DNA from: a virus
Virus record (IMG/VR): IMGVR_UViG_3300045988_128720
Length of the DNA stretch: 40,503 nt
Reading direction: 5' to 3' (one strand)
Shown here: positions 1 to 40,503 of the stretch, piece after piece
How positions within the stretch are numbered: position 1 is the first letter of the stretch
Layout of the letters: each line of letters starts with the position of its first letter
Made by a program: the position numbers and the translations under genes
Notes under the pieces: generated by a model
What the model saw: the letters and a program-made list of their open reading frames with translations, nothing else
Databases searched by the model: none
Told to the model about the DNA's origin: nothing

Positions 1-84
1 CCAGCCGTAGCCGCGCCGTACCGTCCAGCCGTAGCCGCGCCGCACCACCCAGCCGTAGCCGCGCCGTACCGTCCAGCCGTAGCC
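1..84. repeat. 24-nt tandem repeat array (3.5 units) that continues at the window end; nt 1-27 equal nt 40477-40503 (circular-assembly overlap)
   Basis: Units ccagccgtagccgcgccgYaccRY at 1-24, 25-48, 49-72 and 73-84. The same unit occurs at 40453-40476 and 40477-40500. The repeat is in-frame coding sequence on the minus strand. Confidence 0.95.
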
Positions 85-419
85 TGCTTTAAATCGGTGT
101 GCTCCATTGTGGTGTGTTCTTTCACATACTCGATTTGAGCTTTTACAAGATCGGTAATGCCAATTTCTGCTTTTACGGCAATCTTTTTGCCGCAGCGCTT
201 TGAATCGTTGTCTTTCTGGGCGCTTACATCGTCAAGATCAACCTCGCAATAACGGCTCATTTTGCCGGGTTCATAATATCTGAACACATCCAGCGGGCGC
301 TCACAGGCGTGGAAGCCTCTGTTGCACAGGGCTGCAGTGGGTTCCTCGTAGGTCTTGCCGATTTCGTACTGAAAATCACGGCATTTCAGGTCTTTGTCGA
401 AGCCTTTATACATTTTCAT
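1..419 (-). CDS. 5' part of a wrap-around gene. N-domain MKMYKGFDKDLKCRDFQYEIGKTYEE... followed by ATAG[RW][YC]GA octapeptide repeats; resembles phage DUF7666-type repeat proteins (from memory)
   Basis: ATG at 417-419 (minus), 9 nt after GGAGG (429-433), with an open frame to nt 1. It is absent from the ORF track. Joining 419..1 to 40476..40212 gives 684 nt, which is 227 codons plus a stop, in frame. Confidence 0.85.
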   Translation of the reverse strand, partial: MKMYKGFDKDLKCRDFQYEIGKTYEEPTAALCNRGFHACERPLDVFRYYEPGKMSRYCEVDLDDVSAQKDNDSKRCGKKIAVKAEIGITDLVKAQIEYVKEHTTMEHTDLKQATAGRYGAATAGWCGAATAGRYGAATA

Positions 420-657
420 GGCGGGATACCTCCTTAAAATACAGCCCGCACAGCAGATTCAGCGCCAGCATGGCGGCGAGAGCGGCGGGGATGTTGAGAG
501 AACCAAGCGCGGTCAGCAGCAGAACCAAATCTGCGGTGAACGCCAGCTTGACGGCGGCGCGGGTAAGTGATAGAATACAGTTAGAGCTTTTTGCGATGCT
601 CTGTTTTTTTGCCGTTCCGGTGGTGGTGCACCGGGGCGGCGTTTTTGTTTTGGTCAT
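406..657 (-). CDS. small membrane protein (83 aa, two hydrophobic helices), function unknown
   Basis: ORF track entry. GAAGGAAG lies 8 nt upstream of the ATG. Hydrophobic segments LAFTADLVLLLTALGSL and IPAALAAMLALNLLCGLYF. Overlaps the next gene by 14 nt. Confidence 0.6.
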   Translation of the reverse strand: MTKTKTPPRCTTTGTAKKQSIAKSSNCILSLTRAAVKLAFTADLVLLLTALGSLNIPAALAAMLALNLLCGLYFKEVSRHENV

Positions 658-671
658 GGTGAATACTTCCT

Positions 672-869
672 TCAGCTGATAAGGCTTGCGATTTGTTCGC
701 AGGTCATGTTGCGGATGCTGCCATAGTGCATCCAGACCCAGGAGCGGGAGCGGCCCAGGATTTTTGCAATTTTGGTGGGGCCGAAAAGCATCTCGCCGGG
801 GTAGAGCTCGGCAGCGCTGGCGCGGACGGTTGCGAGGGTGTCACGGTAGAGGGGTTTTTCACGGGGCAT
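672..869 (-). CDS. 65-aa putative DNA-binding protein (HTH-like TKIAKILGRSRSWVWMHYG; excisionase/AlpA-like guess)
   Basis: Internal ATG at 867-869 preceded by AAGGAGG. The longer track ORF (to 986) adds a low-complexity N-terminus with no RBS. Confidence 0.6.
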   Translation of the reverse strand: MPREKPLYRDTLATVRASAAELYPGEMLFGPTKIAKILGRSRSWVWMHYGSIRNMTCEQIASLIS

Positions 870-933
870 TTGCGCGCCTCCTTGTGGTTGTATCCTGCCC
901 GCTGTATAATGGTGGGCGGGAGGGGGTGAGAAG

Positions 934-1095
934 ATGGACGTTTGGAATTTGCGGAACGCTGTAAACAATTTTGCAAGCGATGCCAAAGTACGGAAAGCGG
1001 ACGGCGAACCTGTAACGGCAGGGGAGCTGAACGCGGCGATTGACGAGGCAGCAAAGCTGTTTAGAAAGCTGGTTGAACAGCTGGAAAAGAACTAG
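934..1095 (+). CDS. 53-aa helical protein on the strand opposite the early operon (not in ORF track)
   Basis: ATG 934 preceded by GGGAGGGGGTGAG. TATAAT at 905-910 with TTGTGG at 883-888. Balanced composition (MDVWNLRNAVNNFASDAKVRKADGEPVTAGELNAAIDEAAKLFRKLVEQLEKN). Its TAG shares a CTAG with the stop of the convergent gene 1092-1244. Confidence 0.45.
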   Translation: MDVWNLRNAVNNFASDAKVRKADGEPVTAGELNAAIDEAAKLFRKLVEQLEKN

Positions 1096-1244
1096 CTGTC
1101 TTTTTCGCTGTACCGAATCTCGTTGCAGATGGAGACCATCAGGGAAATGTGCTTGTCCAGCTGGTCACCATCTGCAGTTTCGCTCTTTTTGTCGAGCAGT
1201 TGCAGCTGCTTGTCAAGAAGGGCGATTCTTTCTTGTGGGGTCAT
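1092..1244 (-). CDS. 50-aa coiled-coil-like protein, unknown function
   Basis: ATG 1242-1244 preceded by AAGGAG. The rest of the track ORF 1092-1481 overlaps the Cro-like gene in another frame and looks spurious. Confidence 0.6.
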   Translation of the reverse strand: MTPQERIALLDKQLQLLDKKSETADGDQLDKHISLMVSICNEIRYSEKDS

Positions 1245-1249
1245 GGGGG

Positions 1250-1435
1250 TTACTCCTTTCTTAAAAGTTCGTCTACGGTGCAGCCGTAGAGCTTGGCCAT
1301 AAGGACGAGCGTTGCGGCGCGGGGCATGTTCTCGCCGGTTTCCCAGCGGCACACAGCCGACTGGCCAACACCGAGTTCCTTTGCTGCCTGCTGTTGGGAA
1401 AGACCTGCTTTCTGGCGGGCCTGTGCAAATGCCAT
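1250..1435 (-). CDS. XRE-family HTH regulator, Cro-like (first gene of the leftward early operon)
   Basis: MAFAQARQKAGLSQQQAAKELGVGQSAVCRWETGENMPRAATLVLMAKLYGCTVDELL is a classic HTH_3 pattern. ATG 1433-1435 follows GGGAGGTGA. Confidence 0.85.
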   Translation of the reverse strand: MAFAQARQKAGLSQQQAAKELGVGQSAVCRWETGENMPRAATLVLMAKLYGCTVDELLRKE

Positions 1436-1459
1436 AAATCTCACCTCCCGATATGAAAT

Positions 1460-1476
1460 AATGAGATAATCTCATT
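1460..1476. promoter_or_regulatory. operator palindrome AATGAGA-TAA-TCTCATT overlapping the -35 of the rightward promoter
   Basis: Perfect 7+3+7 inverted repeat. Related half-sites TCTCATT at 1584-1590 and TCTCAAT at 1615-1621 and 1624-1630. Confidence 0.7.
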
Positions 1477-1503
1477 GACAAACAAGAGAGCCAAAGTTAT
1501 AAT
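1475..1503 (+). promoter_or_regulatory. rightward consensus promoter TTGACA-17-TATAAT (towards the CI-like gene, morons and int)
   Basis: TTGACA 1475-1480, 17-nt spacer, TATAAT 1498-1503. Confidence 0.75.
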
Positions 1504-1577
1504 GAAGTTGTCAGAAATCATTGGTAAGCCGCTGAAACATGGGGCTTGGCTTTTGCTTTGCTTGTTCGTATGTTATG

Positions 1578-1606
1578 ATTATATCTCATTCTTCTCAAAC
1601 TTGCAA
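1578..1606 (-). promoter_or_regulatory. leftward near-consensus promoter TTGCAA-17-TATAAT (towards the Cro-like gene and early operon)
   Basis: On the minus strand, TTGCAA is at 1601-1606 and TATAAT at 1578-1583 with a 17-nt spacer. A TCTCATT half-site lies in the spacer. Confidence 0.7.
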
Positions 1607-1667
1607 TAGGTAAATCTCAATTTTCTCAATGTTGTAGGCTTGCACAAAATGAGGTGCTATGATTTGT

Positions 1668-1991
1668 ATGTTTTGGGACAATTTTGTACTGCTGTGTGAC
1701 CGCGCAGGGAAATCACCGAACGCAGTTGCGGCAGAAATCGGCTTTAAGTCAACTGGCACAGTAACAGGATGGAAAGACGGGAAAATCCCCTACGAAAGAA
1801 ACCTTAAGAAAATCGCCGATTATTTCGGCGTAACCGTTGACTACCTATTAAACGGAGAAAAAGAAAACCCCGCCAGCAATGCTGACGGGGTAGATGACCT
1901 TGATGTAGAAGCTTTGGACATCATGCACCAGCTTCCACCGGAGAAACGGGCGGCGGCGTTGGCGATGCTGCGAGGGCTTTTAAGTAACTGA
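1668..1991 (+). CDS. XRE-family HTH repressor candidate (CI-like), 107 aa
   Basis: MFWDNFVLLCDRAGKSPNAVAAEIGFKSTGTVTGWKDGKIPYERNLKKIADYFGVTVDYLLNGE is a typical phage repressor N-domain. GAGGTG lies 11 nt before ATG 1668; ATG 1659 has only 2-nt spacing. Confidence 0.85.
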   Translation: MFWDNFVLLCDRAGKSPNAVAAEIGFKSTGTVTGWKDGKIPYERNLKKIADYFGVTVDYLLNGEKENPASNADGVDDLDVEALDIMHQLPPEKRAAALAMLRGLLSN

Positions 1992-2058
1992 CATAGGCTG
2001 CCTTATCTGGCAGCTGATGCAGCATGGCGACGAATTCCCGGTCTGTGATTTCCTGCAT
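1921..2058 (-). CDS. 45-aa ORF convergent on, and overlapping, the 3' end of the CI-like gene (not in ORF track)
   Basis: AAGGAGAAG lies 7 nt before ATG 2056-2058. It has its own promoter at 2098-2126. Peptide MQEITDREFVAMLHQLPDKAAYVSYLKALAASPTPPPVSPVEAGA. The last 71 nt are antisense to the repressor gene. Confidence 0.4.
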   Translation of the reverse strand: MQEITDREFVAMLHQLPDKAAYVSYLKALAASPTPPPVSPVEAGA

Positions 2059-2097
2059 GGTTCTTCTCCTTTTTTAAGTAGCTGATGTTTTGATACA

Positions 2098-2126
2098 ACT
2101 ATACACAACTTGCAGTTGTATTTCAA
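2098..2126 (-). promoter_or_regulatory. leftward promoter TTGAAA-17-TATAGT with palindrome ACAACT-TGC-AGTTGT (2105-2119) filling the spacer
   Basis: On the minus strand, TTGAAA is at 2121-2126 and TATAGT at 2098-2103 with a 17-nt spacer. The inverted repeat lies entirely within the spacer. Confidence 0.65.
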
Positions 2127-2361
2127 TAGTAATCTTGCACAAAATTGGGGTTTACCTGTTGGCTGTACGGATTATTGGACGCTTTTTCTTTCTGGTTCTG
2201 CCGTGATGGACGGGCGGAGGCTCTTGCACCTTGCACATATTGCAGCTCCTTTTGTTTAAAGTGTACTACACCCACAATAGGATTTTTGTCAGAGCGTGTA
2301 AACAGCCAGAAAAGAAAATGCGATACATGACGGAATATATAAGCTTACGGGGGTGAATGGT

Positions 2362-2952
2362 ATGCCAAAGACATTAGTGTTTTGGCGAACTGATGTACAT
2401 GACGATTATGTACATACAAATCAGCACTGCCCTGAAATAGTAAATGCAAAAACTGTGCAGTGCGGATCGATTGAACAGGCACAGCACACAGGCCATGTGC
2501 GGGCGTGTCCGAAATGCTACGAAAAAGGCGAGACATGCGAACGGCTACAGCCAACGGCAAAAAGCCAGACGACGAAACCGGCAGAGACAAAAGACGATGC
2601 GAACAAGTATTTAGGTGCGGCAGTGGCGGCGCTTGCATTGCTTTGCTGTTTTGTGTGGTGGCTGAACAATACACAACATAGCAGAACCTATGGCACAACA
2701 GCGACTGCTGCGGTGAGCGAGTATAGCACAGAAACCAGAACGACAGCAACGCCGAGACCAACAGCACGGCCTACCGCAACACCGAAGCCAACGGCCGCGC
2801 CTGTAAGCGAAGACAGCTATACGGTTTATATAACGCGGACGGGGTCGAAGTATCACAGGAGCGGGTGTTCTTATTTGAAAAGCAAAATAGCGATAGAAAA
2901 GAAGGACGCAATAGCACAGGGATATACAGCTTGTAGCAGGTGTAAGCCATGA
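2362..2952 (+). CDS. membrane protein with two copies of a YH..C...C..C Cys/His motif flanking one TM helix and a Thr/Pro-rich linker (lysogeny-module moron)
   Basis: GGGGGTGA precedes ATG 2362. N-terminal motif YVHTNQHCPE...CPKCY; TM helix YLGAAVAALALLCCFVWWL; TATPRPTARPTATPKPTAAP linker; C-terminal motif SKYHRSGCSYL...YTACSRCKP. Confidence 0.7.
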   Translation: MPKTLVFWRTDVHDDYVHTNQHCPEIVNAKTVQCGSIEQAQHTGHVRACPKCYEKGETCERLQPTAKSQTTKPAETKDDANKYLGAAVAALALLCCFVWWLNNTQHSRTYGTTATAAVSEYSTETRTTATPRPTARPTATPKPTAAPVSEDSYTVYITRTGSKYHRSGCSYLKSKIAIEKKDAIAQGYTACSRCKP

Positions 2953-3278
2953 AGGAAGATAGAGTTATAACAAAAAATGAGCTTCATTCAGCCTTGTTGT
3001 CTGTTTGCATTATGGCCGTCTTCGCGATTGCGGTTTTTTACTCTATAGGAAGAGATGAGGGCTATGATAAAGGGTACGATGAAGGCTACGATGAAGGTTA
3101 CAGTGCAGGGTGCGATGAGATAGAAGACAAATATGAAGGGCACCATTACGAAAACGGTTACGAGGATGGATATGAAGACGGGATGAATGATGGAACTTAT
3201 GGCATTGATGAGCTAATGGAAAGCTACTACGAAGATGGGTATAACGATGGGTATGCGGATGCATTAGCCGGAGAATAA
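2949..3278 (+). CDS. membrane-anchored acidic protein with GYDEGY / DGYEDG repeats
   Basis: ATGA overlap with the upstream gene. TM helix LLSVCIMAVFAIAVFYSI, followed by repeated (D/E)GY(D/E) units. Confidence 0.65.
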   Translation: MKEDRVITKNELHSALLSVCIMAVFAIAVFYSIGRDEGYDKGYDEGYDEGYSAGCDEIEDKYEGHHYENGYEDGYEDGMNDGTYGIDELMESYYEDGYNDGYADALAGE

Positions 3279-3377
3279 AAAAAGCCCCTGCCGGTGGGAC
3301 GAGCACCGACAAGGGCAAAGGGTGTCAGCATTACGCTGGCATCTTTTAGTATATAGATATTTTAGGAGGGTGTCAAC

Positions 3378-4538
3378 ATGAAAAGAAATTTGACGGACGG
3401 GCTGATGCTGCGCAAAGATGGCAGATACCAGCGCAAGGAGCAAATCGGCGACAGCTGGAAAACCTTTACAGCCAGAATGCCAGCAGAAGTATGGCAAAAA
3501 ATAGAGGACGCAAAAGAAGAACAGGAAGAAAAAGAACGGAAAGAAGAAGCCACGGCGAACGCCGGGCCGCTGTTCAGCGAGATTGCGGAAGAGTATAAGC
3601 GTGTTGTCGCTGGCATGAAAAGCGGAACACAAAAAAGCTATATGCCAGCCATCAAGCGGGCCTGCGATACGTTCGGCGAATACCGCATGAAAGAAATTGA
3701 GCCGTACATGATTGCGGAGTTTTTGCGCGGGCCGGAGATGGCTGGGCGGGCTGCTACGACAGTAAGCAACCAAAAAACCGTGATAAACAACATTTACCAG
3801 TATTGGATTGACAGCCCAAAGTGGCGCGGCGATGTAAACCCGGCAGCACAAACCAAAATGCCGCGCGGATTGAGCAAGGGCAAGCGCCAGCCGCCTACAA
3901 ATGAGCAGGTAGCCGTAGTAAAAGAGCATTACCTAGACCCAGACGCGTTGCCAGCAGTGGCTTATCTGTGCACCGGTGAGCGAAAAGGGGAAATGTGCGC
4001 TATACAGTTGCGGGACATAGATTTTAAACGCAATATCATCCACATAACCAAAACCGTAGAGCACAAAGGCAATGCAGCAGTTATACGAGACTACGGAAAG
4101 ACCCCGGCGGCAATTCGGGAAGTGCCGCTTCTGTCCATGCTGAAAGAAGCACTAAAGCCGGTGCGGAAGATGCCGAAAGATACGTATATTATCGGCCTGG
4201 ATGTAAAGCCAGTAAGCAAAAGCCGATACGATCGCATGTGGCAAAAGTTTTGGAGAAAATACGGCATAGCCGAAGCAGTGCCGCGCACGAAGAAAGTTGA
4301 GCGGCGCGGCAGAGTGGACACGATCGCGTACACGGATTGGAAAGTGCCAGTATGTGGGCACCAGTTCCGGCATGAGTATGTGTGCATGCTGGCGATGGCG
4401 GAAGTGCCAGAAGAGATTGCAATACAGCTTGTAGGGCATGCAAATGCCAAGATGATACACGAGGTGTATTTATCACTAAAGCCCCAGATGATAGAGGACG
4501 CACGGAAGAAATTAGAGAGCATTTTAGCAGGGCAATAA
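3378..4538 (+). CDS. int: tyrosine recombinase / phage integrase with N-terminal arm-binding-like domain
   Basis: TAGGAGGGTG RBS. Motifs GERKGEMCAIQLRDID (R), HQFRHEYV (HxxR) and GHANAKMIHEVYLS (H...Y). N-terminus LRKDGRYQRKEQIG resembles Arm-DNA-binding domains. Confidence 0.93.
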   Translation: MKRNLTDGLMLRKDGRYQRKEQIGDSWKTFTARMPAEVWQKIEDAKEEQEEKERKEEATANAGPLFSEIAEEYKRVVAGMKSGTQKSYMPAIKRACDTFGEYRMKEIEPYMIAEFLRGPEMAGRAATTVSNQKTVINNIYQYWIDSPKWRGDVNPAAQTKMPRGLSKGKRQPPTNEQVAVVKEHYLDPDALPAVAYLCTGERKGEMCAIQLRDIDFKRNIIHITKTVEHKGNAAVIRDYGKTPAAIREVPLLSMLKEALKPVRKMPKDTYIIGLDVKPVSKSRYDRMWQKFWRKYGIAEAVPRTKKVERRGRVDTIAYTDWKVPVCGHQFRHEYVCMLAMAEVPEEIAIQLVGHANAKMIHEVYLSLKPQMIEDARKKLESILAGQ

Positions 4539-4553
4539 ATGGGACTGAAAAAG

Positions 4554-4701
4554 TGGCATAAAAAGTGCAGTCCGATTTAACGGGATTTGCTATAAGTTTT
4601 AAATTCGAGTTTGGTGCAGCGCTGGTGCATATTCACTTTTTATGACGATATATCGACATTGAAATAGAGTTCGACTCTCGCCACTCGGACTTTTTATGCA
4701 C
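4554..4701. other. candidate attP core region: imperfect inverted repeat (4554-4575 / 4685-4701) enclosing a 10-bp palindrome CGATATATCG (4646-4655) and a tRNA 3'-end-like segment GAGTTCGACTCTCGCCACTCGGAC (4667-4690)
   Basis: It sits directly after int. G-TTCGACT-C matches a T-loop signature. (G)GTGCA motifs in 11-bp pairs at 4553/4564 and 4613/4624, with an inverted copy at 4697-4702. Confidence 0.4.
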
Positions 4702-4721
4702 CGGGCGTTGAATCGCAGAAA

Positions 4722-4753
4722 AACCGCTTAGCCGCGTAGCTAAGCGGTTTTTT
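4722..4753. terminator. intrinsic terminator after int (bidirectional shape)
   Basis: 11-bp stem AACCGCTTAGC / GCTAAGCGGTT with a 6-nt loop, then a T-run. An A-run lies upstream. Confidence 0.8.
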
Positions 4754-4800
4754 CTTTGTTTATGCGCGCTTTAAAACGTTCAAAAATGTATATTATGCGT

Positions 4801-4926
4801 GGTGCAATCATGGTGCATACACGATATACAGCCCTGTTTATGGGGATTTTGGTGCGCTTATGGTGCAAATTTGGTGCAGATTTGGTGCAGATTTGGTGCA
4901 GAAAATCACGGTGCAAACATGGTGCA
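4801..4926. repeat. array of 9 (T)GGTGCA motifs, mostly in 11-bp phase (core unit TTTGGTGCAGA x3)
   Basis: GGTGCA starts at 4801, 4812, 4851 (GGTGCG), 4862, 4873, 4884, 4895, 4910 and 4921. The array lies between two terminators. The track ORF 4756-5100 across it is implausible. Confidence 0.9.
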
Positions 4927-4933
4927 AAAAAAG

Positions 4934-4961
4934 AAAGCCGCTTTTTTGGGGCGGCTTTTTT
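4934..4961. terminator. bidirectional intrinsic terminator ending the minus-strand accessory block
   Basis: Stem AAAGCCGC / GCGGCTTT with T-runs on both strands. Confidence 0.7.
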
Positions 4962-4962
4962 G

Positions 4963-5139
4963 TTATTCGTAGATTTCATTGAACCATGCGGGGCCGTAGC
5001 GGTAAGAGATCACATAGCCGGGGCGGCCTTGCGCGTCTGTAGAGGGGCCGACGAGCTGCGCGGCCAACATGGTGACGTGGCAGCCAGCGGCAAAGGATAG
5101 CGCAGCGGCGATAATGATGGCAGCAATTGTTTTTTTCAT
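4963..5139 (-). CDS. 58-aa lipoprotein (not in ORF track)
   Basis: GGAGG lies 9 nt before ATG 5137-5139. MKKTIAAIIIAAALSFAAGC is a signal peptide with a lipobox (L-S-F-A-A-G-C). 177 nt including the stop. Confidence 0.75.
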   Translation of the reverse strand: MKKTIAAIIIAAALSFAAGCHVTMLAAQLVGPSTDAQGRPGYVISYRYGPAWFNEIYE

Positions 5140-5221
5140 GGTGTTTAGTCCTCCTTGTTGGCTCTGCGAATGATCTCGGCCAGGATTTTGTGACGGTTGG
5201 CAGGGGCGGCGGAGGTCATTT

Positions 5222-6139
5222 TCAGGCGGGGTTGTCGTTGCTGGCGGCGTCGAGTTCCTTCATAAGCTGCCGGGCGGCGCGTCTGCCGTTGTCGGTGAGC
5301 TGACGTTGCCATGCGCCGTTGCGCGGGGACCAGCGGAAACCGTAAGATTTGAGTAGGGCGCGGGTGTCGTCGTCGGGTTTTCCGTCGAAGATCAGCTGCA
5401 CGCGCATCTGTTCGGTGTCCTCGTGGTAGGTGTAGCCGTCGTGTTCCTCGTCGTCGTGGGTGGCGCTCTTAGCTGTCTGCAACGAGTTCAAGCGATCTTG
5501 CAGGCGCTTAACGTTGGCGAGGCTGTTCTGCAGGGCGTAGGGCGGGTATGGAGTGCCGGTGTACCATCCTGCGGACCAGTGACTTTCGATGTTGCGGCGC
5601 TCCTCGGGGTCAAGGTCGGGGCAACCTTCCAGCGTCTTGTGCTGGCGGTAATAGGCATTAGTGGCCTTCATCCGGTCACGCTCTGCCTGCAGGCGGTTGA
5701 GCTTGTAAGTCAGTGCCTCGATCGCTTCGGGGTCGTTGGACTTGATCGGCTGCTGGTGGGCGTGTTCCAGCAAGTACAGGTAGTGTTCGGCTTTTTCAAA
5801 GTTCGCGGCGTTCGCCTGCCACGCGGCGATCTGCTTTTCTTTCTTCCGCACAGGGAAGTTGGCAGGCCCGCAGACCATAACGGACGGGCAGCGGGCGCTG
5901 ATCTCGTTGTCGCGGTTGATGGCGTTGGCCAGCGTGGCGGCATAGCGGTCGAACAGATACTCGGCTCGTTCGCGCTGGGCGTCGGTCTGACAAAGTGCCT
6001 GCACCCTTTTGAGGGTGTCGGCAGCCTCTGCCACTTGGGCGCGGTAGCCTGCCGTGGCGCTGCCCGGCTTGTAGTCGCTAAAGCTGCGCAGGTCGTTTGC
6101 CCGGCGGGCGGTGTCCTCGTTGATGGTGTAATTGCTCAT
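5222..6139 (-). CDS. DUF3560-like protein (305 aa) with C-terminal GFRWS module
   Basis: ORF track entry with an AGGAGGT RBS. The C-terminus VQLIFDGKPDDDTRALLKSYGFRWSPRNGAWQRQL recalls DUF3560 proteins of plasmid leading regions (memory-based). Confidence 0.75.
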   Translation of the reverse strand: MSNYTINEDTARRANDLRSFSDYKPGSATAGYRAQVAEAADTLKRVQALCQTDAQRERAEYLFDRYAATLANAINRDNEISARCPSVMVCGPANFPVRKKEKQIAAWQANAANFEKAEHYLYLLEHAHQQPIKSNDPEAIEALTYKLNRLQAERDRMKATNAYYRQHKTLEGCPDLDPEERRNIESHWSAGWYTGTPYPPYALQNSLANVKRLQDRLNSLQTAKSATHDDEEHDGYTYHEDTEQMRVQLIFDGKPDDDTRALLKSYGFRWSPRNGAWQRQLTDNGRRAARQLMKELDAASNDNPA

Positions 6140-6216
6140 TGTGTTACCTCCTGTGTTGTGGTTGTTATTCGGATATGGGGCGGGGCTGCTTTAAGCTGTG
6201 CAACCCTGCGAGAGTG

Positions 6217-6681
6217 TCAGCGGTGGACAAGGCCATAATAGTAATGGCGCAGGCCATGGCGGACAAAAGCCATGTATAGAAGCCCTTGCGCGTCGCTGGT
6301 GGAAGGCTCGCCCATCAAAAAACCCTTGTGACCATCGCGGCGCAGATCGCGCGGCAGGCTGTACGGTGGCATGCAGTTCAGCATATCGTCATACACGTCG
6401 GCGGTAATGGCCTGGCCGGCGCGGGCGTTAAACGTTCCACTGCGCTCCCAGTCGGCGCGGGTGTAGGTGTCAGCGGTTGGCAGGTCGGCGGCAAGGTCGC
6501 AGTAGTGGTTGAACATCAGGCGGGCGTCCTCCGGGTCGTGAGTGTGGTAGCACTCAATCTCCCGACCATCGGGGTACATGGCCATAACTTCAATATAGCC
6601 ACATTCGGCGGTGAGGTCTGCCGCGTCGATGATGATCTTGCGGCCCTGCCAGGTGGTTTCGGTGTGGTGTAGGGTTTTCAT
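6217..6681 (-). CDS. hypothetical protein (154 aa)
   Basis: ORF track entry, compact spacing within the operon, AAAGGAGC-type RBS upstream. Confidence 0.7.
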   Translation of the reverse strand: MKTLHHTETTWQGRKIIIDAADLTAECGYIEVMAMYPDGREIECYHTHDPEDARLMFNHYCDLAADLPTADTYTRADWERSGTFNARAGQAITADVYDDMLNCMPPYSLPRDLRRDGHKGFLMGEPSTSDAQGLLYMAFVRHGLRHYYYGLVHR

Positions 6682-6696
6682 GGTTGTTAGCTCCTT

Positions 6697-6927
6697 TCAG
6701 ATGATGCCGCACTGTTCAGCGGCCAGGACGAACGCGGCGGCTTCGCGGTCGCTTGTGATGTGGTCGCCTTGCAGTTCTTCCAGACGGAAGCGGGCGCGGC
6801 GGAAGTCGGCGCTGTGGGCGGTGAAATACTCGAACCTGGCAACGGTGGCCGGGTAGCTTGGCAGCTCGTCCAGGCCATCATACAGGGCCACATATGCGGC
6901 CTCGTAGGCTGTTTGCAGGTGTTCCAT
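6697..6927 (-). CDS. hypothetical protein (76 aa)
   Basis: Internal ATG 6925-6927 preceded by AAGGAGG. The longer track ORF adds a Pro/Ser/Ala-rich extension with no RBS. Confidence 0.65.
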   Translation of the reverse strand: MEHLQTAYEAAYVALYDGLDELPSYPATVARFEYFTAHSADFRRARFRLEELQGDHITSDREAAAFVLAAEQCGII

Positions 6928-6940
6928 GTTGTGGGCCTCC

Positions 6941-7225
6941 TTACTGGTTCCAAGTGCAGTCTCGGGGGAGCTGCTTGCGGGCATTCTCGACGCAAACGGC
7001 CTTGATGGTGATGTGGACGGCGCGGCCGGTGCTGGTCTCGGTGCCTGTGAAATAATAGTAGCCGTAGCGCTTGCCACGCGTGCCGGATGGCTTGAACCGC
7101 TCCGGCGGGATGATGACTTCAATCGTGCGGTTCTGCTCGTGGTATGTGCCGGGGACGGTCTGGCAGTCGGCGTAGTGCTGCTTGTAGGTGCGGTAGGGGA
7201 TGCGGTAGGTGTCTGTCATTGTCAT
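6941..7225 (-). CDS. hypothetical protein (92-94 aa)
   Basis: AAGGAG upstream. Two in-frame ATGs (7225 and 7219); the second has the better spacing. Confidence 0.65.
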   Translation of the reverse strand: MTMTDTYRIPYRTYKQHYADCQTVPGTYHEQNRTIEVIIPPERFKPSGTRGKRYGYYYFTGTETSTGRAVHITIKAVCVENARKQLPRDCTWNQ

Positions 7226-7296
7226 TATCTCCTTTACTTTGGTTTGTGGGGTAGGGTCGCTTTACTGTGCGGCCCTGCAAGGTATCAGGCGGGGAA

Positions 7297-7494
7297 TCAG
7301 TCGGCGATGCAGAGCATATAGCCGCGCTTTGCACAGATGATAGCGAGGCGGGCATAGTTCATATAGTTGCGGACTGCATCGGGCTTACTTGTGGTTGCGT
7401 ACTCGTTTGAAAGCCTTTGCAGGTTGCGGCGCTGCTGCGCGAGCTCTTTTTGAGCGCTGCGCGGGGTTAGCTTGAAGGTTGTGTATTGGGTCAT
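7297..7494 (-). CDS. hypothetical protein (65 aa), first gene of the leftward sub-operon
   Basis: AAAGGAGC RBS, directly downstream of the promoter at 7537-7565. Confidence 0.65.
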   Translation of the reverse strand: MTQYTTFKLTPRSAQKELAQQRRNLQRLSNEYATTSKPDAVRNYMNYARLAIICAKRGYMLCIAD

Positions 7495-7536
7495 GGTTGT
7501 TTGCTCCTTTCGGTGCTGTGGTTTTGATTTGTCTAT

Positions 7537-7565
7537 ATGATACTACGGTAAACCGTATATGTCTA
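7537..7565 (-). promoter_or_regulatory. leftward promoter TAGACA-17-TATCAT with operator palindrome TACGGT-AA-ACCGTA (7544-7557) in the spacer
   Basis: On the minus strand, the -35 is at 7560-7565 and the -10 at 7537-7542 with a 17-nt spacer. Confidence 0.65.
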
Positions 7566-7609
7566 TTGGCATTTTGCATAATGTTTACCGTATATTTTGG
7601 GCATTTTTC

Positions 7610-7641
7610 TACTGTAAACCGTATTGCCGTTGTGTTACAAT
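7610..7641 (+). promoter_or_regulatory. rightward promoter region of RHH gene 1: operator copy TACTGTAAACCGTA (7610-7623) over the -35, and -10 TACAAT (7636-7641)
   Basis: The operator differs by one base from the 7544-7557 palindrome. An additional half-site TTTACCGTATA is at 7584-7594. Confidence 0.55.
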
Positions 7642-7667
7642 AGGAATGCAAGAAAGGGGGCTATATT

Positions 7668-7847
7668 GTGGCAGTTTCTGAAAGTCAAAAAAAAGCGTCT
7701 GCGAAATGGGATAAAAACCACGCGGCAACACTTGCTTGTAAGGTGCCAAAGGAAAAAGCGGAAGCGTTCCGGGATTATTGTGCTGATCAGGGGAAAAGCG
7801 TCCACGCGGTTTTGCTGGAGTATGTCAACAACTGCTTAGAGCGGTGA
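7668..7847 (+). CDS. 59-aa ribbon-helix-helix (Arc/CopG-like) regulator, GTG start (not in ORF track)
   Basis: AAAGGGGG lies 7 nt before GTG 7668. VAVSESQKKASAKWDKNHAATLACKVPKEKAEAFRDYCADQGKSVHAVLLEYVNNCLER is paralogous in pattern to the 8649-8849 product. Track ORF 7624-7839 is the wrong frame (poly-basic junk). Confidence 0.7.
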   Translation: MAVSESQKKASAKWDKNHAATLACKVPKEKAEAFRDYCADQGKSVHAVLLEYVNNCLER

Positions 7848-7909
7848 CGGCTCCCGCGACCTTGCCCGGCGGGCTGCCGGGTGGTTTCGACCCTTGCCGG
7901 GGGTCATCA

Positions 7910-8443
7910 TCAGGCGGGGATGGTTTCGCGGTCGCGGGTTTGGTAGCTCTGGCCGCTGTACTTCTGGTAGATTTCTTCATAAGAGGCGCGGCGGTTGCGG
8001 CGGCTGCTGTCGCCTGCCGGGTGCCAGTAGTATTTGCAGCGGTTAGCAGACCAGCGGAAGCCGAGCTTTTCGAGGGTGCGCAGCCACTTGTGGTTGGTGT
8101 CGGCCCAAATCCAGGAGCCGACGACGTCGAACTGCAGGCCCGGGCACTTGGCCAGCTCTTCGGCCATCTTGACGGCCTCTTCATCCTGCGCGGTCTTGGC
8201 GGCATTCTCTGCCGCTTTGGTCTGCTCGTACTGCTGGCGGCCTTGCTTGGCCTGCTCACTGCAGAAGCGGGGGAGCGTTGGCTTCAGCTCGTCCCACTCG
8301 GCGTTGATTTCCTGCATGTCGGAGACGCTGCCGCCGTGATCGGGGTGGTGCTTGCTGGCCAGGTCGCGATACATTGCGGTGCCTTCGGTGATGGTGCAGG
8401 GGCGGGGGTTGAACCATTTATAGGTTTTATATGTGGTAGTCAT
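7910..8443 (-). CDS. J-domain protein (177 aa) with C-terminal GFRWS module
   Basis: AGGAGGAAACAAC precedes ATG 8441-8443. HPD motif in YRDLASKHHPDHGGSVSDMQEINAEWDEL. C-terminus VVGSWIWADTNHKWLRTLEKLGFRWSANRCKYYW. Confidence 0.85.
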   Translation of the reverse strand: MTTTYKTYKWFNPRPCTITEGTAMYRDLASKHHPDHGGSVSDMQEINAEWDELKPTLPRFCSEQAKQGRQQYEQTKAAENAAKTAQDEEAVKMAEELAKCPGLQFDVVGSWIWADTNHKWLRTLEKLGFRWSANRCKYYWHPAGDSSRRNRRASYEEIYQKYSGQSYQTRDRETIPA

Positions 8444-8495
8444 GTTGTTTCCTCCTGTGGGGCCGCTGGACGGCTGTTCTTGTTTCGATGGCTTT

Positions 8496-8524
8496 ATTAT
8501 ATCCGTCAACGTGTATCATGTCAA
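8496..8524 (-). promoter_or_regulatory. leftward consensus promoter TTGACA-17-TATAAT for the J-domain gene
   Basis: On the minus strand, TTGACA is at 8519-8524 and TATAAT at 8496-8501. Operator GTCAACGTGT lies in the spacer. Confidence 0.75.
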
Positions 8525-8597
8525 TACGTCTACGTGTAATTTGTAGGATTGCACAGTAAACGTCTACGTGTTTTGTGCATCTTGTACACGTTGACGT
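8503..8597. promoter_or_regulatory. four ACGTC(A/T)ACGTGT operator copies
   Basis: Copies at 8503-8514 (cCGTCAACGTGT), 8526-8537 and 8560-8571 (ACGTCTACGTGT), and 8586-8597 (inverted ACGTCAACGTGT). The outer two copies overlap the two divergent promoters symmetrically. Confidence 0.75.
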
Positions 8598-8619
8598 ATT
8601 GGGCGCGGTGTGGTATGAT
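8591..8619 (+). promoter_or_regulatory. rightward promoter TTGACG-17-(TG)gTATGAT for RHH gene 2
   Basis: TTGACG 8591-8596, 17-nt spacer, extended -10 TGGTATGAT ending at 8619. Confidence 0.7.
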
Positions 8620-8648
8620 GGTAATACTACATAAGAGGAGGCGACAAC

Positions 8649-8849
8649 ATGGCATCACCAGCACAGATCCAGGCGAATGTCCGGTACAATCGCAGCCGGG
8701 ACAGTATCACAATACGGCCCAGCAAGGAGGACGGCGCAGCAGTGCGGCAGGCAGCTGCAGCAGCCGGGCAGAGTGTGCAAGGCTACATAATGCAGGCATG
8801 TTCCGAGCGGATGCAACGAGAAAATCACGATAAACCGAAAAACACTTGA
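8649..8849 (+). CDS. 66-aa ribbon-helix-helix (Arc/CopG-like) regulator
   Basis: AAGAGGAGG RBS. MASPAQIQANVRYNRSRDSITIRPSKEDGAAVRQAAAAAGQSVQGYIMQACSERM has the beta-strand, helix, helix pattern. Confidence 0.75.
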   Translation: MASPAQIQANVRYNRSRDSITIRPSKEDGAAVRQAAAAAGQSVQGYIMQACSERMQRENHDKPKNT

Positions 8850-8874
8850 CAAAATCGCACTTGCATGCTAAAAT
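8846..8874 (+). promoter_or_regulatory. near-perfect promoter TTGACA-17-TAAAAT, followed by a second TATAAT at 8878-8883
   Basis: The -35 overlaps the stop codon of the RHH gene. The spacer is exactly 17 nt. Confidence 0.75.
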
Positions 8875-8875
8875 G

Positions 8876-8936
8876 TGTATAATGAGCGAACCACGCGAGG
8901 AAGCGAGTTTCCGCGACGGGGCTCACTCATTATACA
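8876..8936 (+). ncRNA. structured leader / short RNA hairpin between the promoter and the terminator
   Basis: TGTATAATGAG (8876-8886) pairs with CTCATTATACA (8926-8936). An inner helix pairs CGCG(A)GGAA with TTCCGCG. No ORF with an RBS is present. Confidence 0.5.
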
Positions 8937-8971
8937 GTTTTAACGTATCAACGCAAAAAATTAGGTTTCGG

Positions 8972-9002
8972 GCGTCCAGGCTTCGGCTTGGGCGCTTTTT
9001 TT
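8972..9002 (+). terminator. intrinsic terminator 30 nt upstream of the terS RBS
   Basis: 10-bp stem GCGUCCAGGC / GCUUGGGCGC (two G-U pairs), UUCG loop, then seven T. Confidence 0.8.
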
Positions 9003-9031
9003 GTTGCTATTTAAGGTAGGAGGGCGGCAAC

Positions 9032-9595
9032 ATGGCAGAGAAAAGCAAGGCGGCGCAGGCCGTCCAGCAGATGAGCAAGGCAGAGCGCGGCATACAGCGA
9101 GCACTAGAGCAAGCAGAGCGCGGCGAGCTTGTGGATAGTTTGGGCCGAGTTGTAAAGCCGTCACAAATTGCAGCGCTAAAGCCCAAGACGCTAGACCAGC
9201 AGCCAGCAGACCGCAAGCGAGAAATCCAGCAGGCAGGAGCAAAGCGCAGCAACGAGGTGCAAGCAAAGCGGAGGACTATAAAGGATATATATAGTGATTT
9301 GCTGCAGCAAGAGGATGACATTACAGGACTAGAGGATCAGGAGCTAGCAACGAGAGCGCAAAAGCGAGCACAAGAGCGAGGACAGCCGATTACCGTATAC
9401 GACAGTATCGCTATTGCGATGGCAGCGAAAGCGAAGGCCGGAGACGTGAAAGCGGCGGTGTTTGTGCGGGATTCTGCGGGGGATAAACCGGCCGACCAGA
9501 TGGAGATTACAGCCGAGACGATGACCGACGCAGACCGCGAATTGTTGGCAAATGTGCAGAAAAGACTGCAAAACGACGATGCTACGCAAAAGTGA
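9032..9595 (+). CDS. terS: terminase small subunit (187 aa)
   Basis: AGGAGGG RBS. DSIAIAMAAKAKAGDVKAAVFVRDSAGDKPADQMEI matches the conserved C-terminal block of small terminases (memory-based). Position is at the head of the packaging module. Confidence 0.75.
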   Translation: MAEKSKAAQAVQQMSKAERGIQRALEQAERGELVDSLGRVVKPSQIAALKPKTLDQQPADRKREIQQAGAKRSNEVQAKRRTIKDIYSDLLQQEDDITGLEDQELATRAQKRAQERGQPITVYDSIAIAMAAKAKAGDVKAAVFVRDSAGDKPADQMEITAETMTDADRELLANVQKRLQNDDATQK

Positions 9596-9597
9596 TA

Positions 9598-9621
9598 TTC
9601 GCTAAATAGGTATTTAGCGAA
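9598..9621. repeat. perfect inverted repeat TTCGCTAAATA-gg-TATTTAGCGAA, 3 nt after the terS stop
   Basis: 11-nt arms read directly from the sequence. No T-run follows, so it is not a typical terminator. Confidence 0.85.
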
Positions 9622-9695
9622 ATACAGCCGGGAAAAGCGGGCGCATGCAGCATAAAGAGGAAAGCCGAAAGCCTGCCGGGGGTGCATTGCATCAA

Positions 9696-9784
9696 GGCGG
9701 GGCGGGGGCTTCTTTTTTTATGGGGCTGTCCAGCAGAAGGCAGCAGGGGACCGGGGGTACCCCCCTATGAAGGGCGGGGCGGGG
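9696..9784. repeat. G-rich direct repeats GGCGGGGCGGGGG (9696-9708) and GGGCGGGGCGGGG (9772-9784) flanking a 12-bp palindrome GGGGGTACCCCC (9753-9764)
   Basis: Read directly. C-rich tracts follow at 9829-9838 and 9851-9862. No plausible ORF is present. Confidence 0.85.
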
Positions 9785-10002
9785 TGTGTAGAGAGCGCAG
9801 CCAGGTACGAATATGTTCCTTCCCCCACCGAACACAAAAATAAAATTTACCCATCCCCCCCATGCAGGAACATGTCGAAAAAACTGACAGGTTCCCCAGA
9901 AAAAATGATATAAAGTATATCCCGGTGCGGAAGTAAGTCAACCTCCTCTCTTACTATTGGGACTAGGGCCGTCCGCTTCAAGACCCAGCGGCCACAATAC
10001 AA

Positions 10003-10031
10003 AGCGTTCTGCTACGGCAGGGCGCTTTTTT
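10003..10031 (+). terminator. intrinsic terminator inside the terS-terL gap
   Basis: 10-bp stem AGCGUUCUGC / GCAGGGCGCU (two G-U pairs), UACG loop, then six T. Confidence 0.75.
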
Positions 10032-10035
10032 ATTT

Positions 10036-10123
10036 GCAGAATAAACCCGCGAGGAGCGGGAACGGTTTGCTAAACCGATTGTCTCGGAATGGAGATGTGG
10101 TTCGCGTCCACTGTTCTGCGCCA
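10036..10123 (+). tRNA. non-canonical type-II tRNA-like gene, anticodon GCU (Ser), encoded CCA
   Basis: Acceptor stem GCAGAAU / GUUCUGC (one G-U pair), discriminator G, then CCA. Anticodon arm ACGGU-UUGCUAA-ACCGA. Long variable arm (UCUC/GAGA stem). Deviations: A8; a compact 5-bp D stem with a GAGGA loop that keeps G18 and G19; T-loop UUCGCGU with C58. Confidence 0.5.
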
Positions 10124-10335
10124 ACGCCGATGATGCTGGTAAATAGGCAAGTGCAAGCGCATTCCGTTCCCAGCTAGGCAACCGCCATACGCCTACTAAC
10201 AGTGCGTACCATGTGGCGGATTCTGAACAGGCTTATGCTGGTATGACTTGCCAAAGAAACTTGCGAGACAGAATGCATGAGCCTTATTTTTTAGATGTTC
10301 CCGACATTTATGTCGGAGAGAAAGGATGGAGGCCT

Positions 10336-10653
10336 ATGCCGTATATTCCTGTCGGCGCTATCGTTGGCGCAATCCACATGCAGAACACGATCTCCAGACA
10401 CCGTCGCGAGGAAGAGGAAGAAGCCAAGAAAAAAGAGGAAGAGCCGAAAAGCAAGCAAGATGTGATGCCTATGTATTTCAGGAAAAAGCCGGTTGTCATT
10501 GAAGCGTACCAGACGTGGGAAGAACTTGATATTTTTACGCTGGAAGGCGTTATGCACGCTGCTCCCGGTGACTGGATTATCACTGGTGTGAACGGTGAAC
10601 AGTACCCGTGCAAGCCGGACATCTTTGAAAAGACATACGAGCCTGTAGAGTGA
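10336..10653 (+). CDS. 105-aa protein whose C-terminal half ([14 protein letters not shown]...[27 protein letters not shown]) is a common small phage protein family of unknown function
   Basis: The conserved [12 protein letters not shown] motif is recalled from many phages. The start is uncertain (ATG 10336 has GGAGG only 3 nt upstream). The track start at 10213 is a GTG with no RBS, inside structured RNA. Confidence 0.65.
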
Positions 10654-10801
10654 ACAGATCGCGGCAAGCCTCTGTTACACGCAACTTGCAAAAGCGTGTA
10701 AGTTTGTGACAAGTTTCAAAATATAAGACGTTAATGCGTTGAATGTTAACTTGCTTGTAACTTGCACACCGTGCAACACGCGCAACTGCCGCGCTTTATA
10801 T

Positions 10802-10885
10802 GCCAACATAGCTTAACTGGTAAAGCCGGGCCTCATGACAGCGTAGCTGCTGGTTTAGTTGCAGGTTCAAATCCTGCTGTTGGTG
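10802..10885 (+). tRNA. tRNA-like element with canonical acceptor, D and T arms but an aberrant, expanded anticodon region (possible CAU loop); pseudogene or non-decoding mimic
   Basis: GCCAACA / UGUUGGU acceptor; U8; D arm GCUU-AACUGGUA-AAGC; T arm GCAGG-UUCAAAU-CCUGC. 33 nt lie between the D and T arms where about 22 are expected, and no 5-bp anticodon stem can be drawn. Confidence 0.45.
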
Positions 10886-11220
10886 AAAGCTGGGTCGCTC
10901 CCACCGGTGAAAGCCCGGCGCAGGCAAAACGCGATAGATAACCTGAACGCTGTAAGCAAAGCGGCAAGCCGATCAGGAGCGCGGCGCGATGGCAGACCGC
11001 AACGGGACTTTGAGAGCCTGAAAAAGTCTGCCCGGCATCTGCTTGTGCGGACTCCGTTACTGACGCAGTTACGCATCGCCGAAAACCATTACATCAAAGC
11101 AGAACCGCGAATCCGCACGCGGGGGATAAATGCAGCGGATTGAAAAAGCGTTGCGGATTTGCTATCTGCAACGGGTGAGACCGGCACAGCATAAACCGGT
11201 ATGGCGGGTATGGGGAATTT

Positions 11221-12732
11221 TTGAGGAAATGGGGTGATGTGTTGACGCTGGAAGAGATGCGGGAACTTGAACGCGAGGCGTGCAGGAAAGACCCGGTGTA
11301 TTTTTGCGAAACATATTGCCACATTGAGGACAAGGACGCAGACGAACTGATACAGCCGTTTGCGCTGTGGGCCGGGCAGAAAAAAGCCCTTGTTGTGTTT
11401 GCACAGAACCGGCTGGTGTGCGTTTTGAAAGCCCGGCAGCTGGGGTTTACCTGGCTGGCGCTGGTGGAAGTAGCGCGGCTTGTGGCGCTGAATACAGGCC
11501 GTACTGCCATTGGCTTGAGCCGGTCAGAGGACGAAGCAAAAGAGCTTGTGCGCCGCTTGGCGGTAATACTGCGATACATGCCCGGGCTTATCCGGGAAGT
11601 GGACACGCCGGGCGGCAGTATTGCAGGGTGGACAGGCCCGGTGTTTTACAAAAGCACGATGCAGGTCGTGGTGATGTGGCCGGACGGCCCGGAGAGCGTG
11701 TTTAAGGCGTTCCCATCCAGTCCTGCTGCAGGCCGTTCGTTTACTGCCGACTTGATTGTGATAGACGAATGGGCGTTCCAGCAGTATGCCGAAGAGATTT
11801 GGCAGGCAGCATACCCGGTTATTAACCGACCGTTCGGCGGGCGTGTCATTGGGCTGTCTACCATCAAGCTGGGGACGCTGTTTGAGGAAATCTACACGAA
11901 CCCCGGAAACGGGTTTACGAAGCTGTTTTTGCCCTGGAGCACCGACCCGCGCCGTACCGAAAAATGGTACGCACAGACGGTTGCTGCGCTGGGCGAAGAT
12001 AAAACGATGCAGGAGTACCCAGCTACCGAGGAAGAAGCCCTGAGCGCCCCAGGAGGGCGTTTTTTCAGCGAGTTGGATAAGGACAAGCACCTTGTGGACA
12101 GCCCCCCTACAGGGGCGCTACGGCGGTATGTAGCCATCGACTACGGCCTTGATATGTTGGCCGCTATCTGGATTGCCATTGACGATGAGAACCACGCCAC
12201 TGTGTACCGGGTGGACGGCGGGCCGAATAAGACCATCGGCGAAGCTGCCGATTTGATTTTGCGGGATTCTGAAGGGGAAGAGATAGACATGTATCTTGCC
12301 CCGCCTGATTTGTGGAACCGCAGCCAGGAAAGCGGCAAGAGCCGGGCGCAACTGTTCAGTGAAGCGCATTTGCCGCTGGTGCAAAGCAGCCGCGATTTCC
12401 CTGCCGGGTGTGCTGCCATGAAGCAATGGCTGACGGTGGACGAAAAGACCGGCAAAGGCTGGCTTACGTTCTACAAACCAGGTGAGTTGTGGACCTGCCT
12501 GACCAAAATCCAGAAAGACGACAAAAACGCCGATGTATATGCGAAGAATCCGCATGGATTGACGCATTTCCCGGACGCTTTACGCTATTTTTGCGTTTGG
12601 TGGACGAGCCCGGCGAAAAAGCCGGTGAATATCCGCAAACGGAAATGGTCGGCTGACATGTACGAGGACTACCGCAATGCCAATACGGAAGAGCGAAAAA
12701 TGCTGATGGAAAGGTGGGGACACCCTGCATGA
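11221..12732 (+). CDS. terL: terminase large subunit
   Basis: VLKARQLGFTW (Walker A-like), LIVIDEWAF (Walker B), and VAIDYGLDM nuclease aspartate. About 500 aa. The start is ambiguous (TTG 11221, GTG 11239 or TTG 11242). Confidence 0.9.
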   Translation: MRKWGDVLTLEEMRELEREACRKDPVYFCETYCHIEDKDADELIQPFALWAGQKKALVVFAQNRLVCVLKARQLGFTWLALVEVARLVALNTGRTAIGLSRSEDEAKELVRRLAVILRYMPGLIREVDTPGGSIAGWTGPVFYKSTMQVVVMWPDGPESVFKAFPSSPAAGRSFTADLIVIDEWAFQQYAEEIWQAAYPVINRPFGGRVIGLSTIKLGTLFEEIYTNPGNGFTKLFLPWSTDPRRTEKWYAQTVAALGEDKTMQEYPATEEEALSAPGGRFFSELDKDKHLVDSPPTGALRRYVAIDYGLDMLAAIWIAIDDENHATVYRVDGGPNKTIGEAADLILRDSEGEEIDMYLAPPDLWNRSQESGKSRAQLFSEAHLPLVQSSRDFPAGCAAMKQWLTVDEKTGKGWLTFYKPGELWTCLTKIQKDDKNADVYAKNPHGLTHFPDALRYFCVWWTSPAKKPVNIRKRKWSADMYEDYRNANTEERKMLMERWGHPA

Positions 12733-12826
12733 TCGAGTTTTGGTTGAACGCGCAGCCATGTTTTAGAATTTGCCGCTATTACGGCGGCAAGGTGCGGAAC
12801 AGCATTTTGGTAATGGAGGGGATTTT

Positions 12827-12991
12827 TTGAGATGCCCGACTTGTGGAATTGAATGCAGGACCGATTCCGGCACGGATGTGCTGAAATTTATCTGCCGCAG
12901 CAAACAGTGCCCGGATTATGGGCATGTGATGGGGGAAAAGCCCCTGAATGAGCCTGTTGTACGGGTGAATTACCCGGTGCAGGACGATTAA
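12827..12991 (+). CDS. 54-aa zinc-ribbon protein (CPTCG...CRSKQCPDYG)
   Basis: GGAGGGG lies 6 nt before TTG 12827. It could start at TTG 12770, as in the ORF track. Confidence 0.5.
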   Translation: MRCPTCGIECRTDSGTDVLKFICRSKQCPDYGHVMGEKPLNEPVVRVNYPVQDD

Positions 12992-13024
12992 AGCGGATAC
13001 AGAATCCGCCCTTACGATAGAAAT

Positions 13025-13058
13025 AGCGCTTATCCCATTTGGGGTAGGCGCTTTTTTT
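13025..13058 (+). terminator. intrinsic terminator between the terL unit and the head genes
   Basis: 12-bp stem AGCGCUUAUCCC / GGGGUAGGCGCU, AUUU loop, then seven T. Confidence 0.8.
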
Positions 13059-13100
13059 ATACCTATTTTTAGCCGACGGGCGTTGTACGTGGAGGAACCA

Positions 13101-13928
13101 ATGGAAGAACTTGAAAACGGCGTGACCGAGAGCGTAGCCGACTCTGAACCCAACCTGGAAGAAACCGCTGCGGAAGAAACCACGCAGCAGGTGGAAGAAC
13201 CTGCCCAGGAATCTGCCGCAGAGGAACCGGCGAAAGAGCCGGAAATCCCTGATTCTGTTTGGGCCATTGCCCGCAAGCGCAGCGAGCGAGAGGCACAGGC
13301 AAGAATCGACAGGCAGATCGCGCAGCGTTTTGGACAGTACAAAAACCCCGCCACAGGCAAGAACATTGCGACACTGGATGACTACTTTGCCGCAATGGAT
13401 GCCCAGGCGGAGCAGAGCCGCCAGGAAGCCATAGACCGCATGACGGCCAACCAGAGCAGGGAACAGCAGGAAGCACTGCGCCAGATCCTTGCAAACGACC
13501 CGGAAAAGCGACGTTTGAGTGCCCGGGTGCAGGAATTAGAGCAGAAACAGCTTGATGAGCAGGCAGGAGCTGCGTTTAACCGCGATTTTGCCGAGTTGCA
13601 GAAGCTGGAACCCGCTTTGAAAACCGTAAACGACCTGGAAAAGCTGGACGGCTTTGACAAAATTGTACAGCTTGTACAAGAAAAGGGGCTTGACATGGTG
13701 ACGGCCTATAAGGCTGTGAACTTTGGCAGGGCCACGCAGGCCAGCCAGGCGGCAGGAAAGCAGGCGGCTATCAATGCTGCCAAAGGGAAGAACCACCTTG
13801 CCGCCCACGATGGGCAGGCGCAGCCGGGAACCCAAAAGGTAATGAGCGAAAGCATGCTGAACCTTGCGAAAGAAGCGTTCCCGGATAAATCCGACGCAGA
13901 AATCCAGAAACTTTATAACTCGATTTGA
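13101..13928 (+). CDS. scaffolding protein (275 aa)
   Basis: GGAGGAACCA precedes ATG 13101. Acidic N-terminus, long helical Q/E/A-rich body, position directly upstream of the capsid gene. Confidence 0.7.
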   Translation: MEELENGVTESVADSEPNLEETAAEETTQQVEEPAQESAAEEPAKEPEIPDSVWAIARKRSEREAQARIDRQIAQRFGQYKNPATGKNIATLDDYFAAMDAQAEQSRQEAIDRMTANQSREQQEALRQILANDPEKRRLSARVQELEQKQLDEQAGAAFNRDFAELQKLEPALKTVNDLEKLDGFDKIVQLVQEKGLDMVTAYKAVNFGRATQASQAAGKQAAINAAKGKNHLAAHDGQAQPGTQKVMSESMLNLAKEAFPDKSDAEIQKLYNSI

Positions 13929-13943
13929 AAGGAGCCACAATAA

Positions 13944-14945
13944 ATGGCAGTTGTATTTAGTAAATCCAGCGGCGCAGCCAATGATTATTGGAACGAATGG
14001 GCCGACATGATCCAGATGAAGATGAAGGACACCGACAACGAGAAGAACAACGACGACGAGCTTGTCAATGCCCTGTTCAACGTGAAGAAATCCAAGCGCT
14101 TTGGTGAGAAGATCGCGGGCCTGTCTACCTTTGGCAACTTTGAGGTTGTGGACGAAGGTGCAGAAGCCCCGGCCGATACCCTGAAAGAGACGGAACCCAA
14201 GCTGATTACCCACAGCGAGTTCAAGAAACTGTTTGAAGTCACCAAGACTATGAAGGAGGACTTGCAGTTTGACATTGCTGCCACCAAGGCAGCGGCCGAT
14301 GTGCGTGCCTACAAGCGCAGCCGTGCAGCGTTTGCCAGCGCTGCGCTGACCAGCGCCGCCAAGACTTTTACCTACGGCAGCAAGACCGGACTGGACAGCA
14401 CCACCGCTGACGGCCTGGCCCTGTTTGATAAGGCGCATACCGGCCTGACCGGCGTTGCGACCCAGTCCAACGTGTTTACCAATGCCTTTGGCAATGACGA
14501 TGCCATGCTGAACCGCCTTGCCAACATTGGCATGAACTTTAAAAACGCCACCGGCCATGTGTTGGGCTACACCTTCGATACCCTGGTCGTGCCCGGCAAC
14601 GCCTACCGCCTGATCACGCTGGGCAAGAAGATCATCAACAGTGACCAGCAGGTTGGCAGCAGCTACAACGATGTCAACGTGAACAAGGGCATGTGGAAGC
14701 TTGTGGTTGATCACCATTGGCAGGTTGCAGATGGCACCGAGCCGTACATCATCATGTCCAGCCAGGCCAACAAAGACCTGATGGGCAATATGTTTTACGA
14801 CCGTACCCCGCTGGAAATTGAACAGGATGTGGATGTGCGCACTCAGAACCTGATCTCCAGCGGCCGTGGCCGTTTCAGCGTCGGTTTTGGCGATTGGCGG
14901 CACATCATCATGGGCGGCGCTGCTGCCGGTACGGAGTTGACCTGA
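13944..14945 (+). CDS. major capsid protein (333 aa, presumably HK97-fold)
   Basis: AAAGGAGCC RBS. Size, position after the scaffold gene and composition typical of capsid proteins. No protease gene is present. Confidence 0.8.
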   Translation: MAVVFSKSSGAANDYWNEWADMIQMKMKDTDNEKNNDDELVNALFNVKKSKRFGEKIAGLSTFGNFEVVDEGAEAPADTLKETEPKLITHSEFKKLFEVTKTMKEDLQFDIAATKAAADVRAYKRSRAAFASAALTSAAKTFTYGSKTGLDSTTADGLALFDKAHTGLTGVATQSNVFTNAFGNDDAMLNRLANIGMNFKNATGHVLGYTFDTLVVPGNAYRLITLGKKIINSDQQVGSSYNDVNVNKGMWKLVVDHHWQVADGTEPYIIMSSQANKDLMGNMFYDRTPLEIEQDVDVRTQNLISSGRGRFSVGFGDWRHIIMGGAAAGTELT

Positions 14946-14946
14946 T

Positions 14947-15096
14947 ATGGCCCCGAAAGGATTGCAGCCGGGTGATACCTTTACCGAGGGCAAGCTGACC
15001 TATGTGGTTGTGGCGGTAAACGCCGACGGCAGCTATGATGCCAAGCTGGCAGAGAAAACCAAGGAAGTAAAACGCGGCAGACCCAAGAAAGCATAA
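14947..15096 (+). CDS. 49-aa protein coupled to the capsid gene (not in ORF track)
   Basis: TGAtATG junction. Peptide MAPKGLQPGDTFTEGKLTYVVVAVNADGSYDAKLAEKTKEVKRGRPKKA. Followed by a terminator. Confidence 0.5.
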   Translation: MAPKGLQPGDTFTEGKLTYVVVAVNADGSYDAKLAEKTKEVKRGRPKKA

Positions 15097-15100
15097 GCAC

Positions 15101-15130
15101 AGCGGCCCTGCTTAGGCAGGACCGCTTTTT
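15101..15130 (+). terminator. intrinsic terminator after the capsid unit
   Basis: 11-bp stem AGCGGCCCUGC / GCAGGACCGCU (one mismatch), UUAG loop, then five T. Confidence 0.75.
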
Positions 15131-15168
15131 ATCACATTTGCGGGGGCATGACCCTACAGGAGTGAACG

Positions 15169-17067
15169 ATGAAGAAGAACGATGATAAAGACAAAAAGCT
15201 GCTGGAAAAATGGCAAGGCAAGTTATCTGCCGCAAAAGCACGATACAGTGTAGAGCTTGCAGCCATGCAGCGTCGTGAGGATATGTACTACGGGAGCCAC
15301 ATCATCCAGGGAGCCAAAAAGAAGGCAACCAATGTGCGGAATGTGGTGTATGAGCTGATCGAAAGCGAAGTGGACACCAGTATCCCACAGCCGAAGGTAA
15401 CGGCCATCCATGCAGAGGATGTGGAAAAGGCCCGGAAAATCGAGAATCTTTTGCGAAACGAGATTCGACGGATGCCTATCCCAGAGATGAACGATCGCAG
15501 CGAGAGAACCGTGACTATCCAGGGCGGCGACTTTTTCCATGTGGAATGGAACCCGGTGGCCGGGTATCACTGCACTTTGGGCGATGTGGAAGTTAATTTG
15601 CGCCATCCGAGACAGGTTATCCCGCAGCCGGGTGTATATCGGCTGGAAGATATGGACTATGTGTTTTTGCAGATGAGCAAGAGCAAAGAGTCTTTGGAGA
15701 ACAAATACGGCGTAGAAATTGACACTGACACCGAAGATGCCCCGGAGGTGCGCGGCAACGATGCCAGCACGGCCAGCGGTGTTGTGACCCAGAGCATTGT
15801 GTACTACAAGCACGATAAGGGCACAGTGGGCATGCTGAGCTGGTGCGGCGACCAAATTTTAGAGAATTACCCGGACTATTACGCCAGAACCAGTGAGGTT
15901 TGCACCAAGTGCGGACGCAAGCGGGTAGGGGATGTATGCGTTTGCGGAAACAAACGATTTAAAGAAGCCCCGGTGCAGACCATTACCCTGACGCAGGATT
16001 TGGTGATGAGCGACGGTGAGACCATCCCGGCGCAGACGCGCGGCGAGGATATGCCGATTCTGAACCCGGACGGCAGTGCGCAGCTGGACAACGATACCGG
16101 CGAGATGATCATGATGCCCGGCGAACTGGAAGCAACCGAAATCCCCGCCTATAAACCGCACGGATTCCCGATCATTGAGAGAATCAATATCTCGGCAGCT
16201 GACCGCTTTTTAGGTGTGAGCGACGTAGATATTATCTCCGACCAGCAGCAGGCTATCAACAAATACGGCACGAAGATACAGGAAAAGCTGCTGAAAGGCG
16301 GCAGCTATGTCACCTTGCCGGACGGTGTGGATGTTGACAAAAGCGACGATGAGTTAAAGATTTTGCGCTTCCAGAACCCCAGCCAGGCAAATCTTATCAG
16401 CGTTATCAATGTGCAGCCCAATGTGCAGAATGACCAGAACATGTTGGAGTACAACTATAACTGGGCAAAATCTGCTTTGGGTATTACCGATGCTTTCCAG
16501 GGAAAGTACGACAGTTCCGCTACTTCCGGCAGTGCAAAGCAGTTCAGTGCGAACCAGAGCGCCGGACGTTTGCAGAGCAAGCGGGAGATGAAGAACAACG
16601 CCTACGCCCGGCTGTACCGGCTGATGTTTGAGTATTTGCTGGCATATGCGGACGAGCCGTACCCCATGACCGAGACCGACACGGATGGGGAGCAGCAGTT
16701 CGGCCACTTTGACCGCAACGACTTTTTGAAGCGCGACGCTGCCGGGGAACTGTATTGGAACGATGAATTCATCTTTGAGGTAGACCCGGCCAGCAACCTT
16801 GCCAGCAACCGGGAACGGCTGTGGGATATGGCAAAGGTGGATTACCAGGCTGGCGCGTTTGGCCCCATCAACGACTTGGAGAGCCAGCGCACCTATTGGA
16901 CGTGGCTGCGCAATACAAACTATCCGTATTCGGCTACTGTGCTGGCGGATATCCGACAGCGGCTTAGTGAACAGCAGCAGATGCAGGCCATGATGAACCA
17001 GGGGGTAAATGCAAATGACATGGGAACAGATCAAGCTGGCATCCTTGCAGAAGATGTTCGCCAGTGA
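15169..17067 (+). CDS. portal protein (632 aa) with a 4-Cys zinc-ribbon insertion
   Basis: Size and position. N-terminal block NVRNVVYELIESEVDTSIPQPKV is typical of portals (memory-based). CTKCGRKRVGDVCVCG is encoded at 15901-15945. Confidence 0.8.
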   Translation: MKKNDDKDKKLLEKWQGKLSAAKARYSVELAAMQRREDMYYGSHIIQGAKKKATNVRNVVYELIESEVDTSIPQPKVTAIHAEDVEKARKIENLLRNEIRRMPIPEMNDRSERTVTIQGGDFFHVEWNPVAGYHCTLGDVEVNLRHPRQVIPQPGVYRLEDMDYVFLQMSKSKESLENKYGVEIDTDTEDAPEVRGNDASTASGVVTQSIVYYKHDKGTVGMLSWCGDQILENYPDYYARTSEVCTKCGRKRVGDVCVCGNKRFKEAPVQTITLTQDLVMSDGETIPAQTRGEDMPILNPDGSAQLDNDTGEMIMMPGELEATEIPAYKPHGFPIIERINISAADRFLGVSDVDIISDQQQAINKYGTKIQEKLLKGGSYVTLPDGVDVDKSDDELKILRFQNPSQANLISVINVQPNVQNDQNMLEYNYNWAKSALGITDAFQGKYDSSATSGSAKQFSANQSAGRLQSKREMKNNAYARLYRLMFEYLLAYADEPYPMTETDTDGEQQFGHFDRNDFLKRDAAGELYWNDEFIFEVDPASNLASNRERLWDMAKVDYQAGAFGPINDLESQRTYWTWLRNTNYPYSATVLADIRQRLSEQQQMQAMMNQGVNANDMGTDQAGILAEDVRQ

Positions 17068-17614
17068 CGGCACAGACATCTCGAACCCTGACGAAGCGAC
17101 AAAAGAATATTTAAACGCGATGCCGCAGGCAGCCAACGAAGCCATTGAAATGATTTGCACTGCCGGGCGGTATTTACGCAAAAGCTACACGGTAGACAAA
17201 GACAAGGGCGAAAAGCTGACTGTGAATCTGGCCTATGAGGTGCCGGATTACTGGCGTATGGGCGCTAAAGAGGTGTACAAGCTGGTGGACGATACCCCGG
17301 AGCCTGTAGACGGGGTGGAACTGTACGGCGGCAAGTACCTGGTTTTCCCGGCTGATTTTGAGGGCGAGTTTGAGTTTTTCTACGATGCAAAGCCAGCAAC
17401 GCTGACGCTGGAAACGCCGGACACCAAAAAAATCGACCTGCCGGACGATGCCGTTGTACTGCTGCCGCTGTACATTGCCAGCCAGTTATACAAGGATGAT
17501 GACATTGCAATTGCCACTTACTACCGCAACGAGTTTGAGACCGCCTTTGAACGGCTGACGAACCCGAGAACCGTAAGCAAGGAAAGCTTTACAAGCAATA
17601 CAGGGTGGTGGTAA
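17015..17614 (+). CDS. putative head-tail adaptor / head completion protein (199 aa)
   Basis: Immediately follows the portal gene. AGGGGG lies 9 nt before ATG 17015. Confidence 0.55.
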   Translation: MTWEQIKLASLQKMFASDGTDISNPDEATKEYLNAMPQAANEAIEMICTAGRYLRKSYTVDKDKGEKLTVNLAYEVPDYWRMGAKEVYKLVDDTPEPVDGVELYGGKYLVFPADFEGEFEFFYDAKPATLTLETPDTKKIDLPDDAVVLLPLYIASQLYKDDDIAIATYYRNEFETAFERLTNPRTVSKESFTSNTGWW

Positions 17615-17616
17615 GC

Positions 17617-19479
17617 ATGGCTACCTTTACGATACCCAGCCAGGTTGCCCGCAGCAAACTGGCAATTGATAAACTGCTTGGCATTGATTATACCAGCAAC
17701 ACCGCCAATGTAAGCGTGAGCCAAAGCCCCAATGCGCAGAACATGATACGCAGCGAGCCCGGCAAGGTGCGCAAGCGGATGGGATATAAGCTGCGAGCGG
17801 CTTTTCCGGCCCGTGTGAACGGTTTCCACGAGTTAAAGGGTAAGAGCCTTATCCATGCGGGAACGGCACTGTACGAGCTGCCGGAGGGCGGCAAGGAAGT
17901 GGGCAATGCACTGTACAGTGACATGGCAGATGCACGCAGCAAAAGCTGGCAGATGGACGATAAGCTGTTTATTGCCGACGGAAAGTGCCTGCTGGTGTAT
18001 GATGGCGAAACGGTAAAAAAAGCCAGTGACGATGCAAAGATCCCGACGCTGACGATTGCCAAACCACCGCAGGGCGGCGGCAAGGAATACGAAGCGCTGA
18101 ACCTGCTGCAGCCGAAGTTCAAAGAACTTTTTGCCAGTGATGGAAAAGCTACCGAGTATCATCTGAGCTTTTCCGGACTGGACAGTGCGGACGTAACTGT
18201 ACGTAAGCTGAACAGCAGCGGAGAATGGGAAGATGTGACAAGCGGATTTACCTGCAATAAAGAAACCGGTGTTGTTACATTCAGCACAGCACCAGAGAAA
18301 AGCCCGGTGGAGGGCGAGGACAACATCGAGATCACCGCAACCAGAACAGTAGAGGGCTACGCCGACCGAATCAACAAATGCTGCATTGGCATTTTATTTG
18401 GCGTAAACGGTGCAGCCGACCGCCTGTTTTTGAGCGGGAACCCGGATTATCCGAACCAGGACTGGTACAGCGGACAGTATGACTTGACCTATTGGCCGGA
18501 TACCGCCTACAGCAAACTGGGTACGGCAAAAAGTGCCATTATGGGCTACTCTATCATTGAAAACCGAATTGCAGCCCATAAAGACGAGCATGAAACCGAC
18601 CGAAACGTTGTGATACGGCAGGGCAATCTGGTGGACAGTGAACCGGCTTTCCCGATTACCAACACGATACAAGGCCCCGGTGCGATTGCAAAATACAGCT
18701 TTGCTTACTGCGCCAACGAGCCTGTTTTTTTGACCAATTTGGGGATTTACGCAATTACACCAAGTGACATTGTGGGCGAGCGATTCAGCCAGAACAGAAG
18801 CTATTACATGAACGGCAAGCTGCTGGATGAAGCAAACAAAGCGGATGCTTACGCCTGTGTGTACAAGGACATGTACTGGCTGTGCCTGAACGGCGTTGCG
18901 TATATTTTGGACGGGCAGCAAAACCTGGGCACAAACAAAAACGAGCCGTACTCGACCCGGCAATATGCCTGTTTTTATGAGACGAATATCCCGGCGCGTG
19001 TCATGTGGGTGGATGAGACCGACCTATATTTTGGCGCTGACAACGGGAATGTATACCAGTTTTACAATGACCCGGATGATATTGCCAGCTACAACGATAA
19101 CGGCGCTGTGATTTCTGCCGAATGGGAAACGCCGGACTTGGCGGGCACGCTTTTTTATAAAAACAAGAGTTTCCGCTATCTTGCCTTGCAGATGGCACCC
19201 AGTGCTGTAACGAGCGTTGCCGTTTATGCTATGAAGCGGGGCATTTGGTCTAATATCTGGAACGACAGCACGCACGCACGATTTTTTAGTTATCACCAGC
19301 TGCGTTATTCCCGCTTTACTTATTCAAACGACAAGACTTCGCGGACATTGCACAACAAAATCCGAATCAAGCGAGTGGATAAAGCGCGGTTCCGCTTTGC
19401 GAACGATGCGTTGAACGAACCGTTTGGATTGATGCAGATCGCCGTTGAGTTTGTAGAAAACGGAAACTTTAAGGGGTGA
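17617..19479 (+). CDS. large virion/tail structural protein (620 aa)
   Basis: ATG 17617 lies 2 nt after the upstream stop. Beta-rich composition and position between the adaptor and fibre genes. Confidence 0.6.
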   Translation: MATFTIPSQVARSKLAIDKLLGIDYTSNTANVSVSQSPNAQNMIRSEPGKVRKRMGYKLRAAFPARVNGFHELKGKSLIHAGTALYELPEGGKEVGNALYSDMADARSKSWQMDDKLFIADGKCLLVYDGETVKKASDDAKIPTLTIAKPPQGGGKEYEALNLLQPKFKELFASDGKATEYHLSFSGLDSADVTVRKLNSSGEWEDVTSGFTCNKETGVVTFSTAPEKSPVEGEDNIEITATRTVEGYADRINKCCIGILFGVNGAADRLFLSGNPDYPNQDWYSGQYDLTYWPDTAYSKLGTAKSAIMGYSIIENRIAAHKDEHETDRNVVIRQGNLVDSEPAFPITNTIQGPGAIAKYSFAYCANEPVFLTNLGIYAITPSDIVGERFSQNRSYYMNGKLLDEANKADAYACVYKDMYWLCLNGVAYILDGQQNLGTNKNEPYSTRQYACFYETNIPARVMWVDETDLYFGADNGNVYQFYNDPDDIASYNDNGAVISAEWETPDLAGTLFYKNKSFRYLALQMAPSAVTSVAVYAMKRGIWSNIWNDSTHARFFSYHQLRYSRFTYSNDKTSRTLHNKIRIKRVDKARFRFANDALNEPFGLMQIAVEFVENGNFKG

Positions 19480-19483
19480 TGAA

Positions 19484-20344
19484 ATGGCCTTTAAGAAAAT
19501 TACAGACGCAGATGTAAAAGGCAAAGGCAATGTAGGACGGCCAGACACGCCGGGCGTATCGACCGCAGAGATGCAGCGCATTATGGATGAGATACCGCGC
19601 GAGGTGATTATCCCGGCGTTTAATGCACTGATTGATGCACTTACTGACAAAACATCCGCCGCTACGCTTGGCATTACTGCGCCGGAGGGAATTGCAGGCA
19701 GTACCGTGCAGGAAGTAGTAAACGCGCTGCTTGCCTATGTGAACGCCCACAAGAACGACCAGAAAAACCCGCACGCCGTTACGGCTGCACAGATTGATGC
19801 TTACACCAAAAAGCAGACAGACGATGCAATCAACGAGAAACTTACAGAAATCGGCAGCGGCGACATGGCGCAGGCTGTATATGACCCTACCGGGCAGCGA
19901 AAAGACGTGTTTGCGGCGATTAACACAGCAATTACCGAAACTCTTTTGACTACGATGCTGCGGGCAACGTATGACCCGCAAGACCGGCAGAGCGATATTT
20001 TTAAGGCTGTGGACAGTGTGGCACCGCGCTACAAGGCACGGTATACGCTGGCAGGCTGGGCGGCTGTGACGGATGAAACCGCCAAAGCGGACGGTTACGC
20101 CTACACCCAGACCGCCACGCTGACCCCGCTTGACGCCAACGCGCCGGAGATTACGGCGGACAGTGATTTTCTTTCCCCGCCGCGCTATGAGCCGCCCGGC
20201 GTGCCCGCCACCGAAGAAGTGCTGGACGCCGTGCTTGCGATCATCAACGCGGGCCACACCGTAAGCGGGACAAACGCTGTTACCACGATGGTACAGGAAC
20301 TGCCCGATGCGGAAATTGAAATCATCTGGAAAATGCGCCCGTAA
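19484..20344 (+). CDS. tail fibre / receptor-binding protein (286 aa)
   Basis: The conserved fibre N-terminus ITDADVKGKGNVGRPDTPGVSTAEMQRIMDEIPREVIIPAFNALIDAL is recalled from gut phage fibres. The C-terminal ~100 aa is duplicated in 21332-21664. Confidence 0.7.
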   Translation: MAFKKITDADVKGKGNVGRPDTPGVSTAEMQRIMDEIPREVIIPAFNALIDALTDKTSAATLGITAPEGIAGSTVQEVVNALLAYVNAHKNDQKNPHAVTAAQIDAYTKKQTDDAINEKLTEIGSGDMAQAVYDPTGQRKDVFAAINTAITETLLTTMLRATYDPQDRQSDIFKAVDSVAPRYKARYTLAGWAAVTDETAKADGYAYTQTATLTPLDANAPEITADSDFLSPPRYEPPGVPATEEVLDAVLAIINAGHTVSGTNAVTTMVQELPDAEIEIIWKMRP

Positions 20345-20370
20345 GCGGCGCAGAAAAGGAGAGCGTAGCT

Positions 20371-20439
20371 ATGAGTAAATATTTGCTTTACCCACCCCAC
20401 CTGAATAATGCGGCACTTGCCGCGCGGGGGTGCTGCTGA
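20371..20439 (+). CDS. 22-aa upstream ORF (MSKYLLYPPHLNNAALAARGCC), stop overlapping the next ATG (TGATG)
   Basis: AAGGAGAG lies 8 nt before ATG 20371. Not in the ORF track. Confidence 0.3.
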   Translation: MSKYLLYPPHLNNAALAARGCC

Positions 20440-20795
20440 TGGGAGTGGCACCGAGAGCCGCGAGCGGCGGGGAAGCGACACGGTTGGTATATATGTGTAG
20501 TTATTTATCGCAATTTTATCGGACAACTTTATACAACGATGCAAAATACGTCGAAGCTTTAACTTCGGAAATTGGCTGCACGGTTAAGAAAAAGGGGAAA
20601 GTCATTATTTTAAAGGGCGCATATGAGCAAAACAGCAACAAACAAAGTGCCATTTATCTGAATAATGCCGTGATAGCCGATGCGAGTTCCTTAACGCGAG
20701 TTGTGGGACCTATTGATGTATCCCCTGGAGATGTAATTAAAGTTACATTCTCTGCCGCAATTTCGTTGACCCTTGTGGTTGCTTTCGTTGACTAA
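20439..20795 (+). CDS. 118-aa hypothetical protein in a visibly AT-richer segment
   Basis: ORF track frame. ATG 20439 overlaps the uORF stop; an alternative ATG is at MCSYLSQ. Composition shifts near 20490. Confidence 0.55.
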   Translation: MGVAPRAASGGEATRLVYMCSYLSQFYRTTLYNDAKYVEALTSEIGCTVKKKGKVIILKGAYEQNSNKQSAIYLNNAVIADASSLTRVVGPIDVSPGDVIKVTFSAAISLTLVVAFVD

Positions 20796-20815
20796 TTTAT
20801 GCAAGGAGCTGACCT

Positions 20816-21127
20816 ATGAAAATCTACGATGAACTTACTGGCGCAGAACTGACCGCGCCGGATCTGGACGCGGGCTATCTCTACGACGGCCAGCGCGTGG
20901 TGCGGCATGTGCCGGAACACGATGAAATTTTAGAGGGAACCGATGGCTGGCGGCATCGCATCCCGGCCCACGATGAGTACGAAGCCTGCCAGTATTACCA
21001 CGCTTACACCGAGGCAGAGCTGGCCGAGCGGGACAAGCCCACAGCCGAGCAGCGCCTGGACGCGCTGGAATCCGCCAACGATGATATTATTTTGATGATG
21101 GCCGACCTGATCGGCGGGGAGGAGTAA
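20816..21127 (+). CDS. hypothetical tail-module protein (103 aa)
   Basis: AAGGAGCTGACCT RBS. ORF track entry. Confidence 0.65.
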   Translation: MKIYDELTGAELTAPDLDAGYLYDGQRVVRHVPEHDEILEGTDGWRHRIPAHDEYEACQYYHAYTEAELAERDKPTAEQRLDALESANDDIILMMADLIGGEE

Positions 21128-21130
21128 CCT

Positions 21131-21295
21131 ATGAAAACTTTGAACGCACTGAAACTTCGCATCATGACCCGCGCCTTTAAGATTCGCCTGGCAAACGGCG
21201 AGAACTTCGAGGATATCGCCGCCGACTACCCGGCTTTGACCGTTGACGACCTCGAAGCCATCAAGGCGGCGCTGGGCTTGACCGTAAGCGAGTAA
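21131..21295 (+). CDS. 54-aa XkdX-like small protein (not in ORF track)
   Basis: GGAGGAG lies before ATG 21131. Peptide MKTLNALKLRIMTRAFKIRLANGENFEDIAADYPALTVDDLEAIKAALGLTVSE. Confidence 0.55.
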   Translation: MKTLNALKLRIMTRAFKIRLANGENFEDIAADYPALTVDDLEAIKAALGLTVSE

Positions 21296-21331
21296 TGCCC
21301 GGCGCAGACTGAAAAACACGGGGGTGAACCG

Positions 21332-21664
21332 ATGTACAGAGGCACTACACCCACCGTCTCCCTGCTGGTGGACGGATGGACAGAGACCGCCGACCCGGAC
21401 AAAAGCAACGGCTATTTGTACACGCAGACGGCGACCATTACGCCAGTTGTGAGCGGTGCGCCCGCTGTAACGGCAAACAGCCGGTTTATGTCGCCCGCCT
21501 GGTACACGCCGACCCGCGTTGCGGCCACCGATGAAACGCTGGACGCCGCTTTAGCGTTCATCTGGGCTGGCGTTACGGAAAGCGGCGCGGGAACGGTTAC
21601 GACCGTTGTGACCGAGAAACCGAGCTGCGACATTACGGTCAGATGGAATCTGACTGCACAATAA
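21332..21664 (+). CDS. stand-alone paralogue of the tail-fibre C-terminal domain (110 aa)
   Basis: GYLYTQTATITPVVSGAPAVTANSRFMSPAWYTPTRVAATDETLDAALAFIWAGVTESGAGTVTTVVTEKPSCDITVRWNL aligns with fibre residues ~187-285. Confidence 0.7.
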   Translation: MYRGTTPTVSLLVDGWTETADPDKSNGYLYTQTATITPVVSGAPAVTANSRFMSPAWYTPTRVAATDETLDAALAFIWAGVTESGAGTVTTVVTEKPSCDITVRWNLTAQ

Positions 21665-21680
21665 GGAAGGAGAACAAACC

Positions 21681-22337
21681 ATGAGACTTTCAAACGGTGA
21701 AGTCCTGCTGCACTACCCGCTTGACCTGCACGTTTTAACGCAGGGCTGGTACTACAACAACGGCAGTCTGCACCAGGCTACTGACTGGCGCACGCAGAAC
21801 GGAACGGATTACAAGCGCCCGGTATACGCTGCCGAGGATGGCACGGTCGATCAAACGCAGGACTGGGACGGCCACACGAAAACCGGGATGCAGAGCTATG
21901 GCAACATGGTGCGCATCAAGCACGCACCATACAAGAGCATGACCTTGCAGACCCGGTACGCGCATCTTTCGAGATATTGCGTCAAGGTCGGGCAGAAGGT
22001 GAAAGAGGGCGAACTTATCGGCTATTCGGGCGTTACCGGGAATGTGTTCGGAGCGCATCTGCATTTTGAAGTCATCCTGAACGGCAAACGCACAAACCCG
22101 CTGACGTGGCTGGACAATGATTTCACGATGGCGACCGGGAAAGAGTACACCTTCCAGCCCGGCGAGCACAGCGTTGTTGTGCCGGACAAGCCCACCGAGA
22201 ATACGAGCCAAAGCAAGCTGCAAGTGATTACCATCGGCCCGGTATCACAGGGAGATGCAGACGCAATCTACTTGCTGTGCAAGGAACGTGGCCTGACGGA
22301 TGCCGGGCTGTACAAATCTGAATGGGCAGAGGTGTGA
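21681..22337 (+). CDS. M23 peptidase endolysin
   Basis: HQATD (HxxxD) and GAHLHFEV (HxH) motifs, plus YGNMVRIKH. Adjacent to the holin gene. Confidence 0.88.
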   Translation: MRLSNGEVLLHYPLDLHVLTQGWYYNNGSLHQATDWRTQNGTDYKRPVYAAEDGTVDQTQDWDGHTKTGMQSYGNMVRIKHAPYKSMTLQTRYAHLSRYCVKVGQKVKEGELIGYSGVTGNVFGAHLHFEVILNGKRTNPLTWLDNDFTMATGKEYTFQPGEHSVVVPDKPTENTSQSKLQVITIGPVSQGDADAIYLLCKERGLTDAGLYKSEWAEV

Positions 22338-22690
22338 TGCCGATGCAGCACGTATTTTCGTTTACACTTGCGGAAGCCTGGGCGTTTTTGATTTACGCGG
22401 CGGGCGCTGCTGCCGGACTGTATGCCGGGGGCGTGGCTATCAGCAAAGTAATCACCGCAGTAAAAAAGCCAAAGACCGACCAGGACGAACGCATTACACG
22501 GCTTGAAGCGCGGGTGAACGCTATGGAGGGCTTTTTGAAAAACGACAAATTGCGGCTTGACCGCATGGACGAGGGGCAGCATGTGACCATGCAGGCGCTG
22601 CTTGCCCTGCTTGACCACAACCTTGACGGAAACAACATTGATCAGATGCAGAAAGCAAAGGAAGCCTTGCAAAAGCATCTGATCGGCTGA
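22337..22690 (+). CDS. membrane-anchored coiled-coil protein (XhlA-like lysis accessory guess)
   Basis: TGATG coupling to the endolysin gene. TM helix AWAFLIYAAGAAAGLYAGGVAI followed by a coiled-coil segment. Confidence 0.6.
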   Translation: MPMQHVFSFTLAEAWAFLIYAAGAAAGLYAGGVAISKVITAVKKPKTDQDERITRLEARVNAMEGFLKNDKLRLDRMDEGQHVTMQALLALLDHNLDGNNIDQMQKAKEALQKHLIG

Positions 22691-22706
22691 AAGAAGGTGC
22701 ATATCT

Positions 22707-22901
22707 ATGGGCGATTTTATCAAGAATTTGGCAGCGCTTATCAAGGTAAAAACCATTGTGACGCTGGTTGTCGTTGCGGTTTTTGCGGTGATGGCGCTGC
22801 AAAGCAAATTACAGCCTGACACGGTCATGACCATTGTGACAATGGTCGTGGCCTTTTATTTTGGCACGCAGACCGAAAGCAAGAACAAGAAGGATGAGTA
22901 A
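22707..22901 (+). CDS. holin (64 aa, two TM helices, charged C-terminus)
   Basis: TIVTLVVVAVFAVMAL and VMTIVTMVVAFYFG, with an ESKNKKDE tail. Lies in the lysis cassette. Confidence 0.75.
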   Translation: MGDFIKNLAALIKVKTIVTLVVVAVFAVMALQSKLQPDTVMTIVTMVVAFYFGTQTESKNKKDE

Positions 22902-22913
22902 GGAGGCGCTTTT

Positions 22914-23735
22914 ATGCCGAAACCAGTAACAGGTTCTACGAAGGATTATTATGTGAAGCCTGGCACGACAACGGCCAACAAGTACGGCGGCAGCCGCAAC
23001 TATTCCACTGGCAGCAACAAATTCGCCAGCAGTAATGCAGGTAGAAACTCTAATGGCAGTGGCTACAGCAGTGGAAACCGATACACCGGCAGTTCCGGCA
23101 GTGCAGCCAGTACGCCAACAGCGGCGGCCGCAGCGCCTGCCGCGACCAACAGCGGTATGAGTGCTTGGCAGCAGGCACAGCAGGCCATTCTTGCCGCGCA
23201 GAATGCTGCCGCCGAACAGCTGCGTGCCGCGCAGGAAGCACAGCGGAAAGCCCGCGAAGAAGCATACCAGAAAGCCGCTGCGCAGCAGAAAGTAAATTAC
23301 GACTTTTCTGCCGGGCAGGTGAACGATGCGACCGGCAAAGCGTTGCAGGAAGCCTATGTAAACCGCATGCTGCAAAATAAGAATTTGCAGCAGAGCCTTA
23401 GTGCGCAGGGGCTGAACGGCGGCGCAAGCGAGACCACGACCGCCGGTATGTACAACAACTACAACAATGCCCGCAACAATTTGGAAACCGAGCGCCAGAG
23501 CCAGCTTGCGAACCTTTTGAACACCTATCAGAACAACATGGCACAGCTGGAACAGCAGAGAGCCAGCGGCGATGCGGCAGATTTGAGCCAGTACCAGACC
23601 GCTTTACAGAACCTGACAGCCGGGAACACGGCGAACCTTATCAGCCTGCTGCAAGGCTACGGCGATATGGCAAGCAGCGTGCCCGCCACGACCGCACGTT
23701 ATAATGCCCAGACCGGGCAGTGGGAATACGTTTAA
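22914..23735 (+). CDS. 273-aa low-complexity (S/G/N/Q/A-rich) protein; possible internal virion/ejection protein
   Basis: TAAGGAGG RBS. Position directly upstream of the giant ORF. Confidence 0.6.
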   Translation: MPKPVTGSTKDYYVKPGTTTANKYGGSRNYSTGSNKFASSNAGRNSNGSGYSSGNRYTGSSGSAASTPTAAAAAPAATNSGMSAWQQAQQAILAAQNAAAEQLRAAQEAQRKAREEAYQKAAAQQKVNYDFSAGQVNDATGKALQEAYVNRMLQNKNLQQSLSAQGLNGGASETTTAGMYNNYNNARNNLETERQSQLANLLNTYQNNMAQLEQQRASGDAADLSQYQTALQNLTAGNTANLISLLQGYGDMASSVPATTARYNAQTGQWEYV

Positions 23736-23741
23736 GACTAC

Positions 23742-23766
23742 GCCGCCCGCAATGGGCGGCTTTTTT
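23742..23766 (+). terminator. intrinsic terminator in front of the giant ORF
   Basis: 7-bp stem GCCGCCC / GGGCGGC, 5-nt loop, then six T. It is followed by an AAGGAGG RBS. Confidence 0.75.
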
Positions 23767-23785
23767 AGCATAAGGAGGACACCTG

Positions 23786-26700
23786 ATGGCTAAAATGAGA
23801 AGCCGCACCGAAGCGCTTGTAAATGCCTACCTGAACAATTACCAGAATGCAAACGCTACCACGGTTAGCGGCGGGCAGAGTGCGCAGCAAAGCGCCCAGA
23901 GCCGGGGCAGCGCCATTATGAACGCTACCGACAAAACGCTGCCAACACTGAAAGATTATAGCGCTGACGTGCTGAACGGCATTGTAAAGAGTGCCGACAA
24001 TGCGCAGAGCACCGCTATCAGCAATTTTAAGCTGGCAAAAAAGCAGATTGAAGCGGAGCAGAAAGCCGCGGAAAAAGCGGCGAAAGCAGCGGCGAAAAGT
24101 TCCGGGAGATCCAGCAGTAAAAAGTCCGGCAAAAGAAGCAGCAGTACGAGCAGCACAGACGATACCAGCGGCAGCAATACATCGCTGGATAGCTTATTTG
24201 GTAATGGGGAGAACACTTCCACCAGCAGCCAAAAAAGCAGCGGCGGAAATTACAGTAAGACCCGCACCAACGAAGAACGCAACGCCAGTGCCCGCGCCCG
24301 GTATGACGGCAGCAAGCAGGAGAAATCCGACATCAAGTATCGCGCGAAGCAGAAAGCAGAGCGAACTGCGCAGATGCTTAAAGACAAGCAAACTGCCGCA
24401 AATGCCGGAGCCAACAAGGGCAAGGCTGTTGGCAAGAGTTACGCCGAGCAAAAGAATGCCGGTAATACCGCCGCACAGCCTGCGCAGAGCCGCGCTGTGA
24501 CGCGGGGCGGGAAAGTTATCGGAAGCAGTTACGCCGCCGCAGGGAGCGCCCCCAGCGCGGCAGAGACGCAGGCCGCAAAGGACAAGCGCAACGACTACAA
24601 GAGCCGACAGGAGGACATTGCCGCTGCGCTGAAAAAATTGCAGACGGATGCCAGCTACCGGACGGAGCTGGCTGCCCCGGGGCGCAGGCTGACGAGCGCC
24701 GAAATCCAAGCTGTAAAGGAATATAACCAGAACCCCGGAGACCTGAACAAGCAGGTGCAGGCTGGCGAACTTTCGCTGGATGACTATAACAAACAGGGGC
24801 AGGAACTTGCCCGCATGAACCAAAAAGCCAGCCTGAACGGATTGGGGCAGGACATGCAGGCGTTTACATCCGGCCTGATGACATCTGTGCCATTTTTGAA
24901 ACAGGTGGACAGCGCTGTTAAAGATTATGGCAACAAAGCCACCAACGGGCAATACGGGAAAGCCCTTGAAAGCGGAGCTGTGGCAGATTTTTTGCCGATG
25001 CTGGAAAATTCTAAGGAACAAAACCGCATTGCTGCCGGTGCTGGCACAATGGTCGGCAAAGCGGCGCAGTACAATTTGTTTAATAACCTGATGGAAGGCA
25101 CGCCGCTGGCGGAGACGATGGGCAAGGTGGGCGGCAAGGTAGCGAGTGCGGCCAGCAAGGTGCCGGTACTGGGACGATTTGCCACGCCCGCCGCCGGTGA
25201 AGCGCTGGGGCGCATTTTGACCGACCAGACCGCCGATACCGCGCTGGATACCATCCCCAGCCTTGTGAACGATTTGCAGACCTACAATGACCAGCAGAAC
25301 CGCATAAAGAACGGGGAACAGGTGGACGATGCCCTGACACCCGGGCAGATCGGGCTGAACACGTTGGGCAATGTTGCGCAGAACTTTGCATTTAACGCTA
25401 TCCCGGAAGTGGGCGGCGCGGTGCTGAACCGGCTGAAAGGCACGGCAGGGGATGCCGCGCAGGATGCTTTGAAGCAGGCGGATGATGCCGCGCAGGATGT
25501 GCAGAAATCCGTACCGGCAAGAAACATTGTGCAGCCGGAAGCCAACGGCACAACCGGGCTTGCTGCGCAATTGCAGCAGATGAACACGCCAGACGCGGCC
25601 AATCGCAGCGCACTTGATACACTGGATGAGCTGCGCGGGCAGGTCAATTTGAACGGTGCGCAGGAAAAAGAAGCAGAACAGTTGCGCCGCGCCGTGTTGC
25701 AGCGCCAGCAGGAGATTGGCGATGAAGCTAAGCTTGCTTTGCAAAATTCGGACAGTTTGCCGATTGACGCGCAGGCTGCGAAAGCCTACAATGAAGTAAA
25801 CGGAGGTGTTGTAAATGACAACTTGGGAACAGGCGTTCGAGCAGACGTTCCCGTCAACGCTGACGCTGGCGCAAGCTATGAAGCGAAACCCGGAGGAAGT
25901 CGAAGCGGGGTTGCTGGACAAACTGGTGCAGCAGGGCTTGGTAGCGCCGCGAGTGGCAACGGAGCAGGAGTACAAGGAACTGCTGCAAAAAACGCTCAAA
26001 CGGTGGCTGAGTGGGCAAAATCAATAACCGGCAAGGGACGCCAGAGCGTTTATACCCGCCGTATTGAAAACTTACACAACGCCATGCAAAACGGTTCCAG
26101 CCGGGAAAGCCTGGCAGAAGAAGCAGCCAACATTGCGGCAGGGCTTGTAAAAGAAAGCGACTTTGCGGAACCGCTGGACGAAGCGACAAGCGCACTGCGC
26201 GAATATATGAAACGTACCCCCATCCGACTTGATGAAAAGGCGGCGGGGGATATTTTGTATACCAGCGGACTGAAAAATATCCAGCAGTACAACTTCCAGA
26301 ATGGCACCAAGTTTTCTATGACAGACGGTATTCCTTACGACACCGCTATGCAGGAGCTTGGTGAGATGGGCGTTGGCGTGAACGGTTCGTCAATAGACGA
26401 TTTACTGAAAGCTGTGGATGCCAGCAACGCCAAACCGCTTGTTGACAGCGACCGCGCGGCTGCCGTTGCGGACTATTACCGCGATTTTATCTTGGATGGC
26501 CCGAGCGACAGACAGCTTGGCGCAGATGATTTTGCGGATTGGCTGGATGTGCAATCCTTTAACCGAGACGCACCGGATTACGTACAGCGGCTTTTGGAGC
26601 GAGATAATTCAACCGCTATTGACGGCGTAGGCAATGCACGGTATAATGTAAATAATATTGGAGGTGCGCAGAATGGCACAGAAATTAACGTTGGAAGAAG

Positions 26701-29700
26701 TATTGAAGGAACTGAACCCGGCGGAACAGGAACAGGCTATCCTGATGTACAAGGAGCGTGGAGAAACGCCGACGGAAATCAAAGAGTTTTTCGACAGCCT
26801 GTAATGGACGATTCCCAGCGCCAAGCTGTTGAAAGCACAGGCGCTACTTGGGGCAATATTCAGGATACGACCTCAGACCCGCAGCGCTTTTCTAAAGCGT
26901 TGGATGAATCCATCGCGGCGAATAAGCACGGTTTGATGGTCTCGCCTAAATCGGTTGAAGAATTGCAGCAGCCCGGTACGATTACCTTTATGGGAGAAGA
27001 TGGGCTGAGCGGTGCACTGGTGACGGCGGACGGCGATATTGAAGCCGTATTTAAGAACCCAGCAAGCAAGACAAAACGTGCTAGTACGCAGCTGCTGATT
27101 ACGGCGGTTGAAAACGGCGGTAATAAACTGGACTGCTATGGCGCAGACCTGGTGAACACATACAACCGCTTTGGGTTTGAGCCTGTTGCAAAAGTTGAAT
27201 GGAACCCGGATTACGCACCGGATGGCTGGACTTACGGCCCTAAAGATGTGTATGTAATGAAGCTGCAAGATGGCGTGGATGCCGATAGCATTTTGCAGCG
27301 GCTTGGTAAGAGCGAAGCGGACGGTGGTTTCCACACCTATACCACCGCAGAACTTGATGCCTTGCCCACAATGGAATATGATGAGGCTCTCGCATATCGA
27401 GACAGCTTGCTGAAATCGCCCTCAGCTGATGCCGGGGGCGCTGATGCTTTACGGAGCGCAGCAAGCCCGCTGAACGGCAGCGAGAGTGTGCCGGAAAATG
27501 CCATTGGCGCGGCAAGTACGCAGTATAACAGGGCGGAAGTGCCGAACCAGGACTACGCCAACCAGCGTGCGATGGGCGGTAAAATTGATGCGGACGAAGC
27601 AGCGGCCGCTGGTATTGGCCAGCAGACCCATACCGTATACAGCCGGGCAGAAGGCAAAGACACCGCCAAACAGGATTTTGATTTGCTGGTGCAGCAGAAC
27701 GGCGATATTTTGAGCGCCGGGCGCACGGTTGCGGACGAATTGACCCGAAAATCTGCTGATGGAAATTTTGATGCCAGCGACGTATATCGCGGTTATTATG
27801 CCGCCGACCAGCTGCAAAACATGCTGAACAGCTACGAAAAAGGCAGCGCAGATGCACAGTTGGTGCAGGCACAAATCGAAAACCTGAACCGCGCTGTCAG
27901 CGCCGGGCAGAGCAAAAATGCCCAAGCATTGAGTGCGGGACGCTGGGCGCAAATCGACGAGTATACACCTATCCGCAAGTTTGAACAAATCACGCAAAGA
28001 AAAGTAAATGATTTTGCGAAAACGCGAGACGGCAAGCAACTGGAATATTTGGCAACAGATGTTGTAGAAATGGCGAAGTCCGGGCCGCAAGACGAAGAAT
28101 TTACCGCTTTTTTGAAGGCACAGGGCGTTGATGTAAGAGATAATCCGCTGAACGCACAGATGGATGACCTTGCAAAACGCATTAAAAGCATGGCTGACAC
28201 AAAAGGCATCAAGGCTACCGATGAGCAGGCAAAATCTGCTGCTGCCAGCATTTTTGCCGGAGGCAATGCAGATGATGTGTTTAATGCAATGGCGCGTAAA
28301 TCTCTCGGCATTGAGAATTTAAGCCAGGAAGATTACGACTATGTAAAAAACGCATTTGCCGAAATGGCCGATATGCCGGACAGTAAAGCACGCTACGAAA
28401 AGGAAATGGACGCATATAAGCGGCTTACCAAATATATGCCTGCCAAAACATTTGGCGACAAAATGGAAAGTATCCGCTATCTGTCTATGCTGGGAAATAC
28501 CAGAACCCACGCAAGAAACGTGCTTGGTAACGTATCGATGGGCGTTGTAACCCGCGCCAAAGACAATGTTTCCGGCGTGATGCAGCTTGCTTTGCCGAAA
28601 GACCAACGTACAAAAGCCGTTGGAACAACCCTTACGGCCGATGGCCGCAAGATGGTAGACCTTGCCAAAGAGTACGGGCAGAACAAAATGTATTCTGTTT
28701 TGTACAATGACGGTAAGTTCAATGCGGAAAGCGGGCTGCGTGCCGCGCAGGATACGTTTACAAGCAAACCCGGGAAGGTAATCCAGAAAGCGGCTGACAT
28801 CAACAGTGCTTTGCTGGAAAAAGAGGATAATATTTTCCTTTCTTCGGCGTTTGGCAATGCAATGGCAAGCCAGCTGAAAGCACGCGGTTATGACAGCAGC
28901 GTTTTTACCGCAACCGATGCCAAGAGCAAGCAGGCACTTGTGGATGCAGCTGCAACGGCTTTGCGCGATGCAAAGGAAGCCACGTTCCACGAAGACAATT
29001 TCCTTTCCACTGCACTGAAAAATTATCAGAATGATATTAAAGGGCACGGAGTCGGTGGAAAAATACTATGGGCGGTGGGCGAAGGTGTTCTGCCGTTCAA
29101 GAAAACCCCGCTGAACATTGCCAAAAACGCAATGGAATACAATATTGTAGGCGGCACAGTAGAAGCTGCTTATCGCTATGCCGCAGGTGCAAGCAGCGCA
29201 GATGTAATTGACGCTGCTGCCAAAGGCCTGACCGGCACGGCATTGATGGGCATTGGCGGTATCCTTGCTTATAATGGACTACTGAACGGCAGCAAGAGTG
29301 GAGATGACCGCGCCGATGCGTTTGATGAGATGACCGGCAAGCAGGAATATTCCATCAATATTCCCGGGAAAGGAACGTACACCATTGATTGGGCAAGCCC
29401 CGCAAGCGTACCACTTTTAATGGGGGCCGAGATCGCCAACGAATGGCAAAACGGCGGCCTTAGTGTTACGAAATTCCTTGATGCTGCACGAAAAATCGGG
29501 AATCCGATTCTGGATACCACAATGCTGCAAGGGCTGAATGATACGCTGGACAGCGTGAGCTATGCAGATTCCGACGACAAACTTGGCACGCTTATCACCG
29601 GAACGCTTGGCAGTTATGCACAGCAATATGTTCCAACCGCGCTTGGTCAAATTGCTAGAACCATTGACCCACTGCGCCGTTCCACCTATGGCGGCGGCGA

Positions 29701-30811
29701 CACAAAGACCGAGCGGGATATTGGGTACAACACCCGAAAGATGGAGAACAAAATTCCCGGACTAAGTATGACCAACGAGCCGTACATTGACCAGTGGGGG
29801 CGCGAGGAAGCGAGCCTTGACGGCACGGATGACACGGCGGGCGGGATGTTTTTGCGCGGGGTGTACAATTTTGGCAGCCCCGGATATTACAGCGCCGAGA
29901 ACGTAACGCCTGTTGACGAATATCTGCAAGGACTGTACGGCAGCACGAACGACAGCCATGTCTTGCCGGAAAAAGCCAGCAGCAAAATTACCGTTGACAG
30001 CAAAGACTACTACATGACCCCGGAGGAAAAGACCGAATACGCCAAGACGAGCGGGCAGACGGCCTATGACATTGTAGACAGCCTGCGGCAGAACGATCTA
30101 TTTTTGAAGCTGCCGGAAGACCAGCAGAGTGCGCTTGTACAGGAAGCATACAGCGTTGCCAAGACCGCTGGCGGCGTGGCGGCTGTGGGTGACGGCGTAA
30201 GCGGCACGAACTCGAAAGCCTACGAAGCGTATCAGCAGGGCGGCGTTCCGACGCTGGAAAGCTATCTGCTTGCCAAAAACGCAACGGATATTGCCAGGAA
30301 TGAAAAGCGAGAAGCGACCGGGAGCGATACTGCGAGCCTGGACACGGTGGAGACCTGGAACACGTTGTACAGCCAATTTGGTGATGATGCCATCCCGCAG
30401 TTCGTAGATACCACAGATGATGACAGTGCTGTGCGGCGCATTGACCAGTATGCGGGAAACAACGGTGTAAGCGCTTATATGCGTGCCTATAGCGCTGTTG
30501 CAAACACACTGGAAGAAGGACAGACGCCAAACAAGTACTATGTAGGCATCGGCATGCAGAAGTATGGCCTTAACGGGGAGGATTTTGCAAGAGCTTACCT
30601 TGCAGCATACAGCAAAACCGACAAAAAAGGTGCTGAAATGTACGAAAAGTACGGCGTAGACGGCCTAAAAGGCTGGGTTGAGTTTAAAGCCTATGCCGAT
30701 GCAGACGGAAACGGGCACTTGAAAAAGACCGAAGTCACCGACCAGTTAAACAAAATGAGCCTTACTGAACAGCTGTACAACGCCTACTACAATGCAGCAA
30801 TGGGGAAATGA
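23786..30811 (+). CDS. giant 2341-aa multidomain protein (polyvalent / internal ejection-type protein candidate)
   Basis: Uninterrupted ORF with an AAGGAGG RBS. Lys/Ser-rich N-terminal region. Central block GLMVSPKSVEELQQPGTITFMGEDGLSGALVTADGDIEAVFKN...LDCYGADLVNTYNRFGFEPVAKVEW is GNAT-like by eye. A later block reads SIRYLSMLGNTRTHARNVLGN...LPFKKTPLNIAKNAMEYN, and there is a hydrophobic segment GLTGTALMGIGGILAYNGLL. Confidence 0.85.
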   Translation: MAKMRSRTEALVNAYLNNYQNANATTVSGGQSAQQSAQSRGSAIMNATDKTLPTLKDYSADVLNGIVKSADNAQSTAISNFKLAKKQIEAEQKAAEKAAKAAAKSSGRSSSKKSGKRSSSTSSTDDTSGSNTSLDSLFGNGENTSTSSQKSSGGNYSKTRTNEERNASARARYDGSKQEKSDIKYRAKQKAERTAQMLKDKQTAANAGANKGKAVGKSYAEQKNAGNTAAQPAQSRAVTRGGKVIGSSYAAAGSAPSAAETQAAKDKRNDYKSRQEDIAAALKKLQTDASYRTELAAPGRRLTSAEIQAVKEYNQNPGDLNKQVQAGELSLDDYNKQGQELARMNQKASLNGLGQDMQAFTSGLMTSVPFLKQVDSAVKDYGNKATNGQYGKALESGAVADFLPMLENSKEQNRIAAGAGTMVGKAAQYNLFNNLMEGTPLAETMGKVGGKVASAASKVPVLGRFATPAAGEALGRILTDQTADTALDTIPSLVNDLQTYNDQQNRIKNGEQVDDALTPGQIGLNTLGNVAQNFAFNAIPEVGGAVLNRLKGTAGDAAQDALKQADDAAQDVQKSVPARNIVQPEANGTTGLAAQLQQMNTPDAANRSALDTLDELRGQVNLNGAQEKEAEQLRRAVLQRQQEIGDEAKLALQNSDSLPIDAQAAKAYNEVNGGVVNDNLGTGVRADVPVNADAGASYEAKPGGSRSGVAGQTGAAGLGSAASGNGAGVQGTAAKNAQTVAEWAKSITGKGRQSVYTRRIENLHNAMQNGSSRESLAEEAANIAAGLVKESDFAEPLDEATSALREYMKRTPIRLDEKAAGDILYTSGLKNIQQYNFQNGTKFSMTDGIPYDTAMQELGEMGVGVNGSSIDDLLKAVDASNAKPLVDSDRAAAVADYYRDFILDGPSDRQLGADDFADWLDVQSFNRDAPDYVQRLLERDNSTAIDGVGNARYNVNNIGGAQNGTEINVGRSIEGTEPGGTGTGYPDVQGAWRNADGNQRVFRQPVMDDSQRQAVESTGATWGNIQDTTSDPQRFSKALDESIAANKHGLMVSPKSVEELQQPGTITFMGEDGLSGALVTADGDIEAVFKNPASKTKRASTQLLITAVENGGNKLDCYGADLVNTYNRFGFEPVAKVEWNPDYAPDGWTYGPKDVYVMKLQDGVDADSILQRLGKSEADGGFHTYTTAELDALPTMEYDEALAYRDSLLKSPSADAGGADALRSAASPLNGSESVPENAIGAASTQYNRAEVPNQDYANQRAMGGKIDADEAAAAGIGQQTHTVYSRAEGKDTAKQDFDLLVQQNGDILSAGRTVADELTRKSADGNFDASDVYRGYYAADQLQNMLNSYEKGSADAQLVQAQIENLNRAVSAGQSKNAQALSAGRWAQIDEYTPIRKFEQITQRKVNDFAKTRDGKQLEYLATDVVEMAKSGPQDEEFTAFLKAQGVDVRDNPLNAQMDDLAKRIKSMADTKGIKATDEQAKSAAASIFAGGNADDVFNAMARKSLGIENLSQEDYDYVKNAFAEMADMPDSKARYEKEMDAYKRLTKYMPAKTFGDKMESIRYLSMLGNTRTHARNVLGNVSMGVVTRAKDNVSGVMQLALPKDQRTKAVGTTLTADGRKMVDLAKEYGQNKMYSVLYNDGKFNAESGLRAAQDTFTSKPGKVIQKAADINSALLEKEDNIFLSSAFGNAMASQLKARGYDSSVFTATDAKSKQALVDAAATALRDAKEATFHEDNFLSTALKNYQNDIKGHGVGGKILWAVGEGVLPFKKTPLNIAKNAMEYNIVGGTVEAAYRYAAGASSADVIDAAAKGLTGTALMGIGGILAYNGLLNGSKSGDDRADAFDEMTGKQEYSINIPGKGTYTIDWASPASVPLLMGAEIANEWQNGGLSVTKFLDAARKIGNPILDTTMLQGLNDTLDSVSYADSDDKLGTLITGTLGSYAQQYVPTALGQIARTIDPLRRSTYGGGDTKTERDIGYNTRKMENKIPGLSMTNEPYIDQWGREEASLDGTDDTAGGMFLRGVYNFGSPGYYSAENVTPVDEYLQGLYGSTNDSHVLPEKASSKITVDSKDYYMTPEEKTEYAKTSGQTAYDIVDSLRQNDLFLKLPEDQQSALVQEAYSVAKTAGGVAAVGDGVSGTNSKAYEAYQQGGVPTLESYLLAKNATDIARNEKREATGSDTASLDTVETWNTLYSQFGDDAIPQFVDTTDDDSAVRRIDQYAGNNGVSAYMRAYSAVANTLEEGQTPNKYYVGIGMQKYGLNGEDFARAYLAAYSKTDKKGAEMYEKYGVDGLKGWVEFKAYADADGNGHLKKTEVTDQLNKMSLTEQLYNAYYNAAMGK

Positions 30812-31002
30812 CCATGAAGTTTGATTTTTGTATGAGCCGGGACGAGTATGACGACCTGGTGTTCAGCCTGACGGACGACGAGAGGGAAGTACTGGACATG
30901 CGGCGGCATGGGCGGCGCAATGCGGAGATCGCGGCGGAAATGAACTGCTGTGAGCGGACAGTAAACCGGCATGTAAGAAGCATCAAGAACAAATGGAAAT
31001 AA
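30808..31002 (+). CDS. 64-aa sigma-70 region-4 / LuxR-type HTH protein
   Basis: LTDDEREVLDMRRHGRRNAEIAAEMNCCERTVNRHVRSIKNKW. The start overlaps the stop of the giant ORF. Confidence 0.7.
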   Translation: MTMKFDFCMSRDEYDDLVFSLTDDEREVLDMRRHGRRNAEIAAEMNCCERTVNRHVRSIKNKWK

Positions 31003-31014
31003 CCACCTGATTTT

Positions 31015-31057
31015 GCGGGGGCAATGTGCTGAAAAGGCATGTTGCCCCCGCTTTTTT
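31015..31057 (+). terminator. intrinsic terminator
   Basis: 10-bp stem GCGGGGGCAA / UUGCCCCCGC, then six T. Confidence 0.8.
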
Positions 31058-31176
31058 GTTTTTGGCGCAAAGATGGCGTGAAGGTGGCGCGTTGGTGGCC
31101 TACGGGAGAACCTTATACACGGTATACTATAAGTACCATAAGCGCTGTGGAAATTACTGTGAAAGGAACCTGAACT

Positions 31177-31740
31177 ATGGAAATGAATTATGCTTCCAAA
31201 GGCGTTGCCAATGCTGGCCTTGCCACCGGCATTATCGGCACCAGCCTGGGCGCCCTGAATGCGCTTGGCGGCATGGGCGCACTTACCGGTGTGATTGGCC
31301 CGCGCAGCATTTGCAGCGAAGATCACACCGTCAACCGCTATGATCTGGCGCAGGAGCAGAAAATTGCAGAATTGCAGAGCCAGATCGCACTGCGGGATGC
31401 CAACGCCTACGGCGACCAGAAAATGCTGGAAATGTACAAGTACATTGACGGCAAGCTGAATGCCATTGACACGAAGTTCTGCGAGCAGGCCGTGCACAAC
31501 CAGCGCACGGAGGACAGCTTTACATTGGCGCGGCAGGACATTGCATCGGTGCGCAGTGAGCTTGACCAGAAGATCAAGCTGGAAGCCGAGCGCCGTTGCT
31601 GCGGTGACAACTCCATCGTGACTTACGCAAACGCTACCTTCTACCCGAAGATGGTTGCGGACGTTACTGTAGGCACCGCCACGACTGCGCAGACGCTGTA
31701 CAATCCGCTGCCAAAATGCGGTTGCGATTGCAACAGCTGA
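31177..31740 (+). CDS. 187-aa protein with a Gly-zipper-like N-terminus, coiled coil and Cys-rich C-terminus (moron candidate)
   Basis: GAAAGGAAC RBS. GVANAGLATGIIGTSLGALNALGGMGALTGVIG; C-terminal motifs RRCCGDN and KCGCDCNS. Terminators lie on both sides. Confidence 0.7.
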   Translation: MEMNYASKGVANAGLATGIIGTSLGALNALGGMGALTGVIGPRSICSEDHTVNRYDLAQEQKIAELQSQIALRDANAYGDQKMLEMYKYIDGKLNAIDTKFCEQAVHNQRTEDSFTLARQDIASVRSELDQKIKLEAERRCCGDNSIVTYANATFYPKMVADVTVGTATTAQTLYNPLPKCGCDCNS

Positions 31741-31747
31741 ACGCGAG

Positions 31748-31775
31748 GGGGCGGCAACAGCCGCCCCTTTATTTT
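31748..31775 (+). terminator. intrinsic terminator
   Basis: 8-bp stem GGGGCGGC / GCCGCCCC, AACA loop, then TTTATTTT. Confidence 0.8.
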
Positions 31776-31794
31776 ATGATGCGAGGTGTATCAC

Positions 31795-32136
31795 ATGGTC
31801 AGTATCGAGAAAGTACAGCGCGGCATTGCCGCCTACATGGAGCAGGAAATCATTGCCCGGTTGCCGGAAGGCAGTCTTGGAAAAGCAGCAGCAAAGGGCG
31901 CAAAGTTCGTGTTTTTGGCACGGAGCAAACAGGCTCTTGATACGCTGGCACAAAACCCCGTTGCAAAAGCGTTCGGGCTTGCAGACACCGGGGAACTGGA
32001 CGTGGATATGGCGTGCGATGCGGCAAAAGAAGCCATCGGGGATGGTGGCCTTACCGTTAATTTGCCTGTGCTTGGCAGCCTTACTTTTTACCCTGCTGAT
32101 GTGGATACGCTGAAACGCATGATCGTGAGTGCATAA
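31795..32136 (+). CDS. hypothetical protein (113 aa)
   Basis: GAGGTG lies 6 nt before ATG 31795. ORF track frame. Confidence 0.65.
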   Translation: MVSIEKVQRGIAAYMEQEIIARLPEGSLGKAAAKGAKFVFLARSKQALDTLAQNPVAKAFGLADTGELDVDMACDAAKEAIGDGGLTVNLPVLGSLTFYPADVDTLKRMIVSA

Positions 32137-32145
32137 GGAGCCAAC

Positions 32146-32586
32146 ATGAACTATCTTGAAAAGCTGGAAGCGGAAAAGCTCAATTACATGGAACTGCCTG
32201 TAACGCTGGGCAGTATGGAGATGATCCGCGAGATTGAAAAGACGAAAGAATGCCTGCATGGCAGCCGAACCGGGGAAGAACTTACCCGGGAAGACGCAGA
32301 AACATGGCAGCGCCACATGCAGAACGCCGACGGCACAACGGGTGCCCATTGGGAGCCGGAACAGACCCGCGTGTATATGGAATCCCGCGGGGTTGACTGC
32401 GAGATTTGGAAGTGGGCCGCTGTGATGAACATGATGTACAGCGACTACTGCAAGGTTGCACGCAAGAACAGTGTGGACAGGCCGGAGTTTTACGCAGACC
32501 TTGCGGCGGCGTTTTTGGAGGACAAGGACGCGCCGGAGGACAAGGCCGGGCGGTACTACCACAATATTGCGGCAGTGCAGGAATAA
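32146..32586 (+). CDS. hypothetical protein (146 aa), conserved phage family by memory (…WAAVMNMMYSDYCKVA…FYADLAAAFLEDKDA…)
   Basis: AAGGAGCCAAC RBS. ORF track entry. Confidence 0.7.
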   Translation: MNYLEKLEAEKLNYMELPVTLGSMEMIREIEKTKECLHGSRTGEELTREDAETWQRHMQNADGTTGAHWEPEQTRVYMESRGVDCEIWKWAAVMNMMYSDYCKVARKNSVDRPEFYADLAAAFLEDKDAPEDKAGRYYHNIAAVQE

Positions 32587-32635
32587 AAAGCAGCCCGCAG
32601 TTGTTCGGAATTTCCGAACTGCTGCGGGCTTTTGT
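32587..32635. terminator. long bidirectional terminator between the convergent late (+) and early (-) transcription units
   Basis: ~19-bp hairpin AGCCCGCAGUUGUUCGGAA / UUCCGAACUGCUGCGGGCU, with an A-run upstream and a T-run downstream. Confidence 0.8.
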
Positions 32636-33081
32636 TATGGGAGAATGTCGATTTCCCAGCCGGAGGGAAGTTCTAAGAGAAACAAGCCGGTGCGTTCCTG
32701 CGCACGTACCCAGAAATCAGAACGGTTCAGTTCTTTTGCTGTATCCCGGCGTGATTTGCCCTCAAAGTAAATGGCAATCAGGACGGATTGCTGGTCGGAG
32801 TTGAGTGGTTTCATAGCTTCGTGCCGCTTGCAATAGGCTGTGTTCATCTCGGCGCGGGCACGGCAGTACCGGGCATAGGCTTTGTCGTACCGCTCTGCCA
32901 GGCGGGCGACAGGGTCAGAGCGGGTGTTGCCTTTGGGCATACCGTCGGCAGGGTGGGCCGACATAGCGGCGTTGGATTCATAGAATTTATCGCGGGCCTC
33001 GATGAATGCTTTCTGATAGGCGGCGTATTTTTCCATCCATTTTTGACGCTGAGTGTTGCCGCAGGGTACATTATTTGCCAT
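32635..33081 (-). CDS. DUF1492 / sigma-region-4-like late transcription regulator (148 aa)
   Basis: GGAGGAAATCAGCA precedes ATG 33079-33081. GMPKGNTRSDPVARLAERY...LNSDQQSVLIAIYFEGKSRRDTAKELNRSDFWVRAQERTG matches the ArpU/RinA/DUF1492 pattern (memory-based). Last gene of the early operon. Confidence 0.7.
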   Translation of the reverse strand: MANNVPCGNTQRQKWMEKYAAYQKAFIEARDKFYESNAAMSAHPADGMPKGNTRSDPVARLAERYDKAYARYCRARAEMNTAYCKRHEAMKPLNSDQQSVLIAIYFEGKSRRDTAKELNRSDFWVRAQERTGLFLLELPSGWEIDILP

Positions 33082-33430
33082 TGCTGATTTCCTCCAACCA
33101 GTAATCTTTTTTGCACTGTTCACATGGTTTCCCGTTCTTTACGCATTTGCTTTTATATGATTTATCAATCTTTTTAGGGCATATATTTATAATGCCGTTT
33201 TTCATTGGGGCATCTGAAAAATACCTTTTAAAAGCATCTTGCCTTGTACGCGGCCACTTTTCCGCCCAATCAATTAGCTTTTGCGTTCGATCTATAACTT
33301 TTATCGTGTCATAGTTGCATAAAGCACAGCCAAGACTTTTACCATCACTGTTTAGCGGACATGCTGCGCAAAAGCCATTGTACATATTGCAAAGCTGGGC
33401 ACGGTATATTTCGTATTGAAAAGCGTCCAT
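33071..33430 (-). CDS. Cys-rich protein (119 aa), AT-richer paralogue of 34590-34943
   Basis: AAGGAGCAAGA RBS. Shared pattern W(A/S)(E/K)..P..TRQ(D/S).F...F..A......ICP....C..C...YWL.E. Confidence 0.7.
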   Translation of the reverse strand: MDAFQYEIYRAQLCNMYNGFCAACPLNSDGKSLGCALCNYDTIKVIDRTQKLIDWAEKWPRTRQDAFKRYFSDAPMKNGIINICPKKIDKSYKSKCVKNGKPCEQCKKDYWLEEISNGK

Positions 33431-33551
33431 TCTTGCTCCTTTCTTCCAGTTTCATGCAGCGCGGAAGCGTGCAAATATCGCCATTCTTCCACTCGCATGT
33501 CGCGCAAAGATGTACGCGGGCGTATTCATCAATTAGTTGCTGTTTTGTCAT
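33345..33551 (-). CDS. 68-aa Cys-containing protein overlapping the next gene by 86 nt
   Basis: GGAGGTGACCCC precedes ATG 33549-33551. The N-terminal 40 aa look protein-like (CATCEWKNGDICTLPRC). The tail overlaps the RBS and start of 33430. Confidence 0.5.
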   Translation of the reverse strand: MTKQQLIDEYARVHLCATCEWKNGDICTLPRCMKLEERSKNGRFSIRNIPCPALQYVQWLLRSMSAKQ

Positions 33552-33568
33552 GGGGTCACCTCCGGCAA

Positions 33569-33859
33569 CTATCGTTCACGAGCGAACGCATAAGCGTTCG
33601 ACATCTTTGCACCACATTCCGGGCAATATTGGTAATTATACGGTATAAACGCAAAACATGACTTGCAGTAAGTGCACATATAAGCCACATCTTGTATTCT
33701 TTTCCAATGCGCCGTAGGCCGCAGGGATTCTGGGTCGATAGTCGGCATACAGTCAACATCATCAACAGCAACTGCGTCAAACTCGCCACATTCCGGTGCA
33801 TCGCGGAACATCACTTTTGTGGCACGCTTCTTTAGCTCGTCTACATCAATCAGGCGCAT
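33569..33859 (-). CDS. 96-aa protein with a C-terminal zinc ribbon (CTYCKSC...CPECG)
   Basis: GGAGGTGA lies 5 nt before ATG 33857-33859. MRLIDVDELKK is a common phage N-terminus (memory-based). Confidence 0.7.
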   Translation of the reverse strand: MRLIDVDELKKRATKVMFRDAPECGEFDAVAVDDVDCMPTIDPESLRPTAHWKRIQDVAYMCTYCKSCFAFIPYNYQYCPECGAKMSNAYAFARER

Positions 33860-34007
33860 TATCTTCACCTCCGTGTGTATGTTCCATGCTGATATTTTCT
33901 TCCCTCTGTTGCGTTGCTTCCCGGCCAGCGGATACGCCCAGAGCGTAGAATACTACGAACAGGGCGGCAAGGGCTGCGCCGCCGATGATGTTTGCTAGGA
34001 TGGTCAT
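33846..34007 (-). CDS. 53-aa single-TM protein
   Basis: GAGGAGGT RBS, ATGA overlap with the upstream gene, TM helix ILANIIGGAALAALFVVFYALGV. Confidence 0.6.
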   Translation of the reverse strand: MTILANIIGGAALAALFVVFYALGVSAGREATQQREENISMEHTHGGEDNAPD

Positions 34008-34597
34008 TCGGATACCTCCTCTACATACGCCATGTTCTGGCGCAGATTGAGCGATTTCGGATTTAGAATACAAGCCGGTACGACAGTGCCGCCGTTGCAC
34101 GCACCGTAGTTGTACAGCAGACCATCCGTGTTCATAGTGCGAACGACGATCGATTCCCCCGCGTCGGAATCCTTATCGCCACAGCCCAAAGGCGTGGCAG
34201 TCCAAATCAATCTTTCTATGTCGTAGTGTGGGATGAACTCGCGGTACTTGCGATACTCGTCGCAAGTCAAGATAAAAACGGTGTCTTTCACCGTTCCATA
34301 GGCGCGGTCGCCGTTGTCTGCCACAAGGTCAACGGTATGTGGCAGCAGACTTTTTCCCTCGAAAACAGCGTTCGCCATATCAGATAGAATCCCACGCACA
34401 TTACTCGTGCGGTAGTTGTTCCAGTTGCCATTTTCATCGACGAATTTATCACTTGGGCAAAACTTTACATCTTTTGCCCACGGTCTTGCCATAATAGACA
34501 GCACGCCGCCGTCAGGGTGGTTCGGTTCAAGACAGATCCACTCGTAACCTTTGAACATGAAGCGTTCGCCGGGGCGCAGGGTGGTTATGTTAGTCAT
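34004..34597 (-). CDS. DUF6273-like protein (197 aa)
   Basis: GGAGGT RBS. FMFKGYEWICLEPNHPDGGVLSIMARPW recalls the DUF6273 family (memory-based). Confidence 0.65.
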   Translation of the reverse strand: MTNITTLRPGERFMFKGYEWICLEPNHPDGGVLSIMARPWAKDVKFCPSDKFVDENGNWNNYRTSNVRGILSDMANAVFEGKSLLPHTVDLVADNGDRAYGTVKDTVFILTCDEYRKYREFIPHYDIERLIWTATPLGCGDKDSDAGESIVVRTMNTDGLLYNYGACNGGTVVPACILNPKSLNLRQNMAYVEEVSE

Positions 34598-34943
34598 TGT
34601 CGGGTACCTCCGTGAGCCAGTAAGCCAATCTGCAATCGTCGCACGTAGTATTACAGCAATCTTCTTTTGGCCTGTAAATATTTTCGACGAATTTTGGGCA
34701 CATAGAAAGCACTTCTCCATCCATTTCCGCCTTCGGGAACATCTTCAAGAACTCGCTCTGGCGGGTCTTGGCGGGGTGGTCTTTTGACCATTGCTCTACA
34801 ATAGCGACAGTCTCTTTTTCCTTACCACTTTTTGCGCCAAAATCAATGCAGCATTCGCCATCGATATATGCTACGCAAGTATCGCATCCTCCTGACGATT
34901 TGCACATGCGCCTTGATTTTTTCAAATAATCTACAGCGTCCAT
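34590..34943 (-). CDS. Cys-rich protein (117 aa), paralogue of 33071-33430
   Basis: ORF track entry with the shared motif pattern EQWSKDHPAKTRQSEFLKMFPKAEMDGEVLSMCP...CDDCRLAYWLTE. Confidence 0.7.
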   Translation of the reverse strand: MDAVDYLKKSRRMCKSSGGCDTCVAYIDGECCIDFGAKSGKEKETVAIVEQWSKDHPAKTRQSEFLKMFPKAEMDGEVLSMCPKFVENIYRPKEDCCNTTCDDCRLAYWLTEVPDND

Positions 34944-35242
34944 AAAAATTTCTCCTTATCGTATCCGCGCTGCACATATTGTCCGTAGGAGATTCCCAGC
35001 GCGGCGGCTTCTCTTACGCATTGTTCAATGGATTTGATGCGGGGTTTCAGTACTGCCTTTTTATCCGGCTTCTTTGCCTGCATGGCAGAAATAACACCAT
35101 GCTGCTGCGCTTTCTTCTTTTCGTAGTTCAGCTTTGCCTTTTGCCTCGCTTTTTCTTTTATGCAAGTATCGCAGAACCGCTTGCAGGGCTGCACGTCCCA
35201 CATCATCTTGCCGCATTTCTCGCAGAATTTAGATACTGTCAT
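34931..35242 (-). CDS. zinc-finger protein (103 aa; CEKCG...CDTC) with a basic linker and HTH-like C-terminus
   Basis: ORF track entry. ATGA-type overlaps with both neighbouring genes. Confidence 0.65.
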   Translation of the reverse strand: MTVSKFCEKCGKMMWDVQPCKRFCDTCIKEKARQKAKLNYEKKKAQQHGVISAMQAKKPDKKAVLKPRIKSIEQCVREAAALGISYGQYVQRGYDKEKFLWTL

Positions 35243-35577
35243 AGCGGCTCCTCCGTCTTTTTGGCATCAATGCCGATGCCCTGTAGTGTTACCTGTGCCC
35301 AAAGGTCTGCAAGCTGGTCGTTGCGGTACTCATTGTATTTGTCGGCCACCGGGCCGGTCATGTAATTCTGGATTTTAACAAACGTCCGGCGGGATAAACC
35401 TGCCTGATAACAGGCCAGCAAGCAAAGATATATTGCCCTCGTGGCAATGTCGCTACGCTCTTTCATTACCGCTTCATAGGCGCTGGATTGAATGTCCTTG
35501 ATTTTTTCTTCGGCATATTCGTCAACGACTTTCTGCAATGCCGGGGTAGGGTGTAGTCTTGCTTTCACGTCTTTCAA
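35239..35577 (-). CDS. hypothetical protein (about 110 aa); start uncertain (TTG or GTG)
   Basis: ORF track frame. GGAAAGAG lies upstream of GTG 35566-35568. Confidence 0.6.
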   Translation of the reverse strand: MKDVKARLHPTPALQKVVDEYAEEKIKDIQSSAYEAVMKERSDIATRAIYLCLLACYQAGLSRRTFVKIQNYMTGPVADKYNEYRNDQLADLWAQVTLQGIGIDAKKTEEPL

Positions 35578-35630
35578 CTCTTTCCTGTTTTGTATAATCC
35601 GTATTTTCTGACATCGCGGCGGATCTTAAT

Positions 35631-36668
35631 TCAGCGCTCTGCATCTGCAGCGTCCGCTGCGGCATCTGCAAGCCGCTGTGCGCGGATTTTCTCAAACATG
35701 GCCGCATACTCGCCGTAGCGATTGCAAGCGCTGTGGCAGTGCGCATGTCGGTCTGGGCAGTCTTTACAGGGGCTGTTCATGTTTCCGCCCCCCCCCACTT
35801 CATCAATCGTAAGATTGACGCGATAGGTCCCTTTGAGCACGGATACAAGAGCGGATAAAACATCGCCGCTGTAGACACCTTCAAAATGCAAATGCGTTCC
35901 AGCTCCTTGTGAAATCGTAGCCTTTACGGATTGTGTATCCTGTAGATGTTTCTCTCTCGTTTCGGCAAAGACTTTATCCTTTTCCATCTCCATTTCTTTT
36001 TTTCGCATGACGGCTTCGACGTACCTTTTCGCGCATTCTTTGTCCATTTCCCTGTCTGATTTAAGCCCTGCGCACAGCCAATCAACAGGGACAGAAAGCG
36101 CATCCGCTATGCGTTTTCTATTTCCCTCTCTTGGCGTAGTTTTCTGTGATAAATATATGGAAATTACGTTTTTAGAAAGCCCTGCATTTACGGATATTTT
36201 TGTACAAGACCGCCCATCACGTTCAACTGCCCACTTAAGTCGCGTCCAAAAATCGGGCAAGTCTGGCAGCTCTTGCGATTTTTGTTTAGGGGGTGCAGAG
36301 GGTTCCGGCGCTTCCTTTGGAGGCAGGCCAAGCAGCCAGCCTACTGTAACGCCCATAGAGGATGCCCCGGCAATACGGTTGGCATTGTAGGCGCTGAGGG
36401 TCTTAGCCTTGCCTGTGCAGAGCTGGTTCAGGTAGGTGGCGCTGACACCGCAGCGCTGCGAAAACTGGTTAGCGGTCATAGCGCCCATTGCATACTTTAC
36501 GCGACCGCCAACACTGGGCAGGTTTGGCAGTGCAATTACCTCGCAGGGGCCGTCTTTGGCGTGGTTTTCGGCCTCAGATGCCATTTTTGCGGCGGAGATC
36601 GGTGTGCGGTGCGCCGCCATATTTTTCTGCTGCTGCGACTGATAATAGTCGTATCGTTCAGCTGTCAT
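35631..36668 (-). CDS. 345-aa protein with two tandem XRE-type HTH domains, a middle domain and a C-terminal Cys/His cluster (CKDCPDRHAHCHSAC), joined through a G9 tract
   Basis: HTH 1 is MTANQFSQRCGVSATYLNQLCTG; HTH 2 is SCTKISVNAGLSKNVISIYLSQ. The C-terminal 49 aa begin at an internal ATG (35778-35780) just after the G-run. Confidence 0.75.
   Translation of the reverse strand: MTAERYDYYQSQQQKNMAAHRTPISAAKMASEAENHAKDGPCEVIALPNLPSVGGRVKYAMGAMTANQFSQRCGVSATYLNQLCTGKAKTLSAYNANRIAGASSMGVTVGWLLGLPPKEAPEPSAPPKQKSQELPDLPDFWTRLKWAVERDGRSCTKISVNAGLSKNVISIYLSQKTTPREGNRKRIADALSVPVDWLCAGLKSDREMDKECAKRYVEAVMRKKEMEMEKDKVFAETREKHLQDTQSVKATISQGAGTHLHFEGVYSGDVLSALVSVLKGTYRVNLTIDEVGGGGNMNSPCKDCPDRHAHCHSACNRYGEYAAMFEKIRAQRLADAAADAADAER
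35788..35796. repeat. homopolymer C9 (G9 on the coding strand) inside 35631-36668
   Basis: Read directly. It encodes GGGG. One G fewer gives ...EVGGAET-stop, with the TGA overlapping the ATG at 35778-35780. Confidence 0.95.
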
Positions 36669-37069
36669 TTTTGTGGTTTCTCCTGTTCTTCAATCTCTTC
36701 TATAAAAATTTCAGTGCGTGGATTTGCTTTGTCGTACAGTACGCGGGAGCCGTCCACGCTGGCTATGATGGTGTTGTTGTCGTCTGCAATGATTTTGGCG
36801 GCGACAAGGGTGTCATGGGCGGCCTCCATCAAGTTCGTGAGGTCTACTTTGCGGCGGGTCGGCATGTAAAACACCGTGGCAACGCGGTAGCGGCCTGCTA
36901 ACGGGGCTTTCGGCTTTGGGGTAAGATAACCCCACATGGCGGCCTGTTCGTACTTCTTGTACTGCCTGCTTGGGGCGATGAACGGCTTGCCGGTGCGGTG
37001 GTTGGTAAGTATCTGCTGGGAGTTCTTCTTGGTAATAGGGGGCAGGGAGATTATGTATTTTTGTATCAC
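36665..37069 (-). CDS. rusA: RusA-family Holliday junction resolvase
   Basis: The 134-aa size and the pattern ...RYRVATVFYMPTRRKVDLTNLMEAAHDTLVAAKIIADDNNTII... are typical of RusA. Confidence 0.8.
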   Translation of the reverse strand: MIQKYIISLPPITKKNSQQILTNHRTGKPFIAPSRQYKKYEQAAMWGYLTPKPKAPLAGRYRVATVFYMPTRRKVDLTNLMEAAHDTLVAAKIIADDNNTIIASVDGSRVLYDKANPRTEIFIEEIEEQEKPQK

Positions 37070-37257
37070 GGTACAATCTCCTTTACTTTTGCGTAGTACT
37101 TCTCGCTGTACCAGATATCCGGCAGGCTGGTATTTTGTGTAAAGCCCGCCTTTTTCAGTTCCTTTTCGGCTGCGCCGGTGGTGGTGTAGGTCTGGCGAGA
37201 GTGGCGGATGTCACCGGTAGAGCGAGAGTAGGTGATGATTTCAATGCGTTTCATCAT
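37066..37257 (-). CDS. hypothetical protein (63 aa)
   Basis: ATGA overlap with the upstream stop (37254-37257). ORF track frame. Confidence 0.6.
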   Translation of the reverse strand: MMKRIEIITYSRSTGDIRHSRQTYTTTGAAEKELKKAGFTQNTSLPDIWYSEKYYAKVKEIVP

Positions 37258-37670
37258 TCCCACCCCGCGTAGGCGAAACTGCCTGCTTTTTGTGCTGCAT
37301 CATACCTGTCAATTTGGCGTTGGCAGAAAGCAGCATCAAGGATATCGCACTCGGCTAGGTCTGCGTACATTTTGGCATCCCACTTTGTCATCGGTGGGCG
37401 AATCTCATTGCACCAGGCAATCAGTTCAGCAGGAGAGGACGGTGGGAAGATTTGCCCAGCGCGAACTTTTCTGTCGATGGCCTCTTTTTGGAGTTTTACG
37501 GGCACATCCTGCAAAGCTTTCTCCCACACGGCGATCATGGAGCGCTTTTGTGCTGGCGTTTTGCCGCTGCCAAAGTTCGGCCATACGGCGGCGATATAAC
37601 CCATGATGTAGTGCAGGCCATCATCGACGGGCTGCGCCTGCTGCGTAAGATCTGTGTTTGATACGGTCAT
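37254..37670 (-). CDS. G39P-like replicative helicase loader/inhibitor (138 aa)
   Basis: IAAVWPNFGSGKTPAQKRSMIAVWEKALQDVPVKLQKEAIDRKVRAGQIFPPSSPAELI matches the SPP1 G39P family pattern (memory-based). ATGA overlap with the initiator gene. Confidence 0.65.
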   Translation of the reverse strand: MTVSNTDLTQQAQPVDDGLHYIMGYIAAVWPNFGSGKTPAQKRSMIAVWEKALQDVPVKLQKEAIDRKVRAGQIFPPSSPAELIAWCNEIRPPMTKWDAKMYADLAECDILDAAFCQRQIDRYDAAQKAGSFAYAGWE

Positions 37671-38350
37671 TGACCTGTCAACCAATCGAAATCCCTCCCG
37701 TCTTGGCGGCGGGGCGTAGCTGGCGCTTGCTCATCGTGTACAGGGTAAAACGCCTGCCAACCTTTACGGATGACCTCCCGCATGTAGTCTTGCAGTGAAA
37801 GGTTGCTTTGTGCTGCCATCTCGGACAGCTTTTCCAGGTTTTTGCCGATTGCTCCCTCGGTTTCCGGGGCGCGTTTTTTCTTGCGGTTTTCAAGCCATTC
37901 AAGCAGCAGCCCACGCAGTTCTTCATCCTGCGTAAAATTTTCAATGTACGCTTTTGCGGAGAAAGAAGGGGTGCGCTTTGCGCGCGTTGCAGCGCTTTTA
38001 GCGCTGCCTATATCTTGAGTATCGTTAGATACGAAAGATATATCTTTTTCTTCTTTCTTCTTTCTTTTTTCTTGGGGTGCATTTGGTTGCATTTGGTGGC
38101 ATTTGGTAGCATTTGCTTGCTCACCATTGCTTTTTAACTTCACGCACTTGGCGTTGTATCGTTCTTTTGCTGTATCAATGTCGATTGAAATGAAGTCGAA
38201 CGCCATCCCCTCACGTCCATTGAGTTGCGTCTTTTCTCCCGTTGCGCTGTAAGTCATAAGCGCACGGAACAGCCGACCTAGCTCGCTATCTGATAGGTTT
38301 CGGGTTTTAGTCAAGTAATCGTTGTAACAGCAAAAATATTCCATTGCCAC
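37667..38350 (-). CDS. replisome organizer / DnaD-like replication initiator (227 aa) carrying internal iterons
   Basis: The N-terminus EYFCCYNDYLTKTRNLSDSELGRLFRALMTY and C-terminus LEWLENRKKKRAPETEGAIGKNLEKL...GWQAFYP are typical of phage replisome organizers. Sits next to the loader gene. Confidence 0.7.
   Translation of the reverse strand: MAMEYFCCYNDYLTKTRNLSDSELGRLFRALMTYSATGEKTQLNGREGMAFDFISIDIDTAKERYNAKCVKLKSNGEQANATKCHQMQPNAPQEKRKKKEEKDISFVSNDTQDIGSAKSAATRAKRTPSFSAKAYIENFTQDEELRGLLLEWLENRKKKRAPETEGAIGKNLEKLSEMAAQSNLSLQDYMREVIRKGWQAFYPVHDEQAPATPRRQDGRDFDWLTGQ
38078..38117. repeat. four tandem 10-bp iterons (T/G/A)GCATTTGGT inside the initiator gene; candidate origin
   Basis: tgcatttggt, tgcatttggt, ggcatttggt, agcatttgct. 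Preceded by a polypyrimidine tract (38045-38073) and a 14-bp palindrome AAAGATATATCTTT (38034-38047). Confidence 0.8.
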
Positions 38351-38353
38351 CGG

Positions 38354-38563
38354 CTACACCCCCAAGTAATACTCGGCATAGCTGACTTTTTCGCCGTAGC
38401 GGTTTTTGCTGCATGCCGTTCTCTTTTGGATGGGGATTCCGCGCTTTTTCAAATCATTGATGCGGGATGCAAGGCGGTAGATGCCATACTCCTGCATGGC
38501 CTGTGCAGCGGTCAAGCTGCCGCCGCTCTCTAAGTGGCGAAGGATTCTGTCACATTGTGTCAT
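38354..38563 (-). CDS. 69-aa winged-helix DNA-binding protein
   Basis: CDRILRHLESGGSLTAAQAMQEYGIYRLASRINDLKKRG is a common phage wHTH family (memory-based). Confidence 0.7.
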   Translation of the reverse strand: MTQCDRILRHLESGGSLTAAQAMQEYGIYRLASRINDLKKRGIPIQKRTACSKNRYGEKVSYAEYYLGV

Positions 38564-38576
38564 AGATGTACCTCAC

Positions 38577-39107
38577 TTAGAACGGCAAGTCGCCGTCATC
38601 GTCGGAGATGGGGTCATAAGCAGCTGTGGGCGCGGCTTTTGCAGGCAAGGTCTTTTTATTCGGAACAGAAAAGTCACCGTTCTGGATGGCCTTAACGCTG
38701 CGCACAGCATTAACATACAGCCGGGTCTTGACCTCGCCGTTGTACTCGTACTCTTCCTCGCCCAACACCATGCCAACCAACTTGCGGGAGAGGGTGGATT
38801 CATCGTTCTTGAATGTATAGCCAGCGTTACTGTTCTGTACAGCAGTAAGAAAAGCCTTGAAATAGGGCTGTGCCTTTTCCTTGTAGGAGCGAATCAGGAC
38901 GCCAGCTCTGGGCCAGTTGTTCAGGTTCATTCGATCGCGCATCTCGCGGAAGTAGTTCTTGTAAGGGCCTTCGGCAATATCGAACTCGATGCGCAGATAC
39001 TCTTTATCGGGCACATCTTCGGCGCGGATGATACCGCAGACATAGCCGCCAGGAGTCAGGCGAGCGTCGGTTGCTTCGGTAACGTTATTCCAGTCAATGT
39101 TTTTCAT
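38577..39107 (-). CDS. DUF669-like single-strand DNA-binding protein with an SSB-type acidic tail
   Basis: The C-terminus DDDGDLPF matches the SSB protein-interaction tip. Positioned next to the Sak4-like ATPase, as in other phages. Confidence 0.65.
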   Translation of the reverse strand: MKNIDWNNVTEATDARLTPGGYVCGIIRAEDVPDKEYLRIEFDIAEGPYKNYFREMRDRMNLNNWPRAGVLIRSYKEKAQPYFKAFLTAVQNSNAGYTFKNDESTLSRKLVGMVLGEEEYEYNGEVKTRLYVNAVRSVKAIQNGDFSVPNKKTLPAKAAPTAAYDPISDDDGDLPF

Positions 39108-39110
39108 GGT

Positions 39111-39722
39111 TTATTCCTCCATACCATAATATTCACGAATTATTTTATCTACAGCGGCCAGATCGTTAGGGATAAGGTCGGCATCAAACATTCCGATGGG
39201 CGTTTTTACGGTGTCCTTTCCGCTGTTGTGTGTGGAAAAAAGATACTTGCCATCCTGCACAACGGTTTTTAAGACGATGGTGTATTTGCCTTCAAGGGTG
39301 ACTTTTTCGTCCAGCAGTTTGCCGATAGTCTTAAACTTCTCGTTGCCGTTGGCGTCCATTTCGGAGTGGCCAAGAAAGTAGACGATGCGGTCAGCAGGGA
39401 GTGCGGCGGCGCGTTCTACCAGCGTGAAGTAGTTCAGAGCCATGTCGGTGAACTTCTGGTAGCCGGTATTTTTGGCGGTGCGCATGAACTCGTCTACCAT
39501 CAAGTAGGTTGCATCGTCAATAATGATGCTCTTACGTTCAGTTTTATAGAGAACTGCATCAATTTGTTCGTATTTGTCAGTGTTCACAGTTTTCAAGTTG
39601 GTGCGGAAAGGCATTGGCTTGCCGGATACGTTGATAACAGCGATTTTTGAGGGGTCAAAGTTGCGCAGGCTGGCGGACTTGCCGGTGCCAGACTGGCCGT
39701 AAACCATAACGATAATAGCCAT
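39111..39722 (-). CDS. AAA_24 / Sak4-like RecA-fold ATPase (203 aa)
   Basis: AAGGAGAAG RBS. Walker A GQSGTGKS and Walker B SIIIDDATY. Confidence 0.8.
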   Translation of the reverse strand: MAIIVMVYGQSGTGKSASLRNFDPSKIAVINVSGKPMPFRTNLKTVNTDKYEQIDAVLYKTERKSIIIDDATYLMVDEFMRTAKNTGYQKFTDMALNYFTLVERAAALPADRIVYFLGHSEMDANGNEKFKTIGKLLDEKVTLEGKYTIVLKTVVQDGKYLFSTHNSGKDTVKTPIGMFDADLIPNDLAAVDKIIREYYGMEE

Positions 39723-40036
39723 TAGATTGCTTCTCCTTCCGGGTCTGGTGTAGTCAGGTGGATGCGGTAACATTCCGGTGGGCAGGTGTGCTCCAGCGGG
39801 ATGGCACAGATGATGGGCACTTCTACGCGGATGCCGTTGGCGCGGGTGTAATTGGACATGTAGCGGCGGCGGGCGTTTGCGTGCAGGCGGGCGCCGTAAA
39901 ATGCGGCAATCGCTTGTAGGTCTTTGTTGTAATAAGCGCCGACAACGCCGTTTGTGACTGTGAAAAATCGTGCGTCAGGCTTTTGTACCGTCTTTGCGGC
40001 GGCAAGCATAACTTGAAGCTGTTCAAAAAGGTTCAT
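39722..40036 (-). CDS. hypothetical protein (104 aa)
   Basis: ORF track entry. TAATG overlaps at both ends. Confidence 0.6.
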   Translation of the reverse strand: MNLFEQLQVMLAAAKTVQKPDARFFTVTNGVVGAYYNKDLQAIAAFYGARLHANARRRYMSNYTRANGIRVEVPIICAIPLEHTCPPECYRIHLTTPDPEGEAI

Positions 40037-40215
40037 TATCTATCGTCCTCCATGCAGGCGGGTTCTTCCCAAGCGTTTACCTGGTCAATGCAGTTATCAC
40101 ACCCTAATATTTCGTTTTTTTGACGGTAAATGTAGGTGCACTCTTTGTGGCAGATAGGGCAAAGTGGGAATTTTTCTTTAGGCGGGTAGGGGTTGTCTCT
40201 GGTGTAGTAGCTCAT
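40036..40215 (-). CDS. 59-aa zinc-ribbon protein (CPICHKEC...CDNC), not in ORF track
   Basis: ATGA overlap with the upstream stop (40212-40215) and TAATG overlap with the downstream start. 180 nt including the stop. Confidence 0.6.
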   Translation of the reverse strand: MSYYTRDNPYPPKEKFPLCPICHKECTYIYRQKNEILGCDNCIDQVNAWEEPACMEDDR

Positions 40216-40503
40216 TTGTCTACCTCTACAGGCTTACCATCTTTTAATGTGTACCAAGTGTCAGGCTTGATGTTTTCACCGTCAACGACAATGGCTTTCC
40301 ACTCTTTAATGCCGCAATCCTCATCATTTTCCACAGCAATCACAAGAATGGCGCTCATGCCGCCTTTAATTTTTACGTTTTCGCCGCGAACAAGTCCGCA
40401 GCCATTTTCACCGACAGAAACGGAACCACGAGAAGTAGCCGCGCCGTACCACCCAGCCGTAGCCGCGCCGCACCACCCAGCCGTAGCCGCGCCGTACCGT
40501 CCA
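40212..40503 (-). CDS. 3' part of the wrap-around repeat protein (…ATAGWYGAATSRGSVSVGENGCGLVRGENVKIKGGMSAILVIAVENDEDCGIKEWKAIVVDGENIKPDTWYTLKDGKPVEVDK)
   Basis: The frame is open from the window end to TGA at 40212-40214. It is contiguous with 1-419 across the 27-nt overlap. Confidence 0.85.
   Translation of the reverse strand, partial: GRYGAATAGWCGAATAGWYGAATSRGSVSVGENGCGLVRGENVKIKGGMSAILVIAVENDEDCGIKEWKAIVVDGENIKPDTWYTLKDGKPVEVDK

What the first reader, a model, noticed from the sequence alone, without database searches (positions are those of the whole stretch)
8846..9002. Lambda PR'-like late leader: consensus promoter, tandem -10 hexamers, structured short RNA and a UUCG-loop terminator directly upstream of terS
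TTGACA (8846-8851), a 17-nt spacer and TAAAAT (8869-8874) form a near-perfect housekeeping-type promoter. Its -35 overlaps the stop codon of the 66-aa RHH gene. A second perfect TATAAT (8878-8883) lies 3 nt after the -10, at about the predicted start site. Lambdoid phages place the sigma-dependent pause element used by Q in that position.

The transcript can fold into a hairpin closed by 11 bp (8876-8886 with 8926-8936). It then meets a 10-bp stem, UUCG loop and U7 terminator (8972-9002), 30 nt before the terS RBS.

The same-strand late region is punctuated by further strong intrinsic terminators at 10003, 13025, 15101, 23742 and 31015. So either this promoter makes only a ~100-120-nt RNA, or late expression needs processive antitermination. 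No Q, N or put homologue is recognisable.

Candidate factors are the RHH gene (placed where lambda Q sits), the 148-aa DUF1492-like protein and the 64-aa sigma-region-4-like protein.
Basis: partly seen in the sequence, partly recalled or inferred. Interest (0 to 1): 0.7.

Follow-up and report, generated by a model that had tools for sequence, protein, structure and literature searches.

The report
Terminator-gated late-operon leader in gut phage
A temperate phage of the gut bacterium Gemmiger places a strong promoter, a conserved folded leader and an efficient stop signal just before its packaging and structural genes, so those genes can probably be expressed only when a phage factor lets RNA polymerase ignore stop signals.

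Summary
About 100 related loci share the segment. It is about 91% identical to the window, against about 75% for the flanking genes. The -35 is invariant, the -10 nearly so, and the distal spacer is free. Hairpin and terminator show compensatory changes (10 pairs, against 2.6 in shuffles). No Rfam family matches.

The terminator ends 29 nt before the first late gene, which leaves no room for a promoter. Seven more strong terminators punctuate the late block. Four to five unrelated prophage lineages repeat the order promoter, terminator, terS-like gene. A lambda PR'-tR'-like gate that needs antitermination is therefore the best reading, but it is unproven.

Corrections:
- The predicted start (about 8881) lies inside the hairpin's 5' arm.
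- The second TATAAT sits 9 bp, not 12-13 bp, after the -10. With the invariant AAATCGCAC box 17 bp upstream it could equally be a second promoter.
- The hairpin's wobble pattern favours the minus strand. This is unexplained.
- The RHH protein is a poor factor candidate. The invariant 148-aa sigma-region-4/DUF1492-like (Ltr-family) protein is the best one.
- "terS" rests on gene position only.

The parts
8591..8619 (+). P1, promoter of the RHH gene (TTGACG-17-TATGAT). Its transcripts also run into the leader and the terminator.
   Evidence: Pattern scan, 10/12 with TG. The region upstream carries ACGTCTACGTGT twice and an inverted GTCAACGTGTA.
8649..8849 (+). 66-aa ribbon-helix-helix gene (NikA-like / DUF1778 / CopG type). 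Its stop codon overlaps the -35 of P2.
   Evidence: Sub-threshold hits to PF21983 and PF08681 and to phrog_13890. Sources name it DUF1778 or CopG/RHH. At least 3 diverged alleles sit next to the same leader.
8820..8860 (+). Three A-rich direct repeats: GAAAATCAC (8820-8828), GAAAAACAC (8837-8845) and CAAAATCGCAC (8850-8860). They are candidate binding sites for the late regulator. The last one, AAATCGCAC (8852-8860), is the invariant proximal half of the P2 spacer.
   Evidence: Read from the sequence. AAATCGCAC is kept in 61 of 62 distinct contexts. It occurs only once in the window as an exact match.
8846..8874 (+). P2: TTGACA, a 17-nt spacer and TAAAAT, with TG at -15/-14. The predicted start is about 8881/8882.
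   Evidence: The start site is inferred from the usual 7-8 nt distance, not measured.
8878..8883 (+). Second perfect TATAAT, 9 bp downstream of the -10 (start to start). It lies 17 bp after the invariant box and forms part of the hairpin's 5' arm.
   Evidence: A second -10-like hexamer 8-9 bp after the -10 also occurs in L045/L056, L046, L238 and (as an imperfect match lacking the final T, TATTAG/TATTAA) L049/L240.
8876..8936 (+). 61-nt imperfect hairpin: an AU-rich outer stem of 11 bp, a GC-rich middle with 1x1 mismatches, and an apical 5-bp stem with a tetraloop.
   Evidence: Fold. 34 distinct variants all fold alike. Covariation. The minus-strand version is more stable in 31 of 34 variants.
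8937..8969 (+). AU-rich linker with the tandem 8-mers GTTTTAAC and GTATCAAC (8937-8952) and an A-tract. It is missing in L044 and replaced in L156.
8970..9002 (+). Intrinsic terminator tL (-19.9 kcal/mol stem, UUCG loop, U7).
   Evidence: Over 30 variants it has 69 G.U cells and no A.C cells. It forms whatever the start site, P >= 0.998.
9018..9595 (+). RBS (9018-9024) and 187-aa first late gene (9032-9595), in the terS position.
   Evidence: No Pfam, NCBIfam or PDB match. Its homologues lie directly upstream of terL in L047, L048, L052, L059 and L064.
10001..10034 (+). Late-block terminator t10001.
   Evidence: Conserved in relatives, with compensatory variants.
13025..13059 (+). Late-block terminator t13025, 24 nt before the next start codon.
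15101..15131 (+). Late-block terminator t15107, before the portal gene.
22823..22861 (+). Late-block terminator t22823.
23742..23766 (+). Late-block terminator t23742, 20 nt before the 2341-aa gene.
31015..31057 (+). Late-block terminator t31015 (-30.7 kcal/mol).
32635..33081 (-). 148-aa candidate late regulator: a long helical hairpin followed by a sigma-region-4-like domain (Ltr superfamily by fold). It is the last gene of the minus-strand early operon.

Best explanation
Positions 8846-9002 are the control region of the phage's late (packaging, head, tail, lysis) gene block. It works as a default-off gate.

A near-consensus host-type promoter (P2) fires. The polymerase transcribes a conserved structured leader and stops at a strong intrinsic terminator 29 nt before the first late gene. 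The default product is therefore a short RNA of about 115-120 nt. Transcripts from the RHH promoter P1 end at the same place.

Late genes are expressed only when the polymerase that leaves this region has been made resistant to terminators, that is, by processive antitermination. The same modification then carries it over at least seven further strong terminators in the 23-kb block.

The most likely phage factor is the 148-aa protein with a sigma-region-4-like DNA-binding domain (32635-33081, minus strand). It is the last gene of the early operon. It probably acts at the invariant AAATCGCAC box, which lies 17 bp upstream of the second TATAAT. That geometry would place it on a polymerase whose sigma region 2 holds the second hexamer.

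Shown: the sequence elements, their conservation, base-pair covariation, the absence of an alternative promoter, the recurrent gene order, and the fold and co-occurrence of the protein.

Inferred: the start site, termination efficiency, antitermination itself, the identity of the factor, and the role of the hairpin.
For: - The elements are present and exceed chance.
- The leader is about 91% identical across 23 relatives, against 76% and 75% for the flanking coding sequences.
- The -35 is invariant, the -10 nearly so, and the distal spacer is free. The conserved block starts exactly at the -35 in L111 and L156 and ends at the U-tract in L226 and L227.
- Covariation: 97.9% of cells are paired. 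Ten pairs show changes on both sides, against 2.6 +/- 1.0 in shuffles (0 of 500 reach the observed value) and 1-4 in slid controls.
- The terminator has 69 G.U cells and no A.C cells, so it folds as + strand RNA.
- No alternative fold competes with the terminator from any plausible start site, so control is not by RNA switching.
- No + strand promoter-like site lies in any intergenic gap downstream. The gaps after the terminators are mostly 20-50 nt.
- Downstream terminators are conserved in relatives, with compensatory changes.
- The order promoter, terminator (ending 27-38 nt before the start codon), terS-like gene recurs without sequence similarity in L045/L056, L046, L049/L240 and L238.
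- The 148-aa protein has a confident model (pLDDT 87). Its C-terminal 55 aa superpose on -35-binding sigma domains (TM 0.66-0.80, rmsd about 1 A). Its recognition helix and C-terminal tail are invariant among homologues of 56-95% identity. It is present in 19 of 19 near-complete genomes that carry the leader.
Against: - No transcript data exist. The start site, termination efficiency and read-through are all unmeasured.
- No homologue of any known antiterminator was found.
- The candidate's structural relatives (Sigma70_r4 and DUF1492 proteins) belong to the Ltr superfamily, which is documented as promoter activators (PMC3753634).
- Two relatives (L229, L233) place the promoter after the terminator, so the gate is not universal.
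- The second TATAAT is closer to the -10 (9 bp) than any characterised sigma-dependent pause element.
- The hairpin's wobble pattern fits the minus strand better, so its role in the + strand leader is uncertain.
Confidence: 0.48

Rival explanations
1. An ordinary Ltr-type activated late promoter, with no processive antitermination. The two hexamers belong to two overlapping promoters 9 bp apart. P2a is TTGACA-17-TAAAAT, recognised by host sigma alone. P2b is the AAATCGCAC box, 17 bp, then TATAAT, with a start near 8890. The 148-aa sigma-region-4-like protein activates P2b by taking the place of the -35 contact. The terminators only attenuate transcription and set gene dosage along the operon.
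For: - The 148-aa protein matches DUF1492 and Sigma70_r4 phage proteins over its full length. Those are families LtrB and LtrA of the late-activator superfamily, which are the only phage proteins needed to turn on terS promoters (PMC3753634).
- It is the last gene of the early operon, as ltr genes are.
- The invariant box lies exactly 17 bp upstream of a perfect -10.
- A-rich direct repeats flank the -35, as in Ltr-controlled promoters.
Against: - Both promoters lie upstream of tL, and tL forms whatever the start site.
- Eight strong terminators in series, without room for intervening promoters, would leave almost no transcription of tail and lysis genes if each stopped even 70-90% of polymerases.
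- A consensus constitutive promoter overlapping an activator-dependent one has no obvious use in this model.
Confidence: 0.2
2. A stand-alone small RNA gene. P2, hairpin, linker and terminator make an abundant trans-acting RNA of about 120 nt, or a lambda-6S-like by-product with a function of its own. The terminator doubles as the end of the RHH transcript. Late expression is controlled elsewhere.
For: - It has a consensus promoter, a 5' hairpin, an AU-rich single-stranded linker and a strong terminator with U7, which is the layout of many bacterial small RNAs.
- The block is bounded by the -35 and the U-tract and travels as a unit between different flanking genes.
Against: - The linker, the usual seed region, is the least conserved part and is absent in L044 and L156.
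- The late genes still have no promoter of their own downstream.
- The only similar or complementary segment found in the window (4717-4830) is not conserved in six close relatives.
- Analogous lineages have leaders too short for a small RNA, for example L049, where the terminator follows about 12 nt after the start.
Confidence: 0.12
3. RNA-only antitermination in cis (put/EAR/conAn2-like). The nascent hairpin itself binds the polymerase and makes it terminator-resistant, so P2 transcripts read through by default. Timing would then be set by repression of P2.
For: - A structured RNA lies directly after a strong promoter and contains a -10-like hexamer. HK022 putL likewise lies just after PL and carries a conserved -10-like sequence, which the authors think aids folding (PMC9378689).
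- The base pairing is conserved.
- There are many downstream terminators.
Against: - It is a single long hairpin, not the two-stem, triplex-containing put fold.
- The start site truncates its 5' arm.
- Distant lineages keep the promoter and terminator but not the hairpin.
- No repressor site for P2 is evident. The one lead, ATAATGAG shared with the immunity operator, fails: L247 has a wholly different immunity region but the same leader.
- Constitutive read-through from a consensus promoter would express lysis genes in lysogens.
Confidence: 0.1
4. The hairpin is not a feature of the + strand leader. It is selected either as a minus-strand (antisense) RNA structure or as a DNA palindrome, for example paired protein-binding sites TGTATAATGAG about 50 bp apart. 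It merely overlaps the promoter region.
For: - The hairpin has 54 A.C/C.A oppositions, which are G.U on the minus strand, against 6 G.U cells.
- The minus-strand fold is more stable in 31 of 34 variants, by 4.8 kcal/mol on average.
- Variant apical loops read CUUG and UUCG on the minus strand.
- The outer 5 bp lie upstream of the predicted + strand start, yet are invariant.
Against: - No conserved minus-strand promoter or terminator flanks it (and inspection of the variants).
- The asymmetry rests mainly on two alignment columns.
- One lineage (the L021 type, 4 loci) has every mismatch repaired to Watson-Crick pairs, which is neutral as to strand.
- Compensatory changes inside the stem are not expected for a duplex-DNA protein site.
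Confidence: 0.1

Closest known systems
Lambda PR' / qut / tR' / Q late-gene antitermination (lambdoid phages)
   Same: - A strong constitutive promoter lies directly before the late operon.
- A short terminated leader RNA is the default product (lambda 6S RNA).
- A -10-like hexamer lies next to the start site.
- An invariant DNA segment lies between the -35 and the -10, where lambda has its Q-binding element.
- The late operon contains many terminators.
   Different: - No Q homologue was found.
- The gene upstream is a variable RHH gene, not the regulator.
- The -10-like hexamer is 9 bp, not 12-13 bp, after the -10. Capture would come at about +10 rather than +13 (PMC9191641).
- The leader carries a large conserved hairpin that lambda lacks.
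- The host is a Gram-positive-type clostridial bacterium.
Ltr superfamily of late activators (RinA, ArpU, LtrA/Sigma70_r4, LtrB/DUF1492, LtrC) acting at terS promoters of Gram-positive phages (PMC3753634, PMC3152322)
   Same: - A small protein with a sigma-region-4-like C-terminal domain is encoded as the last gene of the early operon.
- The controlled region lies just upstream of the terS-position gene.
- A-rich direct repeats lie near the promoter.
   Different: - The regulator gene is 24 kb away on the other strand, not adjacent to the terS-position gene.
- The target promoter has a consensus -35 and -10, so it should not need an activator.
- A strong terminator lies between the promoter and the first late gene. 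In the staphylococcal cases the described terminator lies between ltr and the promoter.
HK022 put RNA (cis-acting RNA antiterminator)
   Same: - A structured RNA lies directly after a strong promoter.
- A -10-like hexamer is embedded in the structure (PMC9378689).
- It acts over many downstream terminators.
   Different: - put is about 70 nt with two stem-loops and a triplex. Here there is one 61-nt irregular hairpin, partly upstream of the predicted start.
- No sequence similarity.
- put needs no protein, and its promoters are repressor-controlled.
conAn bipartite antitermination of Gram-positive conjugative elements (ConAn1 protein plus conAn2 RNA; PMC8191782)
   Same: - It is a mobile element of Firmicutes.
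- A leader RNA element at the start of a long operon that is punctuated by terminators.
- A small element-encoded protein is needed for action at a distance.
   Different: - conAn2 is 260-600 nt.
- ConAn1 (PF17362) was not detected among the proteins scanned.
- In conAn the protein gene lies immediately upstream of the RNA and acts in cis.
LoaP (NusG paralogue) with its leader hairpin
   Same: A small leader RNA hairpin acts as the recruitment site for a processive antiterminator in Firmicutes (stated from my own knowledge).
   Different: No NusG/KOW-domain protein was found in the window.

Membership tests
Lambdoid Q / qut antitermination | A Q-family protein (Pfam Antiterm, Phage_antitermQ, or the Q21 type) | tested here: not met
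   About 35 window proteins were scanned against Pfam, PHROGs or NCBIfam. The only trace is a weak hit (E = 0.002) of the sigma-r4-like stretch of the 162/148-aa protein to phrog_79, 'Q-like'.
Lambdoid Q / qut antitermination | A constitutive promoter followed by a terminator upstream of the late genes, giving a short RNA | tested here: met
   Met at sequence level only: P2 at 8846-8874 and tL at 8970-9002, both conserved. Transcripts were not measured.
Lambdoid Q / qut antitermination | A -10-like sigma-dependent pause element in the initially transcribed region | tested here: inconclusive
   A perfect, invariant TATAAT lies at 8878-8883. That is about -3..+3 relative to the predicted start and 9 bp after the -10. 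In lambda the element is at +1..+6 (PMC9191641). Pausing cannot be tested here.
Lambdoid Q / qut antitermination | A factor-binding DNA element between the -35 and the -10 | tested here: inconclusive
   AAATCGCAC (8852-8860) is invariant in 61 of 62 contexts, while the rest of the spacer varies. Binding was not tested.
Ltr-controlled terS promoter (RinA/ArpU/LtrA/LtrB/LtrC) | An Ltr-family protein (Sigma70_r4 or DUF1492 type) | tested here: met
   The Pfam Sigma70_r4 hits are sub-threshold. The AF2 model (pLDDT 87) matches sigma-4 domains in the PDB (TM 0.66-0.80). Over its full length it matches virome proteins named Sigma-70 region 4 or DUF1492 (TM 0.65-0.74, E 1e-4 to 1e-3).
Ltr-controlled terS promoter (RinA/ArpU/LtrA/LtrB/LtrC) | The ltr gene is the last gene of the early transcript and lies immediately upstream of terS | tested here: not met
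   It is the last gene of the minus-strand early block (32635-33081), which meets the first half. It is convergent with the end of the late block and about 24 kb from its start.
Ltr-controlled terS promoter (RinA/ArpU/LtrA/LtrB/LtrC) | Direct repeats upstream of the promoter that are needed for activation | tested here: inconclusive
   GAAAATCAC, GAAAAACAC and CAAAATCGCAC lie at 8820-8860. A CAAAATC-type repeat also occurs in the different upstream context of L156. Function was not tested.
HK022 put RNA | An RNA of about 70 nt with two stem-loops that acts without protein through the beta' zinc-binding domain | tested here: not met
   The fold is a single hairpin. No similar Rfam family was found, even at E <= 10. 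Activity cannot be tested here.
conAn (ConAn1 + conAn2) | A ConAn1 protein (PF17362) encoded directly upstream of a 260-600-nt RNA element | tested here: not met
   The upstream gene is an RHH protein. PF17362 was not hit by any scanned protein. The element is 61-127 nt.
Any Rfam family | A score at or above the family's gathering threshold | tested here: not met
   The best match is the trpB motif at 27.3 bits, against a threshold of 59, and it is driven by the terminator.
Intrinsic (Rho-independent) terminator | A GC-rich stem-loop followed directly by a U-tract, conserved with compensatory changes on the transcribed strand | tested here: met
Terminase small subunit (for the 187-aa gene) | Homology to a terS family, or a gene directly upstream of terL with a DNA-binding N-terminus | tested here: inconclusive
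   No Pfam, PHROG-function, NCBIfam, PDB-sequence or Foldseek match. The model is poor (pLDDT 67). Homologues abut terL in five relatives. In the window, 1.6 kb separate it from terL.

The most novel reading that the evidence does not exclude
The sigma-region-4/DUF1492-type 'late activators' (Ltr superfamily) of Firmicutes phages are, at least in this lineage, Q-like processive antiterminators. The protein would bind a box 17 bp upstream of a promoter-proximal -10-like hexamer. There it would join a sigma-held, just-escaped polymerase at about +10 and ride with it across eight or more intrinsic terminators. The conserved leader hairpin would be part of the loading signal. This would be a new structural class of antiterminator. 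It would also offer a mechanism for a very widespread family of regulators whose mode of action is unknown.
Probability: 0.2. Interest if true: 0.8.

Novelty: new variant of a known kind. Interest (0 to 1): 0.55.

Why it matters
Late-gene control in Gram-positive temperate phages is usually put down to activators of the terS promoter. Processive antitermination is documented mainly for lambdoid phages and, in Firmicutes, for conjugative elements and a few operons.

Here the late operon of a common human-gut phage sits behind a consensus promoter and a strong terminator. The exact RHH protein is seen on 378 contigs. Seven more terminators follow, and the same layout recurs in other clostridial prophages.

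If confirmed, this would show that a lambda-style 'always firing, always stopping' gate exists in gut Firmicutes phages. It would point to a new factor class and add a new structured leader RNA to the catalogue. It would also give a simple sequence signature for finding late-operon starts in uncultured phage genomes.

Tried and rejected
1. Rfam. Neither the whole window at gathering thresholds nor the leader at E <= 10 gave a family for the leader.
2. Riboswitch-type attenuation. No alternative pairing competes with the terminator from starts at 8876, 8881 or 8890. Manual search for an antiterminator helix found only 4 bp.
3. Prophage repressor acting on the hairpin arms. ATAATGAG occurs only in the immunity operator (1458) and in both arms. 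However, L247 has an unrelated cro/cI/operator set and identical arms. Rejected.
4. cos/pac site. Three IMG/VR contigs end inside the leader, but at three different positions. All come from one metagenome in which many strains share this block, so these are assembly-graph breaks. The terS-position protein also varies (46-82% identity) while the leader does not. Rejected.
5. A paralogous copy or target at 4717-4830 (minus strand; covariance-model hit of 38.7 bits; 22/25 identity in the linker). It is absent from six close relatives. Not pursued.
6. Homologous leader in prophages with about 60% terL identity. The covariance-model hits there are host guaB 3' ends plus terminators. Only the layout is shared, not the sequence.
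7. Phage GenBank collection (blastn, distant mode). No match.
8. Structure of the 187-aa protein. The model is poor and Foldseek found nothing.
9. RHH as the factor. Its alleles do not track the spacer or leader variants, and the gene is not always upstream.
10. Minus-strand promoter for the hairpin. TTGCGT-16-TATAAT exists in the window, but its -35 is not conserved.
Full report
**1. What is there**

- TTGACA lies at 8846-8851. Its TGA is the stop codon of the 66-aa gene at 8649-8849.
- A 17-nt spacer follows, with TG at -15/-14, then TAAAAT at 8869-8874.
- A perfect TATAAT lies at 8878-8883.
- The complementary arms are TGTATAATGAG (8876-8886) and CTCATTATACA (8926-8936).
- The terminator has a stem at 8971-8981/8986-8996, a UUCG loop and U7 to 9002.

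The consensus scan gives the promoter 11/12 with TG and lists the terminator first. RNA 8876-9005 folds at -50.5 kcal/mol, z = -4.8.

The RBS is at 9018-9024 and the ATG at 9032. Only 29 nt therefore separate the U-tract from the start codon.

**2. Genome context**

The window is a complete, circularly permuted temperate phage genome.
- It carries an integrase (3378-4538) and a cro/cI-type divergent pair at 1250-1991.
- An early operon runs on the minus strand from about 1444 across the window ends down to 32635. It encodes a Sak4-like protein, an SSB-like protein, a replication protein and RusA.
- A plus-strand late block runs from 8.6 to 32.6 kb, with terL at 11221-12732, the major capsid protein at 13944-14945 and the portal at 15169-17067.
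- Relatives are prophages of Gemmiger and Allofournierella (Oscillospiraceae).
- The exact RHH protein occurs on 378 contigs, so this is a common gut phage.

**3. Conservation**

Exact-word, pattern and protein-anchored searches recovered about 100 loci.
- Against the window, the leader (8846-9002) is 91% identical on average. The RHH coding sequence is 76% identical and the 187-aa gene 75%.
- The RHH gene comes in at least three diverged alleles, and the 187-aa gene in several.
- The conserved block starts exactly at the -35 in L111 and L156, where the upstream sequence is unrelated. It ends at the U-tract in L226 and L227, where the downstream gene has a different N-terminus.
- Among 62 distinct contexts the -35 is always TTGACA. 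The -10 is TAAAAT in 58 and TATTAT in 4. The proximal spacer AAATCGCAC is kept in 61 of 62. The distal 8 nt take 19 forms.

This is the pattern of a working promoter with an extra constrained box. No Rfam family matches.

**4. Base pairing**

Thirty-four hairpin variants all fold into the same long hairpin.

On a 30-sequence alignment, RNAalifold predicts the hairpin and the terminator.
- 97.9% of cells are paired.
- Ten pairs change on both sides, against 2.6 +/- 1.0 in shuffles (0 of 500 reach the observed value) and 1-4 in slid controls.
- Apical stems vary as GGAAG/CUUCC, GGGAG/CUCCC, GAACG/CGUUC and GAGAG/CUCUC, with a longer stem in L156.

Caveat: the outer 9 pairs were fixed by my search pattern. 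They are nonetheless invariant in the loci recruited through proteins (L018-L044, L055).

**5. Three corrections to the anatomy**

(a) *Start site.* With TAAAAT as the -10, the start should be near 8881/8882, inside the 5' arm. A P2 transcript then keeps only about 6 of the 11 outer pairs. The full closure exists only in read-through RNA from P1 (8591-8619) or on the other strand.

(b) *Position of the second TATAAT.* It lies 9 bp after the -10. In lambda PR' the pause element is at +1..+6 and the polymerase is first captured with a 13-nt RNA (PMC9191641). Here capture would come at about +10. The same hexamer also lies exactly 17 bp after the invariant AAATCGCAC box. 'Two overlapping promoters 9 bp apart' is therefore an equally good reading. 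A second -10-like hexamer 8-9 bp after the -10 also occurs in L045/L056 (TAAACT-TGG-TATAGT), L046, L238 and L049/L240, so the arrangement is probably functional.

(c) *Wobble asymmetry.*
- The terminator has 69 G.U cells and no A.C cells, as expected for a + strand RNA.
- The hairpin has 6 G.U cells but 54 A.C/C.A oppositions. These sit mostly at 8887.8925 and 8890.8922, and they would be G.U in the minus-strand transcript.
- The minus-strand fold is more stable in 31 of 34 variants.

I found no conserved minus-strand promoter, so this remains unexplained. It lowers my confidence that the hairpin works in the + strand leader.

**6. Why a gate**

- No alternative fold competes with the terminator from any start, so this is not a riboswitch-type attenuator.
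- No promoter fits between the U-tract and the start codon.
- The scans find no + strand promoter-like site in any intergenic gap of the late block.
- Seven more + strand terminators (-15 to -31 kcal/mol, with U-tracts) lie in the block, mostly 20-50 nt before the next start codon.
- t10001, t13025 and t15107 are conserved in relatives, with compensatory changes.

Whatever promoter is used, tail and lysis genes lie behind eight strong terminators.

The order promoter, terminator ending 27-38 nt before the start codon, terS-like gene recurs with unrelated sequence:
- in Gemmiger sp. An50/An194 (two tandem terminators);
- in a Hominiventricola prophage;
- in a Mediterraneibacter prophage;
- in L238.

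L229 and L233 instead have the terminator before the promoter, so the design is frequent but not universal.

**7. Candidate factor**

*RHH protein.* It is genuinely RHH-like. Its alleles vary freely next to an unchanged leader, and the gene is not always present upstream. It more likely autoregulates P1, whose operator-like repeats change with the allele.

*148-aa protein* (32635-33081, minus strand; gene callers use the internal ATG).
- It is the last gene of the early operon.
- It is present in 19 of 19 near-complete genomes that carry the leader.
- Its recognition helix and C-terminal tail are invariant across homologues of 56-95% identity.
- Its AF2 model (pLDDT 87) is a long helical hairpin plus a domain that superposes on -35-binding sigma region 4 (TM 0.66-0.80).
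- Over its full length it matches virome proteins named Sigma-70 region 4 or DUF1492 (TM 0.65-0.74).
- These are the LtrA and LtrB families of the late-activator superfamily (PMC3753634).

*64-aa GerE/sigma-r4 protein* (30808-31002). It was found in 16 of those 19 genomes and lies inside the late block, so it is a weaker candidate.

No Q, N, NusG-like or ConAn1 homologue was found.

**8. Verdict**

A lambda PR'-tR'-like gate that needs terminator-resistant polymerase is the best-supported reading (about 0.5). The sigma-4-like Ltr-family protein is the most likely factor, acting at the invariant box and second hexamer.

Rivals are:
- plain Ltr-type activation with leaky terminators (0.2);
- a stand-alone small RNA (0.12);
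- a put-like RNA-only mechanism (0.1);
- a hairpin that belongs to the minus strand or to the DNA (0.1).

The 'terS' label rests on gene position only, because all homology and fold searches were empty.

The closest known systems are lambda Q/qut, Ltr-controlled terS promoters, HK022 put (PMC9378689) and conAn (PMC8191782). It is a member of none by the tests applied.

Noticed in passing
window 11149-11212 (+): A full-length match to the Rfam D12-methyl RNA motif (RF02950, 84.8 bits, against a threshold of 57). It ends 8 nt before the TTG start of terL (11221). The motif is named for DNA methyltransferase genes, but here it precedes the large terminase inside the late block.
   Followed up: no
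window 10801-10886 (+): An 86-nt tRNA gene inside the late block. ARAGORN calls it tRNA-His with anticodon AUG. The Rfam tRNA model scores 46 bits, with a 30-nt insertion in the anticodon and variable region. The anticodon and length are unusual.
   Followed up: no
window 8876-8936, both strands: The hairpin's non-Watson-Crick oppositions are almost all A.C/C.A (54 cells) rather than G.U (6 cells). The minus-strand RNA would therefore be better paired than the plus-strand RNA in 31 of 34 variants. The adjacent terminator shows the opposite pattern (69 G.U, 0 A.C).
   Followed up: partly
window 4717-4830 (-) and 4840-4935: A segment resembles the leader: TGTATA..TATACA arms, then UUUUUGAACGUUUUAAAGCG, then a strong terminator (covariance-model hit of 38.7 bits). 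It lies next to at least 9 TGCACCA repeats, between the integrase and a tRNA-3'-end-like attP core (about 4660-4700). It is not found in six close relatives.
   Followed up: partly
window 9596-10030: A probable moron lies between the 187-aa gene and t10001. It has a minus-strand promoter (TTGACT-16-TATACT, 9941-9914), a small hydrophobic minus-strand ORF (9765-9941, 58 aa) and a minus-strand terminator-like hairpin (9621-9598). Some relatives have other sequence before the same terminator.
   Followed up: no
window 7668-7847 (+): A second, diverged copy of the RHH gene family (59 aa, weak phrog_13890 hit). It lies on the plus strand inside the minus-strand gene block 5222-8509.
   Followed up: no
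window 1458-1476, 1583-1590, 1614-1621: The immunity-region operators are built on AATGAGAT half-sites (palindrome AATGAGAT-A-ATCTCATT). They overlap a TTGACA-17-TATAAT promoter. The 8-mer ATAATGAG is shared with both arms of the leader hairpin. Comparison with L247 shows this is coincidental.
   Followed up: yes
window 8971-8996, 10001-10028, 13025-13052: Three late-block terminators share the 3' arm ending GGCGC followed by T6-7, and a 5' arm starting (A/G)GCG. They look like copies of one terminator module.
   Followed up: no
IMG/VR contigs behind L004, L026 and L037: Three assembled contigs break inside the 130-nt leader. This probably happens because the leader is an identical block shared by many co-occurring strains with different flanks. 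It is an assembly artefact worth knowing about when judging genome ends.
   Followed up: partly
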